This document shows, in pieces, positions 1-33,358 of a DNA stretch of 33,358 nt. The position numbers and the translations under genes are program-made. Source of the stretch: a virus (lineage: Duplodnaviria; Heunggongvirae; Uroviricota; Caudoviricetes). A model generated the notes under the pieces. The model was given only the letters and a program-made list of their open reading frames with translations. It made no database searches and was not told the origin of the DNA. Positions within the stretch are counted from its first letter, which is position 1. Each line of letters starts with the position of its first letter. The stretch is taken from IMG/VR virus record IMGVR_UViG_2740892218_000011; one strand, 5' to 3'.

Positions 1-1002
1 TTACCCTCTATTGTCAAAAGGGTTCAATTCAACTGCAGCCTCTAAATGACCTGGAGCAAAATGCGCATAACGCATAGTCATTTTTATATCGCTATGCCCC
101 AGTATTTTTTGCAACACAAGAATATTTCCTCCCCGCATCATAAAATGACTGGCAAACGTGTGACGTAGCACATGAGTTAATTGCCCATCAGGAAGCTCGA
201 TCTTCGCTCTCTTAATTGCAGCGTCAAAAGCCTCATAACATGGTGAAAATAACGCTCCTCGTTTTTTAGGAAGCATAGCCTGCAATTGAGGTGAAATCGG
301 TACAGTGCGGTTCTTCTTTCCTTTAGTTTTAACAAATGTGATTCGACCGGGCAGCACTTGAGATTGCTTTAATCCTTCAGCTTCACTCCACCGAGCACCA
401 GTCGCAAGCCCAATACGGACAACAACCCCCAAATCTTTATTCCGTGACTCATCACACGCAATCAGAAGGCGTTCAATCTCATCTACATACAGAAACGCCA
501 ATTCCTTTTCTTCCTCACGAAACTTGCGAATGCCAGTCAGGGGGTTTTCACCAGACCACTCCCCAAGGCGCTTCAGTTCGGCAAAAACAGCATGTAGATA
601 TGACTGCTCGCGATTAACGGTTGCTTCACTAAGTTTTTTCTTCCCCTTGGGATTCCATTCTCCTGATAACCTCCTTTCCCGATAAGTAGCAAACATATTT
701 TTGTCAAACTGAGAAGCAAATGGATCTCCCAGCCTGGAACAAATAGACTCAAGTTTGACTTTGCGCTCTGCACCAGAGGACAAGGTTTTACCGTACATCT
801 CAAACCAACGAGCAACCAACTCAGAAAGACGAGGACCAGAACCATCTTGAAACTCGTCTCCAACTCTACTATTCATTAAACGGCGCTCATAAGAGAGCGC
901 CTCACTTTTTGTCGCAAACTGTTTACGAATACGTTTTCCCGATGCCCCGTAAGGATAACATTCGCAAAGCCATTTACCTGATGGAATCTTACGAACCGAC
1001 AT
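1..1002 (-). CDS. int: Tyrosine integrase (P2-like site-specific recombinase)
   Basis: 333 aa ORF; C-terminal catalytic region with HxxR and ...LGHSDIKMTMRYAH motif typical of phage tyrosine integrases; sits at the prophage end adjacent to the repressor operon as in P2. Confidence 0.9.
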   Translation of the reverse strand: MSVRKIPSGKWLCECYPYGASGKRIRKQFATKSEALSYERRLMNSRVGDEFQDGSGPRLSELVARWFEMYGKTLSSGAERKVKLESICSRLGDPFASQFDKNMFATYRERRLSGEWNPKGKKKLSEATVNREQSYLHAVFAELKRLGEWSGENPLTGIRKFREEEKELAFLYVDEIERLLIACDESRNKDLGVVVRIGLATGARWSEAEGLKQSQVLPGRITFVKTKGKKNRTVPISPQLQAMLPKKRGALFSPCYEAFDAAIKRAKIELPDGQLTHVLRHTFASHFMMRGGNILVLQKILGHSDIKMTMRYAHFAPGHLEAAVELNPFDNRG

Positions 1003-1007
1003 TTTAG

Positions 1008-1355
1008 TTACTTATCACATAAATCAAATGCAGCCTTAGTGACATCTCCCAGATTCTTTTTTAACCCTGGGGCGGCATCATTATCCAGCCAAAATGGATT
1101 ATTGTTATCTAACGGTAACGCACCAAATGTTTTACCTTTTATTCGAGCCAAACCTGTAAGCGCATATAACTTATTATCGTCAAAATTCATCACATAAGGA
1201 TTACCATCTAGACACTGTAACTGAACCTCATCAGTATTAAATGGCCATACCCCATTGAAACTCTCACGTTCAATATTTTTAAAAGGCATTGCGACGGCAG
1301 AAAAAGAAAACATAGATAAAAAAGTAACTAATAGTTGAACATTTTTTACTTTCAT
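1008..1355 (-). CDS. Small secreted protein (signal peptide, two Cys), possibly YebY/DUF2511-like; prophage cargo
   Basis: 115 aa; N-terminal hydrophobic signal peptide (LLVTFLSMFSFSAVA), Cys48 and Cys113; region looks AT-rich by eye; lies between repressor and int, where P2 has no gene. Confidence 0.6.
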   Translation of the reverse strand: MKVKNVQLLVTFLSMFSFSAVAMPFKNIERESFNGVWPFNTDEVQLQCLDGNPYVMNFDDNKLYALTGLARIKGKTFGALPLDNNNPFWLDNDAAPGLKKNLGDVTKAAFDLCDK

Positions 1356-1384
1356 ACCATTACCTCAATTTAGCTCAAGTAAGA

Positions 1385-2035
1385 TTACAAATTAAAAAAC
1401 ATCCTAGAAATGGCACCACCTACCACCCCCCCTACGCAGATAAAGAATATTATTTCTTTTGGATAAAGTCGGATTAATTCTGAAGCACGAAGTCGGACTT
1501 CTGGTAAGGTCGAATTCTCTGTGTTGCTTGATACCGATTGTTGCTCTAACCACGACAATGCAGACTGCAACTGAGAACGAGTAAGATCGTTTAAACGTCC
1601 TGTACCGAAATTGATATGGCAATACCGCAGAAGTTTTTGTCGAAGTCCACAGTCTTCACTGTTACGTAGTAATAAACTTACAAGAGCCTTACAGGCATCA
1701 TGATCTTTACATCGCTCAAGCATTGCATGCAGAAAACTCTCCGCTGTTTTATATTGATTTACTGTCATATCATCAATACCAGCTACACCAATCTCCGCAT
1801 GTACTTTTTGCCAAATAATAAACGCTTCAGTATTGCTAGCTTCTGCAATAGCAGCAACCAAGCTATTTAGCTCCTTACGCTGAGCCTTAAGCAAAGGGCG
1901 ATCGTCATCATCATTATTCGAAGGGATTGCGATATTGACGGTATGAGAACCATCATATCGCCCTATCTGAATATTCTTTTCGTGAAAATCACGCCCAGCA
2001 ACGCGATTGTTTGAACCGTTTGAGTTGACGGCCAT
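1385..2035 (-). CDS. Tail-anchored membrane protein of unknown function (immunity-operon cargo)
   Basis: 216 aa; strong SD (AGGGAGGTG) 12 nt after the repressor stop; single C-terminal TM helix (IIFFICVGGVVGGAISRMFF); N-terminus shares the motif NNR[VI]AGRD[FY] with the repressor C-terminus. Confidence 0.6.
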   Translation of the reverse strand: MAVNSNGSNNRVAGRDFHEKNIQIGRYDGSHTVNIAIPSNNDDDDRPLLKAQRKELNSLVAAIAEASNTEAFIIWQKVHAEIGVAGIDDMTVNQYKTAESFLHAMLERCKDHDACKALVSLLLRNSEDCGLRQKLLRYCHINFGTGRLNDLTRSQLQSALSWLEQQSVSSNTENSTLPEVRLRASELIRLYPKEIIFFICVGGVVGGAISRMFFNL

Positions 2036-2050
2036 GTCACCTCCCTACTA

Positions 2051-2455
2051 TCACCTACCCTTAGTTTCGTTATAGTCACGCCCAGCGATACGGTTATTAC
2101 CGCCAGAAATATTTAACTCACGTCCTGATGGCTGAGTTTCCTTTTCACTGGCCGCACCTTTTAAAGCCCCGATCACCGCGTTTTTCACATCTAACGAAGC
2201 TGCTCGAAAGCGAGTAATCAACTCCTGCTCATCATCGTTATAAGTTTCAGGTGAGTGAATTCCCAACACAACATACTGAACATCAAGACCAAAACGAGAC
2301 AGCGCTGCCAAATACGCAGCATCAGGAAAGCTATCTCCTTTCTCATATCTAAGCTGAGTTAGCTTTTTGACTCCACCAATGTCGCTCATAGCAACTTGAC
2401 TAAGTCCCAATCTTTCCCTTTCCTCACGCAACCTCTGACCAATATCATTTTTCAT
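2051..2455 (-). CDS. Immunity repressor, HTH_XRE family (C/CI-like)
   Basis: N-terminal HTH (IGQRLREERERLGLSQVAMSDIGGVKKLTQLRYEKG); divergent from the early operon; start placed at the internal Met (MKNDIGQ...) because the longer ORF would overlap the divergent gene start. Confidence 0.75.
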   Translation of the reverse strand: MKNDIGQRLREERERLGLSQVAMSDIGGVKKLTQLRYEKGDSFPDAAYLAALSRFGLDVQYVVLGIHSPETYNDDEQELITRFRAASLDVKNAVIGALKGAASEKETQPSGRELNISGGNNRIAGRDYNETKGR

Positions 2456-2531
2456 ACAAAAAACCTTGACAGGTATCTTTTTTGATACCAAAATGATTTC
2501 ACGAGCTATTAGATGATCACAATATATCACT
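2456..2531. promoter_or_regulatory. Divergent lysogenic/early promoter-operator region
   Basis: 76-bp gap between divergent repressor and early genes; TTGACA hexamer at 2466-2471 immediately followed by perfect palindrome GGTATC-TTTTTT-GATACC (2472-2489). Confidence 0.45.
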
Positions 2532-2738
2532 ATGAAACAAGTTCTTCACGATACCAGATCACGCATTCCGCGTAACACCGCCACAGGTCCAAGACTGGCA
2601 CTTCGGCTGTCCCTCGAGGAGCGAGCCGTCATTGATGAAATGGCAGCTAAAGAACAACGCTCATCCTCTAACATGGCGCGCATGATCTTCCTTCGCGGCC
2701 TAGAGCTAACCCAGAAAGAACAAAACAAATCTTCCTGA
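2532..2738 (+). CDS. Small ribbon-helix-helix-like DNA-binding protein (Cro/Apl-position early regulator)
   Basis: 68 aa; predicted beta-strand then two helices (LALRLSLEERAVIDEMAAKEQ...NMARMIFLRGLE) consistent with a CopG/Arc-type fold; first gene of the rightward early operon. Confidence 0.45.
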   Translation: MKQVLHDTRSRIPRNTATGPRLALRLSLEERAVIDEMAAKEQRSSSNMARMIFLRGLELTQKEQNKSS

Positions 2739-2754
2739 TCAGGAGGCTAATGGG

Positions 2755-2958
2755 ATGTCAGGTATAACCATCAATATCAATGTGAATGCCCCCTATGTAT
2801 CCCTGCAGAAATATGCAGAGATAACAGGTATCCCTCTTAATACATGCAAAAAGATGTTGGCTGACGGTCGAATTATTATCCGACCCAAACGCGCCAAAAT
2901 GGAAAAGCCTGAAGTAAACCTTGTGGCGATGTTAAAAGACGCTTTGGCTAACAGCTAA
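2755..2958 (+). CDS. Cox-like small HTH protein (putative excisionase / Pc repressor)
   Basis: 67 aa; pattern PYVSLQKYAEITGIPLNTCKKMLADGRI resembles the P2 Cox DNA-binding region (recalled from memory); SD GGAGG upstream. Confidence 0.5.
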   Translation: MSGITININVNAPYVSLQKYAEITGIPLNTCKKMLADGRIIIRPKRAKMEKPEVNLVAMLKDALANS

Positions 2959-2979
2959 AACAATGAACAGAGCATCATC

Positions 2980-3330
2980 ATGAAAAAAAACACTAATATT
3001 CCATACTCCAAATTTCGTAATGGCGTAGAACGCCACGCTAACCGTTTCGCTATCAGTACATCACGTAGCAACACTCGCTACAGCCTGAGCGAAACACACG
3101 CTACACCTGATGGCCATCCCGTAAAACAAATTGGTGAACACACCTGGCTGATTGAGAAAGCTGGAATCGTGGTTCACAGATGCCAACGCAACCCATTTAC
3201 CGGAAACCGCATTTTTGCTCTGAGCAACGGCGACAATCAGTTTGGACAGGATTTCACGTTGTACGAAGCTCTGCGCACGGTTGATCGTCTGCTGCGTGGA
3301 CAGAATTTCATTAAACAGGCTGATTTATAA
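2980..3330 (+). CDS. Early-operon hypothetical protein
   Basis: 116 aa ORF, same strand and tight spacing with neighbouring early genes; no recognisable domain. Confidence 0.5.
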   Translation: MKKNTNIPYSKFRNGVERHANRFAISTSRSNTRYSLSETHATPDGHPVKQIGEHTWLIEKAGIVVHRCQRNPFTGNRIFALSNGDNQFGQDFTLYEALRTVDRLLRGQNFIKQADL

Positions 3331-3340
3331 CAGGTGCTTT

Positions 3341-3619
3341 ATGACCAAAGACCATGCTCAGGGTGTATTTATCCGCTTTATTGATTTTCGCGGTGAGCTG
3401 TTGTTGCGCGCATCAGCTATTGATGGAGTGGTTTCGGTAGATAAAAGCACGGCCACTTACATTTATCTGAACGGCACACGCCTGACCGTAGAGATTCCAT
3501 ATCAACCCGTATGCGAAATTATTAGAGAAGCTGAAAAAGCACGTCAGGTTAATGGCGATAAACCCTATCTCGAAATTATCTGCATGGATTCAGAAGCTGA
3601 AATTCAGAAGGCAGATTAA
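3341..3619 (+). CDS. Early-operon hypothetical protein
   Basis: Start set at ATG 3341 (MTKDHAQ...) preceded by CAGGTG; the longer track ORF from 3242 overlaps the upstream gene. Confidence 0.5.
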   Translation: MTKDHAQGVFIRFIDFRGELLLRASAIDGVVSVDKSTATYIYLNGTRLTVEIPYQPVCEIIREAEKARQVNGDKPYLEIICMDSEAEIQKAD

Positions 3620-3630
3620 AGGGCGTTGCG

Positions 3631-3873
3631 ATGGATAAAGAATATAAAACTCTCGTCAATAAAGCACTTGAGCGCTTTCATTTTCGCTTAAACGCATCAG
3701 GCGCTCATGCTGAACGCGCAGCCCGAGAGTCATTGACCAGAGCTATCAAGAGTATATACGACACGGCTTTTTACGTTGACGACCCGGACGCGCTCGACGA
3801 GCTTTCCGTACTCGTCTGCGCCGCAGAAAACGGGGACCATATTGAGCCATATAAACTGGGAAATATTGCATGA
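3631..3873 (+). CDS. Early-operon hypothetical protein
   Basis: 80 aa ORF with an AGGGCG RBS-like sequence upstream; no recognisable domain. Confidence 0.5.
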   Translation: MDKEYKTLVNKALERFHFRLNASGAHAERAARESLTRAIKSIYDTAFYVDDPDALDELSVLVCAAENGDHIEPYKLGNIA

Positions 3874-3983
3874 GTATATTTATCTCATGGCTTGTTCTGA
3901 TTATTTCGGTGGCCTGCGCTATTGGGATTATGCGAATTATTAATTCAGTAAAAAAGATTGAACGCTTTTTCACTGAAGAATAA
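3870..3983 (+). CDS. Small hydrophobic peptide (37 aa), translationally coupled
   Basis: ATGA start/stop overlap with the upstream ORF; encodes MSIFISWLVLIISVACAIGIMRIINSVKKIERFFTEE, one TM helix; below the 60-aa cutoff of the ORF track. Confidence 0.3.
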   Translation: MSIFISWLVLIISVACAIGIMRIINSVKKIERFFTEE

Positions 3984-4069
3984 CTGCGCAAATAAGACTC
4001 CAGGTTAAATAAGAAAATGTGAAAACAATCCGCATTCGCGGAGGTATTCGCACACACCAAGGAGGCGTA

Positions 4070-4273
4070 ATGGCAATTAAGCATTTTCCTGTCGTTCGTT
4101 TCACCTCCAGAGGACGTGAATACGAAGTTGACGAACGCCTGATTACCACAATCGACAAACACCGTTCAGAAAAGGATGCACATCACATCTATCTCACTGA
4201 CGGCACTTACTTCTGCGCCACCAACGTGGTGCAGGTGAATCTTATCAGACAGGTACAGGAGTCACGCAGATGA
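4070..4273 (+). CDS. Early-operon hypothetical protein
   Basis: Start at ATG 4070 (MAIKHFPV...) with a strong AGGAGG SD 5-6 nt upstream. Confidence 0.5.
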   Translation: MAIKHFPVVRFTSRGREYEVDERLITTIDKHRSEKDAHHIYLTDGTYFCATNVVQVNLIRQVQESRR

Positions 4274-4515
4274 CCATTCTGGACTATATCGCCGCCAATC
4301 CGGGGTGTAGCGGTGGAGAAATCGCCGCAGCACTGAATACCCCAACCACAGCCATTAATGCGGAGTTACGCCGTCTCTGGCGCAGCGGTTCAGTCATAAG
4401 AAAAGAACGCAAAACAGGCGGTCGCTTTTCTTATCAGGTAAACCCGATGCCGTTTGGGTGTAGCAACCCGCTAACCCAGATGTTCAACCAGCTACTGAGG
4501 GAAATCAGAGCATGA
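4270..4515 (+). CDS. Small putative winged-helix DNA-binding protein
   Basis: 81 aa; ATGA overlap with the upstream gene; pattern GEIAAALNTPTTAINAELRRLWRSGSVIRK suggests an HTH/winged helix. Confidence 0.5.
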   Translation: MTILDYIAANPGCSGGEIAAALNTPTTAINAELRRLWRSGSVIRKERKTGGRFSYQVNPMPFGCSNPLTQMFNQLLREIRA

Positions 4516-4656
4516 GCACCTCCTGCTGCCGGAAACCACGCCGGTCTTCAGCAGCTCATCCGGCAGCAAAACAAACTCCGTTAATTCCTGTTCCGGGCCT
4601 TTCCTGCACCTTGCGGCGGGAGGCCTTCGCACATCTGCAACAAGAGGATTGCCGCA

Positions 4657-5022
4657 ATGATTCTCGCCGAAGACTTTTTTGATTACCTGCTGAAAACCGA
4701 GCGCGATTTTGGTATTCGCGTTCTTGACCGCTATGCAATGTATCTGAAATCACTGCCGGAACAGCAGCTCCCGGACGGCCAGATTGTTATTGACGGGCGC
4801 TACATGGTTGGTAGCTGCCAGGATGATTACACACTTTCCCGCATCGAAAGCGGCACGCCTTCCGTACTGGGTATTTACCAGCGAACTTCATCTCTGATTG
4901 CTGATGTAATTGCTGACAGCATTCGCATAACACACCGTTATGCCAGCACAGAGAGCACCATGCAGGAAATCCAGCGGCTGGCTACCGTCTGCCACAATGC
5001 ACTGAGCGGCAAGGCGGAGTAG
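4657..5022 (+). CDS. Early-operon hypothetical protein
   Basis: 121 aa ORF immediately upstream of the replication gene. Confidence 0.5.
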   Translation: MILAEDFFDYLLKTERDFGIRVLDRYAMYLKSLPEQQLPDGQIVIDGRYMVGSCQDDYTLSRIESGTPSVLGIYQRTSSLIADVIADSIRITHRYASTESTMQEIQRLATVCHNALSGKAE

Positions 5023-5027
5023 TCGGC

Positions 5028-7823
5028 GTGGCAACGGAGTACATCAGAGACTGGCAACAACCACGCCATGCAGTCGGTCGCGAGGGGACGGGGGAGCCTG
5101 TCCGTCCCTCCCTTCTTTCTTCCTGGCTGGATGCCTACCGGGCAGAGAACGAGCGCCGCCAGGAAATGGCTGATGCGGCGTTCTCTGCCGCACCGCTGGG
5201 CAATCTGATTAATAAAAGCCTGGACGCACAGGAAAAACAGGACAAAGCCATCACACTGGCAAGAGAAGCCAGAAAACAGGCACGCGGCGCGGTGGATGAA
5301 GCAATTGCCGCACTACGTCTGCTGCCGTCCTATCTGCGTGATCCGCTTATCCGCCATCTCTCTTTCCTGCGCAAAAAACAGGAATCCGATCGTCAGAAAG
5401 GCAAAAAGAGCTGGCAGGCTGAACGCTACGCGCGCGGAACCCTGCGCAAAATATTCGAACGTCTGGAGCGCACCGACAGACGCTGGCTGACACCGGGTTA
5501 TCGCTCCCTTGCCGGGCGTGAACGCCTGGATGATTTACTTTACCTGCCGCAGCTCAACAAACACCAGATACAGACACTGGCCGTCATGACAGCGGCGATG
5601 TTCAGCAGCACCTTCGAAAAACTCTGCGATGACTTTGGCGCGACCGATGGCGAGCTGACCATGGATATAACGCTGAAGGCATATCAGATGCTGGCCCGCA
5701 TGGCGTTACATCTGCACACAGTGCCGCCGCATTATGACGCACTGACAACAGACAAAGACCGGAGGAACGAACCGGACACGGAGCTGCTGCCGGGCGCAAT
5801 CCTTCGCCTGACCTGTGCGGACTGGTGGAAACGCAAATTGTGGCTTTTACGTTGCGAATGGAGAGAGGAACAACTCCGCGCTGCCTGTCTGGTTTCCAGA
5901 AAAACATCACCCTATCTGAGTCAGGACGCATTAAGTGAATTTCGCGCACAGCGCGAGAAAACACGCGATTTCCTGAAAAGTTTCATGCTGGAAAATGAAG
6001 ACGGGTTCACGATTGATCTCGAGACAGTGTATTACGCGGGAGTAAGTAACCCGGTCCACCGTAAGGCAGAAATGATGGCCACCATGAAGGGACTGGAACT
6101 TCTGGCCGAAGCCCGTGGCGACAGAGTGGTGTTTCTGACTGTCACCTGCCCGTCAAAATACCACGCTACAACAGAGAATGGTCATCCGAATCCCAAATGG
6201 AACGGCGCCACCATGCGCGATTCCAGTGATTACCTGGTTAACACTTTTTTTAAGGCGGTCCGCAAAAAACTGAATCGCGACGGCCTGCGCTGGTATGGCA
6301 TCCGCACGGTGGAGCCACACCATGACGGCACCGTGCACTGGCACATGATGGTCTTTGCACATCCTGAAGAAATCGACAGCATCGTGGACATCACCCGTGA
6401 TATTGCCATTCGCGAAGACCGCCACGAGCTGGGCAATGACATAACTCCGCGCTTTAAGGCAGAGTACGTCGACGGTTCGAAAGGTACGCCGACCAGCTAC
6501 ATCGCCACCTACATCGGAAAGAACCTGGACAGCCGCGCCGTGGATGGCATTGACCCGAAAACAGGCAAGCCACGCGTTGATCACGAAACCGGAAAATCAA
6601 TGGCCGAGAGCGTGGAACGCGCCATCGGCTGGGCGCGCCTTCACCGCGTCCGCCAGTTCCAGTTCTTTGGTATCCCCTCCCGTCAGGTATGGCGTGAACT
6701 CCGCCGCCTTGCCAGTCAGATGGCCCGCAACCCGGAAGGTCCACAACGTCTGGAAAATGACGCAATGGATGCGGTACTCGCTGCCGCTGATGCCGGGTGT
6801 TTTGCCACCTACATTGAGAAACAGGGTGGCGTACTTGTTCCACGCAAGGATTACCTGATTCGCACCGCCTACGACCTCGCAGAAGAGCTGAACGATTACG
6901 GCGAGCAAAGCGTACAGATTTACGGGATCTGGTCGCCACAAATCGGGGAATCTTCCCGCGTGTGCACGCACCCGGATAACTGGAAGCTGGTAAGACGTAA
7001 ACCGGAAGCGGAAGACAGCGCCCGCGAAAATGGTTTTGACCTTCAGGGCGGCCCTGCCGCCCCTTGGACTCGTGGCAATAACTGTCCCCGTGTACAGGAA
7101 ACGGACAACAACGGGACAGAACAGCCGGAAGAACGGCCAGCACCGTGGCCGCAGCTTCCTGACGGCGTTGATGTGGATGAATGGATGCGCTCACTGAAAC
7201 GGCACGAAAGCCGGGCGCTGATGCGTTCGCTGCGTGACAAACAGGCAAAAAACAACAGTGATGAAATGCAGAACTGGACACAGAGCCGCAAACAGCCGCG
7301 GCCTTTGCCTGATAACCACGAGTTACTCGCTAAAGAATGGCGGGAGTCTGCCGAATCTCTCGGCCTGCATATCGGTGAACAACAGATGCAGCACCTGTTA
7401 CGGGGCGGCAGTCTGTACGTTGACGGCAGCATCATTGCACCGCAGGGATTTGAAATTGTACGTAAACCGGATACCCGACCGGACAGCCGAATCACACAAC
7501 TCTGGCAGCGCCTGAGCCGTAATCACGGCGTAAACAGCACGGAAATCCGCCATAACCCGGTTTCCAGCTATCAGAAACAGCTCGGGGCATCAGACCCAGA
7601 AGCCGCCGCACGCCTGGCATCCACAATTCAGCAGGACCAGAACACCATGAAAACACCCGTTACCGTGCTTTCTGACATGCTGCGCACCATCCGTGACGCA
7701 GAGCACGCACAGAGAATCAGTGAAACCACTGAACGCGCCCGCCGCAAAGCAGACCTGCTGCGGTGGCCTGACCAGCGAAAACAAAAAACAGACAGAAACG
7801 GGATTCACAAATCCCGTAAATGA
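5028..7823 (+). CDS. A: Replication initiation protein A (P2 gpA family rolling-circle endonuclease)
   Basis: 931 aa; gpA-family position and conserved central region (HWHMMVF..., YIATYIGKN); GTG start; long C-terminal extension relative to P2 A. Confidence 0.85.
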   Translation: MATEYIRDWQQPRHAVGREGTGEPVRPSLLSSWLDAYRAENERRQEMADAAFSAAPLGNLINKSLDAQEKQDKAITLAREARKQARGAVDEAIAALRLLPSYLRDPLIRHLSFLRKKQESDRQKGKKSWQAERYARGTLRKIFERLERTDRRWLTPGYRSLAGRERLDDLLYLPQLNKHQIQTLAVMTAAMFSSTFEKLCDDFGATDGELTMDITLKAYQMLARMALHLHTVPPHYDALTTDKDRRNEPDTELLPGAILRLTCADWWKRKLWLLRCEWREEQLRAACLVSRKTSPYLSQDALSEFRAQREKTRDFLKSFMLENEDGFTIDLETVYYAGVSNPVHRKAEMMATMKGLELLAEARGDRVVFLTVTCPSKYHATTENGHPNPKWNGATMRDSSDYLVNTFFKAVRKKLNRDGLRWYGIRTVEPHHDGTVHWHMMVFAHPEEIDSIVDITRDIAIREDRHELGNDITPRFKAEYVDGSKGTPTSYIATYIGKNLDSRAVDGIDPKTGKPRVDHETGKSMAESVERAIGWARLHRVRQFQFFGIPSRQVWRELRRLASQMARNPEGPQRLENDAMDAVLAAADAGCFATYIEKQGGVLVPRKDYLIRTAYDLAEELNDYGEQSVQIYGIWSPQIGESSRVCTHPDNWKLVRRKPEAEDSARENGFDLQGGPAAPWTRGNNCPRVQETDNNGTEQPEERPAPWPQLPDGVDVDEWMRSLKRHESRALMRSLRDKQAKNNSDEMQNWTQSRKQPRPLPDNHELLAKEWRESAESLGLHIGEQQMQHLLRGGSLYVDGSIIAPQGFEIVRKPDTRPDSRITQLWQRLSRNHGVNSTEIRHNPVSSYQKQLGASDPEAAARLASTIQQDQNTMKTPVTVLSDMLRTIRDAEHAQRISETTERARRKADLLRWPDQRKQKTDRNGIHKSRK

Positions 7824-7896
7824 GCGAAAAACACGCCGCGATATATGAAACGCGCACAAAACAGGCAAAAGCGGGATTTCAGAATCCCGTAAACGA
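7799..7896. promoter_or_regulatory. Two palindromic repeats (CGGGATT-N5-AATCCCG-TAAA) upstream of parM; candidate operator/centromere
   Basis: Copy 1 at 7799-7823 (overlaps the A stop codon), copy 2 at 7872-7896, about 73 bp apart, just upstream of the parM RBS. Confidence 0.45.
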
Positions 7897-7924
7897 TTAA
7901 TTAATCAACATAAGGAAAATCGAC

Positions 7925-17156: not shown

Positions 17157-17560
17157 GGTTATGGACTTCTCTGGGCGTCGCTTTTCTTCTGATTGCCGCA
17201 TGGGGAGCATCCATGCGTCTGTCGTGGTCGCTGGGCCGGGAGAACGCCAGATACGAAGCGCAGGCCAGCACCCTGAGAAGTACCGTCGACACCATGAATA
17301 TCATCAGCGCCGGGGTACAGGATCTGCAGCAGGTACTGGCACAACTCCGCGCGGAAAATCAGCAACGCAATCAGGACGGAGAGGCCAGACGTGAACAACT
17401 ACGCAACGATATTGCAAAAGATGAATGCGCCCACGCTTTGCCTGACGCTCGTTTTACTGACAGGTTGCGCAGGCACGCAGAACGCGCCACTGCCAGCGCC
17501 GTCAGTCCGGCTTATACCGCAGACGCTGACCATACCGGTAACGCCTCCCCCCTTCCCTGA
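17153..17560 (+). CDS. lysB: LysB-like inner-membrane spanin (i-spanin)
   Basis: 135 aa; N-terminal TM (LGVAFLLIAAWGA) then charged coiled-coil-like region; follows the endolysin. Confidence 0.6.
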   Translation: MRLWTSLGVAFLLIAAWGASMRLSWSLGRENARYEAQASTLRSTVDTMNIISAGVQDLQQVLAQLRAENQQRNQDGEARREQLRNDIAKDECAHALPDARFTDRLRRHAERATASAVSPAYTADADHTGNASPLP

Positions 17561-17711
17561 TACTCCCACCTGGGGAAACCTCGGTATATGGGGCGACCGC
17601 CTTCTGGATGCACTGGAAACCTGTAACACAGATAAACGGGCCATTGAATTACTGGAGCAGCGCAGACTGCAACGACTGAACAACGAGGACAACAGCCATG
17701 CTGAAAACTGA
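17421..17711 (+). CDS. lysC: LysC-like outer-membrane lipoprotein spanin (o-spanin)
   Basis: Starts in the +1 frame inside lysB; lipobox LLTGC after the signal peptide (MNAPTLCLTLVLLTGCAG); proline-rich; overlapped architecture as in P2 lysB/lysC. Confidence 0.6.
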   Translation: MNAPTLCLTLVLLTGCAGTQNAPLPAPSVRLIPQTLTIPVTPPPFPDTPTWGNLGIWGDRLLDALETCNTDKRAIELLEQRRLQRLNNEDNSHAEN

Positions 17712-18165
17712 TTCCCTGCGTGAAGCCATGACCCGTTCATGTCGATGGTGTCACGCCAACCCGGAGAAATTCACCATTTTCGTGGAGAGCGGCAACATTG
17801 AAACGACCGGAGAAACTCCCTCGTTTGCTTACCGCTATCAGATGGTGATGTTTGTCATGGATTACGCCGGGGAGCTGGACGACCTGACGCTGCCGCTGCT
17901 GGCGTGGTTGTCGGAGAATCAGCCGCAGTTGTTGCTCAACCCTGAGCGTAATCAGGACATCAAATTTTCTGCCGTTATTAATGACGATGACAGCGCCGAC
18001 ATCCTGTTTACGCTGCCCCTGCGGGAGCGCGTTCGCGTCACGCGCAGCAGTCAGGGCACACCGCAGGCAGAACACCTGCCAGAGCCAAAACCCCGCATGC
18101 CCTCTTCCGAAGGCGACTGGTCACATGTATTCCAGGATGTGACGTGGGGCGAAAGCGATGGATAA
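17698..18165 (+). CDS. R: Tail completion protein R
   Basis: 155 aa, same size as P2 gpR; position after the lysis cassette. Confidence 0.8.
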   Translation: MLKTDSLREAMTRSCRWCHANPEKFTIFVESGNIETTGETPSFAYRYQMVMFVMDYAGELDDLTLPLLAWLSENQPQLLLNPERNQDIKFSAVINDDDSADILFTLPLRERVRVTRSSQGTPQAEHLPEPKPRMPSSEGDWSHVFQDVTWGESDG

Positions 18166-18793
18166 GGCATTCACCCGCGCGGATGAAACCTTCGAGGCTA
18201 TCCGCGACAGCCTGAATCAGCAGGCCATCAATAACATCGCCAGAAGGCTGGCACAGGATTTACGCCGCGCCCAGCAGGCGCGCATCCGGTCACAGAAAGC
18301 ACCGGACGGGACCGCATGGACACCACGCAGACGCCGCGTAACCCGGATACAGGAGCGCATTCGCTTTATCTGGAATAACGAAACACGCACGCTGAAAAAC
18401 TGGCATCACGACACAGGGAAATACGGGCGAACTATTACCGGGTGGGATGAGGATAAAAACAATATCCGCACGTTTTACCGGGATGACATCGACCGTTTTC
18501 TGGAAATACGCACCCGGCGTATCAACCAGGACAGCACAAAGCACGTCCCCATGTTCGTAAAACTGCGCACCGCCCGTTACCTGAAAGCCCGCGCGGATGC
18601 CTCCGGTGTGACAGTAGGTTACAGCGGCGTGGCCGCACGTATTGCACGCGTTCATCAGTTCGGTGAACGCGATCAGGTTGCGCCGGGTATTTTCACCGAT
18701 TACCCGGTACGTGAGCTGCTGGGTATCAGTCAGGCGGATGAGCGCCTGATTTATAACACGGTGCTGGGCCGGATTGCGGAGGCAGTACAGTGA
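18158..18793 (+). CDS. S: Tail completion / virion morphogenesis protein S
   Basis: 211 aa; gpS position; longer than P2 S (about 150 aa). Confidence 0.7.
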   Translation: MDKAFTRADETFEAIRDSLNQQAINNIARRLAQDLRRAQQARIRSQKAPDGTAWTPRRRRVTRIQERIRFIWNNETRTLKNWHHDTGKYGRTITGWDEDKNNIRTFYRDDIDRFLEIRTRRINQDSTKHVPMFVKLRTARYLKARADASGVTVGYSGVAARIARVHQFGERDQVAPGIFTDYPVRELLGISQADERLIYNTVLGRIAEAVQ

Positions 18794-19371
18794 ACGCAGA
18801 ACTTATGAGACTGCTGAGCAATATCATCCGCACCGGGATCATCTCTGAAGTTGATGAGAAATCCTGGTGCGTGCGGGTCCTCAGCGGCGGACTGGAAACA
18901 GGCTGGTTGCGCTGGAACACCACGCGCGCGGGAGCCTTCAACGTGTGGCTGCCGCCATCAGTGGGCGAACAGGTGGCAATTGCCTGCATCGGCGGCAACC
19001 CGGAAACAGCCATGATAATTGGCAGCCTGTGGAGCGATGACATTCCGGCCCCCGGAAAAAACCTGAAAGAAATCGTGGTCAGCGCGCCGGATGGCGCGGT
19101 GTTCTGCTACGACGCGGACGCAGGCGCACTGAGCGCCAGCGGCATGAAAGCGGCCACCCTGCAGGCATCCGTCAGCGTGAAACTGGACACACCTGTCGTG
19201 GAGTGCACAAACCTTCTGAAAACAGCCGAGATTGACGTCACAAAAGGGGGAAAGATGAGCGGCAATATCACGCACAGCGGCGGCAATTTCACCTCAAACG
19301 GCATCACTGTGCATACGCATAAACACGGTGGCGTTAAAGGCGGCAGCGATTCGACAGGAGGACCGCAGTGA
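18790..19371 (+). CDS. V: Baseplate spike/assembly protein V
   Basis: 193 aa; gpV position; overlapping start with S stop. Confidence 0.85.
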   Translation: MNAELMRLLSNIIRTGIISEVDEKSWCVRVLSGGLETGWLRWNTTRAGAFNVWLPPSVGEQVAIACIGGNPETAMIIGSLWSDDIPAPGKNLKEIVVSAPDGAVFCYDADAGALSASGMKAATLQASVSVKLDTPVVECTNLLKTAEIDVTKGGKMSGNITHSGGNFTSNGITVHTHKHGGVKGGSDSTGGPQ

Positions 19372-19718
19372 CAACCCGCTACACAGGAATGAACCCGGAC
19401 GGGACGGGAAACCTGAACGATATGGAGCACCTGAAACAGTCAGTCAGGGACATCCTGACCACCCCGCTGGCCAGCCGGGTTATGCGACGGGAATATGGCA
19501 GTCTTGTCCCTGATTTGATTGACGAACCCATGAATAACACTACGCGTCTGCAATGCATGAGCGCTGCTGTGATTGCACTGACACGATGGGAGCCACGCAT
19601 TGCCCTGAACGCCATTGATGTTGTCTGGAAGGCGGGAGGCCGCGCCGGGGTGACACTATCGGGTACTGTCATTCAGACCATGCAGAATGTTGAATTAACC
19701 ATCACGCTGAGAGAGTAA
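19368..19718 (+). CDS. W: Baseplate wedge protein W (gp25-like)
   Basis: 116 aa, matches P2 gpW size and position. Confidence 0.85.
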   Translation: MTTRYTGMNPDGTGNLNDMEHLKQSVRDILTTPLASRVMRREYGSLVPDLIDEPMNNTTRLQCMSAAVIALTRWEPRIALNAIDVVWKAGGRAGVTLSGTVIQTMQNVELTITLRE

Positions 19719-19721
19719 ATC

Positions 19722-20618
19722 ATGCCTGCCGTTGACCTTTCACAGTTACCGGAACCCGCCATCATCGCGGAGCCTGATTTTGAGGCAATTCTGGCTGACA
19801 CAAAGGCCATGATGATTGCGGCTTATCCGGCCGAACAGCGCGCCGCCGTCTCCGCCGCGCTGGAGCTGGAATCGGAACCCCTGAACGTTATCGCCCAGAC
19901 AACAGCATTTCGTGAAATGCTGTTACGCCAGCGGGTCAACGAGGGCGCACGCGCCTGCATGTTAAGCCACAGCGCCGGGACAGACCTGGACAACCTCGCG
20001 GGTAATATGAACACAAAGCGCCTGGTTATCACTCCGGCAACGGATACCACCGGCGCGGTGATGGAAAGCGACACCTCGCTGAGACTGCGGGCGCAGCGGG
20101 CGTATGACGGGCTGAGCGTTGCTGGCCCGTCAGGTGCATACGAGTATTTTGCCCGCAGTGCCAGCGGTCTGGTGCGTGATGCGCGGGCTATCAGCCCGTC
20201 TCCGGCCAACGTGACGGTCTCCATCCTGTCCACTGAAGGCGACGGCACAGCAACGGAGGTATTGCTCAATACCGTTCGCACTGCTCTGAACGCGGAGGAC
20301 ACCCGCCCGGTGGCCGACCGCCTGACCGTACAGAGCGCCAGAATCGTGACATGGCGGCTGAATGCAAAACTGTACTTTTACCCCGGCCCGGAATCCGAAC
20401 CTATTCTGGCCGCGGCGGAATCGTCATTCAGGAAGTGGCTGGCTGAACAGGGGCTTATCGGTCAGGACGTGGCGTTGTCCGCCATTGCTGCCGCACTTCA
20501 TGTGCACGGCGTGCAACGCGTGGAGATAATCGAACCCACCCAGAATCTGGCCATCAGCGACATACAGGCGGCGCGCTGTGAGTCATTTACCATCAGCGAA
20601 GGTGGGCGCAATGAGTAA
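19722..20618 (+). CDS. J: Baseplate protein J
   Basis: 298 aa, matches P2 gpJ size and position. Confidence 0.85.
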   Translation: MPAVDLSQLPEPAIIAEPDFEAILADTKAMMIAAYPAEQRAAVSAALELESEPLNVIAQTTAFREMLLRQRVNEGARACMLSHSAGTDLDNLAGNMNTKRLVITPATDTTGAVMESDTSLRLRAQRAYDGLSVAGPSGAYEYFARSASGLVRDARAISPSPANVTVSILSTEGDGTATEVLLNTVRTALNAEDTRPVADRLTVQSARIVTWRLNAKLYFYPGPESEPILAAAESSFRKWLAEQGLIGQDVALSAIAAALHVHGVQRVEIIEPTQNLAISDIQAARCESFTISEGGRNE

Positions 20619-21219
20619 TTCACTGTTACCGCCATCAGCCAGCAGTTTCATGCGTTGTGCCGAAGCCGTTGGAACGCGCATTACAGACATTCCGGTAGAC
20701 CTCAACACGCTGTGGTCGCCGGATACCTGCCCGGTGCATCTGCTGCCTTATCTCGCCTGGGCGTTTTCCGTTGACCGCTGGGACCGCAACTGGCCGGAGG
20801 AAACAAAGCGCCAGGTGATTCGCGATGCGTGGCTGATACACCGACACAAGGGGACCATCAGCGCACTGCGAAGAGCCGTGGAGCCTCTCGGCTACCTGAT
20901 TGAAGTAAAGGAGTGGTGGCAACTCAACGAGGAGCCAGGAACATTTCGCATTGTTGTCGGAGTACTTGATCAGGGCATCACCGATGAAATGTATCAGGAA
21001 CTTGAGCGCCTTATTGCGGATGCAAAACCGGTAAGTCGCCATCTGACGGGGCTGGCGATCAGCCTGAGTGTGCACGGAAAGATTTTCGTTGGTACGGGAT
21101 GCTATCACGGCGATGCCCTGACGGTTTATCCCTACACCCCGGAGTCCATTATTGTCGAAGGGGATTATTTCCCTGCCCCGGCCATTCATTTAATTGATAA
21201 TCTGAGAGTAAACGCATGA
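20611..21219 (+). CDS. I: Baseplate/tail protein I
   Basis: Start at ATG 20611 overlapping the J stop (ATGAGTAA); gpI position. Confidence 0.8.
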   Translation: MSNSLLPPSASSFMRCAEAVGTRITDIPVDLNTLWSPDTCPVHLLPYLAWAFSVDRWDRNWPEETKRQVIRDAWLIHRHKGTISALRRAVEPLGYLIEVKEWWQLNEEPGTFRIVVGVLDQGITDEMYQELERLIADAKPVSRHLTGLAISLSVHGKIFVGTGCYHGDALTVYPYTPESIIVEGDYFPAPAIHLIDNLRVNA

Positions 21220-22715
21220 CAGTGAAATACTACGCTATTCTGACTAATCAGGGCGCAGCACGGCTGGCTAACGCGACGATGCTCGGCAGTAAGCTGAATC
21301 TGACGCAAATGGCCGTTGGTGATGCGAATGGTGTCTTACCGACACCAGACCCGGCACAGACAAAACTGATTAACCAGAAACGCATCGCGCCGCTGAATCT
21401 TCTGAGTGTTGACCCTAACAATCAGAGCCAGATTATTGCGGAGCAAATCATCCCTGAAAACGAGGGCGGATTCTGGATCCGTGAGATTGGACTTTATGAT
21501 GATGAAGGCGTACTCATTGCGGTGGCGAACTGCCCGGAAACGTACAAACCGCAGTTGCAGGAAGGCAGTGGTCGTACCCAGACTATCCGCATGATTCTGG
21601 TTGTCACGAATACCGAAGCTATTACGCTGAAAATCGACCCGTCGGTGGTACTGGCAACCCGTAAATACGTGGATGATGAAGTCCTGGAATTAAGGCTGTA
21701 TGTGGATGACCAGATGAGAAACCACATTGCCGCACAGGATCCTCATACCCAGTATGCACAGAAACATAATCCGACATTTACCGGAGAACCAAAGGCGCCG
21801 ACGCCTGCCGCAGGAAATAACACCACGCGGATTGCGACTACTGCGTTTGTTCAGGCCGCTATTACCGCTCTGATTAACGGTGCGCCAGCCACGCTGGACA
21901 CACTGAAAGAAATTGCCGCAGCCATTAACAATGACCCGAAATTCAGCACCACCATTAACAATGCGCTGGCACTGAAAGCGCCGCTGTCGAGTCCCGCACT
22001 TACCGGAACGCCAACAGCACCTACTGCGGCACAGTCGGTCAACAATACACAAATTGCCACCACGGCTTTTGTGAAATCAGCAATTGCGGCAATGGTGGGT
22101 TCTGCCCCTGCGGCACTGGATACACTGAATGAACTGGCGGCGGCGCTGGGGAATGACCCTAACTTTTCAACAACAGTACTTAATGCACTGGCAGGTAAAC
22201 AACCGCTGGACAATACGCTGACTAATTTGAGTGGAAAGGATGTTGCTGGTCTTCTCGCATACCTTGGTTTGGGGGAAGGTTCTGCGTTGCCTGTTGGTGT
22301 AACAGTTCCGTGGCCTTCAGCCACACCTCCAGAGGGCTGGCTAAAATGCAATGGTGCTGCCTTTGATAAGCTGAAGTATCCCAAACTAGCCACAGCGTAC
22401 CCGTCAGGAAAACTGCCTGATTTACGCGGTGAATTTATTCGTGGCTGGGATGATGGGCGTGGTATTGATGCCGGACGTGCTTTATTGAGTATTCAGAGAG
22501 ATGAGGTTAGAAAGCTCGAATTGAAATACTGGGGACCGGCCTCAAACAGTTCACCATCAAAAACATTTGCAATCAGCGACAGTGCAGGAGGCGGGCTGTA
22601 TACAGATGGAATAAGTCAGTCGGGCGGCGGAGTATTTAATGCCTTTAAGATTCCCGGCGGTAGTGAAACACGCCCGCGAAATATTGCATTTAACTATATT
22701 GTGAGAGCTGCATGA
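21216..22715 (+). CDS. H: Tail fiber protein H (constant N-terminus plus currently expressed variable C-terminus)
   Basis: 499 aa; repeated tail-fiber motifs (TAFV...A...AP..LDTL.E.AAA..ND); the last 150 codons or so lie inside the invertible segment. Confidence 0.85.
   Translation: MTVKYYAILTNQGAARLANATMLGSKLNLTQMAVGDANGVLPTPDPAQTKLINQKRIAPLNLLSVDPNNQSQIIAEQIIPENEGGFWIREIGLYDDEGVLIAVANCPETYKPQLQEGSGRTQTIRMILVVTNTEAITLKIDPSVVLATRKYVDDEVLELRLYVDDQMRNHIAAQDPHTQYAQKHNPTFTGEPKAPTPAAGNNTTRIATTAFVQAAITALINGAPATLDTLKEIAAAINNDPKFSTTINNALALKAPLSSPALTGTPTAPTAAQSVNNTQIATTAFVKSAIAAMVGSAPAALDTLNELAAALGNDPNFSTTVLNALAGKQPLDNTLTNLSGKDVAGLLAYLGLGEGSALPVGVTVPWPSATPPEGWLKCNGAAFDKLKYPKLATAYPSGKLPDLRGEFIRGWDDGRGIDAGRALLSIQRDEVRKLELKYWGPASNSSPSKTFAISDSAGGGLYTDGISQSGGGVFNAFKIPGGSETRPRNIAFNYIVRAA
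22252..22277. repeat. Invertase crossover site, left (hix/gix-like)
   Basis: TTCTCGCATACC-TT-GGTTTGGGGGAA inside H; right half-site resembles gix GGTTTTGGATAA. Confidence 0.55.
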
Positions 22716-23317
22716 TGAATAACGCGATATTAAACAATGAGCTTATTGCCGTACAGGAAGGAAACATTATCGTTTACAACTATAACAGTGAGACAAGGGA
22801 ATATATTTCTGCATCAACCGAATTTCTTGCTGTAGGTGTTGGTATTCCGGCGTATTCCTGTTTAGATGCACCTGGCACACATAAAGCTGGTTATGCTATC
22901 TGCCGTTCAGCAGATTTAAACTCATGGGAGTATGTGCCAGACCATCGCGGTGAAACGGTCTATAACACTGAAACAGGAGAAGCAAAAGAAATTACAGTAC
23001 CGGGAGATTATCCTGAAAATACAACCACTCTCGCTCCGTTAACGTCATACGATAAATGGGATGGTGAGAAATGGGTGACCGATACTGAGGCACAGCATAG
23101 CGCCGCAGTCGAAGCGGCAGAAGCACAGCGCCAGTCACTGATTGATGCTGCTATGGCTTCCATCAGTCTGATTCAACTGAAATTGCAGGCCGGACGGAAA
23201 CTGACGCAGGCAGAAACAACCCGACTTAACGCCGTGCTGGATTACACTGACGCGGTGACGGCAACAGATACCAGCACCGCGCCGGATGTCATCTGGCCTG
23301 AACTGCCGGAGGCGTAG
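22712..23317 (+). CDS. G: Tail fiber assembly chaperone G
   Basis: 201 aa; conserved C-terminus (...DVIWPELPEA) shared with the inverted paralog. Confidence 0.8.
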   Translation: MMNNAILNNELIAVQEGNIIVYNYNSETREYISASTEFLAVGVGIPAYSCLDAPGTHKAGYAICRSADLNSWEYVPDHRGETVYNTETGEAKEITVPGDYPENTTTLAPLTSYDKWDGEKWVTDTEAQHSAAVEAAEAQRQSLIDAAMASISLIQLKLQAGRKLTQAETTRLNAVLDYTDAVTATDTSTAPDVIWPELPEA

Positions 23318-23741
23318 GCCATTTAATATCTGGCGCACCGGAAGTATCGACCAGTTCCAGTGCGTCCAGATAATCCAGCCACAGATTATATTGCGCCAGT
23401 TCCTCGCCTTTCAGACGACCAATAGCCGCTTTACCAGGCCATTGTTTACTGTTCATATAATCGTTGGCCTGATTAATTAGTAGCTGTCTTTCTGATTCAG
23501 TAATTTCAATAAGTTCTTCATGCGTAGGGGCAGGAATATCCGCCCACGCGGGCAGCCCATCACCTCCGGCAATACGGATTTTTCCTTGTGGCGGTTCAGC
23601 CATAAATTCACTGATAATATTTTGACTCACCTCCTTAGCATCTGATAAATCCCATCCCTCTGATTTATATTTATCAATCATATCCACAGGGAAAAAAGCA
23701 TTATGCCTTGCGCTATAAACATATTCGTTCATATAAATCAT
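23289..23741 (-). CDS. Alternative tail fiber assembly chaperone (G')
   Basis: 150 aa on the opposite strand; C-terminus (...PDIKWPTPPAVQAR) homologous to G; 3' ends of G and G' overlap convergently. Confidence 0.75.
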   Translation of the reverse strand: MIYMNEYVYSARHNAFFPVDMIDKYKSEGWDLSDAKEVSQNIISEFMAEPPQGKIRIAGGDGLPAWADIPAPTHEELIEITESERQLLINQANDYMNSKQWPGKAAIGRLKGEELAQYNLWLDYLDALELVDTSGAPDIKWPTPPAVQAR

Positions 23742-23752
23742 CCTGAATAAAA

Positions 23753-24163
23753 TTATTCACCAACAGCCCACCAACTGTAAGTCATTGACACCTTGTCGCT
23801 GGTTGATGCAGTTCTGTAAGCAGAATTAAAGCCGGTTAATGTTGGGCCTTCTACGGACATAACGAATCCACGCCCTGCACCAAAAGGCGCACCGCCATCG
23901 CCAGAATGGGTAAGAATGGCGATATCCGCTTTTTTAGGGAAAGGGATAGGAAATGTAATCCTCATTGTTTGCGTCGATAATTTCGGCATAGCCTCACCAC
24001 GACCATATTGCAGGATTTTCCCGTTGGGTAATTTCATCCATCCATCACCACTGGCAAAAGAGGCCATGTCCGGTATCTGATTTTCCCCTGTCCCCACCCC
24101 TCGTTTTGCTGCTTCTCCCAAACCAACGTTTTTAACTTCGAAAACAGAGCTATCTAATAGCAT
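23753..24163 (-). CDS. Alternative tail fiber C-terminal cassette (H'), expressed only after inversion
   Basis: Minus-strand ORF that crosses the right crossover site in the same codon phase as H; shares the GLGE junction with H. Confidence 0.7.
   Translation of the reverse strand: MLLDSSVFEVKNVGLGEAAKRGVGTGENQIPDMASFASGDGWMKLPNGKILQYGRGEAMPKLSTQTMRITFPIPFPKKADIAILTHSGDGGAPFGAGRGFVMSVEGPTLTGFNSAYRTASTSDKVSMTYSWWAVGE
24113..24138. repeat. Invertase crossover site, right (inverted copy)
   Basis: Reverse complement reads AAGTTAAAAACG-TT-GGTTTGGGAGAA; matches the left site in 15-16 of 18 core positions. Confidence 0.55.
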
Positions 24164-24182
24164 TTTTACTAACAGAAACAGG

Positions 24183-24791
24183 ATGCTTTTTATGCAAATT
24201 GGCTATATTCGCGTATCAACAAATGACCAGAACACGGATTTGCAACGCAATGCGCTCAATAGCGCAGGATGTGAACTGATTTTTGAAGATAAAATCAGCG
24301 GAACAAAATCAGCCAGACCGGGATTGAAAAAACTGCTCAGAACGTTATCAGCGGGGGATACGCTCGTTGTCTGGAAACTGGACAGGCTGGGCAGAAGCAT
24401 GAAACACCTGATCACACTGATTGAGGAATTGCGGAAAAAAGGTGTCAATTTTCGTAGTCTGACGGATTCAATTGATACCAGCACCCCAATGGGACGATTT
24501 TTCTTCCACGTGATGGGCGCCCTGGCTGAAATGGAACGTGAATTAATTGTAGAGCGTACACTGGCCGGACTGGCAGCAGCCCGCGCACAGGGGCGAATTG
24601 GTGGGCGTCGCCCGAAACTGACAAAAGAGCAACATGAGCAAATAGCGAGGCTGATTAAAAACGGCCACGACAGAAAACAGCTGGCCATAATTTACGACAT
24701 CGGTATATCGACGATTTATCGTTATCACCCTGTAGGTGACACGCAACCCGGAGGAATAATTGAGAATACTCAGGAAACAAAAAACCGCTAA
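24183..24791 (+). CDS. Serine DNA invertase (Hin/Gin/Pin/Cin family)
   Basis: 202 aa; N-terminal catalytic region IGYIRVSTNDQNTDLQ with active-site Ser, resolvase fold motifs (VVWKLDRLGRS), C-terminal HTH. Confidence 0.9.
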   Translation: MLFMQIGYIRVSTNDQNTDLQRNALNSAGCELIFEDKISGTKSARPGLKKLLRTLSAGDTLVVWKLDRLGRSMKHLITLIEELRKKGVNFRSLTDSIDTSTPMGRFFFHVMGALAEMERELIVERTLAGLAAARAQGRIGGRRPKLTKEQHEQIARLIKNGHDRKQLAIIYDIGISTIYRYHPVGDTQPGGIIENTQETKNR

Positions 24792-24811
24792 TCTGAACAT
24801 TAGCGGTTTTT
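24781..24811. terminator. Bidirectional rho-independent terminator between convergent invertase and U genes
   Basis: Perfect hairpin AAAACCGCTAAT-CTGAAC-ATTAGCGGTTTTT, A-tract on one side and T-tract on the other; stem includes the invertase stop codon. Confidence 0.6.
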
Positions 24812-24819
24812 ACGTTAAA

Positions 24820-25308
24820 TCAGAACACCCCTTTAACTGAGCTGACCACATTGTTAAGGGATGATGTCACCTTATCTTTAAGACCGGACAGCATATCACT
24901 GAACGATGAGGATTGCAGGCGCTCCCGCAAATCCTCATCACATCGTTCAAGGGTCAGGGAAAACTCTATCTTTTTCGCTTTCCCGTAGCGATCCAGTTCA
25001 GAGCGGGTCGTGCTCGTTTCAGTCAGAACATACATGCCGTAAATCTGCCCGACGCCATCAATCAGAGGCCACGGGCGTCCCGCATACGCCTGCGTGGTCA
25101 GCAGCGACAGCGACACTTCGCCGCCTGTAATCTCAGGATAAAGCACGCCAGAAAGAACGATGCGATCATCACCTGCACCGATATACTGCCAGCTTGCTGA
25201 ACGGTTAACGCGCTCGTTTTTCACATGTCGCCAGCTTTTGTTTTGCTGTAACTGCTGATGCGGCAATGTGCGCAATTCAAAAACAAACATGCCGTAGATC
25301 ATCATCAT
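24820..25308 (-). CDS. U: Tail protein U
   Basis: 162 aa, gpU family size; last gene of the minus-strand tail block. Confidence 0.8.
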   Translation of the reverse strand: MMMIYGMFVFELRTLPHQQLQQNKSWRHVKNERVNRSASWQYIGAGDDRIVLSGVLYPEITGGEVSLSLLTTQAYAGRPWPLIDGVGQIYGMYVLTETSTTRSELDRYGKAKKIEFSLTLERCDEDLRERLQSSSFSDMLSGLKDKVTSSLNNVVSSVKGVF

Positions 25309-25319
25309 GGCACGACTCC

Positions 25320-28157
25320 TTACTCTTTATCATAAAAGCTTCCACGCCCGGCACGGGTACGCCGCTCCAGTTCTGCCCTGACCATTTCGCCGACCAGTTT
25401 CGCCAGTTCGCGGGGATTCTGCGTAACAACGTTATGCAGATGGACATGAATTTCACCACCAAATCCGGGGGTCGCAGCCTCCCGGCTGCGGGAAGATGCG
25501 GAAACGGGCGCAACTGGCGCACGTGCGGCCTCCACGACCGGACGGGAGCTTGCTGCAACAACAGGGGGCAGCGCCGGAGATAACGGAGCCGGGGGCGCGG
25601 GAGTGATATTGATTGCAGGAAGAGCCTTGTTGCTCTGCGCAACCTTTCGCTCCTGCCACTCCCCACGAACAGCAAGCGCACGGGGCAGGTTCTTAAAGAC
25701 AATATCACCGGGGCCGATACGCTTTTTCGTCTCATCAACCAGCCTGCCTGTGTTATCTGCAATTTTGCTGAGCCTGCGCAGCGTGCCAGTGTTGTTGTCC
25801 GTGAGCGGCTTGTTGTCTTTAGGCTTATCGCCTCCGGTCCCTGTTTCCGCAGATTTCGGCGGATTGATTTTTGCCAGGTCCCCCTGAAGTAAAGCAACCT
25901 TGTCCTGAAGAATGGCCGCACGCTGCGCGTCTTCGATTTTCTTTCTCGCCCTTTCCGCTTCATCTGGAAGGACGCCAAGTTTTTCCAGTATCCATGCCAG
26001 CGTATCCAGCAGCATTTTTGCAGGCGTCAGGACAAGCTGTAACGCACCGCCAAGAACGTTGCCGAACACCTCGCCAGCACTGGTGCATTTATCCAGCGTT
26101 TCCTTGCTGGATTCCATCGGTGACAGCAGCGATGTAAACCAGTTAAAGACCTGAATCACGCCATCACGAACCAGTTCGAAAACAGGGCCAAACCGTTCAA
26201 AGGTTTCGCGTAACGGGGCCAGCCGCTCCATAATCCCGCTGAACACCCCGGCAAAAAATGCCCTGATTGGGTCCCAGTATTTCCAGATGAGAACGGCAGC
26301 TCCGGCAAGCGCAGCTACGATAAGACCGACCGGGCTGAACAACGCCCCGATAGCGCCTCCCAGTAAAGAGACGGAACCCGCCACCATTCCCCACAGCGCT
26401 GGCAGGACCCTGACAGCATTCATTGATCCGGTCAGGAGGGAAAAACCAAGACGCAGTTTTGCCAGCGGGCCAGCAAGCACCCCAAGAGCCAGTGACAACG
26501 AGCCAACCGTTGCAGTCATTGCCAGCAGCGCACCGCCTGCAATCAGTAGCTGGCGCGTCAGTGCCGGATGGGCCTGCGCCAGCTCCGTCACCTTTGAGAC
26601 CACCCGAGTGAGCCACTGCGTGACAGAGCGCAGCGGACCGTCAATCAGATCCGCAATGCGGATACGCAGCCCCTCCCATGCACTGCCGAGTGATTTCAGG
26701 TCGCCATCAAGGTTATTGGCCATAACCTTTGCCGTGCGTTCAGCCTCACCGCGTGCGCCTTCAAGTTCTTTTCTCAGTTTGGGCAGAGAACCGTCACCTG
26801 CCGCATCAACGAGAGCCATAAATGACGTGAAGGCCTCTTCTCCGGCTATGTCCTTAAAGAACGATACCCGGTCAACTTCCCCGTATTTGCGGGTGGCTTT
26901 ATAAAGGTCGGCCAGCACATCCTCCATCGGGCGCATTTTGCCGTTCGCATCAGAGACAGCCACACCAAGCTCTTTCAGCGCCTCTGCTGCCGCCTTTGGC
27001 GGTGATGCCAGACGAGCAAGGCTGGCACGCATTGCCGTCCCGGCATCACTCCCTCTGATACCCATATTCGCCAGCACGCCCGCCATCGCTGCGGCCTGCT
27101 CCAGCGATATTCCCAGCTTACCCGCCACCGGACCTGCATATTTCATGGTTTCGCCCAGCGCGCGAAGGTCGGTGTTAGTACGGGTAAACGCCGCAGTAAG
27201 TGTGTCGCCGACCCGGTCCATCTGGTCAGCAGAGAGGCCGAACTGCGTCAGGATATTTGAGCCAATATCCGCCGTCTCGCCAAGGTCCATACCGCCAGCC
27301 GTTGCCATGCTCAGCACGCCGGGAAGCGCAGCCTGAATGGCTTCTGGTGTGAAGCCAGCCATAGCAAGAAATGCCTGCCCACTGGCGGCATCACTCGCAG
27401 TAAACTGCGTTTCAGAGCCGAGCTTTAGCGCCTGCTCACGCAGCGCCTTAAACTGCGGGCTGTTCTGGTCAATTCGCGTCAGCGCCTGCACACGGGACAT
27501 CTCTTTCCCGAATCCGATAGCGGGCTGCAAAAAACGCCCGGCAGCATAGCCGCCAGCCGCTGCCGCACCAGTTGCCAGCGCACCACCCGTTTTCAGTTTT
27601 CCCGCTGTTTCCTGCGCGCGTGAATACTGCTCACGCGCCCGCGTTACACGCGCAAGCGCCTGTCGTTCGCGTTCAAGCTGGTTGTTGTACTGTTCGGTGC
27701 GTCTGATGGCCTGCTGGATGGTGTTATCGCTGCCTGTCAGGGAAATACCGTGGCGTTTAAGCTCTCCGCCAAGCTCCCGCATTTTCTGAATTTCCCGTGT
27801 GCGCGATTCATTCAGGCGTTCAAGCCGGGTGCTTAACTGCTGCATCAGCTTTTGTTGTTTTTCGCTGAGCACCGTACCCGTGCGTTGTAACTGATGAAGG
27901 GCGTTAAGCTGGCGTCGTGCTTTCACGATGCCAGCATCCGCTTTACTGACAGCATCGCGGGCGCGCTCAAATGAACGCGCCTGACGCTCGAGATTTTTGA
28001 TCGCCCCCTGCGTTCGCTGGATGGAGTCACCAAGCTGTCCCATCAGGCGGCGGGCGTTTTCGGCTGGCCGGGTCAGCCTGTCAACAGCACTGAAGGCGAC
28101 CCGAATGTCAAGAGTCTTCATCGTCTGCATTCCCACTGCGAAGTGCCGCCCGCTCAC
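25320..28157 (-). CDS. T: Tail tape measure protein T
   Basis: 945 aa; Ala/Gly-rich with coiled-coil N-terminal third and hydrophobic central segments typical of tape measure proteins. Confidence 0.85.
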   Translation of the reverse strand: MSGRHFAVGMQTMKTLDIRVAFSAVDRLTRPAENARRLMGQLGDSIQRTQGAIKNLERQARSFERARDAVSKADAGIVKARRQLNALHQLQRTGTVLSEKQQKLMQQLSTRLERLNESRTREIQKMRELGGELKRHGISLTGSDNTIQQAIRRTEQYNNQLERERQALARVTRAREQYSRAQETAGKLKTGGALATGAAAAGGYAAGRFLQPAIGFGKEMSRVQALTRIDQNSPQFKALREQALKLGSETQFTASDAASGQAFLAMAGFTPEAIQAALPGVLSMATAGGMDLGETADIGSNILTQFGLSADQMDRVGDTLTAAFTRTNTDLRALGETMKYAGPVAGKLGISLEQAAAMAGVLANMGIRGSDAGTAMRASLARLASPPKAAAEALKELGVAVSDANGKMRPMEDVLADLYKATRKYGEVDRVSFFKDIAGEEAFTSFMALVDAAGDGSLPKLRKELEGARGEAERTAKVMANNLDGDLKSLGSAWEGLRIRIADLIDGPLRSVTQWLTRVVSKVTELAQAHPALTRQLLIAGGALLAMTATVGSLSLALGVLAGPLAKLRLGFSLLTGSMNAVRVLPALWGMVAGSVSLLGGAIGALFSPVGLIVAALAGAAVLIWKYWDPIRAFFAGVFSGIMERLAPLRETFERFGPVFELVRDGVIQVFNWFTSLLSPMESSKETLDKCTSAGEVFGNVLGGALQLVLTPAKMLLDTLAWILEKLGVLPDEAERARKKIEDAQRAAILQDKVALLQGDLAKINPPKSAETGTGGDKPKDNKPLTDNNTGTLRRLSKIADNTGRLVDETKKRIGPGDIVFKNLPRALAVRGEWQERKVAQSNKALPAINITPAPPAPLSPALPPVVAASSRPVVEAARAPVAPVSASSRSREAATPGFGGEIHVHLHNVVTQNPRELAKLVGEMVRAELERRTRAGRGSFYDKE

Positions 28158-28326
28158 GCCAGCTAACCACTTCGCCGGGCGTCATCATGAAGATTTCGGC
28201 GGGCGACCAGTTAAAAATAACGGCAATATCTGCCACAAAGTCTTCTATGTGCTCAAAGCACACAACCGTGATCAGGCTTCCGTCGCCTGTTCGTTCTTCC
28301 CGCCAGAGTCCGCACCGCTCAAAAAA
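28108..28326 (-). CDS. E' extension of the tail assembly chaperone (made as E+E' by -1 frameshift)
   Basis: -1 frame relative to E starting at the slippery site; overlaps the start of T as in P2. Confidence 0.7.
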   Translation of the reverse strand, partial: FFERCGLWREERTGDGSLITVVCFEHIEDFVADIAVIFNWSPAEIFMMTPGEVVSWRERAALRSGNADDEDS

Positions 28327-28640
28327 TTTACGGCAACCACACATAACTGAATAAAGTCACGGGATGCCATTTTTTTGATCGTCACTTCATCCAGTCGCGG
28401 TGATGTCACGCGTGACAACAGCGTAAACATGGATTCCGCTTTCAGATTCAGCACATCAGACAGCGACAGACCACGCAGGGATCCAGCCTGCTCAATAGCC
28501 CCGGTAATCTCCACATACGTGATTTTTTCGTCGCCTCGCTCAATTGGCTGGGTAAGTTTTACGCCGCGCTCGCCGGTTTCTTTCGCAGTATCAGCAACCA
28601 CCACAGCGTTTTCAGTATTGGTATTTTTCGTCTCTTTCAT
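28272..28640 (-). CDS. E: Tail assembly chaperone E
   Basis: 122 aa; position between FII and T; contains the slippery heptamer near its 3' end. Confidence 0.8.
   Translation of the reverse strand: MKETKNTNTENAVVVADTAKETGERGVKLTQPIERGDEKITYVEITGAIEQAGSLRGLSLSDVLNLKAESMFTLLSRVTSPRLDEVTIKKMASRDFIQLCVVAVNFLSGADSGGKNEQATEA
28320..28326 (-). promoter_or_regulatory. Programmed -1 ribosomal frameshift slippery heptamer T_TTT_TTG
   Basis: Minus-strand TTTTTTG phased as X_XXY_YYZ in the E frame (codons AAT-TTT-TTG = N-F-L); the -1 frame continues as E'. Confidence 0.7.
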
Positions 28641-28694
28641 CAGAAAACTCCTTTCAGTCAGAGGCGACGCACTGCGCCGCCTGCATATTACTTA

Positions 28695-29207
28695 TCAGCC
28701 GAGCCCGAGCGCGGAGCGGATGCGGTCGGGTACAATGTCCTTGCCATCCTTCCGGTAGATGTGGTTCACCAGGTCAATTTCCCACACCGGACGATCGTTA
28801 ATACTCAGCTTGTAGTAGGTGTTTTTGACAGCGTAAGTGTGTGACGTGGCTTCGCCCTGTTTGGCCTCCCCCATATCAATTTCCGTCACACGCCCGCGCA
28901 TCTCGATTTCATACAGGTCGCTTTCTGCATCGGTGTAGTATTCACCCGCAAAACGCAGCAGCGTGCCGTCCATTGTTCCGCCATATTTAAGGAACAGCGC
29001 ACGAACGGCGCCACCCATGACAAAACTCGCATCAAGCGCGGAATCGTCCAGGCCGAGGTCGATACTCACCGCCCCCATCATGCCACCACCACGATAGCTG
29101 TCGGTTTTACGCGTCAGTTTAGGCGGGGTGACAGACGTCACCTTACCCACTTCATTTTCACCATCCACAAACAGCGTAAAAAAACGAAGATGTTTTGGTA
29201 CGGCCAT
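28695..29207 (-). CDS. FII: Tail tube protein FII
   Basis: 170 aa, matches P2 FII size; follows the sheath gene. Confidence 0.85.
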   Translation of the reverse strand: MAVPKHLRFFTLFVDGENEVGKVTSVTPPKLTRKTDSYRGGGMMGAVSIDLGLDDSALDASFVMGGAVRALFLKYGGTMDGTLLRFAGEYYTDAESDLYEIEMRGRVTEIDMGEAKQGEATSHTYAVKNTYYKLSINDRPVWEIDLVNHIYRKDGKDIVPDRIRSALGLG

Positions 29208-30391
29208 TAAGCACCTCCAAGCACTGCAAATGCAGGACCAAAGAACTCATCAGTGAACGCCTGGTAAAGCTCCATATCTTCCAGCGGAGGAACGGGCGTA
29301 TATTTATAGCGAATACGCACGCGCCCCTGTCGTAATTCTGTGGTGCTGTTATCCACGATGTCATACCAGCACGATGCGCCAATCAGTTTCCCGGCAGTAA
29401 CCAGCGAATCCAGTTTTGCCCTGATGGCACTGATGACGTCCTTCACGTTCGCGGGCGTTAGTGGACTGTCGATGGTTTCAAACTGCGCTTCCGCAATTGA
29501 ATCAGCCAGCACCTGTGCGGTTCGGGTATACACCTCAAAGATGTAGGCGTTCGTTTCCGGTGTGCGGTTGCCCCAGAAGCGGAACCCGTTGCGGCGAATG
29601 ATGGTTGTGATTTCTTTGTTGTTGAGGCTGTTGGCATCGCTGTCATCAGCCTGCAACGACCAGAACACATGCCTGGACATCCCCAGCACATTTTTAACCG
29701 GAACGTTGGACAGCGATTTGTGCCAGCCCTGTTCATGGTCAATGTACGCACGAAGGCCGCACGCATAGGCTGGCGCGGGGAAAACCTCATTCTCGCCACT
29801 TTTCGGGTTGTAAGCGATGAAGTCCGGCCACAGGAGCATCAGCTCGCGTTCGTTGAATTTTTCACGGTATGCAATGGCTTCAGCCATCGTGTTACAGCCA
29901 TGACAGGAGGCATACACAAACGCGCGCAGTTTACCTGCAATCACGCACAGGGATTTTGTCACCGCCTCCGTGTCCAGCCCCGGCGCGGCCAGAATACGCG
30001 GACGGTATCCGATGCTTTCATCCTGCTCTGCAACAAGCAGCGCATACATCCCCGTATAGCTGCCGTCGGATTCAGAACCACCGATAACCAGTTGATCCTG
30101 TGTTTTTCCGTCTTCTTCTTTGTGTTCAGCCACGCGAACGACGATCACCTTTGTGCTCACCTGGTCTGCAATGGGTTTCAGCGCACGGTACAGCGTCCCC
30201 GTTGTCCCGCATTTTCCCAGCACGTCATTGACGCGGGTCACTAATGCAGGCTTGTTCAGCGGGAACAGCTTCGCGTCCGCATCGTCCGCCGTTGCCACGA
30301 TACCGATAACGCTGGAATCAACGTCGTTAATTGCTGTTACCAGGTCGGTACTTTCCGTAACGCGGGCGCCATGAAAGCGAGTTTCACTCAT
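29207..30391 (-). CDS. FI: Tail sheath protein FI
   Basis: 394 aa, matches P2 FI size; first gene of the minus-strand tail operon. Confidence 0.9.
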   Translation of the reverse strand: MSETRFHGARVTESTDLVTAINDVDSSVIGIVATADDADAKLFPLNKPALVTRVNDVLGKCGTTGTLYRALKPIADQVSTKVIVVRVAEHKEEDGKTQDQLVIGGSESDGSYTGMYALLVAEQDESIGYRPRILAAPGLDTEAVTKSLCVIAGKLRAFVYASCHGCNTMAEAIAYREKFNERELMLLWPDFIAYNPKSGENEVFPAPAYACGLRAYIDHEQGWHKSLSNVPVKNVLGMSRHVFWSLQADDSDANSLNNKEITTIIRRNGFRFWGNRTPETNAYIFEVYTRTAQVLADSIAEAQFETIDSPLTPANVKDVISAIRAKLDSLVTAGKLIGASCWYDIVDNSTTELRQGRVRIRYKYTPVPPLEDMELYQAFTDEFFGPAFAVLGGA

Positions 30392-30467
30392 AGTTCCAGC
30401 CCCTTGTATCCGTTAAATGATTCGGCAACAATCATCACCCACCACGCGCGTAATCTCATCCCTGCGC

Positions 30468-30495
30468 CGTTCTTGCCGCCCGGCGACAACAAAAA
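30468..30495. promoter_or_regulatory. Candidate late-promoter activator motif in the FI/D divergent intergenic region
   Basis: GTTCTTGCCG-N7-ACAACAAAAAG; near-identical bipartite motif with the same 7-nt spacer at 12574-12600; also reads TGC-N12-ACA. Confidence 0.3.
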
Positions 30496-30548
30496 GCAGT
30501 AACCCCGCCCGCACACACATGCGACCATGCTGCACAGGGAGGGAGCCA

Positions 30549-31658
30549 ATGATTGACACCACCATGCAACTGTTCAACCAGAGTACTGACCCCGTGAAGA
30601 TGCCTGATTTTGATATTCTCGCGGAGGGGAAAACGCTGTCCGGTGTGACAGAACGCCTGATGAGCCTGTCACTGACCGACAACCGGGGATTTGAAGCAGA
30701 CCAGCTAACCATCACGCTGGATGATGCTGATGGTCAGTTGCAGTTGCCGCTACGGGGCGCTCGCCTGACGGTTCTCATTGGCTGGAAAGGCGAACCGCTG
30801 ACAGAAAAAGGCACTTACATTGTTGATGAAATTGCTCATGAAGGACCGCCCGACAGACTGACCATTTCAGCCAGAAGCGCAGATTTTCGGGATGAATTTA
30901 ACGTCAAGCGCGAAGTATCCTGGCATGATGTGACCGTTGAACGCGTGGTGTCTGCAATTGCTCACCGATACGGCCTGAAACCGCAAATCAGCGAAATGCT
31001 GATGGATATTGAAATCGACCACGCTGACCAGACCGAAGAAAGCGACATGTCCTTCCTTACACGCATGGCGGAAATGCTGGGCGCAATCACCACGGTAAAA
31101 AGCGGTAATCTGTTATTCATCATGCCAGGTGGTGGCGTGAACGCGCAGGGAAAACCATTACCATCGTTTGCCATCACACGCAGCAGCGGCGATCGCCATC
31201 AGTTTCGCATTGCTGACCGCGAGGCGTATACGGGGGTACGCGCTTACTGGCTTGATCTTAATTACGGGAAAAAGAAAAAAGTCAGCGTGAAACGCCGCAA
31301 ACCGCCAAAACCCAAAAAGGAGAAAAGCAGCAGCCGTGAAGGTGACTATATGGAAGGTGCGGAAGGCAACGTGTTTGTGTTACGCAAGACTTATCAGAAC
31401 GAGCAGGCAGCAAGACGCGCAGCGGCGGCAAAGTGGCAGCAGCTACAACGCGGAGCCGCATCATTCTCCATCACGCTGGCGCGTGGACGCGCAGAACTCT
31501 ACCCCGAAATGCATGGCACGGTAACAGGATTTAAAAGCGAGATTGATAATCAGGACTGGATTATTGCAAAAGCCGAGCACTCCATTGATAACAGCGGCTT
31601 TACCACGCAGCTTGAGCTTGAGGCAAAAATCCAGGAATGGATAGCAGAAACAGAGTGA
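30549..31658 (+). CDS. D: Tail protein D (late control gene D family)
   Basis: Start at ATG 30549 (MIDTTMQLFNQ...) with SD GGAGGGA; 369 aa; gpD family by size and conserved segments. Confidence 0.8.
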   Translation: MIDTTMQLFNQSTDPVKMPDFDILAEGKTLSGVTERLMSLSLTDNRGFEADQLTITLDDADGQLQLPLRGARLTVLIGWKGEPLTEKGTYIVDEIAHEGPPDRLTISARSADFRDEFNVKREVSWHDVTVERVVSAIAHRYGLKPQISEMLMDIEIDHADQTEESDMSFLTRMAEMLGAITTVKSGNLLFIMPGGGVNAQGKPLPSFAITRSSGDRHQFRIADREAYTGVRAYWLDLNYGKKKKVSVKRRKPPKPKKEKSSSREGDYMEGAEGNVFVLRKTYQNEQAARRAAAAKWQQLQRGAASFSITLARGRAELYPEMHGTVTGFKSEIDNQDWIIAKAEHSIDNSGFTTQLELEAKIQEWIAETE

Positions 31659-31700
31659 GCAACTTAGAATAGCGGCAGCACCACGTTAAGGGAGGTCGCT

Positions 31701-31961
31701 ATGTTCCGTTGTCCGCTTTGTGGCGCATCTGCCCGAATCCGCACCAGTCGTTCGGAAAATGATTCAGATACCGTACGGAAAAAATATTACCAGTGTAACA
31801 ACCTGGAATGCGGCGTATGCTTCTCAACACTGGAGGCTTTCCATAAATTCACATCGAAACACGCCCCCGGCGTTCACTCTTCAGAGGGCATCCCGTGGAA
31901 TGAGCTACCAGCTTCGCACAGGGGAAACAACCAGATGAGTTTGCCATTACCTCAGAATTAA
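31701..31961 (+). CDS. ogr: Ogr/Delta-type zinc-finger late transcription activator
   Basis: 86 aa; N-terminus MFRCPLCGASARIRTSR...YYQCNNLECGVCF with the four-Cys arrangement of P2 Ogr (MFHCPLC...HQCQNVNCSATF, recalled); terminal prophage position. Confidence 0.8.
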   Translation: MFRCPLCGASARIRTSRSENDSDTVRKKYYQCNNLECGVCFSTLEAFHKFTSKHAPGVHSSEGIPWNELPASHRGNNQMSLPLPQN

Positions 31962-32021
31962 CAGGCTGAATTGCCGGAGTAACAAAAAAGCGATAGATTA
32001 CGCGCGGGTGCCTTTCGGCTG

Positions 32022-32234
32022 ATGGCTGGAGGGAATACCCGAAGGCCGGATGTGGAAAGGCCCCGGAAAACATCTCTGTTTAACCGAGGCCCTGACCATC
32101 TAACCTTAGCAAGTGATAGGTTAGCGCCTCCCCAAAAAAGGAGCAAGCGCTATGTCGCAAAAATCGCTTATGGCCATCACGTTCTGCGTGACGGTAATCC
32201 TCATCATCTGGATGCTGCACGGTTCGCTGTGTGA
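32022..32234 (+). CDS. mok: mok-like overlapping reading frame of the hok locus
   Basis: 70 aa ORF overlapping hok in another frame, as in hok/mok/sok loci. Confidence 0.4.
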   Translation: MAGGNTRRPDVERPRKTSLFNRGPDHLTLASDRLAPPQKRSKRYVAKIAYGHHVLRDGNPHHLDAARFAV

Positions 32235-32292
32235 AATACGGATGAGCTTCTGGGGAGCGGAGTTTGCGGCGTTCTTACAGTGTAAGCAGTAA
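32152..32292 (+). CDS. hok: Hok/Gef family type I toxin
   Basis: 46 aa MSQKSLMAITFCVTVILIIWMLHGSLCEIRMSFWGAEFAAFLQCKQ: N-terminal TM then SLCEIR...G..E.AAF, matching the Hok signature; below the ORF-track cutoff. Confidence 0.7.
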   Translation: MSQKSLMAITFCVTVILIIWMLHGSLCEIRMSFWGAEFAAFLQCKQ

Positions 32293-32378
32293 GGAAACCG
32301 CGACGGGGGAGCAATCCCCCGTCAATCGGTTGCTAAGGCTGGCCGAAGTGGCACCCTATCCCATGGACACAAACAAGA

Positions 32379-32413
32379 AAACCCGCAGCGTAAAAACTGC
32401 GGGTTTTCTTTTG
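32379..32413 (+). terminator. Rho-independent terminator of the hok transcript
   Basis: AAAACCCGCAG-CGTAAAAA-CTGCGGGTTTTCTTTT. Confidence 0.5.
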
Positions 32414-32483
32414 GAGCTCTCACTTAGCTAAGGTACCGTTAACAACACACATAATGCTCGCAAAACAAACCAGTTAAAAGTGA

Positions 32484-32765
32484 TTACTCAGCATTCTCCT
32501 GCTTCCATTGCCGGATCATTTCATCCGTAACATCACTCTCATAACATACCACGTCATACCCTCCAGTACGGCTATATGCACTGCGTCTACCACATCTACT
32601 ACCATTCCTTGCATGATTATAAGGACACGCACAATTGCCTGGATACGATTCAATGGATTCTTTAATTATTTCTTTCTTGATCTGAGCATCAGACTTTCCT
32701 GTTGCTGCATACCCACTAAAAGATACCAAACAAAAACAGATTGCCATTAATAAACCACATCGCAT
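32484..32765 (-). CDS. Small secreted Cys-rich protein of unknown function
   Basis: Start at the internal Met (MRCGLLMAICFCLVSFSGYAATG signal peptide); mature part has several Cys and motif CACPYNHARNGSRCGRRSAYSRTGGY; region looks AT-rich. Confidence 0.5.
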   Translation of the reverse strand: MRCGLLMAICFCLVSFSGYAATGKSDAQIKKEIIKESIESYPGNCACPYNHARNGSRCGRRSAYSRTGGYDVVCYESDVTDEMIRQWKQENAE

Positions 32766-33019
32766 ACCGATACACTCTATTACTAACCAATCATAACCCA
32801 CATCATAAAATCGAGATGTGGAGTACAACACCTTTAACAAGAAGGTGTCATAACGATAATATGCCGTGCAATTCATCAAAAAAAAGATCTATATCAAAGA
32901 GATAGAGCTCTTATCAGTGCTGCAGACATCGGCATTCGAGGCAGCAGAAAAACAGTAAATCTGACGAATTTGCCTTTTCTCAGGATGTTGTCAGATTAAA
33001 AAAGACAGATTAGCGCAGG

Positions 33020-33180
33020 TACCTTTTGGTGGATGGCAGGAGGAAAAATGAAGTCGAGTGGAAAAATCCCAGAAAAATTTTTGTTTAACCGAGGTCCTAG
33101 TTCACTATGCGAAATACGGAGGAGCTGCAGGAGAATTCGGCTTCATCCTTAGAGTTTAAACAGCACGTGCACTACTATTG
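33020..33180 (+). pseudogene. Degenerate hok-like locus (leader and 3' end retained, TM-coding middle deleted)
   Basis: 33020-33100 is about 70% identical to the hok leader at 32010-32100; GAAATACGGAGGAGCTGCAGGAGAATTCGGC matches the hok 3' region, but about 125 bp between them is missing. Confidence 0.35.
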
Positions 33181-33234
33181 TTTCTGCATATCGCCACACC
33201 ATCGCCACTCCACCGCCATTGCACAAAATACAAA

Positions 33235-33260
33235 TACAAAAAAACCACCCGAAGGTGGTT
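33235..33260 (-). terminator. Terminator hairpin downstream of the tRNA (minus strand)
   Basis: ACCACCC-GAA-GGTGGT stem flanked by an A-run (plus) / T-run (minus), about 45 nt beyond the tRNA 3' end. Confidence 0.4.
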
Positions 33261-33304
33261 TCACGACACTGCTTATTGCTTTGATTTTATTCTTATCTTT
33301 CCCA

Positions 33305-33358
33305 TGGTACCCGGAGCGGGACTTGAACCCGCACAGCGCGAACGCCGAGGGATTTTAA
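33305..33358 (-). tRNA. leuZ: tRNA-Leu(UAA), 3' portion only (truncated by window end)
   Basis: Minus strand reads ...TTAAAATCCCTCGGCGTTCGCGCTGTGCGGGTTCAAGTCCCGCTCCGGGTACCA: T-arm GGTTCAAGTCC, long variable arm, terminal CCA, UAA anticodon at the window edge; matches E. coli leuZ from memory. Confidence 0.75.

What the first reader, a model, noticed from the sequence alone, without database searches (positions are those of the whole stretch)
1008..2055. Two cargo genes inserted into the repressor-integrase operon: candidate lysogen-expressed exclusion/defence module
In P2 the repressor C and int are adjacent and co-transcribed. Here a 216-aa tail-anchored membrane protein (strong SD 12 nt after the repressor stop) and a 115-aa secreted two-Cys protein lie between them on the same strand, with only 5 nt between the last cargo gene and int. 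They would therefore be made constitutively in the lysogen, the same arrangement as lambda cI-rexAB. The segment looks AT-rich, suggesting horizontal acquisition. Neither protein has a function I can assign.
Basis: partly seen in the sequence, partly recalled or inferred. Interest (0 to 1): 0.7.

Follow-up and report, generated by a model that had tools for sequence, protein, structure and literature searches.

The report
Repressor-mimicking membrane partner plus swappable moron
Between the repressor and integrase genes of this P2-like E. coli prophage lie two unrelated genes, one an exchangeable periplasmic "passenger" and the other a membrane-anchored protein that always travels with this type of repressor and starts with a copy of the repressor's own tail, which suggests an undescribed way of linking a phage's lysogeny switch to the cell membrane.

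Summary
On the minus strand the order is HTH repressor (2051-2455), a 216-aa tail-anchored protein (1385-2035), a 115-aa secreted two-Cys protein (1008-1355) and int (1-1002), tightly spaced with no convincing terminator.

The reading as one two-gene cargo/defence module is only partly supported.

**The 115-aa protein** is a YebY/DUF2511 paralogue. It occupies a hypervariable slot next to int that holds at least nine alternative cargoes in sister prophages. It is a genuine moron of untested function.

**The 216-aa protein** (Flk_N domain plus C-terminal membrane anchor) is not cargo. It follows this repressor family in every P2-like locus examined. Related membrane proteins follow the repressor in Mu-like phages, including B3 (ORF18/ORF20) and BcepMu (gp17/gp18).
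- Its disordered N-terminus mimics the repressor's disordered C-terminal tail, and the two peptides co-vary across 22 lineages (0 of 200,000 permutations reach the observed score).
- Codon use gives no sign of recent gene conversion.
- Tail-less relatives of the repressor lack the gene.

I infer a repressor-coupled membrane partner that tethers, titrates or stabilises the repressor. This is not shown. Neither protein matches a known defence family. The cassette is in about 10% of complete E. coli genomes, including O157:H7.

The parts
2051..2455 (-). Immunity-type HTH repressor, 134 aa. HTH residues 1-64, two further helices at 74-102, disordered tail at 103-134.
   Evidence: Pfam HTH_31/HTH_3 and PHROG repressor families. 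AF2 model. Homologues are B3 ORF18, BcepMu gp17 and the Ps59 'repressor'. The gene is divergent from the Cox-like early operon.
2066..2116 (-). Repressor C-terminal tail motif LNISGGNNRIAGRDYNE (residues 114-130). This is the peptide mimicked by the next protein.
   Evidence: Conserved in nearly all P2-like relatives. Predicted disordered, pLDDT about 44. Co-varies with the downstream N-terminus.
2036..2050 (-). Intergenic junction: two extra in-frame stops (TAG TAG), then a GGGAGGTG ribosome-binding site.
   Evidence: Read directly from the sequence.
1385..2035 (-). 216-aa tail-anchored inner-membrane protein of the Flk_N family, the conserved partner of the repressor.
   Evidence: PF27202 Flk_N. 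NCBIfam Flk E 4e-16, below the equivalog cut-off. phrog_5825 E 6e-101. Always lies directly after the repressor.
1979..2029 (-). N-terminal mimic peptide VNSNGSNNRVAGRDFHE (residues 3-19) of the 216-aa protein.
   Evidence: Aligns to the repressor tail with 10 of 17 residues identical. This motif occurs only at these two places in the six-frame translation of the window. Disordered in AF2.
1523..1900 (-). Cytoplasmic helical Flk_N domain (residues 46-171).
1391..1462 (-). C-terminal transmembrane anchor (residues 192-215).
   Evidence: Hydropathy maximum 2.02 at residues 195-213. Helix in AF2. Conserved position of the hydrophobic C-terminus in the family.
1003..1384 (-). Hypervariable cargo slot between the Flk_N gene and int, occupied here by the YebY-like gene.
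   Evidence: Slot length is 300-1100 bp, with at least nine alternative contents in related prophages.
1008..1355 (-). 115-aa periplasmic YebY/DUF2511 paralogue. Signal peptide residues 1-22, Cys48 and Cys113.
   Evidence: Pfam PF10709 at 25.7 bits, above the cut-off of 21. PDB 7n0j YebY E 0.009, with the C-terminal Cys aligned within the matched stretch. phrog_2950. Cys positions.
1..1002 (-). P2-type tyrosine integrase, 333 aa, the last gene of the unit.
   Evidence: Pfam Int_N plus Phage_integrase. Lies next to yecA in E. coli genomes.

Best explanation
The interval holds two functionally separate genes of a P2-like (Xuanwuvirus-like) prophage. Both are probably made in the lysogen from the repressor promoter.

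**(1) The 216-aa gene** belongs to the immunity module itself.
- It encodes a tail-anchored inner-membrane protein with a cytoplasmic Flk_N helical domain.
- Its disordered N-terminal peptide copies the disordered C-terminal tail of the repressor encoded just upstream.
- Inference: the two matching peptides pair with each other or compete for the same site. The membrane protein would thereby tether, titrate or stabilise the repressor at the membrane, much as an anti-sigma factor or an antirepressor does, and so tune maintenance or induction of lysogeny.

**(2) The 115-aa gene** is an exchangeable moron in the cargo slot next to int.
- It encodes a secreted, disulfide-bonded YebY/DUF2511 paralogue.
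- Inference: it acts in the periplasm as a small binding protein, either for lysogenic conversion (for example damping YebZ copper import or binding a peptide antibiotic, by analogy with YebY and MlbQ) or for exclusion.

**Shown:** gene structure, family membership, conserved linkage, hypervariability of the slot, co-variation and co-occurrence of the two peptides, and predicted disorder.

**Inferred:** expression in the lysogen, physical interaction, and any phenotype.
For: **Linkage**
- The order repressor then Flk_N gene, with a gap of 2-22 nt, is found in 15 loci from at least 12 Enterobacterales genera and in all 80 IMG/VR loci retrieved with the Flk-like protein.
- The same repressor family is followed by an Flk_N or other membrane protein in Mu-like prophages of Pectobacterium, Pseudomonas, Gilliamella and metagenomes.
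- The same holds in the type phages B3 (ORF18/ORF20) and BcepMu (gp17/gp18).

**Mimicry and co-variation**
- The cognate repressor tail scores higher against its own downstream N-terminus than against non-cognate ones: 43.1 versus 25.2 across 22 lineages. None of 200,000 permutations reaches the observed sum. An 8-lineage test gave 4 of 40,320.
- Only 41% of identical residues use the same codon, so similarity is maintained at the protein level and not by recent gene conversion.
- The N-terminal motif and a membrane segment persist even where the Flk_N domain is replaced (L027, L030, B3 ORF20).

**Presence and absence**
- Tail-less repressor relatives have no such gene. In L204 the repressor is followed directly by int.

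**Structure**
- Both peptides are predicted disordered, and the domains beside them are confidently folded.

**YebY-like gene**
- Pfam match above the gathering cut-off, a PDB YebY match, and Cys48 and Cys113.
- The slot holds alternative cargoes in sister prophages, for example Klebsiella L117 (YebY) versus L003 (BRCT protein).

**Precedent**
- Lambda RexA, co-transcribed with cI, binds CI (bioRxiv 10.1101/2021.04.19.439022).
Against: - No direct test of interaction was possible.
- Co-variation shows coupled evolution, not binding. Both peptides could instead be recognised by a third factor.
- Some lineages match weakly (L162, L191 and L187).
- L116 has a repressor with a helical C-terminus and no Gly/Asn-type motif, yet still has an Flk_N neighbour.
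- The role of the 134-aa protein as the immunity repressor rests on homology and position, not on experiment.
- Expression in the lysogen is inferred only.
- For the YebY-like protein no phenotype is known, and identity to host YebY is low (E 0.009).
Confidence: 0.55

Rival explanations
1. One reading: the two genes form one lysogen-expressed superinfection-exclusion or abortive-infection module, an analogue of lambda rexAB, acquired as cargo.
For: - Both genes share strand and unit with the repressor and are tightly spaced.
- One product is in the membrane and one in the periplasm.
- The region next to int is a cargo hotspot (PMC9122126, PMC13586616).
- YebY is the commonest partner of the Flk_N gene in the sampled loci, at 45 of 80, although most of these are near-identical E. 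coli prophages.
Against: - The genes assort independently. The Flk_N gene occurs with at least nine other cargoes or with none, and in Mu-like phages without YebY.
- In Erwinia the YebY gene lies on the other side of the Flk_N gene.
- There are no PADLOC hits.
- The Flk_N gene tracks the repressor tail and not the cargo.
Confidence: 0.1
2. The 216-aa protein is an inner-membrane exclusion or host-modifying protein that acts independently of the repressor. The shared peptide reflects recognition of both proteins by a common third factor, for example a protease or adaptor. Under this view the membrane protein could serve as a decoy, as lambda CIII does for FtsH.
For: - Both peptides are terminal and disordered, as degrons are.
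- The repressor tails end in Lys/Arg-rich stretches.
- Co-variation would also be expected if both must fit one partner.
- That tail-anchored or single-pass prophage proteins can block DNA entry is general knowledge, not tested here.
Against: A host factor shared across Escherichia, Pseudomonas, Burkholderia and Gilliamella would be expected to hold the motif constant. Instead the motif diversifies lineage by lineage and stays matched within each phage, which fits pairwise recognition better.
Confidence: 0.2
3. The 216-aa protein is a phage copy of host Flk (Fluke). It acts on the flagellar type III export gate and alters motility or flagellin display in lysogens.
For: - Homology to Flk: NCBIfam PRK10715 E 4e-16, and PF27202 Flk_N.
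- The same tail-anchored topology as Flk (PMC13344023).
Against: - The score of 59 bits is far below the Flk equivalog cut-off of 353, and only one of Flk's two units is present.
- The family is abundant in Klebsiella pneumoniae (P0100 on 754 contigs), a classically non-flagellate species (general knowledge).
- In several lineages the Flk_N domain is replaced, and the N-terminal mimic peptide and membrane segment remain.
- Host Flk lacks the N-terminal motif.
Confidence: 0.08

Closest known systems
Lambda cI-rexA-rexB operon
   Same: - Accessory genes lie directly downstream of the repressor and are expressed from the maintenance promoter.
- One product is a membrane protein.
- RexA binds CI and biases the switch, and RexB modulates it (bioRxiv 10.1101/2021.04.19.439022).
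   Different: - No sequence relationship. There are no Rex hits in PADLOC.
- Here the membrane protein itself carries a copy of the repressor's tail.
- The second gene is an exchangeable periplasmic protein and not a fixed partner.
Host Flk (Fluke/RflH) of Salmonella and E. coli
   Same: A tail-anchored cytoplasmic-facing protein with an Flk_N helical domain (PMC13344023).
   Different: - The phage protein is 190-230 aa with one Flk_N unit, against about 330 aa with two.
- It carries an N-terminal mimic peptide.
- It is phage-borne and repressor-linked, and it is present in non-flagellate hosts.
E. coli YebY (PDB 7n0j) and Microbispora MlbQ, family DUF2511 / PF10709
   Same: - Signal peptide, about 90-residue mature domain, and Cys48 and Cys113.
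- Hadley et al. already noted YebY genes lying between a XerD-like recombinase and a CI-type repressor in Enterobacteriaceae (PMC8689200).
   Different: - Not in a yobA-yebZ-yebY copper operon.
- Low identity to host YebY (E 0.009).
- A narrow phage subfamily of 17 clusters.
Cargo or defence hotspots of P2-like phages, including the cI-int hotspot of K139-like Vibrio phages
   Same: A variable locus between repressor and integrase that carries diverse accessory genes (PMC9122126, PMC13586616). From memory, K139 glo in that position encodes a periplasmic exclusion protein (Nesper et al. 1999). That paper was not held in the library and was not checked.
   Different: - The cargoes seen here are small proteins without recognised defence domains.
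- The slot lies between the Flk_N gene and int, not directly after the repressor.
Membrane-spanning anti-sigma factors (e.g. RseA) and phage antirepressors (e.g. Tum, Ant)
   Same: The proposed logic is the same: a partner protein binds a transcription regulator, and in the anti-sigma case holds it at the membrane.
   Different: - No homology.
- The partner is co-transcribed with the repressor.
- Recognition would be through matching terminal peptides.
- Nothing has been tested experimentally.

Membership tests
Flk_N family (PF27202) | Significant match to the Flk_N profile | tested here: met
   PF27202 is precomputed for the 96%-identical cluster representative and for 118 of the 120 listed relatives, and is named Flk_N. 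NCBIfam Flk matches residues 36-169 at E 4e-16.
Flk_N family (PF27202) | C-terminal membrane anchor with the bulk of the protein in the cytoplasm | tested here: met
   Hydropathy 2.02 at residues 195-213 of 216. AF2 helix 192-215. Topology is inferred.
Flk orthologue (NCBIfam PRK10715 equivalog) | Score above the equivalog cut-off, about 330 aa, two tandem units | tested here: not met
   59 bits against a cut-off of 353. There is a single unit, whereas long forms show two matched stretches.
Flk orthologue (NCBIfam PRK10715 equivalog) | Controls the flagellar T3S specificity switch | not testable with these tools
   This needs genetics. Abundance in Klebsiella pneumoniae argues against it (plus general knowledge).
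YebY / DUF2511 (PF10709) | Pfam score above the gathering threshold | tested here: met
   25.7 bits against 21. PF10709 is precomputed for relatives.
YebY / DUF2511 (PF10709) | Signal peptide and the two conserved disulfide cysteines | tested here: met
   Hydrophobic N-terminus with an AVA|MP site. Cys48 and Cys113 carry the same numbering as in E. coli YebY (PMC8689200).
AZY copper-uptake operon member | Encoded with yobA (CopC) and yebZ (CopD) | tested here: not met
   The neighbours are the Flk_N gene and int.
Known anti-phage defence systems (PADLOC-DB v2, including RexAB) | Match of either protein to a defence-protein model | tested here: not met
   Zero families for both proteins at E up to 1.
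Prophage moron / cargo hotspot | Different unrelated genes at the same position in otherwise related prophages | tested here: met
   Met for 1003-1384 (the YebY slot): at least nine alternatives. Not met for 1385-2035, which is conserved.
Repressor-coupled membrane partner (module proposed here) | Gene directly after the repressor, N-terminus matching the repressor's C-terminal tail, and a membrane segment | tested here: met
   Physical interaction itself was not testable.

The most novel reading that the evidence does not exclude
A widespread and so far undescribed control device of temperate phages (P2-like, B3-like, BcepMu-like). The immunity repressor carries a disordered C-terminal tail. 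The gene translated right after it encodes a membrane-anchored protein that begins with a co-evolving copy of that tail. Through this terminal-peptide mimicry the membrane protein would capture, release or protect the repressor, coupling the lysis-lysogeny switch to the state of the cell envelope.
Probability: 0.35. Interest if true: 0.8.

Novelty: new variant of a known kind. Interest (0 to 1): 0.62.

Why it matters
- **Induction of non-SOS phages.** P2-, B3- and BcepMu-type phages lack an SOS-cleavable (S24 peptidase-type) repressor (general knowledge), and how their lysogeny is tuned is poorly understood. If the mimicry reflects binding, a conserved membrane partner that recognises the repressor's own tail would give a concrete and testable route.
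- **Annotation.** It would also explain a gene that is annotated as hypothetical in about a tenth of complete E. coli genomes, including O157:H7, and in the type phages B3 and BcepMu.
- **Hotspot mining.** For defence-hotspot mining in this lineage, the variable slot starts after the Flk_N gene and not after the repressor. The slot carries a set of small, uncharacterised envelope and cytoplasmic proteins that are worth screening.

Tried and rejected
- **Paired AF2 model.** I tried an AF2 model of the repressor linked to the 216-aa protein using a paired alignment.
- **Readthrough or fusion.** This would join the repressor to the 216-aa protein. It is rejected because three consecutive in-frame stops lie between them here, and the gaps in other loci are often not multiples of three.
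- **Gene conversion or recent duplication as the cause of similarity.** Rejected, because only 68 of 165 identical residues share a codon.
- **RNA element.** There is no Rfam match in 1-3400 at E up to 0.1.
- **Pfam hits ELYS and zf-P11 for the 216-aa protein.** Both are below their cut-offs and are dismissed.
- **Deposited phage genomes.** Only one record, phage 520873, carries the two genes, and it has frameshifts there.
- **Literature searches.** Searches for CP-933T/Sp13 and for Flk_N/PF27202/phrog_5825 found nothing relevant. The K139 glo paper was not held.
- **Divergent Flk_N alignment as a locus query.** It had no stretch conserved enough to search with.
Full report
**1. What is in the sequence**

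On the minus strand the window starts with a four-gene run.
- An HTH protein of 134 aa at 2051-2455.
- A 216-aa ORF at 1385-2035.
- A 115-aa ORF at 1008-1355.
- A P2-type tyrosine integrase at 1-1002.

The junctions are tight.
- The repressor stop TGA is followed by TAG TAG, then GGGAGGTGAC and the ATG.
- 29 nt with GAGG precede the third gene.
- 5 nt separate its stop from the int ATG.

The promoter and terminator scan finds no convincing terminator between the genes, and the counts are not above shuffles. Rfam finds nothing in 1-3400.

GC content is 0.348 for the 115-aa gene, 0.413 for the 216-aa gene, about 0.445 for the repressor and int, and 0.526 for the whole window. Only the 115-aa gene is compositionally distinct from its neighbours.

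**2. Where the window comes from**

The interval is 98.5% identical to Escherichia phage 520873 (Peduoviridae, Xuanwuvirus). It matches 519 of 5,426 complete E. coli genomes at 80% identity or more, one copy each. In the genomes whose annotation was inspected (strain H3 and O157:H7 TW14359) the prophage lies next to yecA. The rest of the prophage is a standard P2-like gene set.

**3. The 115-aa protein**

It passes the Pfam gathering threshold for DUF2511/YebY (25.7 bits against 21). It matches the solved E. coli YebY structure 7n0j (E 0.009), with the C-terminal Cys aligned within the matched stretch. It has an N-terminal signal-like segment and Cys48/Cys113, the same numbering as the YebY disulfide (PMC8689200).

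What is known about the family:
- It binds copper weakly and damps YebZ-dependent copper import (PMC8689200, PMC11923076).
- Hadley et al. already noted in passing that some Enterobacteriaceae encode YebY between a XerD-like recombinase and a CI-type repressor (PMC8689200).

The phage-type subfamily is small, at 17 clusters at 90% identity. In Klebsiella it sits in the same position.

**4. The slot next to int is hypervariable**

Across 15 genomic loci and 80 IMG/VR loci, the DNA between the 216-aa homologue and int varies from about 300 to 1,100 bp. It holds one of the following:
- YebY.
- An acidic DUF8087 protein.
- A BRCT(+WYL-like) protein of about 290 aa.
- A 291-aa protein with a partial PDC-S48 match.
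- N-terminal-TM proteins of about 243 aa.
- Secreted proteins of 137 or 198 aa.
- A Zn-finger protein and an XhlA-like protein.
- Nothing.

Sister Klebsiella prophages differ only in this cargo (L003 versus L117). None of these cargoes is a recognised defence system, and the two window proteins have no PADLOC hit at all.

A cI-int hotspot was reported for K139-like Vibrio phages (PMC9122126). About 8% of defence systems in P2-like prophages map between int and primase (PMC13586616). The YebY-like gene is therefore a bona fide moron in a known kind of location, with unknown function.

**5. The 216-aa protein is not cargo**

It belongs to the Flk_N family: PF27202, NCBIfam Flk E 4e-16 but far below the equivalog cut-off, and phrog_5825 E 6e-101.

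AF2 gives three parts.
- A disordered N-terminus, residues 1-23, with pLDDT about 40.
- A confident helical domain, residues 46-171.
- A C-terminal TM helix.

In every locus examined the gene lies directly after the HTH repressor. Only Erwinia pyrifoliae has the YebY gene in between.

**6. The unexpected feature: terminal-peptide mimicry**

The repressor ends with ...LNISGGNNRIAGRDYNETKGR. The 216-aa protein begins MAVNSNGSNNRVAGRDFHEKNIQI. This motif occurs nowhere else in the six-frame translation of the window.

AF2 models the repressor as an HTH (1-64) plus two helices (74-102) and a disordered tail (103-134).

Searching with the repressor showed that relatives carry different tails. Fetching their contexts showed that the same family is the repressor of Mu-like transposable prophages, which have rve transposase and MuB-like genes divergent from it. 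There too the next gene encodes a membrane protein, and its N-terminus resembles that lineage's tail. Examples:

| Lineage | Repressor tail | Downstream N-terminus |
|---|---|---|
| Pectobacterium | QIFNGDISGQFAGNQIINN | QEFNGTAQGQFSSRDIINI |
| Metagenome L030 | QVFHGAVSGGVAARDIINN | QEFQGNVDGGVAGRDIVNQ |
| L032 | QTFHGSVGQSVAGNVTN | QDFHGGVGQAAAGDINN |

The rule also holds in the type phages.

| Phage | Repressor tail | Downstream protein |
|---|---|---|
| Pseudomonas phage B3 | ORF18 ...ISVTGDGNRTAGRDFHERKE | ORF20 VNIEVTGSNNIVAGRDFIENH |
| Burkholderia phage BcepMu | gp17 ...QEQVFHGSVGQAVKVEGN... | gp18 "membrane protein" ...KQEFNKPVGQAIQAGEAN |

In some lineages the central Flk_N domain is replaced or reduced. 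The N-terminal motif and the membrane segment(s) remain (L027, L030, B3 ORF20).

**7. Statistics and controls**

- With 22 non-redundant lineages, the cognate tail/N-terminus Smith-Waterman scores average 43.1 against 25.2 for non-cognate pairs.
- None of 200,000 permutations of the pairing reaches the observed sum, 948 against a maximum of 831. An earlier 8-lineage test gave 4 of 40,320.
- If the two peptides had evolved independently after one ancient duplication, every tail/N-terminus pair would be equally diverged. A cognate excess therefore needs co-evolution or repeated conversion.
- Conversion is unlikely. Only 68 of 165 identical residues (41%) use the same codon.
- Readthrough or fusion is excluded by the triple stop here and by out-of-frame gaps elsewhere.
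- Presence and absence agree with the rule. Close relatives of the repressor that lack the tail (ending ...AFAQSKSKVKTGDDK) have no such gene and are followed directly by int or by a cargo gene.
- One variant, L116, has a helical repressor C-terminus and an Flk_N protein with a helical N-terminal extension. This neither fits nor clearly breaks the rule.

**8. Mechanism**

*Shown:*
- The two genes are a conserved pair that moves between unrelated phage types.
- The two terminal peptides co-vary and co-occur, and both are predicted disordered.
- The partner is membrane-anchored with its bulk in the cytoplasm.

*Inferred, at about 0.5 for a repressor-linked regulatory role:*
- The peptides either pair with each other or compete for one site.
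- The membrane protein would then tether, titrate or protect the repressor and so influence maintenance or induction.

This is the logic of membrane anti-sigma factors and antirepressors. There is a precedent in lambda, where RexA, co-transcribed with cI, binds CI.

*Rivals:*
- A common third-party recogniser such as a protease, with the membrane protein acting as a decoy. This fits the disorder and the basic C-termini. It fits less well with lineage-specific diversification across very different hosts.
- A Flk mimic acting on the flagellar export gate. This is weakened by the family's abundance in Klebsiella pneumoniae, which is classically non-flagellate (general knowledge), by replacement of the Flk_N domain in some lineages, and by the absence of the motif from host Flk.
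This is contradicted by independent assortment of the two genes.

**9. Novelty and verdict**

The YebY-like moron is a new member of a known kind, and its location has been noted before. I found no paper mentioning the Flk_N phage family or this repressor/partner mimicry. B3 ORF20 and BcepMu gp18 remain "hypothetical" or "membrane protein" in the records.

I rate the whole as a new variant of a known kind, namely accessory proteins co-transcribed with and acting on a phage repressor. There is a substantial chance that it is a general, undescribed control device.

Interest is 0.62.

Noticed in passing
L201 (Pseudomonas phage B3, ORF18/ORF20) and L202 (Burkholderia phage BcepMu, gp17/gp18): The tail/N-terminus mimicry between the repressor and the next, membrane-protein gene is present in these two well-known Mu-like phages. 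Both partner genes are unannotated as to function.
   Followed up: yes
window 7925-9202 (+): A plasmid-type ParM (StbA_N + ParM C-terminal) and Plasmid_stab_B (StbB/ParR-like) partition pair sits between the replication gene gpA and the portal gene. This is the position of the main P2 defence hotspot.
   Followed up: partly
window 22712-24791: Apparent invertible tail-fibre segment. A tail-fibre assembly gene (+, 22712-23317) is followed by an inverted second assembly gene and a fibre C-terminal ORF (-, 23289-24163). A serine invertase (Resolvase + HTH_7, 24183-24791) follows.
   Followed up: partly
window 2472-2489: A perfect 18-nt palindrome, GGTATCTTTTTTGATACC, lies between the repressor start and the divergent early genes. 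It abuts the TTGACA of the only strong promoter-like site (2466-2494, + strand). It is a candidate operator.
   Followed up: no
window 2532-2738 (+) versus 2546-2728 (-): Two overlapping ORFs on opposite strands are annotated differently in public records. The phage record calls the + strand ORF an 'Arc-like repressor'. RefSeq E. coli genomes call a 45-aa hypothetical protein on the - strand.
   Followed up: no
window 2036-2053: The repressor gene ends with three consecutive in-frame stop codons (TGA TAG TAG), and the next gene is in the same frame. In several other P2-like loci the two genes are also in frame (gaps of 9, 15 or 18 nt). In many Mu-like loci they are not, or the start and stop overlap (ATGA).
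   Followed up: partly
L116 (Mu-like prophage, GCA_003702345.1), 2570-3675: A variant pair. The repressor has a helical C-terminal domain in place of a Gly/Asn-rich tail, and the Flk_N protein has a helical N-terminal extension of about 40 aa. This may be a different mode of pairing.
   Followed up: no
alignment A3 (repressors from P2-like and Mu-like phages): The HTH region, including the presumed recognition helix (GGVKKLTQLxYEKGE), is unusually conserved, at 45-80% identity from Escherichia to Pseudomonas, for immunity repressors. The tail is the variable part.
   Followed up: no
NC_049344.1 / CP025923.1 (Escherichia phage 520873), 2040-3090: This is the only deposited phage genome carrying the two genes. 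They align in 3-4 pieces there and int is split in two, so the record probably contains frameshift errors or a decayed prophage. The two genes are left unannotated.
   Followed up: partly
L003 5647-6513, L015 4635-5513, L017 4663-5538: Alternative cargoes in the same slot include proteins of about 290 aa with a BRCT domain and weak WYL or PDC-S48 similarity. These could be DNA-damage or nucleotide-sensing candidates worth testing for defence.
   Followed up: partly

Follow-up and report, generated by a model that had tools for sequence, protein, structure and literature searches.

A short peptide motif matched between temperate-phage repressor tails and the N-termini of neighbouring, mostly membrane, proteins

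In temperate phages of the P2-like and Mu-like kinds, the repressor and the product of a gene just downstream carry matching copies of a short peptide motif, one at the C-terminus of the repressor and the other at the N-terminus of its neighbour, and this pairing of tail and head is general among the loci examined, the motif being specific to a lineage yet matched within each pair. Here, we describe the arrangement for a prophage in the window, by which we mean the whole 33,358-nt stretch of viral DNA analysed (IMG/VR record IMGVR_UViG_2740892218_000011), before then extending it to other phages; on the evidence of the sequences, the matched tail and head point to a direct link between repressor and membrane resembling the pairs of amyloid signalling. 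Because the repressors of P2-like and many Mu-like prophages are short and have no RecA-cleavable domain, it is poorly understood how these prophages sense induction cues; no clearer is what the small membrane proteins next to the repressors do. The matched peptide offers a concrete, testable physical link between a genetic switch and the cell membrane, in a repressor family that includes the laboratory-growable phages B3, BcepMu, KS5 and KS10.

The shared motif in the window

The repressor gene lies at the integrase end of the prophage, divergent from the early lytic operon (Table 1). On the minus strand the order is the helix-turn-helix (HTH) gene, the Flk_N gene, a DUF2511 gene and int, with Arc-like, Cox-like and GPA genes then following on the plus strand; Mu-like loci have an equivalent layout beside ner-like and transposase genes. 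Between the repressor and the early genes lies a candidate operator and early promoter, where a plus-strand promoter-like sequence (TTGACA-17-CAAAAT, 2466-2494) is overlapped by two imperfect inverted copies of 20 nt (2444-2463 and 2478-2497). The two open reading frames are in the same frame, 15 nt apart and divided by TGA TAG TAG, the spacer containing a GGAGG ribosome-binding site as well as two extra in-frame stop codons. Production of a fusion by read-through or frameshifting was rejected, given these stop codons and the finding that elsewhere the frame differs or the genes overlap by 4 nt.

Table 1. Positions of the genes, protein regions and repeats discussed, numbered from the first letter of the window
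Feature	Position	Strand	Remarks
Repressor gene	2051..2455	minus	134 aa; helix-turn-helix protein of the XRE family, placed where a P2-like prophage has its immunity repressor
Helix-turn-helix DNA-binding domain	2261..2455	minus	Repressor residues 1-65; five helices predicted by AlphaFold2, pLDDT >90
Two conserved helices before the tail	2150..2236	minus	Repressor residues 74-102, ..ELITRFRAASLDVKNAVIGALKG..
Disordered C-terminal tail of repressor	2054..2149	minus	Residues 103-134; AlphaFold2 pLDDT <50
Tail copy of motif, LNISGGNNRIAGRDYNE	2066..2116	minus	Repressor residues 114-130
Intergenic spacer	2036..2050	minus	15 nt, reading TAGTAGGGAGGTGAC along the coding strand; taken straight from the sequence
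Flk_N membrane-protein gene	1385..2035	minus	216 aa: N-terminal motif region, helical Flk_N domain, C-terminal transmembrane anchor
Conserved N-terminal region, whole	1916..2035	minus	Membrane-protein residues 1-40; predicted disordered in the monomer
Head copy of motif, VNSNGSNNRVAGRDFHE	1979..2029	minus	Membrane-protein residues 3-19
Helical Flk_N domain	1520..1894	minus	Membrane-protein residues 48-172
C-terminal hydrophobic helix, putative membrane anchor	1391..1462	minus	AlphaFold2 helix, membrane-protein residues 192-215
DNA direct repeat, copy 1	1978..2011	plus	Family D1 of the repeat search; codes for part of the head motif
DNA direct repeat, copy 2	2065..2098	plus	Family D1; 76% identical to copy 1; codes for part of the tail motif
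Divergent control region, repressor versus early genes	2444..2497		Inverted repeat and promoter-like site; consensus matches only

The tail of the repressor (...LNISGGNNRIAGRDYNE...) and the start of the membrane protein (MAVNSNGSNNRVAGRDFHE) are identical at 10 of 17 residues. When the full-length proteins are aligned, it is these two segments that form the best local alignment, with a BLOSUM62 score of 62 that was reached in none of 5,000 protein shuffles (mean 29, maximum 55). The corresponding DNA forms a direct repeat of 34 nt and 76% identity, with an exact 11-mer in common (TCACGCCCAGC, at 1989-1999 and 2076-2086), whose score was likewise reached by 0 of 5,000 shuffles. A preliminary description of this locus, which had reported the two peptides at the C-terminus of the repressor and the N-terminus of the next protein, is borne out, both lying on the minus strand; its direct repeat exists too, although the significant part spans about 34-51 nt rather than the 60 bp or so claimed, and the spacing it gave of about 70 bp is only approximate, the copies lying 87 nt apart start to start.

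Copies this close together, sharing an 11-mer and lying in two open reading frames of the same frame, could be taken for a leftover of DNA history, be it a duplication scar, an insertion scar, as the preliminary description had also proposed, the seam left where an ancestral fusion gene was split, or the outcome of gene conversion between neighbouring repeats. In the window, however, the codons differ at 4 of the 8 positions where the two copies of the core motif NNRxAGRD...E have identical residues, and over the 22 tail/head pairs compared the nucleotide identity is 53-71%, with a codon in common at 102 of 217 identical residues (47%) and different codons at the other 53%. Because only 47% of identical residues share a codon, the motif, which is conserved in both families, is, as judged from codon choice, under selection at the protein level. 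It is kept in both families in gamma- and betaproteobacterial phages and across genera, the relation of the two frames varies by locus, and three stop codons part the frames in the window. The scar does not survive these observations, the similarity being held at the protein level; insertion scars and gene conversion are ruled out by the codon analysis, and a historical origin of any of these kinds is very improbable.

Matched pairs across temperate phages

At about 25 loci, every tail-bearing repressor that could be examined matches the N-terminus of a downstream protein, which is encoded by the immediately next gene at all but one of them. The loci come from P2-like and Mu-like phages of Enterobacterales, Gilliamella, Pseudomonas, Burkholderia and Ralstonia, and include the named phages B3, BcepMu, KS10, KS5, vB_FUB41 and RS-AB1; tail types other than that of the window, each with a matching head, occur in Brenneria, in Gilliamella (two types), in a P. 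aeruginosa prophage, in metagenomic loci and in these phages. The genes are always collinear on the same strand, with spacings of -4 to +124 nt (median near 10). One locus encodes two membrane proteins bearing the motif, and one has three tailed HTH paralogues with a single partner, while a tail-less relative of the repressor had no motif-bearing neighbour gene.

Several single pairs align weakly (z 1-2.5), for which reason the case rests on the ensemble. Among 16 non-redundant pairs, the mean score was 44.2 for a repressor with its own partner versus 24.4 for cross-pairs, and none of 200,000 permuted pairings attained the observed sum of scores; in 13 of the 16, the best alignment of the full-length proteins joined the extreme C-terminus of one to the extreme N-terminus of the other. 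Three repressors were chosen from the representative search with only their tails as a guide, and each proved to have a matching downstream N-terminus. Similarly, a hidden Markov model of tails only (153 repressor tails, searched against 1,216 six-frame ORFs) recovered, after the repressors, about 24 downstream partners, aligned at roughly residues 2-26 in nearly all (the exception, BcepMu gp18, aligned at residues 20-50), with the first unrelated ORF appearing only at E 0.55.

The motif type of the window, type 1, can be followed in both families. Among the homologues of the 216-aa protein, some 120 (56-97% identity), from Klebsiella, Serratia, Erwinia, Enterobacter and others, retain the type-1 head as the N-terminal pattern N-S-x-G-x-x-N-R-x-[AS]-G-R-D-[FY]-x-E with the consensus tVNStGeqNRvAGRDFNENkIQ. 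The HTH protein upstream ends in ..INVSGxGNRxAGRD[FY]NENKK at nine loci in eight genera, and 53 unique tails give the consensus sinVSGsGNRvAGRDYNEnKK. A tblastn search of phage records with a 40-aa type-1 query, combining the consensus of tail and head, returned phage 520873 and B3 and no others; a query with the whole repressor yielded more. The repressor family comprises 4,685 clusters at 50% identity with E <= 1e-10, and tails rich in G, N, Q and V are present on about half of its best-scoring representatives, the commonest being QxFHGxVGQxVxGDVxN..VxFxVG, in which, read by eye, hydrophobic residues alternate with G/N turns.

The preliminary description saw one locus and did not foresee that the pairing would be general across thousands of phage repressors. 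Its suggestion of a shared functional motif, either an interaction tag or a degron, has fared well in its general form, with the motif retained in the homologues of the membrane protein and in most of those of the repressor. The tag is favoured since the two copies co-vary pair by pair, and a pure degron read by one host factor fits less well because host groups contain different motif types. More broadly, a single host or phage factor might handle both proteins without any contact between them, whether a protease or adaptor for which the motif is a degron, a chaperone or a membrane-targeting factor. Both copies are, like degrons, terminal, disordered and conserved, and the tails end in K/R-rich stretches that resemble the basic C-terminal ClpX signals of the MuA type; many of the matched loci are Mu-like phages, and the stability of the phage Mu repressor is controlled by ClpXP via its C-terminal tail. 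Yet the lysine-rich end lies outside what the two proteins share, and a common host factor predicts one motif per host, whereas there are two types each in Gilliamella (loci L012 and L019), in Enterobacterales (type 1 and the Brenneria/Pectobacterium type) and in P. aeruginosa (B3 and locus L014). We consider such a tag for a third party unlikely; the co-variation could also stem from both copies fitting one fast-evolving third partner.

The two carriers and their possible coupling

The open frame of the repressor spans 2051-2530, reaching back to a GTG at 2530, but its start is likely the ATG at 2455, giving 134 aa, because homologues begin MKNDIG there; the protein ends ...SGRELNISGGNNRIAGRDYNETKGR*. 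It matches Pfam HTH_31/HTH_3 (HTH_31 at E 8e-5, under the gathering score), the repressor families PHROG 8/4/3 (PHROG 8 at 3e-14) and, in a PDB profile search, the N-domain of the P22 C2 repressor (E 5.9e-7), and together with the structure model these matches suggest an XRE or P22 C2-type immunity repressor. The homologues KS10 gp13, KS5 gp11 and that of Ps59 carry a repressor annotation, and the divergence of the gene from Arc-like and Cox-like genes follows the annotation of phage 520873; in PADLOC-DB v2, the repressor returned only weak, HTH-only matches to RmrA and no catalogued defence protein. AlphaFold2 places two further helices (residues 74-85 and 88-102, pLDDT about 80-88) after the DNA-binding domain, in a segment conserved in the repressor alignment (..YRxAPLAVKAAALAALTAG), followed by the disordered tail. 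In 70 unique tails with the last five residues removed, N (2.7x), S (2.3x), G (2.1x), Q (1.6x), V (1.3x) and I (1.2x) are enriched and K (0.43x), P (0.26x) and L (0.04x) are depleted. Lysine makes up 40% of the last five residues, the terminus being basic both in the window (TKGR) and in most relatives (NENKK).

The 216-aa protein, which starts MAVNSNGSNNRVAGRDFHEKNIQIG, matches phrog_5825 (E 6e-101), and the precomputed Pfam family Flk_N (PF27202) covers nearly all of its homologues. The NCBIfam Flk match is partial (residues 36-169 only, E 4e-16), and at 59 bits it falls below the 353 set as the equivalog cut-off, so the protein is not Flk itself; the gene is borne by a prophage, adjoins the repressor and has no flagellar genes nearby. 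The C-terminus, whose end is conserved among the homologues (..YPKEIxxxFxxGxxxGAxIF), would, by analogy with Flk (PMC13344023), anchor a cytoplasmic body in the inner membrane. Pfam, NCBIfam and PADLOC contain no toxin or defence family that matches the protein, and a type II toxin-antitoxin pair with an XRE antitoxin was rejected, the downstream gene matching no known toxin family. In the AlphaFold2 monomer, residues 1-27 and 32-38 have pLDDT <50. The first 40 residues are predicted to be disordered despite holding many of the invariant or nearly invariant positions of the protein (N4, S5, G7, N10, R11, G14, R15, D16, E19, I24, D28, G29, H31, T32, N34 and P38).

Across the loci the N-terminal carriers are small (77-260 aa), mostly with membrane segments, and have bodies that vary from Flk_N with a membrane anchor to a zinc ribbon with a transmembrane helix or several transmembrane helices. 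One motif type may sit on different bodies, as with Flk_N in the window and a multi-transmembrane protein in B3, and the Flk_N body in turn combines with different motif types. Membrane anchoring does not extend to every partner, since no transmembrane segment is obvious in KS10 gp12. This variety bears on a form of auto-inhibition in which the folded domain of the partner (Flk_N in the window) would bind the repressor tail, its own N-terminal copy serving as a mimic until a signal displaces it. Co-variation would then follow from both copies fitting one pocket, and part of Flk_N resembles three-helix peptide- or protein-binding modules such as the C-terminal domain of Red-beta, which binds the SSB tail. 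The unrelated partner bodies, which include a 77-aa protein besides the zinc-ribbon and multi-transmembrane forms, nevertheless offer no common binding domain, and AlphaFold2 with a 58-sequence alignment leaves residues 1-40 undocked on the Flk_N domain. A pseudosubstrate role for the head is accordingly quite improbable in our estimation.

We lean, if only modestly, towards a homotypic interaction motif of the cross-beta type that couples the immunity repressor to its membrane partner, a reading based on the sequences, the structure models and the analogies set out below. The disordered repressor tail and the disordered N-terminus of the next protein, probably translated from one and the same transcript in the lysogen, would be matched, co-evolving halves that bind like with like, the two copies joining in one beta-sheet between molecules, plausibly stacked in a cross-beta, amyloid-type fashion. 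Fungal HET-S/NWD2 pairs, the pairs of bacterial amyloid signalling sequences (BASS) and Bab/Agp of E. coli operate in this manner. In single-chain AlphaFold2 models, both copies have pLDDT <50 and are without regular structure or a beta fold. The state of one partner could then be transmitted to the other, in either of two directions that seem about equally likely: the membrane protein may capture or template the repressor and so control induction, or the repressor may be the sensor that turns on an effector in the membrane, with exclusion or abortive infection as the outcome. A bolder version, which we put forward tentatively and think possible rather than probable, would make the immunity repressors of a large P2-like and Mu-like class parts of a prion-like, amyloid-templating switch, in which the tail converts together with the N-terminus of the partner. 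Membrane-borne cues might in that case flip the lysis-lysogeny decision by sequestering the repressor, or perturbation of the repressor might fire the membrane effector. Were the link itself real, the co-varying motif types would constitute a natural set of orthogonal interaction tags.

Comparison with known systems

Two classical phage systems share part of this arrangement. The immunity repressor of phage Mu, likewise a transposable phage, ends in a short, flexible tail that sets repressor activity and governs induction; to our knowledge it has no tail in common with a neighbouring gene product, and a matched copy on the next protein is the defining feature here. The lambda cI-rexA-rexB genes have the same lysogenic-operon layout, with a membrane-protein gene just 3' of the repressor gene on the same strand, and we know of no peptide motif that the Rex proteins have in common with cI, nor of any physical link between them and the repressor. 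In lysogens of the beetrevirus Fc02, the transcript of the repressor also covers a downstream accessory gene (PMC9936078). Fc02 was rejected as experimental support, tblastn with the B3 ORF18 repressor having matched only B3 and Ps59, and is used as an analogy only because its repressor is apparently not homologous. [quoted passage not shown]

The closest resemblance is to the bacterial amyloid signalling sequences, BASS1-10 (Dyrka et al., bioRxiv 10.1101/2020.01.06.895854) and BASS11, the latter from the E. coli prophage defence pair Bab/Agp (bioRxiv 10.1101/2024.11.07.622273), with which our pairs share a prophage location. As in those systems, a motif of about 20-30 residues is common to one C-terminus and the N-terminus of an adjacent, collinear gene product, the intergenic gaps are tiny or the genes overlap, and the composition is rich in N, Q, G, V and I and poor in P and L (bioRxiv 10.1101/2020.01.06.895854). 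Many motif families are matched within their own pairs, one motif can sit on different effector bodies, and pseudo-repeats occasionally occur in one partner, as in BcepMu gp18. The differences lie chiefly in the carriers. Here the C-terminal carrier is a DNA-binding XRE repressor, not a Bell/HeLo-type or other death effector, and the N-terminal carrier is a small, mostly membrane protein rather than an NLR/STAND or TPR-GreAB-PIN (TGP-type) sensor, with no NTPase match found among such carriers. In addition, the repressor tails end lysine-rich, which is not a BASS trait, typical amyloid cores are less charged than the type-1 motif of the window (R, D, E), and the hosts are unicellular Proteobacteria, the amyloid state of our pairs being inferred.

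In a search of the literature that was not exhaustive, no publication connected phage repressors with amyloid signalling or with a shared motif of any kind. Fungal systems such as HET-S/NWD2 and other FASS are alike in having adjacent genes, a short homotypic motif, one partner acting at the membrane, and a terminal motif that passes a conformational state between two proteins; HET-S/NWD2 differs in being eukaryotic, with an NLR sensor and a HeLo pore-former and no transcription factor. Should the prion-like switch hold, it would be the first amyloid signalling pair with a transcription factor governing a phage life cycle and without an NLR-type sensor, and should the shared motif prove to be cross-beta, amyloid signalling would extend beyond NLR-based immunity to the control of transcription factors, and to ordinary unicellular Proteobacteria.

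A terminal motif matched between neighbouring genes

The XRE-type helix-turn-helix repressor ends ...SGRELNISGGNNRIAGRDYNETKGR and its downstream Flk_N membrane partner begins MAVNSNGSNNRVAGRDFHEKNIQIG. When both full-length proteins are aligned, the best local match joins repressor residues 114-130 (the tail) to partner residues 3-19 (the head), with 10 of 17 residues identical and a score of 62, which none of 5,000 shuffled controls reached (mean 29, maximum 55). The recurrence of the tail motif reported in the preliminary description is confirmed by this result, and the similarity is better than chance. The accompanying DNA repeat is also present, with the exact 11-mer TCACGCCCAGC in both copies; the length of 60 bp and spacing of 70 bp first attributed to it were only approximate, the match being 34 nt long at 76% identity with starts 87 nt apart.

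Such a repeat could be a scar of the insertion event, as was first proposed, a reading that we reject because codon analysis excludes it: in the window, 4 of the 8 identical residues of the core motif are encoded by different codons and, in 22 pairs drawn from different phages, the codon is the same for only 102 of 217 identical residues, with nucleotide identity over the aligned motif of 53-71%. Judged from these codons, the tail/head similarity is maintained by peptide-level selection; neither recent duplication nor gene conversion accounts for it. Read-through fusion is likewise excluded, with TGA TAG TAG lying between the window ORFs and a different frame relation at other loci.

The motif is retained in both protein families. 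The head persists in approximately 120 homologues of the 216-aa protein (56-97% identity; from many Enterobacterales) and contains many of its invariant or nearly invariant positions. The upstream neighbour at each of nine loci, spread over eight other genera, encodes a helix-turn-helix protein of approximately 127 aa terminating ..INVSGxGNRxAGRD[FY]NENKK, an ending that persists when identity between the partner and the window protein drops to 33-46%. The consensus sequences are tVNStGeqNRvAGRDFNENkIQ (60 unique heads) and sinVSGsGNRvAGRDYNEnKK (53 unique tails). In AlphaFold2 models, the helix-turn-helix domain (1-65) and two helices (74-102) of the repressor are confident, as are the Flk_N domain (48-172) and C-terminal helix (192-215) of the partner, while the repressor tail (103-134) and the strongly conserved partner residues 1-40 have pLDDT <50. 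A section of the predicted Flk_N domain can be superposed well on two modules of phage recombination, NinB (1pc6) and the Red-beta C-terminal domain (6m9k, 8tfu); these bind partner proteins or the SSB tail, which hints that the Flk_N domain may itself bind protein.

Co-variation of tails and heads across phages

Repressor homologues have in common the helix-turn-helix domain and two helices (..YRxAPLAVKAAALAALTAG) and differ in their tail types, all of which are rich in G, N, Q, S, V and I with lysines at the end. For every other tail type whose locus was examined, the next protein opens with the same type (see table), and the match recurs in KS10 gp13/gp12, BcepMu gp17/gp18, KS5 gp11/gp12, vB_FUB41 and RS-AB1, as well as downstream of all three repressors picked by tail alone in a representative search.

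Tails and matching downstream N-termini
Source	Tail	Next protein start
Brenneria	QVFHGDINGQFAGNKIVN	QEFNGTAQGQFSSRDIIN
Gilliamella	GKVVGQVSSQNIYN	NNVVGQVAANNIYN
Metagenomic Mu-like phage	NQTFHGSVGQSVAGSITN	SQDFHGEVGQAAGGDINN
Phage B3 (ORF18/ORF20)	ISVTGDGNRTAGRDFHE	IEVTGSNNIVAGRDFIE
VQVG/VQIG subtype	..GSVQVGYAGGGVSV..	..AAVQVGQAGGNVTV..

Among 16 non-redundant pairs, the mean score was 44.2 for own pairs vs 24.4 for cross-pairs, each tail ranked its own partner first to fourth of 16, and none of 200,000 permuted pairings reached the observed score sum; extreme C-terminus against extreme N-terminus was the best full-length alignment in 13 of the 16. A profile built from 153 tails only, searched against all 1,216 six-frame ORFs from 31 loci plus the window, recovered approximately 24 downstream partners ranking after the repressors themselves, aligned nearly always at around residues 2-26 (BcepMu gp18 at 20-50), with the first unrelated ORF only at E 0.55. 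A shared degron, also raised at the outset, or a third-party tag common to both proteins fits poorly with the occurrence of different motif types side by side in one host group.

Partner bodies are diverse: Flk_N with a C-terminal anchor (the window and many other loci), a zinc ribbon with a transmembrane helix (locus L017), multi-transmembrane proteins (B3 ORF20, L019, L029, L030), a coiled coil with an anchor (L018), a 77-aa protein (L031) and an apparently soluble Flk_N-like protein (KS10 gp12). One body occurs with several motif types, and one type with several bodies. That unrelated bodies bear the motif also counts against the head being a pseudosubstrate for the Flk_N domain, which fits poorly. 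Because the motif is short, terminal, disordered, conserved and matched in adjacent-gene pairs with interchangeable bodies, we read it as a homotypic interaction module; a matched interaction motif is well supported, and the functional shared motif originally suggested is thereby upheld and greatly generalised.

Several loci depart from the simple pair. In a metagenomic Mu-like phage (L016), a further small membrane protein (two transmembrane helices; 3318-3710) has an N-terminus, MRMEFNGNVGQVAGGDIYNYG, matching both the repressor tail and the Flk_N head, giving two motif-bearing membrane partners for one tail. A Salmonella enterica prophage (GCA_053165235.1, 1794-4185) carries four tandem XRE paralogues before one Flk_N gene; three have intact type-1 tails (type 1 being that of the window; ..NVSGNSNRVAGRDYNEKK and similar) and the fourth, adjoining the Flk_N gene, a degenerate one (..ISDARNISDTGNNENK), so several tailed repressors may share one partner. 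In Candidatus Symbiopectobacterium (4001-4631), the altered tail (..GNRVAGNNFHENKK) and an Flk_N gene broken in its 5' part would fit decay of both partners together in a degrading prophage. A related tail-less E. coli repressor has no motif-bearing neighbour at its locus. In Ralstonia phage RS-AB1 (PP316168.1, 2033-2401), the annotated start of the post-repressor gene (MIALAS.., 2195) looks too late, given that an in-frame start at 2033 yields MKSRFEFHGEVKKVINGTT.., matching the repressor tail EMVFHGAVGDVKNVSGD. Locus L031 and proteins P0227, P0350 and P0372 form a subtype with VQVG or VQIG, the tetrad at the core of RHIM-type amyloid motifs, a likeness noted by eye.

The prophage setting

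A complete P2-like prophage makes up the window, its region of interest 98.8% identical to Escherichia phage 520873 (Peduoviridae, Xuanwuvirus), and 525 of 5,426 complete E. coli genomes carry DNA closely matching 1000-2760.

Features of the window
Feature	Position	Strand	Remarks
XRE helix-turn-helix gene, 134 aa	2051-2455	-	first in transcription direction
Partner gene, 216 aa	1385-2035	-	second
DUF2511 gene, 115 aa	1008-1355	-	third, between Flk_N gene and integrase
Integrase gene	1-1002	-	fourth
Flk_N domain, superposed in part	1520-1894		
DNA repeat copies	1978-2011, 2065-2098		
Imperfect inverted repeat, 20 nt	2444-2497		overlaps promoter-like site; between repressor and Arc-like gene
ParM-type actin-like segregation ATPase	7925-9202	+	StbA_N + ParM domains, E 7e-82
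Serine resolvase/invertase	24183-24791	+	Resolvase + HTH_7

Arc-like and Cox-like genes and replication gene A come next on the plus strand, and from the gene order on both strands we place the helix-turn-helix gene in the P2-type immunity-repressor position; the inverted repeat and the promoter-like site it overlaps are candidates for the operator and early promoter. The DUF2511 protein has a hydrophobic N-terminal stretch, possibly a signal peptide, and its slot is occupied by differing cargo genes in related loci and is therefore a variable moron position. The ParM-type ATPase gene, followed by a 103-aa ORF, lies between gene A and what are presumably head genes, in the slot that old/tin occupy in P2; a plasmid-partition module is unusual cargo for a P2-like prophage. 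By analogy with Mu Gin or P1 Cin, the resolvase/invertase, among what we assume from P2 gene order to be tail genes, suggests an invertible host-range segment. In the phage 520873 record (NC_049344.1, 2422-3065), the Flk_N gene is unannotated and was found by tblastn as four pieces, and the integrase is divided into two CDS; that assembly probably contains frameshift errors.

Breadth and likeness to amyloid signalling

The repressor-family profile matched 14,767 50%-identity cluster representatives at E <= 0.001 (4,685 at E <= 1e-10), and 66 of 141 new top representatives bear such tails. PADLOC defence models returned nothing beyond weak helix-turn-helix matches for repressor and partner, and the full-text literature covered, including a 2026 amyloid-switch review, contains no account of a signalling motif carried by a repressor, although with incomplete coverage an earlier description is possible. 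The pairing is of high interest because it is widespread, touches the phage master switch and can be tested directly in culturable phages.

We regard the tail/head pair as an adjacent-gene shared-terminus signalling motif, and amyloid-type templating, proposed by analogy, leads among the candidate mechanisms but is unproven. Of the known classes, amyloid signalling comes nearest; it comprises fungal HET-S/NWD2, bacterial amyloid signalling sequence (BASS) pairs and the defence pair Bab/Agp of an E. coli prophage, which the pairs described here resemble in gene layout, motif length and composition. They differ in their partner families, among which neither an NLR or TGP sensor nor a Bell effector occurs, and in having a transcriptional repressor as C-terminal carrier.

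Follow-up and report, generated by a model that had tools for sequence, protein, structure and literature searches.

Results

Organization of the parM locus

The window, that is, the whole stretch of 33,358 bp analysed here, was recognized as a P88-like (P2 family) prophage in which gene A, parM and parR follow one another in this order. parM (7925-8884, + strand) encodes an actin-like segregation ATPase of 319 aa, a homologue of R1 ParM. The Pfam domains StbA_N (E = 6.7e-82) and ParM C-terminal domain (E = 4.1e-65) were detected in its product, and residues 2-316 matched the R1 ParM structures 1mwk (E = 1.6e-91), 4a62 and 5aey (both also with E around 1e-91). parR (8891-9202, + strand), located directly downstream of parM, encodes a 103-aa adaptor of the ribbon-helix-helix family, which is the sole DNA-binding protein encoded in the cassette and the proposed reader of the dyads described below. 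It was assigned to PF10784 Plasmid_stab_B (E = 3.6e-24). A single-sequence PDB search with ParR gave no match, and the closest solved structure, pB171 ParR (2JD3), was reached by the family profile only (E = 3.1e-15, N-terminal ~106 profile positions). pB171 ParR reportedly forms ribbon-helix-helix dimers, which build up a helical scaffold on parC; the phage ParR lacks most of the helical region after residue ~62. The AlphaFold2 monomer, modelled from a 14-sequence alignment, had a mean pLDDT of 55 and left the N-terminus and the beta-strand unresolved, so the assignment of the ribbon-helix-helix fold rests on homology. ParM and ParR are bona fide members of their families.

In the 14-sequence ParR sample, whose members were down to 50% identical to the ParR of the window and spanned both allelic types, the beta-strand RRISFYLKP was invariant. 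No association was found between ParR allelic type (TPEARKSGQR or PASERSRAQR) and dyad haplotype, and both types adjoined the same dyad-site haplotypes. The ParR tail SQIAGNIRALFPE could be aligned with the C-terminal ends of plasmid ParRs, that of R1 included, the Asn being invariant. Within this alignment, the C-terminal NIRALFPE was aligned with the R1 ParR C-terminus, and it was conserved across the phage ParR alleles. The C-terminus of R1 ParR is said to be the ParM-binding peptide.

The boundaries of the mobile cassette, which comprises parC-like repeats, parM and parR, were placed by homology at 7782-9218 (+ strand). On the right side, the similarity between loci ended 0-16 nt past the parR stop. 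On the left side, three loci with a different upstream ORF (L075, L112 and L168) became homologous to the window at about 7782-7783, at repeat 1, and their upstream ORF read into this repeat and ended with the same tail. A further locus, L251, carried the same gene A followed by other cargo; its homology ended at about 7761 and the dyads were missing. As judged from these boundaries, the repeats, parM and parR recombine as one three-part unit, with the dyads as its 5' boundary. The locus has an actin-like ParM, a downstream ParR and a repeated cis site upstream of parM, which is the composition of a type II (ParMRC) system.

Two phased dyads upstream of parM

A previous inspection of the bare sequence (the sequence-only reading) had pointed out two palindromes before parM, and both were recovered here. 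When the pattern CGGGATTNNNNAATCCCG was searched with up to 2 mismatches allowed, only 7799-7816 and 7872-7889 were matched in the window, both exactly. The chance expectation was 0.08, and two matches were obtained in 0 of 100 shuffles. The search beyond the pair, which that reading had proposed, thus gave no further copy in 33,358 bp. Dyad 1 (7799-7816) has the structure CGGGATT-CACA-AATCCCG with the conserved core GGG-N10-CCC at 7800-7815, and dyad 2 (7872-7889) has the structure CGGGATT-TCAG-AATCCCG with the core at 7873-7888. The 7-bp arms are therefore separated by 4 nt and not by the 5 nt given before. The form ACGGGAT...ATCCCGT, ascribed to both palindromes, applied to the first one (7798-7817, with 8-bp arms to A...T), but not to the second.

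The 25-bp elements CGGGATTCACAAATCCCGTAAATGA (7799-7823) and CGGGATTTCAGAATCCCGTAAACGA (7872-7896), which had been called near-identical, shared 20 of 25 positions, and the similarity extended 5' into direct repeats of 42 bp. These repeats (family D1) were 79% identical and 73 bp apart from start to start, and each was composed of an A-rich 5' flank, the dyad and a 3' flank, which was TAAATGA in unit 1 (7782-7823) and TAAACGA in unit 2 (7855-7896). The word "phased" was fair, since 73 bp corresponds to about 7.0 helical turns. The spacer of 55 bp between the dyads (7817-7871) was A-rich on the + strand, variable in sequence and conserved in length, and the region contained 37-49% A. No alternative parC repeat family was detected by the repeat search in or around parMR.

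Repeat unit 1 was located within the 3' end of gene A. The first element overlapped the gene A stop (TGA, 7821-7823), as had been noticed from the sequence, but this overlap was peculiar to the window, in which a 2-bp deletion near 7762 shifted the frame of gene A. The deletion was absent from nearly all other relatives. In most of them the upstream ORF stopped inside the inter-dyad spacer (TGA, 7846-7848), and the gene A stop of P88 was the equivalent TGA, between the two elements.

Conservation of the dyads

Two repeat copies were kept in 154 of 155 loci. The exception, L137, carried a single unit as the result of a 73-bp deletion, and the retained copy was unit 2. Among 117 distinct P88-like sequences, the diversity was 0.041 in the arms, 0.171 in the loops and 0.080 in the central spacer (7824-7854), the arms being about 4-fold less diverse than the loops. 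Two variants, CGGGACT in dyad 1 and AATCCTG in dyad 2, were each present in about one fifth of the distinct sequences, and each of them broke one half-site.

The dyads were also recognized in more distant lineages. The ParM of a Hafnia locus (L174) was 62% identical to that of the window, and the ParM of a Plesiomonas locus (L175) was about 60% identical to that of L174. The flanks of these two loci could not be aligned, yet two GGG-N10-CCC elements 72-73 bp apart were kept. The elements started at -125 and -52 from the parM ATG in the window, at -128 and -55 in the Hafnia locus, and at -131 and -59 in the Plesiomonas locus; when a further lineage, L097, was included with the latter two, the cores of dyad 1 lay at -124 to -131 and those of dyad 2 at -51 to -59. 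The start-to-start distances in the four lineages were 73, 73, 73 and 72 bp, and shuffling produced a GGG-N10-CCC pair 70-76 bp apart no more than 3 times in 20,000 per locus. No further members of the L174 lineage were found in IMG/VR, and the L175 query returned only L249, which belongs to another clade described below. The elements are real and part of the cassette, and their core, spacing and position are under constraint. The earlier proposal that they are candidate ParR sites (centromere/operator) gains support from their cassette membership and from the conservation of core, spacing and distance to the ATG. A-tract phasing was considered as evidence of intrinsic curvature and was set aside, the periodicity being weak or inconsistent; a modest 10.4-10.5-bp peak was present in the window and L097, and none in L174 or L175.

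The region before parM was also scanned for promoters. No promoter was detected by a strict sigma-70 scan of 7400-9800. A home-made position-weight scan gave matches of 3-9 bits only, among which a candidate weak sigma-70 promoter of parM was placed at 7878-7905 (+ strand, 3.2 bits). Its putative -35 TTCAGA (7878-7883) coincides with the middle of dyad 2, and a 16-nt spacer separates it from the putative -10 ATTAAT (7900-7905). The candidate-promoter position was the best one in L097 and L174, but not in L175. The sequence TTAATCAA was common to the window, L174 and L175 and was altered in L097.

A sister clade with one long dyad

In three further loci, L176 (Serratia), L252 (Enterobacter) and L249 (a viral contig), parM-parR followed gene A in P2-like prophages. 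Instead of the two short dyads of the window, a single inverted repeat was found, GGGAAC..AGAAAAAT-N27-ATTTTTCT..GTTCCC, with 19-bp arms 27 bp apart and the flanks CAAAAA-(C/T)GGGAAC and GTTCCC-AAAA(A/G)CGA. The ParR of this clade was about 133 aa long, compared with 103 aa in the window, and its beta-strand was NRKISFYLKP, compared with TRR(I/V)SFYL(K/N)P in the window type. Both groups had A-rich flanks and the outer edges GGGA / TCCC. As the different site goes together with a different ParR beta-strand, the site architecture tracks the ParR clade; this match is confounded by shared ancestry. A finer covariation, in which Arg7 of the ParR beta-strand would read GGG, was unsupported, because the NRK clade keeps the GGGA/TCCC edges too.

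Discussion

Among plasmids, type II partition is a textbook system whose centromeres have been described as long arrays of iterons. In the present prophage the same ParM/ParR family is accompanied by what would be a centromere cut to two phased dyads of about 90 bp. It is likely that the two dyads constitute a bipartite, dyad-based parC bound by ParR, which would serve as the centromere and probably as an operator. Put in terms of the locus, the comparative data most likely describe the reduced cis site of a type II ParMRC cassette residing in the cargo region of a P88-like prophage, and the two-dyad site would be a new architectural variant of the known ParM/ParR system.

The following mechanism can be proposed. 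ParR dimers would recognise the half-sites GGGAYW / WRTCCC, and each dyad would probably take two dimers, because its half-sites are about one helical turn apart; extra ParR contacts might be made on the conserved 3' flank R-N-AAA-Y-G-A. The loaded dyads would be presented 7 helical turns apart on the same face of the DNA across the A-rich spacer of fixed length, and the dyad pair together with ParR could form a small folded nucleoprotein complex, in which the ends of ParM filaments would be caught by the C-terminal tails NIRALFPE of ParR. In addition, dyad 2 would probably be an operator over the candidate weak parM promoter. Transcription of parMR may be simple read-through from gene A, and this possibility weakens the operator part of the model. 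Binding by ParR, the number of dimers per dyad, the folding of the complex, the repression and an activity in segregation are all inferred here. Several points count against the parC reading: at most about 4 half-sites are available, compared with 10 iterons in R1, the variants that break a half-site are frequent, and L137 has one unit only. In addition, this prophage occurs in integrated form in essentially all genomes, so that a centromere would lack an obvious substrate.

Expression of parMR might instead be controlled through the dyads by another protein, from the host or from the phage, with the ParR centromere lying elsewhere or being absent. We regard this as unlikely, although a helix-turn-helix dimer would also fit a dyad of 16-18 bp whose half-sites are spaced by one turn, and the ParR-family centromeres studied so far are iteron arrays (PMC2241845). 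A phage-wide regulator would be expected to act at further sites, but the window contains no further copy, and the repeat search left no other family near parMR to act as parC. Moreover, the sites move together with parMR, independently of gene A and of the remaining phage, and their architecture changes along with the ParR clade.

Two readings treat the dyads as RNA structures, and both are very improbable. They are disfavoured because structure and U-tails are lost in the distant lineages, where position and spacing persist. According to the first one, the dyads are two tandem Rho-independent terminators on the minus strand, shielding gene A from leftward transcripts of the cargo region. In the window both minus-strand hairpins were followed by T-rich tails, were called terminator-like and were stable (-9.1 and -10.2 kcal/mol), and several natural variants amounted to G-U wobbles on the minus strand. 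However, the elements of L174 and L175 had only outer stems of 3-4 bp with long loops or interrupted pairing, the fold energy of element 1 in these loci was indistinguishable from that of shuffles, and no T-run was present on either side. Other variants (AATCCTG) gave a wobble on the plus strand instead, and compensatory double changes were not observed. To the right of the dyads, the cassette also contained neither a gene nor a promoter on the minus strand, and the conserved 73-bp spacing of two terminators would be without rationale.

The second one, which we rate just as low, takes the dyads as plus-strand hairpins in an A-parM transcript, acting in processing or stability or in translational control of parM. 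The plus-strand folds reached -11 kcal/mol (z = -4.0 and -2.6), and no plus-strand terminator was found between A and parM, so that both would be transcribed. Against this, L174 and L175 kept the GGG..CCC ends and the spacing but not the folding potential, and the frequent CGGGACT variant places a C-A mismatch in the plus-strand stem. A search of 7500-8100 on both strands gave no match to Rfam 15 at E<=1, and dyad 2 ends 35 nt before the ATG, so that the Shine-Dalgarno is not occluded. The idea that the repeats have no function and go back to a duplication, or to a recombination scar at a hotspot for cargo insertion, prompted by the coincidence of repeat 1 with the cassette boundary and by the 73-bp deletion in L137 as a sign that the repeats recombine, is scarcely credible, as core, spacing and position are conserved despite unalignable flanks (<=3/20,000 shuffles per locus), the arms are less diverse than loops and spacer, and two copies are present in 154/155 loci.

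When the dyads are read as parC, the plasmid R1 provides the nearest comparison. The parC of R1 contains 2 x 5 direct iterons of 11 bp over 159 bp, with a promoter core of ~39 bp between the blocks; about one ParR dimer is bound per iteron, the ParR-binding blocks are arranged around the promoter, and the complex is U-shaped (PMC2241845). The order of cis site, parM and parR is the same in both systems, the cis site is directly upstream of parM, bipartite and A-rich on the coding strand, and the ParRs belong to one Pfam family with C-terminal tails that align. The right half-site AA(A/T)CCC of the window is also similar to the R1 iterons read in L005, which end in ...AAAACCC. The sequence-only reading had cautioned that R1 parC uses direct iterons, and rightly so, as the phage site is not of the R1 type: each of its blocks is a single inverted repeat of 16-18 bp in a 42-bp unit, the blocks are 55 bp apart with no clear promoter between them, and the first one lies inside the upstream coding sequence. 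The R1-type and other plasmid parC regions were iteron arrays, and no GGG-N10-CCC was found in them. Furthermore, the segment that follows the N-terminal domain in plasmid ParR is largely missing from the 103-aa protein or replaced by a variable linker, and the host replicon is an integrating phage.

Partition systems on integrated elements have been described in two other cases. The srpMRC locus of SXT/R391 is, like the present cassette, a type II-like partition system on an element normally integrated in the chromosome. Its site srpC consists of four repeats, direct and inverted, arranged as two pairs; SrpR binds each pair, single half-sites being insufficient, and SrpR has no detectable homology to ParR (PMC4489591). 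The repeat sequence and spacing of srpC differ from those of the window, and the function of srpMRC was shown by plasmid stabilisation and EMSA, whereas for the site in the window a function is predicted from sequence. In AlpACS of the Corynebacterium prophage CGP3, the actin-like AlpC forms filaments, the adaptor AlpA binds alpS in its own promoter region, and efficient replication and transport of phage DNA after induction depend on the system (PMC5539076). Neither its actin-like family nor its adaptor is related to the corresponding protein of the window, and alpS is a short repeated TTAAnnG motif, not phased dyads. AlpACS nevertheless sets a precedent for a possible role of ParMRC in an integrating phage.

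The papers found list the genes only as "partitioning" cargo (PMC6456863), and our literature search found no paper on the parC of P88-like phages and no description of the cis site. It is conceivable, although we hold it with reserve, that a ParMRC cassette with a minimal two-dyad centromere is a working device of an integrating phage and not a set of leftover plasmid genes. Expressed by read-through from the early replication operon, it could serve, once the phage has been induced or has infected a cell, to position its genomes during replication or to move them apart, by analogy with AlpACS; alternatively, it could sustain an unintegrated carrier state. In a stronger version of the proposal, a chromosomal parC with ParMR would act on the host chromosome in lysogens, and this would concern about one E. 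coli strain in four. Should ParR bind in the proposed way, the site would be a compact natural minimal segrosome and would give a handle on the smallest number of ParR dimers that can cap a ParM filament. The neglected question of what use an actin-like DNA-segregation machine is to an integrating phage becomes testable, with lytic genome positioning, an episomal carrier state and host chromosome effects as the candidate roles.

The P2 cos sequence was not found in the window. Among 5,426 complete E. coli genomes, 1,349 (about a quarter) carried the parM junction, UTI89 and O157:H7 strains being among them. One complete P88-like genome was deposited as a circular "plasmid" of 34.5 kb. When ParRs with the same beta-strand were searched in the plasmid database, 8 matches were obtained, 2 of them weak; the other 6 were of the present ParR type and were located on this 34.5-kb record or on very large records.

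Two phased dyads in direct repeats upstream of parM

Xuanwuvirus phages of the P2 family, Escherichia phage P88 among them, shared 92-94% identity with the region, in which the genes run in the order A (replication, 5028-7823; Phage_GPA, E=1.3e-128), parM (7925-8884; StbA_N and ParM C-terminal domain) and parR (8891-9202; PF10784, E=3.6e-24), followed by portal and terminase genes on the opposite strand. The window ParM matched R1 ParM crystal structures (E=1.6e-91), and pB171 ParR (2JD3) was matched by the ParR family profile (E=3.1e-15). The dyads upstream of parM were read as CGGGATT-CACA-AATCCCG (dyad 1, 7799-7816) and CGGGATT-TCAG-AATCCCG (dyad 2, 7872-7889), so that the arms are 4 nt apart, not the 5 nt given in the sequence-only reading. 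When all 33,358 bp were scanned with CGGGATTNNNNAATCCCG allowing up to 2 mismatches, these two were the only matches, compared with 0.08 expected by chance and with two matches in 0 of 100 shuffles. Each dyad was enclosed by a 42-bp direct repeat unit (unit 1, 7782-7823; unit 2, 7855-7896) consisting of a 17-nt A-rich 5' flank, the dyad and TAAA(T/C)GA; the units were 79% identical and started 73 bp apart.

The repeats recombine together with parMR

A total of 155 loci were collected, giving 117 distinct upstream sequences. In loci L075, L112 and L168 a different 155-aa ORF was located between A and parM, and similarity to the window set in sharply at about 7783, where repeat unit 1 begins. 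This ORF (L075 957-1424) is Cys-rich (MIKYCRQCGRELHY...CCRCRG) and runs into the repeat, ending in the ...TGFTNPVNEQKTRSDI tail that also forms the gene A terminus in most relatives. In E. coli SA31-1 (L251), the same gene A was followed by an AAA-family ATPase and an S8 peptidase (1775-3062), possibly a defence system, in place of parMR; similarity to the window ended at about 7761 and the dyads were absent. This alternative cargo marks the slot as a cargo hotspot. On the right, similarity among loci with different cargo ended 0-16 nt past the parR stop codon. Together, the two edges define a recombining unit of repeats, parM and parR (about 7782-9218), from which the repeats are assigned to parMR and not to gene A, and ParR is its sole DNA-binding protein.

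The overlap of the first element with the A stop codon, noted in the sequence-only reading, held for the window (stop 7821-7823) and not for the usual relatives, whose TGA is at 7846-7848. Near 7762 the window lacks 2 bp present in 116 of the 117 distinct relatives (CTGCTGC--GGTGG versus CTGCTGCGGGGTGG), which puts the last ~20 codons of gene A in another reading frame. Since these codons tolerate the frameshift and are common to unrelated ORFs, the conservation of repeat 1 indicates constraint at the DNA level.

Several other features were recorded around these units. In a sister clade of P2-like prophages, the cargo adjoining parMR was a HicA/HicB toxin-antitoxin pair (Serratia, L176 3950-4584) or a KAP NTPase (Enterobacter, L252 3911-5257). 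Downstream of parR, GTGCACAAATTTGCAC followed by a T-run (9292-9320) was also kept in the divergent Hafnia P88-like locus L097, and at 9373-9407 was a palindrome resembling a bidirectional terminator, TGCGTGCACAAAAAA/TTTTTTCTGCGCGCA. A search of the window for the P2 cos sequence was negative.

Position and phasing are conserved in divergent lineages

In P2-like prophages of Hafnia (L174) and Plesiomonas (L175), parMR occupied the same location, and ParM was ~60-62% identical. Their non-coding DNA could not be aligned with that of the window: with the elements as anchors, ungapped identity was 11-12/40 upstream and 23-25/57 in the spacer, at 37-49% A. Elements 1 and 2 were positioned at -125 and -52 from the ATG in the window and at -124 and -51 in L097, both with 73-bp spacing, at -128 (GGGATTGAGGAAACCC) and -55 (GGGTTCATTAAATCCC) in L174, also 73 bp apart, and at -131 (GGGACAACAAAAACCC) and -59 (GGGACAACACTAACCC) in L175, 72 bp apart. 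In 20,000 dinucleotide shuffles of the 400-nt upstream region of each locus, an element pair 70-76 bp apart occurred 0 to 3 times. The eight elements of these four loci gave the consensus (C)GGGAYW-N4-(A/G)A(A/T)CCC-R-N-A-A-A-Y-G-A, by which the 25-bp footprint first proposed is about right. This type of motif was found in 0 of 6 plasmid or phage-plasmid parC regions, which contained arrays of A- or T-rich iterons, as expected.

Within the P88-like family, nucleotide diversity was 0.041 over the 28 arm positions and 0.032 in the GGGA/TCCC cores, versus 0.171 in the loops and 0.080 in both the central spacer and the adjoining A coding sequence. Single-base changes of one half-site were common (CGGGACT in dyad 1, AATCCTG in dyad 2). 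One metagenome contig (L137, ERZ894188 NODE-8), unique among the 155 loci, had an exact 73-bp deletion between the direct repeats (window equivalent 7788-7860), leaving a single unit upstream of parM.

An RNA hairpin or a terminator was considered, as both strands of the window dyads could fold into hairpins (-9 to -11 kcal/mol), and on the minus strand each was followed by a T-rich tail and called terminator-like. Both readings were rejected. In L174 and L175 the elements keep their positions with just 3-4-bp outer stems, the fold energies of element 1 are indistinguishable from shuffles and the T-run is absent. Natural variants wobble on one strand or the other with no compensatory pair seen. 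No minus-strand gene or promoter was found within the cassette, and the dyad region had no Rfam match. The features that were kept, namely the GGG/CCC end pair spanning 16 bp, the phasing of 72-73 bp and the offset from parM, are the signature of DNA recognition by a symmetric protein assembly.

ParR as the candidate reader

In 14 phage ParR sequences, down to 50% identity with that of the window, residues 6-14 (RRISFYLKP), the predicted DNA-reading strand of a ribbon-helix-helix, were invariant. N96, I97, F101 and P102 of the C-terminal tail were also invariant, and the linker varied freely. This tail aligned with the C-terminal ends of plasmid ParRs, including that of R1; in R1 ParR the C-terminal region is the ParM-binding peptide. 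Across the window (8891-9202) and loci L011-L013 and L100, ParR occurred as two allelic types, ~52% identical overall (helix TPEARKSGQRV versus PASERSRAQRA); the linker is hypervariable, and the beta-strand and C-terminal tail do not differ between the types. Both types adjoined the same dyad haplotypes, as a reader role of the invariant strand would predict, and this sharing of haplotypes suggests recombination within parR. In the sister clade (L176, L249, L252) the strand was NRKISFYLKP, and the cis site was arranged differently, as a single long inverted repeat, (C/T)GGGAAC(G/A)ATATAGAAAAAT-N27-ATTTTTCTGTTTCGTTCCC, between the same kind of A-rich outer flanks. The cis architecture thus tracks the ParR clade, a correspondence confounded by shared descent; a specific Arg-to-GGG covariation was unsupported. 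These comparisons support the earlier interpretation of the dyads as candidate ParR sites (centromere/operator).

In R1, about one ParR dimer binds per 11-bp iteron, and two ParR-loaded blocks around the promoter form a U-shaped complex (PMC2241845). Binding, stoichiometry and function are proposed here by analogy: two ParR dimers would occupy each dyad, with half-sites one turn apart, and the dyads, seven turns apart across a fixed-length spacer, would be brought into a small folded complex that may cap ParM filaments via the ParR tails. Dyad 2 overlapped the one promoter-like signal that recurred in position (-35 TTCAGA, 7878-7883; -10 ATTAAT, 7900-7905). The signal scored low, and the equivalent position was the best match in L097 and L174, not in L175; autoregulation is therefore plausible, if weakly supported. 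No plus-strand terminator was found between A and parM, so parMR may just as well be expressed by read-through from the early replication operon.

Relation to known systems and distribution

With a ParM, a ParR and an upstream repeated site belonging to the locus, the system falls within type II ParMRC, and its cis site falls outside the R1-type parC definition. The nearest architectural analogue is srpC of the SXT/R391 integrative elements, and AlpACS of prophage CGP3 is a functional precedent for a prophage-borne system (PMC5539076). No paper describing the cis site of P88-like phages was found in the literature searched, where their parMR genes are listed merely as partitioning cargo.

Of 5,426 complete E. 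coli genomes, 1,349 carried the A-parM junction, with 1,501 chromosomal and 2 plasmid placements. Outside these prophages, the nearest ParMs (46-53% identity) were those of phage-plasmid D6 and of IncI, IncL/M and IncF plasmids. A P88-like parM locus (ParM 93% identical to that of the window) was also located on a 226-kb contig assigned to the Gram-positive 'Vagococcus sp. WN89Y' (L010, NZ_JBQPOM010000071.1), a placement probably due to contamination or mislabelling. The more interesting question is what role a ParMRC-type system plays in the life of an integrating phage. One complete P88-like genome with integrase, cox, A, parMR and structural genes (NZ_CP148288.1, 1-34461) was deposited as a 34,461-bp 'plasmid' of E. 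coli Z1323PEC0009, circular and non-mobilizable; this single 34.5-kb record is compatible with an episomal state or could be merely excised or replicating phage DNA.

Follow-up and report, generated by a model that had tools for sequence, protein, structure and literature searches.

The tail-fiber locus and its crossover sites

The window, that is, the entire 33,358-nt stretch analyzed here, carries an apparently complete prophage in which integrase, replication, head, tail, and baseplate genes are present, while PADLOC identified no defense genes among its accessory ORFs. The tail-fiber genes lie next to a DNA invertase gene, and the features of this region are as follows:

21216..22265, plus strand: constant N-terminal part of the fiber gene H (~350 codons), baseplate-proximal, not part of the invertible segment and joined to the cassette that happens to face it
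22252..22277: left crossover site, similar to pixL/gixL, reading TTCTCGCATACC TT GGTTTGGGGGAA; central dinucleotide TT at 22264-22265
22266..22715, plus strand: Hc, the variable C-terminus that faces H now (149 aa), Collar-type and StfE-like
22712..23317, plus strand: G, tail-fiber assembly chaperone for Hc, TfaE-like (Pfam Caudo_TAP, E 2e-32)
23289..23732, minus strand: G′, chaperone for the alternative tip (147 aa), silent in the window orientation
23753..24124, minus strand: H′c, the alternative C-terminus of H, silent in the window orientation (123 codons), with a Gp53-like_C domain
24113..24138: right crossover site, similar to pixR/gixR, reading TTCTCCCAAACC AA CGTTTTTAACTT; central dinucleotide AA at 24125-24126
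24192..24791, plus strand: DNA invertase of 199 aa, a serine recombinase of the Gin/Pin/Hin/Cin subclass with catalytic Ser9
24213..24276, in the 5′-terminal part of the invertase gene: putative Fis-dependent recombinational enhancer, proposed by homology
24780..24811, between the invertase gene (plus strand) and gpU (minus strand): 13-bp perfect hairpin, likely a bidirectional terminator

The invertible segment measured 1,861 bp, with Hc and G on the plus strand and G′ and H′c on the minus strand. The constant part of H carried a Pfam Phage_tail_fib domain (residues 1-150, E 3e-62), was 98% identical to H of phage pro483 over residues 1-257, and was unaltered in a relative in which the segment is flipped (L098, below). 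The two tips belonged to unrelated domain families, Hc to Collar (Pfam, E 3e-14; PHROG 523/3100, tail (collar) fiber) and H′c to Gp53-like_C (PF21882, E 3e-12). Each tip gene was directly followed by its own chaperone gene, both of the Caudo_TAP family (E 4e-30 for G′, which was 96% identical to its pro483 counterpart), and the two chaperone genes converged, with 3′ ends that overlapped by 29 nt. The initial annotation had described two convergent cassettes of tip plus chaperone, and these domain assignments bear that description out. The G′ ORF extends to an ATG at 23741, but the start most likely lies at 23732, giving 147 aa. A 136-aa "H′" ORF that reaches an ATG at 24163 consists of the silent cassette and 12 further codons that are open by chance, and no Shine-Dalgarno sequence was found for it. 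Ratios of dN/dS were 0.07 for G′ and 0.18-0.23 for H′c, so that the silent cassette is under purifying selection (0.07-0.23 overall).

The reverse complement of the right site is AAGTTAAAAACG TT GGTTTGGGAGAA, such that the two 26-bp sites, each an imperfect dyad of 12-bp half-sites flanking a 2-bp core, form an inverted pair, and their cores, TT and AA, are reverse complements. The hix/gix-like character, coordinates, inverted arrangement, and shared core (an exact run of 10 nt, TTGGTTTGGG) given for these sites in the initial annotation were all reproduced, and their similarity held on alignment. The inner half-sites matched at 11 of 12 positions and the full 26-mers at 17 of 26, the lower figure arising because the outer half-sites are quite different, a divergence also seen between the two sites of the e14 element. 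An inverted-repeat search placed the pair first (18 nt at 89%) among 13 pairs of 12-18 nt in the 4.5-kb region. A half-site consensus, TTCNCCNAAACC, derived from loci in other genomes and hence independent of the window, had two exact matches in the 33 kb, which were the two inner half-sites (0.08 expected; 0 of 100 shuffles reached two). No third site was found in the window by this exact search or by a relaxed one; the latter, allowing two mismatches, returned 35 matches against 31.7 expected, which is background, so the window has no hidden third site. The right site precedes the start of the invertase gene by ~80 bp, a position that it also has in relatives across many Enterobacterales, and both sites are homologous in position to those of e14 and ~15 other genera.

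Given that H spans 21216-22715, the left-site core TT (22264-22265) makes up positions 2-3 of a CTT codon. The right-site core AA (24125-24126), which is TT when read from the minus strand, makes up positions 2-3 of a GTT codon in H′, so the codon phase is the same on both sides, as had been claimed from the first inspection of the sequence. In-silico inversion yielded an open, in-frame H′ ORF of 473 aa, which matched a naturally occurring ORF (below).

The invertase and its putative enhancer

The invertase gene starts 67 bp past the right crossover, most likely at the ATG at 24192 (MQIGYIRVSTNDQ, 199 aa, as in relatives) rather than at 24183. Its product contained Pfam Resolvase (E 2e-51) and HTH_7 (E 2e-12) domains and the motif IRVS9TNDQ, was assigned to PHROG 125 (DNA invertase), and was 82% identical to PinE of e14. 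Structures of Mu Gin (4m6f and 3uj3) matched at E 1e-88, with an end-to-end alignment to 4m6f, and the DNA-binding domain of Hin (1hcr) matched at E 5e-11. These results agree with the initial placement of the adjoining gene in the Hin/Gin family. Members of this subclass are proteins of ~190 aa that combine an N-terminal catalytic domain of the resolvase type, with its Ser nucleophile in an RVST motif, and a C-terminal helix-turn-helix, and the reaction characteristic of the subclass requires host Fis and DNA supercoiling. No NCBIfam family reached its cut-off for the invertase or the fiber proteins, XisF and Mpi being the sole, sub-threshold matches.

Residues specific to Fis/enhancer-dependent invertases, where they are conserved, and not conserved in resolvases, have been located in Hin at positions 47, 48, and 51 of the basic helix-B and at Q151, R154, and L155 in helix-1 of the DNA-binding domain, from which they contact the enhancer and Fis (PMC3798978). 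With the +1 offset in Hin numbering given by the 1hcr match, the window invertase keeps K46, K47, and R50 (corresponding to Hin K47, K/R48, and K/R51) as well as Q150, R153, and L154 (Hin Q151, R154, and L155).

Two candidate 15-bp Fis cores, GTATCAACAAATGAC (24213-24227) and GCGCAGGATGTGAAC (24262-24276), lie at gene nucleotides 22-36 and 71-85, stretches that vary little or not at all among six invertase genes, one of which is Mu gin, and their centers are 48-49 bp apart, depending on register. These are the codons at which we take the Hin and Gin enhancers to lie. The degenerate and strict Fis motifs fit the distal core only, and conservation at third codon positions was modestly higher in the putative enhancer (54-69%) than in the rest of the gene (45-49%), which is a weak test. 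The strings ATTTA/TAATG offer a further clue to enhancer placement in the Hin and Gin genes (PMC3798978). We infer that the invertase probably uses a Fis-bound enhancer within the 5′ end of its own gene.

In a promoter scan, no sigma-70-like promoter passed for the invertase gene or for the silent cassette, total matches being below the shuffled expectation. A weak TTAACT-17-TAATAG, seen by eye, overlaps the right crossover site, and we claim nothing from it.

Both orientations of the segment in public genomes

L099/L091 was 100% identical to the window. An exact-protein match led to the contig BBVI01000008.1 of GCA_001514645.1, identical at 100% over 8.6 kb, whereas the best match in a scan of genome contigs was Escherichia sp. 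MOD1-EC7003, at 94%. In GCA_048986895.1 (L098), the flanks were 99.93-99.96% identical to the window while the segment 22261-24126 was inverted, with a breakpoint falling within 22261-22278; its sister assembly (L100) kept the window orientation. The fused H′ ORF of the flipped genome was identical to the in-silico product at 473 of 473 residues, and, as predicted, the inner half-sites had exchanged their G and A, the polymorphism having moved with the segment. Several short-read assemblies delivered the segment as stand-alone contigs of 1,821-1,903 bp, cut precisely at the TT and AA cores; one of them (L105) corresponded exactly to 22264-24126. Two other contigs (L101 and L102) ended at the crossover, L101 exactly at 24126, and another (L103) carried the invertase-side flank on both of its ends, so that the sequencing run behind it held both orientations. 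The stand-alone contigs and the same-flank contig came from read sets with 100%-identical sequence; mixed orientations therefore exist within single read sets.

More broadly, E. coli O157:H7 strains carry an orthologous prophage in both states. Between strains 2-6-2 and BB24-1 the flanks were 100% identical and the segment was inverted at 99.95% identity, and in BB24-1 the cassette fused to H was H′c, with a tip 99% identical to that of the window. Among complete E. coli genomes, which reach just ~94-95% identity to the window, 45 records aligned colinearly with the window as it stands and 23 with its flipped form, and phage pro483 represents the flipped state. The reading of the locus as an inverting tail-fiber switch, put forward in the initial annotation, is supported, and the refuting outcome named there, detection of a single orientation only, does not hold, because both orientations of the element exist in public data, the flipped one at 99.9% identity and with H′ as predicted; a change of host range is its probable effect.

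Relatives that carry an identical invertase were three-site shufflons, found in several permutations at 99.9% identity, and the window carries a two-site version derived by reduction. The window Hc appears to be a chimera of two cassettes, X and Hc, present in the three-site relatives.

Proposed mechanism, alternatives, and known relatives

The analysis shows the anatomy of the locus, its reading frame, the family to which its enzyme and sites belong, and the occurrence of both states, among natural genomes as well as inside individual read sets. We interpret the locus as a Gin/Pin-type switch, still active, that works by site-specific inversion within the tail-fiber operon of a P88-like (Peduoviridae, P2-like) prophage, with a probability of roughly 0.93. 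Invertase dimers would bind the two inverted 26-bp sites, with synapsis most likely aided by the Fis-bound enhancer at the 5′ end of the invertase gene, and would cleave both sites at the central TT/AA dinucleotide, probably exactly there. Half of the complex would then rotate by 180° before religation, inverting the 1,861-bp stretch bounded by 22265 and 24125. As the H promoter and the first 350 codons lie outside the segment, only the cassette facing H would be expressed. The window orientation would give H-Hc, a 499-aa fiber with a Collar/StfE-type tip, and chaperone G, and the inverted orientation would give H-H′c, a 473-aa fiber with a gp53-like tip, and chaperone G′. A lysogen population would thereby release two kinds of virions with different receptor-binding tips, which would hedge its host range. 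The two tips, of unrelated domain families, probably bind different receptors, and switching between them would change host range. For P88, the fiber C-terminus is known to set host range (PMC5285337), in a paper that makes no mention of an invertase or of any inversion.

A frozen relic of an active ancestor, in which the architecture persists but the segment of the window genome no longer inverts, either because the invertase is unexpressed or because the sites are sub-optimal, is very improbable. Such a relic might show what is seen here, namely no detectable promoter upstream of the invertase, a one-base difference between the inner half-sites alongside divergent outer halves, and descent by reduction to two sites. 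Against this, a 99.9%-identical prophage exists in the flipped state, and read sets with 100%-identical sequence gave both the stand-alone segment contigs and the one same-flank contig. Moreover, the invertase ORF, its Ser9, and its enhancer-contact residues are intact, and the core dinucleotides are compatible.

It is scarcely credible that the switch serves mainly the bacterial host, through a receptor-masking protein derived from the fiber (as with PinQ/StfE2 of e14) or through tailocin-like retargeting. The tip that faces H resembles StfE of e14 (53% protein identity), and G resembles e14 TfaE even more closely (86.5%); according to the PinQ paper (PMC12529663), adsorption of T2 is blocked by StfE2, a fusion formed from the e14 P segment. 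However, the element is a complete P2/P88-like prophage, H resides in a late tail operon that is normally silent in lysogens, and the constant part of H is a full fiber shaft, unlike the truncated e14 remnant. Lastly, although inverted repeats of this kind (12-18 nt) occur with some frequency in the region, the probability that the pair is a chance likeness, or a by-product of the palindromic GLGE-coding sequence common to fiber genes and involves no recombination, is negligible, given that the independent consensus matches these two places only, that the sites sit at positions homologous to those of e14 and the other genera, and that natural inversions break exactly at the sites; the inversions in the O157:H7 orthologs and L098, together with the segment contigs cut at the sites, refute it.

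An active inversion switch at this locus is an ordinary member of the textbook Mu Gin/e14 Pin family, close relatives of which are already annotated. The nearest parallel was the e14 P segment with its invertase Pin (pinE), noted above for its 82% identity. The e14 sites, CTCTCGAAAACC TT GGTTTGGGAGAA and TTCTCCCAAACC AA CGTTTATGAAAA, are near-identical to those of the window, and the layout is the same, with two convergent tip-plus-chaperone cassettes and the invertase just past the right site. One cassette is common to both elements, as is evident from the resemblance of G to TfaE and of Hc to the C-terminus of StfE, and inversion in e14 has been demonstrated experimentally (PMC4272514). The two differ in that e14, a lambdoid remnant, is defective and its fiber gene truncated, whereas the window holds an apparently complete P2/P88-like prophage with the full 350-codon H shaft. 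The second cassette also differs, being a gp53-like tip and a different chaperone in the window and StfP/TfaP in e14, with G′ 67% identical to TfaP over the C-terminal half only.

The G segment of Mu, inverted by Gin, follows the same logic, with a constant S/H N-terminus outside, two cassettes of C-terminus plus chaperone inside, and the invertase past the right end, starting 67 bp from the segment boundary in both Mu and the window. The putative enhancer stretch is likewise conserved with Mu gin. However, the Mu segment is larger (~3 kb versus 1.86 kb) and resides in a transposable rather than a P2-like phage, and a BLASTP comparison of the window fiber tips and their chaperones with S, S′, U, and U′ of Mu detected no similarity. 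The likeness to Mu is one of recombination apparatus and layout, not of fiber modules. Within P2-like prophages, those of EPEC E2348/69 comprise a two-variant tail-fiber locus and a three-repeat shufflon, with coexisting variants detected by whole-genome sequencing and PCR (PMC4272514). As described there, these loci share with the window a P2-like prophage, a Hin-homologous invertase, and alternative carboxyl termini of the fiber, although the window has the two-site form whereas E2348/69 also has the three-repeat one. The Salmonella Hin/hix flagellar switch and the P1 C segment with Cin use invertases of the same Fis/enhancer-dependent subclass, but Hin flips a promoter whereas the window invertase flips a coding cassette.

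The discovery value of this switch is small, since it represents classic bet-hedging, in which two receptor-binding tips are carried and one is expressed, as is well described for Mu, P1, e14, and P2-like prophages. It is improbable that inversion does more than diversify virions, with one orientation of the StfE-like/TfaE-like cassette altering the lysogen surface and blocking adsorption of unrelated phages, in the manner of PinQ/StfE2. On a related point, reduction from three sites to two through recombination between paralogous cassettes makes chimeric tips like Hc and could therefore be a route of fiber evolution. The practical value lies in annotation and in phage engineering. Annotations routinely get the silent cassette and the flipped state wrong, recording either an independent "gp53-like" ORF or a pseudogene of H, and the crossover sites are break points of short-read assemblies. 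Predictions of host range for P88-like phages should count both tips.

Layout of the tail-fibre region

The window belongs to the P88 lineage of P2-like prophages (Xuanwuvirus), and integrase, replication gene A, head, baseplate, and tail genes are all present in it. With its first 25 kb as query, P88 matched at 92%, and Escherichia phage 520873 at 95% with 85% of the query covered. The initial annotation had proposed two tip-plus-chaperone cassettes, and Pfam domains identified both: Hc, the present variable C-terminus of tail-fibre gene H, with its assembly chaperone G on the plus strand, and the silent alternative C-terminus H'c with its chaperone G' on the minus strand.

Features of the tail-fibre region
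21216-22715, plus strand: H, 499 aa, with an N-terminal Phage_tail_fib domain and a Collar domain near the C-terminus
22252-22277: left crossover site, TTCTCGCATACC-TT-GGTTTGGGGGAA, 12-2-12 layout as in hix/gix
22712-23317, plus strand: G, Caudo_TAP
23289-23732/41, minus strand: G', second Caudo_TAP gene
23753-24124, minus strand: H'c, Gp53-like_C tip
24113-24138: right crossover site, TTCTCCCAAACC-AA-CGTTTTTAACTT, 12-2-12 layout as in hix/gix
24192-24791, plus strand: invertase gene, Resolvase and HTH_7

The description of the sites as hix/gix-like held on alignment: they are mutually inverted, have in common an exact 10-nt run (TTGGTTTGGG), and are identical at 11/12 positions of the inner half-sites and 17/26 overall. 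A search pattern derived from the two sites themselves matched them only (0.11 expected); as a less circular test, the half-site consensus TTCNCCNAAACC, taken from other genera, matched only the two inner half-sites in 33 kb (0.08 expected). Relaxed searching with this consensus over the 33-kb window gave background only, and therefore no third site is present there. The core dinucleotides lie 1,861 bp apart. In H, the core (TT, 22264-22265) is made up of the second and third bases of CTT, and in the minus-strand cassette of the same bases of GTT, bearing out the claim that codon phase is the same in H and in H', the shaft-H'c fusion. Flipping 22265-24125 in silico joined 350 constant to 123 alternative codons in a stop-free frame, giving a 473-aa product that includes ...LAYLGLGEAAKRGVGTGENQ....

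The constant shaft of H (21800-22230) contains two tandem, diverged copies of ~55 aa (...TRIATTAFVQAAITALINGAPATLDTLKEIAAAINNDPKFSTTINNALALKAPL and ...TQIATTAFVKSAIAAMVGSAPAALDTLNELAAALGNDPNFSTTVLNALAGKQPL). Compared with the in-silico H', the H of phage pro483 is 74 aa shorter, and one copy is apparently absent from it. The FI-FII-E-T-U tail module (24820-30391) is on the minus strand, convergent with the invertase gene, and a 13-bp perfect hairpin (24780-24811) lies between the two. In canonical P2 the module has the opposite orientation, with FI next on the same strand (compare loci L003 and L004); E. coli RM9088 shares the arrangement of the window. This integrase-carrying prophage also has a plasmid-type partition module (7925-9202), located in the interval from replication gene A to the portal gene and encoding a Plasmid_stab_B protein and an actin-like ATPase of the ParM/StbA type (Pfam E 7e-82 and 4e-65); PADLOC returned no match in that region. 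The module may permit a plasmid-like carrier state, or else be mere cargo in the P2 accessory hotspot.

Both orientations in public genomes

That the segment works in nature as an invertible tail-fibre switch of the Gin/Pin type is essentially certain. The initial annotation had proposed looking for both orientations, and public data hold both, in the O157:H7 orthologue and in a near-identical element, confirming the invertible segment and supporting the interpretation placed on it. O157:H7 strains 2-6-2 and BB24-1 are 100% identical to each other in the flanks and differ in the orientation of the 1.86-kb segment, which matches at 99.95% identity once inverted; the breakpoints fall within the common CTTGGTTTGGGAGAAG. 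Among the O157:H7 records listed, five have the window orientation and eight are flipped; overall, 45 records were colinear with the window and 23 with the in-silico flipped query, and pro483 is in the flipped state.

By exact-protein look-up, we recovered a contig of GCA_001514645.1 with 8.6 kb at 100% identity to the window, and a locus in GCA_048986895.1 with segment 22261-24126 inverted between flanks 99.93-99.96% identical to the window; a sister assembly of the latter, its contig equal in length, has the window orientation. The fused ORF in GCA_048986895.1 is identical to the in-silico H' prediction at 473/473 residues. The single G/A difference between inner half-sites was found on opposite sides in this locus and the window, so exchange was confined to the 10-bp identical core beginning at the central TT. 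The fused 473-aa ORF is intact in both BB24-1 and GCA_048986895.1. As to their gene calls, RefSeq gives flipped BB24-1 (L005, 917-2338) a C-terminally truncated H pseudogene and a separate 136-aa 'gp53-like' protein, and the gene list of GCA_048986895.1 (L098, 4539-5960) gives the 136-aa ORF only.

Signs of inversion also appear within single read sets. In four assemblies the segment forms its own contig (1,821-1,883 bp), one being exactly 22264-24126. A 1,903-bp contig (DRR017183) has invertase-side flank on both ends, and its reads must therefore hold both junctions. Two longer contigs of the element end at the crossover, and draft contigs in several other genera likewise stop inside the homologous site. 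Taken together, in draft assemblies of Citrobacter, Yokenella, Kluyvera, and Photorhabdus (L010, L012, L014, L016, L018, L028) and of the window's element (L101-L107), either the break falls exactly within the crossover site or the segment is a separate contig. Such breaks and segment-only contigs can serve as a bioinformatic signature by which active invertons are recognized in assemblies of short reads.

Invertase, cassettes, and probable origin of the two-site form

The adjacent gene was correctly assigned to the Hin/Gin family: its product is 82% identical to e14 PinE, and residues 1-181 align with crystallised Mu Gin (E 1e-88), with Ser9 present in RVSTNDQ. All residues listed by McLean et al. 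as conserved only in Fis/enhancer-dependent invertases (PMC3798978) are present, namely K46, K47, and R50 (Hin 47, 48, and 51) and Q150, R153, and L154 (Hin 151, 154, and 155). The gene starts 67 bp past the crossover, the same distance as from the annotated Mu G-segment boundary to gin. Within its 5' end, GTATCAACAAATGAC and GCGCAGGATGTGAAC vary little or not at all among six invertase genes, Mu gin included, and would coincide in position with the Hin and Gin enhancers. With only the second stretch (GCGCAGGATGTGAAC) fitting a degenerate Fis motif, and with conservation at synonymous sites no more than modestly increased, we regard this region as a candidate Fis-type enhancer; the switch would presumably be Fis-dependent.

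H'c and G' are open, with dN/dS of 0.07-0.23 against pro483 and O157, as expected under periodic expression. The Hc-G cassette (StfE/TfaE-like) and the sites are common to the window and the e14 P segment, and the H'c-G' cassette to the window, an O157 P2-like prophage, and pro483. Over 441 nt (window 23292-23732; L004 2993-3433), G' is 100% identical to its counterpart in the O157:H7 prophage, while for neighbouring Hc dS in that comparison is ~0.74. So sharp a boundary in the mosaic points to a recent exchange of cassettes.

A third site and a third, 487-bp Collar cassette, X, are frequent in prophages whose invertase is the identical 199-aa protein. Two such loci (L088 and L092) are 99.9% identical, with X silent beside the invertase in one and fused to H in the other, states interconverted by two inversions; L088/L096 and L092/L093/L095 represent different shufflon permutations at 99.9% identity. 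Hc of the window (within 22265-22715) is a chimera, its first ~200 nt matching X at 199/200 and positions 200-450 matching the L095 Hc cassette at 248/250. On this evidence, the two-site form probably derived from a three-site shufflon via recombination of directly repeated X and Hc, a history without effect on function since both remaining sites are intact.

Relation to known switches

Mu G/Gin, P1 C/Cin, and above all e14 P/Pin are the same device. Inversions of e14 and of EPEC P2-like prophages, among them a shufflon that has three repeats and offers three alternative C-termini, were demonstrated by sequencing and PCR (PMC4272514), and systematic surveys of programmed inversions found tail-fibre genes to be an enriched class (PMC9881135). 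A 2025 study reported that the e14 P segment, when inverted by PinQ, gives rise to StfE2, which blocks T2 adsorption (PMC12529663). A comparable role, the sole route seen to something less ordinary, is unlikely for the window because H is a late-operon gene of an apparently complete prophage. Residue swaps in the fibre C-terminus altered the host range of P88, in a paper that leaves an invertase unmentioned (PMC5285337). The window switch is of a kind already known, has close relatives already annotated, and would be expected to confer a host-range phenotype.

Follow-up and report, generated by a model that had tools for sequence, protein, structure and literature searches.

The tail genes of phage P2, FI-FII-E-E'-T-U-D, are contiguous and lie together with ogr on a single strand, which is also that of the V-G operon. 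The late promoters of P2 are Ogr-dependent and carry a TGT-N12-ACA motif (PMC3931495). The divergent P2 promoters pP and pO share a single 22-bp dyad, GTTGT-N12-(A/C)CA(A/T)C, which has a -10-like hexamer to either side at a distance of 32 bp; a one-way promoter, pF, lies ahead of FI. In the Stenotrophomonas phage Smp131, P2-like late operons have swapped members by rearrangement with their TGT-N12-ACA promoters kept, and one site is read both ways for pP'/pO' (PMC3931495); that rearrangement differs from the one described here (V and W moved) and occurs in another host group. Closer to the present DNA are P88 (Xuanwuvirus) and 500465-2 (Gemsvirus). P88 is inducible and lytic-competent (PMC5285337); both P88 and PhiSM can be induced and form plaques (PMC5285337, PMC6456863).

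The DNA analysed here, referred to as the window, is a stretch of 33,358 nucleotides (IMG/VR record IMGVR_UViG_2740892218_000011) and is a complete prophage of the P2-like type (Peduoviridae), belonging to the P88 group. The P2 late gene set (Q P / O N M L / R S V W J I H G / FI FII E T U D) is present in full, together with an Ogr/Delta activator, a P2-type integrase and an A replication protein; BLASTP aligns each of these P2-type genes with its P2 counterpart (25-61% identity), and Peduoviridae is the family of the nearest records. The plus strand carries the V-G operon, D and ogr; the minus strand carries, at 24820-30391, the genes U, T, E/E', FII and FI, so that the contiguous FI-to-D order of P2 is broken. 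The genes of this region are the following:

24820-25308, minus strand: gpU tail protein, last gene of the inverted operon (Pfam Phage_P2_GpU, 5.8e-39; 46% identity to P2 U)
25320-28157, minus strand: gpT tape measure (Pfam PhageMin_Tail, 4.9e-59; 32% identity to P2 T)
28108-28640, minus strand: predicted E+E' -1 frameshift product of 177 aa, ending at 28108 (frameshift translation)
28272-28640, minus strand: gpE (33% identity to P2 gpE)
28695-29207, minus strand: gpFII tail tube (Pfam Phage_tube, 1.8e-45; 41% identity to P2 FII)
29207-30391, minus strand: gpFI tail sheath, first gene of the inverted operon (Pfam sheath domains; 45% identity to P2 FI)
30549-31658, plus strand: gpD tail/baseplate hub protein, cut off from U by the putative inversion (Pfam Phage_GPD; 50% identity to P2 D)
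31701-31961, plus strand: Ogr/Delta-type zinc-finger late activator (Pfam Ogr_Delta, 2.4e-14; CX2C-X24-CX4C)

The first-pass annotation had assigned these genes and strands and had described the tail block as reversed relative to P2; the Pfam and P2 BLASTP matches agree with the assignments, and the reversal is a real contrast with the P2 record. The ORF at 28272-28640 had no match in the Pfam search, and a GpE-family ORF is annotated at the same position in P88 and in the prophage of E. coli RM9088. A P2-type slippery heptamer (T_TTT_TTG) lies at 28326-28320 on the minus strand and, with the open -1 frame, predicts a programmed -1 frameshift like that of P2 E/E'. The mechanical ORF of T starts at GTG 28157; in the near-identical RM9088 prophage PGAP uses the ATG equivalent to 28121. 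The distance from D to ogr is 42 bp, and the terminator scan detected no terminator between them.

The window shares with the P2 F operon its gene set, its internal order from FI to U and the position of D next to ogr, as well as a predicted E/E' -1 frameshift on TTTTTTG and a predicted dyad-type late promoter upstream of FI. The differences are that pF and FI to U are inverted in the window relative to D, ogr and V-G, that D stands outside the F operon, and that protein identity to P2 is just 32-50%.

The same arrangement is found in P88 and 500465-2, which are ~91% identical to the window at the nucleotide level and collinear with it (invertase, then U-T-E-FII-FI in reverse, then D and ogr), with identical annotated strands, the same FI/D gap and the same dyad. 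They differ from the window in the tail-fibre/invertible region, which is mosaic (H 44-80% identical), and an extra gene is found between D and ogr in 500465-2 and in the RM9088 prophage. Positions 24198-32412 align as a single collinear piece (90-93% identity) to P88, 500465-2, P884B11, Shae_phiSM, Chuche and others, and the closest genome match is the RM9088 prophage (99.2% over the junction). SEN4, Kp4871-3 and Kp4849-1, from three additional genera, also have the inverted order, bringing it to five Peduoviridae genera. With D as the query, 43 informative loci were recovered (65-97% identity, ~25 enterobacterial genera), and all 43 have U, T, E, FII and FI on one strand followed by D and ogr on the other. 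Of 5426 complete E. coli genomes, 1357 (about a quarter) contain the real FI/D junction in collinear form, whereas a synthetic U-D junction in P2 order was collinear in none of 1416 E. coli genomes. The phages seen to have the canonical order are P2, Cartapus, RE-2010 and ST11-OXA48phi15.3, and in these the identity of the D protein does not exceed 53%. The window thus falls in a P88-like clade (Xuanwuvirus, Gemsvirus, Senquatrovirus, Reginaelenavirus, Reipivirus and related prophages), in which the block is convergent with the fibre/invertase region and divergent from D-ogr, and D is more than about 60% identical. Judged from these comparisons, the inverted FI-U order is the normal and ancient gene order of a large P2-like branch; the rearrangement had at first been taken as unusual, and the synteny comparison instead makes this orientation the norm of the lineage.

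FI and D are separated by 157 bp (30392-30548) when D starts at ATG 30549, whereas an alternative mechanical D ORF from 30417 would leave a gap of only 25 bp. The ATG at 30549 is supported by a Shine-Dalgarno sequence (GGGAGGGAG) immediately upstream, by the alignment to P2 gpD, which begins at residue 63 of the longer ORF, and by an ATG column conserved in 37 relatives; the gap length originally proposed is therefore borne out. The elements predicted in this gap, the second copy of the dyad and the terminator at the other end of the block are the following:

30469-30490, no strand: 22-bp dyad GTTCT-N12-ACAAC, predicted shared Ogr site (motif search, weight matrix)
30431-30436, minus strand: predicted FI -10-like hexamer GATGAT, 32 bp from the dyad, predicted start ~30424
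30523-30528, plus strand: predicted D -10-like hexamer GACCAT, 32 bp from the dyad, predicted start ~30535
12584-12605, no strand: second dyad copy GTTCT-N12-ACAAC in the divergent P/O gap, counterpart of the shared P2 pP/pO activator site
24780-24811, both strands: predicted two-way intrinsic terminator where the invertase and U genes converge (terminator scan, RNA folds)

GTTCT-N12-ACAAC has only two matches in the window, in the FI/D gap and in the P/O gap, where it is flanked by the hexamers TAATCT and CATCAT. The right half-site (GACAACAA) is nearly invariant among 37 relatives; the left half-site, GTTCT, matches ACAAC only imperfectly as the other arm of the dyad. With a weight matrix trained on FI-D sites alone, the FI/D dyad is the top match, and the P/O gap is the next-best match in five genomes and the top match in SEN4. 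In all 41 relatives the distance from the dyad to the FI-side hexamer is exactly 32 bp, with A2 and T6 kept, and the D-side hexamer lies at 32 bp in 38 of the 41 and at 33 bp in the other three with A2 and T6 invariant; these relatives share ancestry and the counts are not independent events, though the spacers and the other hexamer positions vary. Across the same 41 relatives the spacing between hexamer and dyad is fixed, and the start codons lie at varying distances. The D-side hexamer sits in a conserved block, CGCGCGCATGAAACTAT; the conserved block CGCGCGCG beside it may serve some other purpose. At ~14 nt, the leader predicted for D is very short, and it begins just before the Shine-Dalgarno sequence.

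The gap has the sequence features of a P2-type late promoter, namely a TGT-N12-ACA-type dyad and weak -10 elements with no -35, and no sigma-70 consensus promoter was found in it. It also has the two-way layout of pP/pO: a single dyad with -10 elements equidistant on either side, its predicted centre ~55 bp upstream of both divergent starts. Applied to P2, the same dyad-hexamer layout returns the annotated starts exactly (3016, 3127 and 17626). The difference from P2 is that the window has this predicted architecture also at FI/D, where P2 has the one-way pF. From the geometry and the likeness to P2, one Ogr site probably drives FI and D divergently; Ogr would bind the dyad, and transcription would start at ~30424 and ~30535. 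The first-pass annotation held that D would need its own promoter, and the dyad and hexamers provide a good candidate for it.

At the other end of the block, the 24780-24811 hairpin has a perfect 13-bp stem with an A run and a T run on its flanks, and the stop codon of the invertase gene lies inside the stem. The predicted folds are strong (plus strand, -15.6 kcal/mol, z = -5.0 against shuffles; minus strand, -18.4 kcal/mol, z = -6.7), and an intrinsic (rho-independent) terminator is predicted on both strands. This prediction agrees with the perfect bidirectional terminator earlier noted at the invertase/U junction.

The overall explanation which we favour, with a probability of roughly 0.75, is an ancient, fixed and functional inversion combined with an FI/D dyad that drives two divergent Ogr-dependent promoters, independently of the invertase. 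The segment carrying pF and FI-FII-E/E'-T-U would have been inverted once, long ago, in the common ancestor of the P88 group, with D and ogr keeping their original orientation, and the inversion would have brought the dyad-symmetric Ogr site of pF next to D. The single dyad at 30469-30490 would now feed two divergent, weak, activator-dependent promoters. The FI-side promoter would serve FI through U, with transcription stopping at the two-way terminator (24780-24811), and the D-side promoter would serve D and, probably by read-through, ogr; the mode of action would be that of the shared site in the divergent pP/pO of P2. As regards how D acquired its promoter, we lean towards the view that the inversion turned the one-way pF two-way, a -10 element being gained 32 bp across the dyad and co-opted for the orphaned D (and ogr). 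In four phages with the canonical order, no hexamer with A2 and T6 was found on the opposite side of pF.

A different reading of the gap is that the dyad drives FI alone, and that D is transcribed from an Ogr-independent promoter or the D-side block is the site of another regulator or an mRNA leader element. The weakness of the D-side hexamer GACCAT, the predicted leader of just ~14 nt and the GC-rich conserved block CGCGCGCG, which has no established role, are in line with this, as is the constitutive-type promoter that P2 ogr has of its own, by which the region is not wholly Ogr-dependent. We consider it unlikely, given that the spacing to the dyad is kept on both sides in all 41 relatives while the start-codon distances drift, that the hexamer keeps A2 and T6 without exception, and that the geometry is that of the annotated two-way pP/pO promoter of P2; moreover, the gap lacks a sigma-70 consensus promoter, and D is a structural late protein required along with FI-U.

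Concerning the origin of the inversion, we infer that it is derived rather than ancestral and that it arose once; the direction comes from outgroup comparison and from what we take to be the gene orders of Mu and of pyocin. The block proteins are 32-46% identical to those of P2 and the other late proteins 35-61%. Because the block is as distant from P2 as the other late proteins are, it appears to have been inverted in place and not imported as a module. P2-like phages are mosaic, and the adjoining tail-fibre region has a separate history (it is ~91% identical to a P2-like phage of O157:H43 in which the rest of the window is unmatched), so that a foreign FI-U module from a different contractile-tail phage, inserted backwards, has to be considered. 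We regard such an import as very unlikely: FI, FII, T and U (45, 41, 32 and 46%) fall in the range of identity to P2 of Q, P, N, V, W and D (42-50%), variation in the block follows that in D over the 43 loci, and the pF-type dyad travels with FI.

It had also been suggested that the adjacent serine invertase raised the possibility of a past large inversion. The features that bear on this are the following:

24183-24791, plus strand: serine DNA invertase, Gin/Hin/Cin type (Pfam Resolvase, 2.4e-51; HTH_7, 1.6e-12)
22252-22277, no strand: left crossover site of the tail-fibre invertible segment, inside H, TTCTCGCATACCTTGGTTTGGGGGAA (inverted repeat)
24113-24138, no strand: right crossover site of the same segment, just upstream of the invertase gene, TTCTCCCAAACCAACGTTTTTAACTT
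23753-24163, minus strand: alternative fibre tip, between the crossover sites (Pfam Gp53-like_C)
23289-23741, minus strand: alternative assembly protein, between the crossover sites (Pfam Caudo_TAP)

The counterpart of the invertase is annotated as a DNA invertase in P88 and 500465-2. The left site is the best match in the window both to the right-hand site and to what we take to be the hixL/gixL reference sequences (18/26); the next-best hix/gix matches elsewhere (16-17 of 26) are at background level and lie inside genes. With its invertase, inverted sites, and alternative fibre C-termini and chaperones, the tail-fibre region 22252-24138 has the composition of a Gin/Hin-type invertible segment. 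It resembles the Gin/Hin/Cin/Pin systems (Mu G, P1 C and e14 P segments) in having a serine invertase that adjoins a ~1.9 kb segment with 26-bp inverted crossover sites, the segment of the window carrying alternative fibre tips and assembly proteins. The comparison explains 22252-24138 only, whereas the 5.6-kb tail block has no 26-bp sites at its ends and is found in one fixed orientation among close genomes. No crossover-like site or inverted repeat was found at 24.79-24.83 kb or 30.39-30.55 kb, and the search of the junctions for cryptic crossover sites gave nothing comparable to the tail-fibre pair.

FI-U could in principle be a second, large invertible segment which the invertase has flipped, or can still flip, given that its gene abuts the block (24183-24791 against 24820), that its family flips DNA between inverted crossover sites and that an active-looking pair lies nearby. 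This is highly improbable: besides the absence of such sites or repeats at the block ends, the inverted block is kept in many relatives which have no invertase (SEN4; loci L008-L010 and L014-L020), Cartapus has the canonical order with an invertase directly upstream of a forward FI, and the alternative orientation was seen in 0 of 1416 E. coli genomes. On sequence grounds, the invertase is assigned to the tail-fibre segment 22252-24138 only, and the FI-U block is independent of it; the suggested large inversion by this enzyme does not hold.

An assembly error in the window, for which the contrast with P2 and nothing further speaks, has a negligible probability, as both junctions are spanned collinearly in independent phage genomes, in 1357 E. 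coli genomes and in 43 loci of other genera. The earlier view of a stable natural arrangement, not a misassembly, agrees with this collinearity in independently sequenced phages and in complete E. coli genomes.

No description of the inverted arrangement or of a two-way FI/D promoter was found in the published literature. The gene order of the inverted tail module defines a clade, being present in at least five Peduoviridae genera and in prophages of about a quarter of complete E. coli genomes. Since the order is clade-wide, it should not be flagged as an anomaly in genome scans, nor taken as evidence of invertase activity. For these prophages, the layout of hexamer, 32 bp, 22-bp dyad, 32 bp and hexamer offers a practical rule by which late promoters can be annotated and the true starts of D and O chosen. 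From our analysis, a dyad-symmetric activator site appears to have rescued the expression of a gene severed from its operon by an inversion; if so, just two shared activator sites, P/O and FI/D, would control all four late transcription units throughout the clade.

The window holds a complete P2-like prophage, and its features are as follows.

Features of the prophage
1–1002, minus strand, integrase
5028–7823, plus strand, A
9724–12521, minus strand, Q and P
ending at 23317, plus strand, O through G
23289–24163, minus strand, alternative fibre tip and chaperone
24183–24791, plus strand, serine invertase
24820–30391, minus strand, U, T, E/E′, FII and FI (the block)
30549–31658, plus strand, D
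31701–31961, plus strand, ogr

Every late protein matches a P2 counterpart (25–61% identity), and the prophage is a member of the P88-like branch of Peduoviridae. Pfam matches and the P2 comparison left no ambiguity about which gene is which. Of the membership features applied, the canonical P2 gene order is the one that it does not show; all the others are present. In P2, FI to U, D and ogr are all found on a single strand. The E ORF retains the P2-type slippery heptamer T_TTT_TTG (28326–28320), at which a −1 shift gives, on translation of the sequence, a 177-aa E+E′ product. The start of D is placed at ATG 30549 based on the Shine-Dalgarno GGGAGGGAG directly upstream, the alignment with P2 D, which begins only at residue 63 of a longer ORF starting at 30417, and the ATG column, which is kept in the alignment of relatives; with this start the FI/D gap is 157 bp. 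The hairpin at 24780–24811 has a perfect 13-bp stem preceded by an A run and followed by a T run, and its folding energies on the two strands are −15.6 and −18.4 kcal/mol (z-scores −5.0 and −6.7). The first-pass description of the block, the gap, the hairpin and the difference from P2 was thus confirmed throughout (gene strands, 157-bp gap, fold and P2 record).

Concerning the cargo and the ends of the prophage, 7925–9202 encodes a ParM actin-like segregation protein (StbA_N and ParM C-terminal domain, E 7e-82) followed by a Plasmid_stab_B protein, a plasmid-type partition pair within an integrating P2-like prophage; it occupies the position of the old/tin cargo slot of P2, and P88 has the same pair. 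A low-GC region beside the integrase (1008–2530, 38–44%) contains three minus-strand ORFs: a DUF2511 protein and a 216-aa protein without family match, which both look like cargo, and a 159-aa helix-turn-helix protein, which is probably the immunity repressor. Downstream of ogr is a Hok/Gef-type toxin ORF (MSQKSLMAITFCVTVILIIWMLHGSLCEIR..., 32152–32292), which is annotated in P88, 500465-2 and RM9088; the leader motif 'tttgtttaaccgagg' has a second copy about 1 kb further (about 33049–33100), which may belong to another hok-like locus or to what remains of one. On the minus strand, the right end (33300–33358) resembles the 3′ portion of a tRNA gene (tggtacccggagcgggacttgaacccgc...), which may indicate the attachment site or flanking host DNA; ARAGORN found no tRNA in the window, whose edge cuts off this tRNA-like end.

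We compared the 21000–33358 region with the phage collection by megablast. The matches (P88, P884B11, Shae_phiSM, 520873, Chuche, PhiR44_2, 503458 and 500465-2) are each a single collinear piece of 90–93% identity, in the order invertase, U to FI, D and ogr, and the annotated strands are identical in P88 (Xuanwuvirus) and 500465-2 (Gemsvirus). A search of bacterial genomes, one per species, with the D protein gave 47 loci from about 25 enterobacterial genera (D identity 65–97%). Based on tblastn with the proteins of the window, U, T, E, FII and FI are on the minus strand, followed by D and ogr on the plus strand, in all 43 loci with enough sequence, many of which lack the invertase. The inverted order is also seen in SEN4 (Senquatrovirus; D 64% identical, no invertase), Kp4871-3 (Reginaelenavirus) and Kp4849-1 (Reipivirus). 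Where D identity is 53% or less, the order is canonical: P2, Cartapus (Elveevirus), RE-2010 (Felsduovirus) and ST11-OXA48phi15.3 (Kapieceevirus). In Burkholderia phage KS5, U adjoins D on one strand (table in PMC3091744). Looking at complete E. coli genomes, the FI|D junction (951-bp probe) is collinear in 1357 of 5426, and the U–D junction of the P2 order (synthetic probe) in none of the 1416 carrying these genes.

The 43 of 43 loci, the phage records and the junction counts (1357 vs 0) exclude both misassembly and present-day flipping. The first-pass annotation presented the block as inverted relative to canonical P2 and counted the orientation being the norm for the lineage as evidence against its view; this norm is what the phage records, loci and E. 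coli genomes contain, and the orientation is ordinary for its lineage. The same annotation's reading of a natural, stable arrangement is borne out by the same junctions being collinear in phage records and E. coli genomes. Annotated genomes that are already published, such as those of P88 and SEN4, show the gene order. The inversion is described nowhere in the literature searched, which comprised open-access papers only, so that this absence is weak evidence; the papers on P88, SEN4, PhiSM and Serratia PP4 do not mention it.

Some further features of the relatives were noted. Close relatives have cargo inserted in the short D–ogr gap: a 1023-nt gene on the minus strand in 500465-2 (locus L002, 13742–14764), and a DUF2971 gene in the RM9088 prophage (locus L055, 21773–22558). 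The RM9088 annotation lets D begin only at an internal start and places a pseudogene fragment upstream of it. Two contigs assigned to Firmicutes (L005, Vagococcus sp. WN89Y; L046, Planococcaceae MAG UBA3378) contain this enterobacterial prophage with D 96–98% identical, which is probably due to contamination or mis-binning of the assemblies. In Trabulsiella odontotermitis (L048, 1180–2948), unlike all other loci, homologues of I and H are on the minus strand beside the invertase, with a fragmentary D; either the prophage is rearranged or decaying, or a larger flip, associated with the invertase, has turned the baseplate and fibre genes.

Concerning the origin of the inversion, the proteins of the block are as distant from P2 (FI 45%, FII 41%, T 32% and U 46% identity) as the other late proteins (Q 47%, P 44%, N 42%, V 45% and D 50%), and the block and D diverge jointly across the 43 loci. 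Both observations fit a single old inversion in place, rather than an imported module. The inverted order is most likely the derived state, since every more distant relative examined has the canonical order, which is also that of Mu and the R-type pyocins.

The possibility had also been raised that the adjacent invertase made the inversion, and this is not supported. We scanned for crossover sites with the window's own site and with what we take to be the hixL and gixL sequences. Hix/gix-like sites are found only at 22252–22277 (within H) and 24113–24138 (just before the invertase), where they enclose a tail-fibre switch of the classical type, about 1.9 kb long; the scan gave no site at either junction of the 5.6-kb block, and the inverted-repeat search around the block gave only chance-level pairs, with no repeats flanking it. 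A match of 16–17/26 at 30673 is inside D at background level and was rejected, as was the I17 pair (24875–24892 and 30635–30652, 15/18 positions), which lies within the coding sequences of U and D. The block ends lack sites and repeats, the inverted order is found without an invertase, and in Cartapus a forward-facing FI follows directly on an invertase of the same kind; the inversion is therefore not attributed to the invertase.

The FI/D gap carries GTTCT-N12-ACAACAAAA at 30469–30494, of the form seen in the P2 activator sites (pF, GTTGT-N12-CCAAC; pP/pO, GTTGT-N12-CCATC). A second copy is present in the divergent P/O gap (12584–12609), and no third site of the window matches within two mismatches; as the pattern was derived from these two sites, the informative part is the absence of others. 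The published consensus of the Ogr-dependent P2 late promoters is TGT-N12-ACA (PMC3931495), and a strict scan of the window gave four matches, none of which occupies the position of a promoter. Taken literally, the consensus is too narrow; G(T/G)T(C/G)T-N12-ACAAC serves as the working form. In the gap alignment of 42 distinct relatives, the right half-site GACAACAA is near-invariant, the left half-site is G(T/G)T(C/G)T, the 12-bp spacer varies freely, and two flanking blocks are conserved beside the dyad. A weight matrix trained on FI/D sites only gave the P/O gap as its next-best match in the window, P88, RM9088, Kp4871-3 and Kp4849-1, and as its top match in SEN4, which lends independent support to one regulator that would be shared by the two gaps.

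Also, S and V overlap at 18790–18793, without the separate promoter region that P2 has for pV, and the presence of only two activator dyads in the genome implies one very long O-to-G late transcript; in SEN4, unlike the window, a dyad is present in the S–V gap (ATTGT-N12-ACAAT, 9261). Within 12643–12680, the predicted −10 of the O promoter overlaps the first ATG of the O ORF (12643); ATG 12677, with GAGGGG upstream, is the more likely start, and in P88 and RM9088 the start of O is annotated at the matching position.

A hexamer bearing A in its second and T in its sixth position is found exactly 32 bp left of the 22-bp dyad in all 41 sequences, and a second such hexamer is 32 bp to the right of it (33 bp in three of the 41); the distances from hexamer to start codon vary (FI 29–39 bp, D 13–22 bp). 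The pP/pO region of P2 has the same dyad–hexamer spacing as the FI/D gap of the inverted clade: there the rule finds the hexamers TAGCCT and GAAACT and predicts 3016 and 3127, the annotated starts (NC_001895), and for pF it predicts 17626. No such hexamer was found on the far side of the pF dyad in any of four canonical-order phages, so the D-side hexamer is specific to the inverted clade. The promoter scan gave no sigma-70 consensus promoter in the FI/D gap. The predicted transcription starts are close to 30424 (FI) and 30535 (D), and the earlier expectation that D needs its own promoter is supported, with a candidate in the dyad and hexamers of the gap. Promoter co-option after the inversion, by which the dyad would drive D too, is given a probability of roughly 0.6. 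As a modest hypothesis, the two-way FI/D late promoter would be a new location for a known pP/pO-type element; the searchable literature has no comment on the inverted FI/D arrangement. D and ogr may be co-transcribed, since the terminator scan detected no terminator between them, and this would keep late read-through into ogr as in P2.

Follow-up and report, generated by a model that had tools for sequence, protein, structure and literature searches.

What kind of locus follows ogr at the right end of a P2-like prophage, when what strikes the eye first is a toxin gene of a few dozen codons overlapped by a longer reading frame? Three questions arise: whether the gene belongs to a complete type I TA system, whether it is carried by the phage or by the host, and whether the overlapping frame is part of the system. 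We addressed them in a window, by which we mean the whole stretch of DNA analysed, 33,358 nucleotides in length (IMG/VR record IMGVR_UViG_2740892218_000011). This DNA represents a P2-like prophage of E. coli, has the integrase stop codon at position 1 and gpD at 30417-31658, and enters leuZ at its right end; in nearly identical RefSeq genomes, cysT, glyW and pgsA come next, beyond the window. The ogr gene (31701-31961; Pfam Ogr_Delta, 53.4 bits) ends 10 nt upstream of the -35 box of hok.

A previous sequence-only reading of this DNA had recognised, immediately behind ogr, a type I toxin locus of the Hok family. This assignment holds, with the leader, hairpin and terminator being parts of one and the same locus, and all of the elements that it had listed were found in the sequence where it had put them. 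Taking all lines of evidence together, the segment 31971-32413 very probably constitutes a complete hok/sok-type type I TA cassette, carried between ogr and attR as cargo of a P2-like (P88/Xuanwuvirus-like) prophage that resides at leuZ. A hok/sok cassette after ogr is ordinary, already annotated and already known; the sole unusual feature of this one is that its "mok" reading frame is not conserved.

The toxin gene, its mRNA and the antisense RNA

The 46-aa Hok ORF proposed in the sequence-only reading is intact. The coding sequence (32152-32292, plus strand) is preceded by a good SD, AAGGAG (32138-32143), and specifies the peptide MSQKSLMAITFCVTVILIIWMLHGSLCEIRMSFWGAEFAAFLQCKQ, in which residues 7-22 form a hydrophobic stretch, fitting the pattern of the small Hok/Gef peptides (about 45-55 aa with an N-terminal hydrophobic helix). 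Residues 7-44 align with positions 5-42 of the 42-position Pfam profile HOK_GEF (PF01848) at 30.3 bits, above the cutoff of 22, and the full-length peptide matches PHROG 251, "MokW-like host killing" (E 3e-23). A survey of 1264 Hok peptides identified C16, T18, L30, C31, E32 and E41 as conserved residues (preprint 10.1101/2025.08.07.668861); C12, T14, L26, C27, E28 and E37 of the peptide described here have the same spacing as these residues of the published logo. The NCBIfam models of HokA and the Hok subfamilies produced matches below their cutoffs only, and the HokA equivalog NF007290, with 35.1 bits, falls short of its cutoff of 89; the peptide is therefore a member of the Hok/Gef family, not HokA. 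The RefSeq annotation of the locus reads Hok/Gef family protein, and under this name the exact 46-aa peptide is present on more than 990 public contigs. Of 74 IMG/VR relatives, 73 retain an open frame of 46-48 aa (in 72 of them exactly 46 aa), in spite of many amino-acid substitutions. A second hok copy, clearly dead, is located 700 bp downstream of hok.

The RNA elements of the cassette were compared among relatives collected by a scan of IMG/VR with the tac 17-mer, which returned 120 loci; with plasmid and phage copies added, 65 unique sequences were aligned. Because of this 17-mer collection, tac is invariant in the sample by construction, and covariation on the tac side is not readable from it. 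The hok promoter, read from the sequence, consists of a -35 box TTGCCG (31971-31976) and a -10 box TAGATT (31994-31999) on the plus strand, separated by a 17-nt spacer, with a predicted start at ~32006. A -10 box of the form TAnATT or TAGAAT occurs at a fixed position in the 64 unique relatives, and a TTG-type -35 box in nearly all of them, even where the upstream DNA is unrelated. A simple promoter scan, which used a stricter consensus, reported neither this promoter nor that of Sok; both were assigned by positional conservation and by the annotation of 933W.

The full-length hok mRNA is predicted to extend from 32006 to 32413 (plus strand, ~408 nt), the 5' end coinciding with position 1 of the Rfam model RF01794 and the 3' end being set by the terminator. 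This RNA folds at -186.4 kcal/mol, compared with -135.4 +/- 6.1 kcal/mol for shuffled sequences (z -8.3), and its 5' and 3' ends are closed upon each other, so that the structured leader proposed from the sequence alone has its counterpart in the predicted fold. All cis elements of the R1 hok mRNA can be mapped in the window, namely tac, ucb, the SD-like GAGGC box, dcb and fbi, all on the plus strand. The mRNA starts with the tac element (32006-32020), which has three possible partners: fbi, ucb and a segment a short way downstream. In the MFE structure its partner is fbi (GGCCGAAGUGGCACCC, 32341-32356), and this pairing closes the full-length mRNA. The tac/fbi duplex is kept in all 65 relatives, with a median energy of -27.9 kcal/mol against -15.0 kcal/mol for shuffled tails (median z -4.4), and the variants on the fbi side are all compatible with G.U pairing.

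The alternative pairings of the leader were mapped too. The ucb element (GUGGAAAGGCCCC, 32052-32064), located by RNAalifold on the 65 unique homologs and by the full-length MFE, binds GAGGCC when the RNA is closed and tac when it is open; the tac/ucb hairpin (32006-32064) has an energy of -35.2 kcal/mol (z -4.3). The SD-like GAGGC box (32086-32090) sits where R1 and 933W (the latter aligned by eye) have the mok SD, is conserved in 63 of the 65 sequences and pairs either with ucb, as in the MFE, or with dcb, as in the RNAalifold consensus. The dcb element (GCCUCC, 32126-32131) in turn is bound to the hok SD when the RNA is closed and to GAGGC when it is open. The helices that RNAalifold recovers, with covariation present, include tac/ucb (32006-32019 with 32052-32064), GAGGC/dcb (32086-32097 with 32119-32130) and one that sequesters the hok start codon (32152-32169 with 32255-32272).

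Two more structures follow the stop codon on the plus strand. The perfect 9-bp hairpin that had been noticed in the sequence lies at 32302-32323 (GACGGGGGA-GCAA-TCCCCCGTC) and is the core of a longer stem, 32296-32331 (-25.3 kcal/mol, z -5.6). Compensatory changes affect the pairs 32302/32323, 32303/32322, 32309/32316 and 32310/32315, and no pair of the 9-bp core is broken in the 65 sequences. This post-stop hairpin is likely to be the point at which 3' trimming stops. The rho-independent terminator that had likewise been proposed corresponds to an intrinsic terminator at 32375-32413 (-22.6 kcal/mol, z -5.4), symmetric enough to serve both directions. For the full-length RNA, the energetic price of opening is 14.7 kcal/mol; it drops to 2.8 kcal/mol once 32336-32413, comprising fbi and the terminator, are removed, a decrease that fits the 3'-processing switch of R1 (PMC9841398). 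The MFE of the truncated RNA does not flip and its hok SD is still paired; the predicted switch rests on the energy comparison.

The Rfam result deserves separate comment. At the gathering threshold, a search of the window produced no match, and the sequence-only reading had taken the lack of a Sok or Hok family hit, together with a lack of toxicity on expression, as grounds for abandoning the assignment. The first of these standards is too strict and would have misled: although nothing reaches the threshold, a search in E-value mode reveals a plus-strand match of RF01794 to 32006-32140 that spans the entire model (1-157), with 40.9 bits against a threshold of 59 and an E-value of 2.5e-7. Relatives of the same clade (P88 and copies from a Stx phage and an IncI1 plasmid) score 42-48 bits, compared with 113.5 bits for 933W and 70.1 bits for K-12 hokA. 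The clade is thus systematically below the Rfam gathering score, all tested members having 41-48 bits against the required 59, and demonstrating that it is missed in this way is one gain of the present analysis. On 933W, the model matches the plus (hok) strand, whereas sokW is annotated on the minus strand; therefore, the Rfam "sok" model describes the leader of the hok mRNA, in the sense orientation.

The antisense partner is a predicted Sok-like gene on the minus strand that has both a promoter and a terminator of its own; the promoter and a hairpin together define an RNA of about 57 nt. The Sok promoter comprises a -35 box TTGCTC (32146-32141), which overlaps the hok SD, a 17-nt spacer and a -10 box TAACCT (32123-32118). 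The -10 box and the spacer length are invariant in all 65 sequences and the -35 box is TTGCTC in 54, a conservation for which there is more than one possible cause because the promoter overlaps both the hok SD and dcb. The RNA itself would run from ~32111 to ~32053 on the minus strand, with ends predicted by analogy with the annotated sokW of 933W, and would consist of a free single-stranded 5' tail of 13 nt, a stem-loop and a terminal UUUCC; its fold only modestly surpasses shuffled sequences (z -2.9). The stem (32059-32066/32084-32091) is fully paired on the minus strand only, by means of U.G in 63 and G.U in 20 of the 65 sequences; on the plus strand these positions become C.A or A.C mismatches, which is direct evidence of selection on an antisense transcript. 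Furthermore, the leader segment that faces the 5' tail of Sok is hypervariable, with conserved sequence on either side, as expected for a determinant of specificity.

The leader reading frame and the control of Hok

The sequence-only reading had also described a 70-aa mok-like frame overlapping hok. An ORF of this length does exist at 32022-32234 (plus strand); its interpretation as mok is not supported, given that the frame is closed in most relatives. Its AUG, which lacks an SD, falls within the tac stem, 130 nt ahead of hok, and is not at the canonical position after GAGG. At the homologous mok start there is no AUG, GUG or UUG: the window has AUC-UAA at 32098-32103, where the mok AUG of 933W follows GAGG by ~10 nt. 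Searches of the 70-aa frame against Pfam, NCBIfam and PHROGs yielded no family matches. Only 29 of 64 unique relatives possess a leader ORF that starts with ATG, GTG or TTG and extends as far as the hok SD, and the ORFs that start at the two conserved leader AUGs have ends that are scattered among relatives. The conserved AUG 32050 was considered as the start of a short mok-like leader and rejected, since its ORF has scattered ends and enters hok in only 11 of 65 sequences. As a control, we examined the unique hokW-type loci in IMG/VR, and all 74 possess an ATG-initiated read-through ORF, which in 72 starts ~57 nt upstream of hok. On these sequence comparisons, the 70-aa frame is probably fortuitous and mok is no conserved part of the clade.

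Should the frame nevertheless be a genuine mok, the translation of hok would be coupled to it as in R1, where mok has to be translated up to the hok SD (PMC9841398). The frame does begin at AUG 32022 and stay open past the hok SD and start codon, as R1 requires, and about a fifth of the unique relatives share this arrangement. However, the start codon has no SD and is buried in the tac stem; the frame is closed in most relatives, including P88, in which it ends before hok despite 94% identity; it belongs to no family searched; and the 43 codons would stay open by chance with p ~0.13 (an estimate, (61/64)^43). Given, in addition, the universal read-through ORF of the hokW-type control, we consider coupling of this kind unlikely.

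A different possibility, which we consider less likely than not, is that the clade of 46-aa Hok peptides represents a naturally mok-less version of hok/sok. Hok would then be uncoupled from any leader ORF and gated directly by the GAGGC/ucb/dcb switch, with dcb otherwise sequestering the hok SD, and Sok would cover GAGGC rather than block mok initiation. The absence of a conserved mok ORF from a clade of a system to which mok is textbook-integral is a second gain of this work; if confirmed, the clade would be a natural test case for mok-independent control.

By extension of the R1 and Sp5 paradigms, the following course of events can be envisaged. The full-length mRNA would be stable, locked in the closed form by tac/fbi and untranslatable. 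Slow trimming from the 3' end to the post-stop hairpin would remove fbi and bring the open fold close to the closed one in energy (a gap of +2.8 instead of +14.7 kcal/mol). An abundant, unstable Sok, on the same paradigms, would pair with 32053-32111, block activation and trigger cleavage. As a mok ORF is not conserved in this clade, unlike in R1 and 933W, the GAGGC/dcb/hok-SD switch may be the direct target of Sok, with no translational coupling involved. Once Sok is no longer made, be it because the prophage is lost, deleted or induced or because an infecting phage shuts off transcription, translation of the stored mRNA would begin and, again as in R1 and Sp5, Hok would depolarise the inner membrane. 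The most likely role of such a cassette is stabilisation of the prophage or its protection against deletion, and/or defence by abortive infection, a rating prompted by the presence of the same cassette on IncI1, IncC and IncF plasmids.

A role mainly in the lytic cycle instead of in addiction or defence, with loss of Sok after induction leading to early membrane damage by Hok and to the release of more phage, appears rather improbable, even though it is not without precedent. The hokW-sokW pair of the Sp5 prophage, an experimentally demonstrated type I TA system, provides that precedent (PMC8621323), and the cassette directly follows the late-gene activator gene ogr with no terminator between them, so that late read-through into hok is conceivable. 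HokW, however, has 51 aa and is a member of another clade, one with a conserved mok, the Sp5 effect is only about 2-fold (PMC8621323), and a lysis function would make no sense on the IncI1, IncC and IncF plasmids that bear the same cassette. The sequence itself does not discriminate among addiction, defence and help in lysis, no feature of it separating the three.

It could also be argued that the locus is a decaying relic, translationally silent like most chromosomal hok loci of K-12, with no Hok made for want of a functional mok. Since there is no conserved mok, loci of the clade could indeed be poorly translated or silent: the canonical mok AUG has been replaced by AUC-UAA, the ends of the leader ORFs are scattered, and in R1 mok must be translated as far as the hok SD. 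Decay does occur at this site, as the dead second hok copy 700 bp downstream testifies, and in K-12 hokA is disrupted by IS150. Against this stand the near-universal retention of a 46-48 aa ORF (73 of 74) despite many substitutions and the conservation, with compensatory changes, of the promoter, tac, ucb, dcb, fbi, the hok SD and the Sok promoter, which would be unexpected in a neutral relic. Moreover, the clade spreads among P2-like phages, Stx phages and plasmids, and 42 of 45 diverse Hok peptides tested were toxic (preprint 10.1101/2025.08.07.668861). We regard decay of this kind as quite improbable.

Position within the prophage and distribution of the cassette

The sequence-only reading had put the locus at the prophage-host junction and had left it open whether hok is phage cargo or a host gene. 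The first of these statements has to be corrected: attR starts at 33236, so that hok lies ~940 bp inside it (measured from the hok stop codon), and the comparison with an unoccupied site that had been recommended gives the answer to the second. The attR segment (33236-33358, unstranded) consists of a phage-supplied 3'ETS-leuZ (33238-33304) and the 3' portion of leuZ (minus strand, from 33305), is cut by the window end and is 100% identical to K-12; homology between the window and K-12 starts only at 33236. ARAGORN reported no tRNA in the window because leuZ is cut by its end, and leuZ was identified through the annotation of K-12 and RefSeq genomes. The empty site of K-12 consists of yecA, 3'ETS-leuZ and leuZ with nothing else between them, and it contains none of 31962-33235 and no hok. 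In E. coli H3, the integrase end of which is 100% identical to positions 1-1400 of the window, the prophage is flanked by a perfect 124-bp direct repeat, one copy being next to int, and hok is enclosed. The repeat is made up of the 3'ETS-leuZ sRNA and the 3' portion of leuZ as far as the anticodon loop, and no extra leuZ fragment was found between hok and attR.

Phage genomes tell the same story. P88 (NC_026014) shares 31600-32412 with the window at 93.9% identity, and the homology ends at the 3' edge of the hok terminator. The cassette is present in five phage genomes beyond P88, and P88, Chuche, P884B11 and 500465-2 are among its carriers. An Ogr ORF is directly upstream in 95 of the 120 IMG/VR loci that have the tac sequence. 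From the att repeats, the empty K-12 site and the phage genomes, all of them comparisons of sequence, we regard the question as settled in favour of phage cargo. A host chromosomal hok next to leuZ that merely abuts the prophage is extremely improbable: the locus is at the far right end of the prophage and the 820 bp between terminator and attR are not in P88, but the leuZ region of K-12 lacks 31962-33235, the H3 repeats enclose hok with no leuZ fragment before attR, P88, Chuche, P884B11 and 500465-2 have the cassette, which is linked to ogr in most IMG/VR loci, and all inspected genomes with 32420-33240 have an adjacent P2-like prophage or a remnant of one. Firm assignment of the cassette to the phage and not to the host, together with the definition of the att site, is a further gain of this analysis.

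Of 5426 complete E. coli genomes, 1521 (about 28%) contain related loci with a query coverage of 80% or more, at up to 8 places per genome, and all matches listed are annotated as Hok/Gef except one short match to the terminator only. The clade is found in P2-like phages, Stx phages and plasmids. Matches in Stx phages with 82.8% identity were at first taken for hokW, an identification that was rejected: they represent a separate 46-aa hok next to lom, and the true hokW/sokW locus was located with a published primer sequence. Enrichment of hok in prophages has been reported previously (preprint 10.1101/2025.08.07.668861); in the literature on hok with P2-like phages, ogr or Peduoviridae, we found no paper describing the linkage of ogr and hok. 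The cassette being common and annotated as Hok/Gef, the finding has little importance beyond correct annotation, apart from the gains named above.

Comparison with known hok/sok systems

The hok/sok (parB) system of plasmid R1 and the present cassette have in common a Hok/Gef peptide, closure of the mRNA by tac/fbi, alternative pairings of ucb and dcb, a post-stop hairpin, a promoter for the antisense Sok that overlaps the hok SD region and a 3'-processing switch, predicted here and described mechanistically for R1 (PMC9841398). The differences are that the peptide has 46 aa here and 52 in R1, that the cassette is borne by a prophage instead of a plasmid and has a classical intrinsic terminator after fbi, and that it lacks a conserved mok ORF and an AUG after the GAGG box.

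The hokW-sokW (mokW) locus of the Stx2 prophage Sp5 and phage 933W is likewise prophage-borne, with the same RF01794 leader architecture, an identical Sok -10 box (TAACCT) and the same layout of this box relative to the hok SD. It nevertheless belongs to a different clade, as shown by the 51-aa HokW and by a tac element of its own (GGGTGCTTGAGGC). There, mokW is an extension that starts with AUG and is in frame, and each of the 74 control loci has a mok-type ORF. In contrast to the cassette studied here, hokW-sokW sits in the lambdoid early region, not after ogr, and scores 113.5 bits with RF01794, compared with 40.9 bits for the window.

As regards K-12 hokA/sokA, HokA is the best-scoring named NCBIfam model (E 1e-8) and has a similar C-terminal motif, ...EFAAFLxCK. 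K-12 hokA, however, has 50 aa and is disrupted by IS150, and the 35 bits of the window peptide are far below the cutoff of 89. A further counterpart is gp52 of P88, "MokW-like host killing", which also occurs in Chuche, P884B11 and 500465-2. P88 has no mok-like ORF and a different int/att module, and its homology with the window stops after the hok terminator. The two cassettes are orthologous, both follow ogr, and the P88 Hok differs by a single residue.

A dead second hok copy near attR

In addition to the intact hok/sok cassette, the window contains a dead second hok locus (32988-33167, + strand) that has the same orientation as the intact copy and is located approximately 700 bp downstream of it, just inside attR. 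The leader of this copy is about 75% identical to window positions 31984-32093, with a shortened promoter spacer of 12 nt. Approximately 135 nt are missing internally, so that the leader is joined to the codons for ...SLCEIR; this deletion has also taken away the Sok promoter as well as the SD and the start of hok. Diverged relatives, such as E. coli H3, also carry this dead copy.

Between the two copies, the window encodes a 93-aa Cys-rich ORF (32484-32765, - strand) with a hydrophobic, signal-like N-terminal segment. The full length of this ORF is matched by phrog_27544 (unknown function); no family was found in Pfam or NCBIfam, and the RefSeq name of the product is hypothetical protein.

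Tandem pairs of the intact cassette's hok leader were observed in some of the IMG/VR viral contigs, namely L033 (leaders at 4316 and 5038) and L101 (5542 and 5997). These leaders are spaced by 455-722 bp, each with an intact 46-aa ORF, an arrangement that echoes the intact-plus-dead pair of the window.

The att site and other cargo slots

The att site of the phage comprises 124 bp and reproduces 3'ETS-leuZ (annotated in K-12 as a small regulatory RNA) together with the 3' part of leuZ. Copies of the site are present at window positions 33236-33358 and, in E. coli H3 (NZ_CP010167.1), at 3168104-3168227 and 3205240-3205363; therefore, each lysogen possesses two copies of 3'ETS-leuZ, and it is the phage-supplied one that is joined to the functional glyW-cysT-leuZ operon.

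In E. coli H3, a Thoeris-like gene pair, one encoding a TIR-domain protein and the other a SIR2-family protein, is inserted between gpD and ogr (NZ_CP010167.1 3201377-3203292). The equivalent region of the window (approximately 31659-31700) is a gap of only 42 bp, and it resembles a variable slot for cargo, positioned one gene upstream of hok. At the left end of the prophage, int is separated from the repressor-like HTH gene by a DUF2511 gene and a gene for a 216-aa hypothetical protein (1008-2530, - strand; named as annotated by RefSeq in E. coli H3), and these two may also be cargo.

Prophage boundaries and the Rfam sok model

Some 40 of the 120 contigs from IMG/VR (L025, L031, L048 and others) stop 289-290 nt past the start of the tac pattern, that is, at the hok stop codon. 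Automated boundary calling evidently ends the prophage with the last called gene and misses the fbi element, the terminator and attR.

The Rfam model RF01794 ("sok antitoxin") matches the sense strand of the hok mRNA, from tac to the hok start, and leaves the Sok strand unmatched. All four copies of the 46-aa Hok clade tested, from P88, an Stx phage, an IncI1 plasmid and the window, fall short of the model's threshold of 59 bits, with scores of 41-48 bits. In the hokW/sokW region of phage 933W, the RF01794 match spans 703-877 on the + strand, whereas the annotated sokW is at 753-823 on the - strand.

Follow-up and report, generated by a model that had tools for sequence, protein, structure and literature searches.

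A probable internally deleted hok relic beside a hok/mok/sok unit at the cargo end of a P2-like prophage in leuZ of Escherichia coli

The stretch of DNA analysed here (hereafter the window; IMG/VR record IMGVR_UViG_2740892218_000011, 33,358 nucleotides, position 1 being its first letter) is a P2-like prophage of E. coli from the Peduoviridae, related to P88/Xuanwuvirus and integrated in leuZ: int lies at one end, ogr and gpD at the other, and the 3' part of the tRNA gene forms the flanking direct repeat. An ORF of integrase size, the genes closing the phage core, two regions related to the toxin gene hok, an AT-rich gene between these regions and the attachment site are arranged as follows.

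1-1002, minus strand: int-sized ORF, which ends at base 1
30417-31658: gpD
31701-31961, plus strand: ogr, coding for the late-gene activator, last of the P2-like core genes (Pfam Ogr_Delta, E 2.4e-14; the RefSeq annotation of near-identical loci is concordant)
31971-31999, plus strand: predicted promoter of hok copy 1, with -35 TTGCCG (31971-31976), a 17-nt spacer and -10 TAGATT (31994-31999), as suggested by sequence reading
32006-32352, plus strand: predicted hok copy 1 mRNA, comprising leader, mok frame, hok CDS and a 3' UTR pairing with the 5' end (Pfam, PHROG, Rfam, fold)
32022-32234, plus strand: putative mok reading frame, an ORF overlapping the hok start in another frame, taken from the ORF list
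32152-32292, plus strand: hok CDS of copy 1 (Pfam HOK_GEF and PHROG 251)
32053-32146, minus strand: predicted gene for the Sok antitoxin of copy 1, placed by comparison with R1 sok
32375-32410, both strands: bidirectional intrinsic terminator closing the copy 1 unit (terminator scan), the last sequence in common with P88-like phages at other attachment sites
32462-32968, minus strand: AT-rich cassette with orf93 (GC 35-41%, vs 50-57% in the hok unit)
32484-32765, minus strand: orf93 CDS, encoding a small signal-peptide protein with four invariant cysteines
32998-33098, plus strand: 5' part of hok copy 2, with the promoter spacer, CAGATT (33006-33011) as what remains of the -10, and a leader of about 80 nt reaching to GAGGTCCT (blastn, alignment, nhmmer E 5e-11)
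33099-33163, plus strand: 3' part of hok copy 2, what is left of the last ~24 hok codons, frameshifted and abutting the leader (alignment and profile)
33164-33235, no strand assigned: attP phage arm, in which ATCGCCAC occurs twice as a direct repeat (33190-33197 and 33201-33208)
33236-33358, minus strand: att core, i.e. the complete 3'ETS-leuZ small RNA with its terminator and the 3' part of the tRNA-Leu(UAA) gene leuZ (100% identity to K-12 1991746-1991868)

Prophages are known to integrate at leuZ in STEC (PMC8767318). ARAGORN found no tRNA in the window, because the end of the window truncates leuZ. In E. coli 55989 the 123-bp att core is repeated at the yecA-side junction (attL) and is followed by 112 bp and then the integrase gene; in K-12 the spacing from yecA to 3'ETS-leuZ is only 128 bp, and homology to the window begins at 33236. 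With 33236-33358 as the att core and no such cargo in K-12, the DNA from ogr through 33235 belongs to the phage, and with it the two hok copies and the AT-rich gene between them. The 1.4 kb from ogr to the leuZ attachment core is thus the cargo end of a P2-like prophage, and the first-pass annotation, which had read a rearranged toxin locus here and had proposed a comparison with the same chromosomal locus in prophage-free relatives, is not borne out as to a chromosomal setting: the prophage-free K-12 lacks the locus altogether. The two ATCGCCAC repeats in the phage arm are candidate integrase arm sites, a function that we infer; the repeat is kept in the corresponding arm of a Salmonella prophage, and E. 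coli 55989 has one more in its int-side arm. The prophage also carries, inside attP, its own copy of the 3'ETS-leuZ small RNA, an observation possibly more useful than the hok relic described below.

P2-like phage genomes carry cargo at variable positions, e.g. old, tin and Z/fun of P2. The region studied here resembles these classical cargo regions in that conserved phage modules enclose a self-contained, AT-rich gene that brings its own regulatory DNA, but differs from them in its position (ogr to attP) and in its gene family (PHROG 27544).

Copy 1 (31971-32410) is to all appearances a complete hok/mok/sok type I toxin-antitoxin unit. Its Hok peptide matches PF01848 (HOK_GEF) with 30.3 bits (cut-off 22) and PHROG 251 ("MokW-like host killing") with E 3e-23, while the NCBIfam HokA model gives 35 bits, under its cut-off of 89, so that the protein is not a HokA equivalog. 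The Rfam sok model (RF01794), searched at E values up to 10, matches only copy 1 (40.9 bits at 32006-32140, E 2e-7); this score is under the gathering score of 59, and at gathering thresholds Rfam gives no hits in the whole window. The hok mRNA would begin near 32006, where the Rfam sok alignment also begins. In both the minimum-energy and the centroid folds of 32008-32352 the 5' end is paired with the 3' end (z -5.6), a predicted fold-back. Among 20 distinct variants of the locus the hok CDS has a diversity of 0.009, vs 0.06-0.12 in the UTRs; a near-invariant coding sequence between variable UTRs indicates purifying selection on the Hok peptide.

The minus-strand unit at 32053-32146 is presumably Sok, given its likeness in position to R1 sok. 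Its predicted promoter consists of a -35 TTGCTC (reverse complement of 32141-32146) and a -10 TAACCT (reverse complement of 32118-32123) at 17-nt spacing; transcription would start near 32111 and yield an RNA whose 5' tail is single-stranded and whose terminator hairpin is the reverse complement of 32059-32096, by analogy with R1 sok. The hairpin has a predicted energy of -24.8 kcal/mol (z -3.1), and the U run of the terminator is short. The consensus promoter scan does not have the copy 1 Sok promoter among its listed sites. In Salmonella, hokA keeps both hexamers with the 17-nt spacing, and hokB keeps the -10 and has TTACTC as its -35.

The unit shares with R1 hok/sok and with hokW-sokW of Sp5 (PF01848, RF01794) a Hok of about 46 aa with an N-terminal hydrophobic helix, the overlapping mok frame, a predicted antisense Sok unit with promoter and hairpin, and a predicted 5'-3' closing fold, and its DNA is 82-83% identical to Stx-phage hok loci annotated as MokW-like. 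It differs in lying after ogr in a P2-like phage, whereas the R1 and Sp5 systems belong to a plasmid or a lambdoid phage, and in that its function is read from sequence; hokW-sokW of prophage Sp5 is a working type I toxin-antitoxin system according to cloning and growth assays (PMC8621323). Copy 1 presumably works like these two systems: a stable, folded hok mRNA would be kept untranslated by the short-lived antisense Sok, and the membrane toxin would be made once the supply of Sok stops.

The ogr-hok region matches phage P88 and its relatives at 88-93% up to the terminator, and about 32412 is where similarity to P88, and to the prophages at ytfP, serS and raiA, stops. The hok gene is also present in prophages at ytfP, serS, raiA and flk, with ogr annotated alongside at the first three of these sites; past the copy 1 terminator the sequence is peculiar to the attachment site (leuZ int/att type). 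In E. coli strain PC6 a gene for a TM2-domain protein is inserted between hok and the hok terminator, i.e. other cargo has entered at the same spot.

The cassette between the two hok regions carries orf93, a member of PHROG 27544 (function not assigned in PHROG), with the motif SYPGxCxCPY...NGSxCGRRSAYSRxGGY. We found 221 homologs, reaching Pseudomonas and other Proteobacteria; none of these homologs has a Pfam family, orf93 itself falls into no Pfam or NCBIfam family, the AlphaFold2 model of orf93 has a pLDDT of 66.7, and a profile search of the PDB returned nothing below E 0.8. The family comprises widespread uncharacterised secreted four-cysteine proteins, which may be of more use than the relic. 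The same cassette (32462-32968), 83% identical, occurs in another E. coli contig (L096), where its neighbour is a copA-like ATPase gene, its terminator differs and hok is absent, from which we conclude that it is an independent cargo unit.

To the right of the cassette, the hok leader recurs. Comparison of the window with itself or with near-identical loci by blastn pairs 31984-32093 with 32998-33098 (75.5% over 110 columns, E 1e-9 to 2e-11), and in a multiple alignment the two leaders are 72% identical. The first-pass annotation had described diverged direct repeats of the hok leader flanking an AT-rich gene, and the alignment that it proposed upholds this, at 72-75% identity; its placement of the repeats was right, though slightly narrow, the homology starting about 25 bp further left. 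It begins in the hok promoter spacer and extends to GAGG(C/T)CCT. A chance match or a generic motif without homology has a negligible probability as an explanation: the modest identity is the only point in its favour, against 110 colinear columns and a local alignment score of 76, which none of 2000 dinucleotide shuffles reaches (mean 15.6, maximum 29). Two further observations speak against chance, namely a second colinear block that matches the hok coding end and the fact that a hok-locus profile hits both blocks. The second block, 33099-33134, corresponds to 32221-32256 at about 80% identity (local score 35, shuffle mean 15.1, maximum 31, 0 of 2000 shuffles), and CTTAGAGTTTAAACAG matches CTTACAGTGTAAGCAG at the hok stop; the retention of the hok 3' coding end, noticed from the letters, is thereby confirmed.

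The two blocks abut. Immediately after GAGGTCCT, which ends at 33098, copy 2 continues with AGTTCACTATGCGAAATACGGAGGAGCT, equivalent to copy 1 from hok codon 24 onward, and then with the last hok codons. An nhmmer search with a full-length hok-locus profile finds copy 2 in two pieces that abut, positions 12-115 of the profile at 33003-33099 (E 5e-11) and positions 243-312 at 33100-33165 (E 3e-4), with about 127 profile positions absent between them. The initial reading of the second copy as an internally deleted hok that had lost about 125 bp, including the start and the transmembrane helix, is therefore correct: the alignment is colinear in two pieces, and the 127 missing bp correspond to 32094-32220 of copy 1.

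In terms of copy 1, the deleted segment comprises the predicted Sok promoter, start site, recognition tail and Sok target as well as the hok ribosome-binding site, ATG, codons 1-23 and membrane helix. Copy 2 has no Hok ORF with a start codon and membrane helix, and its remaining codons are frameshifted. Its -35 box is gone, the homology beginning in the promoter spacer, and the nearby TTGTCA lies only 12 nt from the -10, which is TAGATT in most variants and CAGATT in this window. The hok-locus profile (435 positions) matches nothing of a 3' UTR or terminator in copy 2 past position 312, and the last hok codons run directly into the att arm. The GC content is 41-44%, vs 50-55% in copy 1, and the diversity of copy 2 (0.088-0.104) is as high as that of the least constrained neighbouring DNA. 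We also considered a conserved fused Mok'-'Hok peptide, and rejected it, as the ORF is 34 aa or 13 aa long depending on the variant; AGGAGGAAAAATG (33037-33049) provides a perfect ribosome-binding site and ATG in all copy 2 variants, but the ORF behind it is not conserved.

The first-pass annotation suggested looking for an orphan Sok-like RNA from the second copy. Such an RNA might protect the lysogen against hok modules that phages or plasmids bring in, or reinforce the repression of copy 1; for chromosomal toxin-antitoxin copies an anti-addiction function has been suggested (bioRxiv 10.1101/2025.08.07.668861, discussion), and the part of the leader that overlaps the terminator half of Sok is indeed retained. 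The Sok gene itself is missing, however, because the predicted promoter, start site and 5' tail all fall inside the deletion, which covers the counterpart of 32097-32146 (-35, -10, start and recognition tail). What remains of the hairpin has decayed (-7.6 kcal/mol, z +0.18), the Rfam sok model does not match copy 2 at E up to 10, the consensus promoter scan finds no promoter-like site on either strand of copy 2, and the region varies at a neutral-looking rate. We consider an antitoxin role of this kind very improbable.

On the plus strand, the leader of copy 2 might act as a regulatory RNA, either as a decoy for the Sok of copy 1 or as an antisense transcript into 3'ETS-leuZ/leuZ, as the -10-like TAGATT is intact in most variants and copy 2 points toward the oppositely oriented leuZ operon 75 bp off. 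The -35 region has been replaced by the cassette, though, and neither the TTGTCA at its short distance nor the promoter scan supplies a promoter; the Sok recognition target is inside the deleted 127 bp, so that a decoy would have to pair without the initiation site, elsewhere the identity to copy 1 is only ~72%, and the leader has no stable fold (z +0.87). There is only a slim chance that this RNA exists as a regulator.

We favour the view, at a probability of roughly 85%, that copy 2 (32998-33163) is a non-functional hok relic, an ordinary unannotated pseudogene separated from copy 1 by an inserted cassette. As such it would make neither toxin nor antitoxin. Compared with R1 hok/sok and Sp5 hokW-sokW it amounts to a leader plus the last codons, with none of the functional features of those systems. 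Inactivated hok loci are classical in K-12: Pedersen and Gerdes reportedly found in 1999 that hokA, hokC and hokE of K-12 are disrupted by IS elements and hokB and hokD by point mutation or rearrangement. Copy 2 is like these loci in being decayed but recognisable at the DNA level, and differs from them in having suffered an internal 127-bp deletion and the loss of its 3' UTR rather than an IS insertion, and in lying on a phage beside a live paralog, without RefSeq annotation. A recent survey mentions the inactivity of the K-12 chromosomal hok loci and reports that hok is enriched in prophages, that about 3.7% of the hok-carrying phages have two or three copies, and that degenerate hok sequences, which it discarded, are common (bioRxiv 10.1101/2025.08.07.668861).

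The deletion junction, CCT followed directly by (A/G)GTTCA, is identical in every carrier sequence examined, i.e. in 20 distinct variants, in about 25 viral contigs from IMG/VR and in 20 contigs from metagenomes. The variants sharing it, which include E. coli 55989 and strain 184/2aE, are up to ~12% diverged, and the 127-bp deletion is evidently old and common to all carriers examined. At least 80% of copy 2 is present in 615 of 5,426 complete E. coli genomes (about 11%), beside leuZ in all loci inspected, and no annotated feature lies beneath any copy 2 match in this search. An intact copy 2 was found nowhere: a distant blastn search of the 5,426 genomes returned only deleted copies and copy-1-type paralogs at about 75%, the phage collection gave paralogous leader matches only, a pattern scan of IMG/VR gave 82 hits (mostly unrelated ribosome-binding-site-like sequences, the ~25 true ones all deleted), and all 20 contigs from the metagenome scan have the deletion. 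A scan based on ogr, with one genome per species, yielded five loci with only further copy-1-type units. A recent duplication does not agree with copies that are ~72% identical and a deletion that is old and present in all carriers. O157:H7 as a carrier of orf93 and relic without the phage was rejected, as there an IS30 insertion has deleted the gpD end, ogr and hok copy 1.

Linkage to attP explains why copy 2 is kept, constraint being a formal alternative. The latter would apply if the ogr-attP junction were a birth-and-death hotspot for hok and other small cargo in which copy 2 had been co-opted, for instance to space or bend the attP arm, to serve as a weak antisense promoter into 3'ETS-leuZ/leuZ, or to encode a short peptide behind AGGAGG-ATG. 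We regard co-option as quite unlikely; if true, it would mean that the fixed junction in about 11% of complete E. coli genomes reflects function, not linkage.

The history of the locus is illuminated by a Salmonella enterica prophage at the same leuZ site, with homologous arm and core (80% identity). Besides ogr it contains two intact 46-aa hok genes and a third hok unit, which an orf93 homolog (68% identity) interrupts after about 10 codons. This triple hok array is possibly a more useful object than the relic. In the window, removal of the cassette would leave about 70 nt from the copy 1 terminator to the transcript start of copy 2, similar to the tandem spacing in Salmonella. The first-pass suggestion that the secreted-protein gene was inserted between the copies is supported both by the occurrence of the cassette without hok and by the uninterrupted tandem hok units of the Salmonella relative. 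Given the three tandem units of the latter, the likeliest history is that of a tandem array that decayed and received the cassette: the phage end would once have borne tandem hok units, of which the one proximal to att died, and the cassette would have landed between units. The relic may have arisen by a single old deletion of 127 bp; it also lacks the -35, the 3' UTR and the terminator and has a frameshift, and it would since have drifted toward AT and lost its RNA structures.

Alternatively, copy 2 could have come with the leuZ-specific int/att module, recombined onto the ogr-hok module of a P88-like phage. Within a genome the hok copies are more alike than copies from other species (E. coli vs Salmonella), and the segments of the locus show different divergence; the evidence fits both tandem decay in situ and the joining of two phage modules. 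A further reading, in which the copies are the ends of two elements and copy 2 with its arm is the remnant of an older prophage alongside which the present phage integrated, could draw on the same mosaicism, i.e. the leuZ-specific DNA beyond the copy 1 terminator next to an ogr-hok region common to phages at other sites, and segments with different divergence histories. Phage-phage recombination accounts for this mosaicism without a second integration, though, and no extra att core or arm exists between the copies or elsewhere in the window; moreover, the whole ogr-hok-orf93-relic block is inherited together in all carriers inspected, and viral contigs carry both copies. Two successive integrations are accordingly improbable. 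The ogr-to-att phage end does accumulate hok units and cargo, and the P88 arm has two colinear 12-mers in common with copy 2, which could be an even smaller relic, or chance.

As a decayed hok locus, copy 2 is a new unannotated instance of a phenomenon that is already well known. Such relics are missed by protein-based hok surveys and by RefSeq annotation. In counts of toxin-antitoxin systems the live hok and the relic should make one entry, not two, nor should the relic be taken for an orphan antitoxin, and two repeats of ~100 bp at 72% identity are unlikely substrates for recombination. Though of little weight for biology, the locus provides an example of how phage toxin-antitoxin units are duplicated, die and are interrupted by cargo genes.

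The orf93 gene, located in an AT-rich cassette between the complete hok/mok/sok unit (copy 1) and the hok relic (copy 2) of the P2-like prophage, encodes a member of a widespread family of secreted proteins of ~95 aa with four invariant cysteines (PHROG 27544), to which no Pfam family corresponds.

Window 32484-32765, minus strand: orf93
Window 32462-32968: cassette containing orf93

Homologs were found in Pseudomonas, Geomesophilobacter and Alphaproteobacteria, and the AlphaFold2 model of orf93 reached a pLDDT no higher than 66.7. The stretch separating int from the repressor-like HTH gene (window 1008-2530) holds two cargo-like genes; their RefSeq labels in E. coli 55989 are DUF2511 protein and membrane protein.

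In the leuZ prophage of Salmonella enterica (loci L097-L099) ogr is followed by three tandem hok units (L097 about 3340-4520), two of which are intact with 46-aa genes, while the third is interrupted after about 10 codons by an orf93 homolog, beyond which the last hok codons may follow. In the raiA prophage of E. coli PC6 (L012, 2901-3322) an inserted gene for a TM2-domain protein separates the hok 3' UTR from the hok terminator, which is found again 370 bp downstream; this is a further cargo insertion at the same spot. In E. coli O157:H7 TT12B (L005, 4484-6329) an IS30 insertion has truncated gpD at its 3' end and eliminated ogr together with hok copy 1, and only orf93 and the hok relic are left beside leuZ. 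Among 20 distinct variants, the coding sequence of hok copy 1 (window 32152-32292) is almost constant, with a diversity of 0.009, compared to 0.060 in the leader (32008-32151) and 0.117 in the 3' UTR (32293-32374).

Copy 2 has a perfect ribosome-binding site with a start codon, and it shares two colinear, exact 12-mers, AAAAAAGACAG and TAGTTCACTATG, with the att-proximal DNA of phage P88 (L004).

Window 33037-33049: ribosome-binding site and start codon, AGGAGGAAAAATG
Window 32997-33008 and 33098-33109; P88 about 3449-3460 and 3505-3516: shared 12-mers

AGGAGGAAAAATG is kept across all copy 2 variants seen, and a 1-nt indel decides whether the ORF downstream of it comprises 34 or 13 aa. The integration site of P88 differs from that of the window prophage, and the E-value is about 0.08 for each 12-mer; the P88 segment could be a still more reduced hok relic, or the matches could be due to chance.

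The phage arm beside the att core carries a direct repeat, ATCGCCAC.

Window 33190-33197 and 33201-33208: the two copies of ATCGCCAC
Window 33236-33358; E. coli 55989 (L008) 2028-2150: att core, 123 bp

The repeat is kept in the Salmonella relative (L097 about 2930-2955), and the int-side arm has a single copy (L008 about 2243-2250); these elements are candidate arm-binding sites of the integrase. The core comprises the whole regulatory small RNA 3'ETS-leuZ, its terminator and the 3' part of leuZ. Thus, the phage itself carries a copy of an sRNA sponge of the host. Following integration, the 3'ETS-leuZ joined to leuZ comes from the phage, and another copy, devoid of the tRNA, remains beside yecA.
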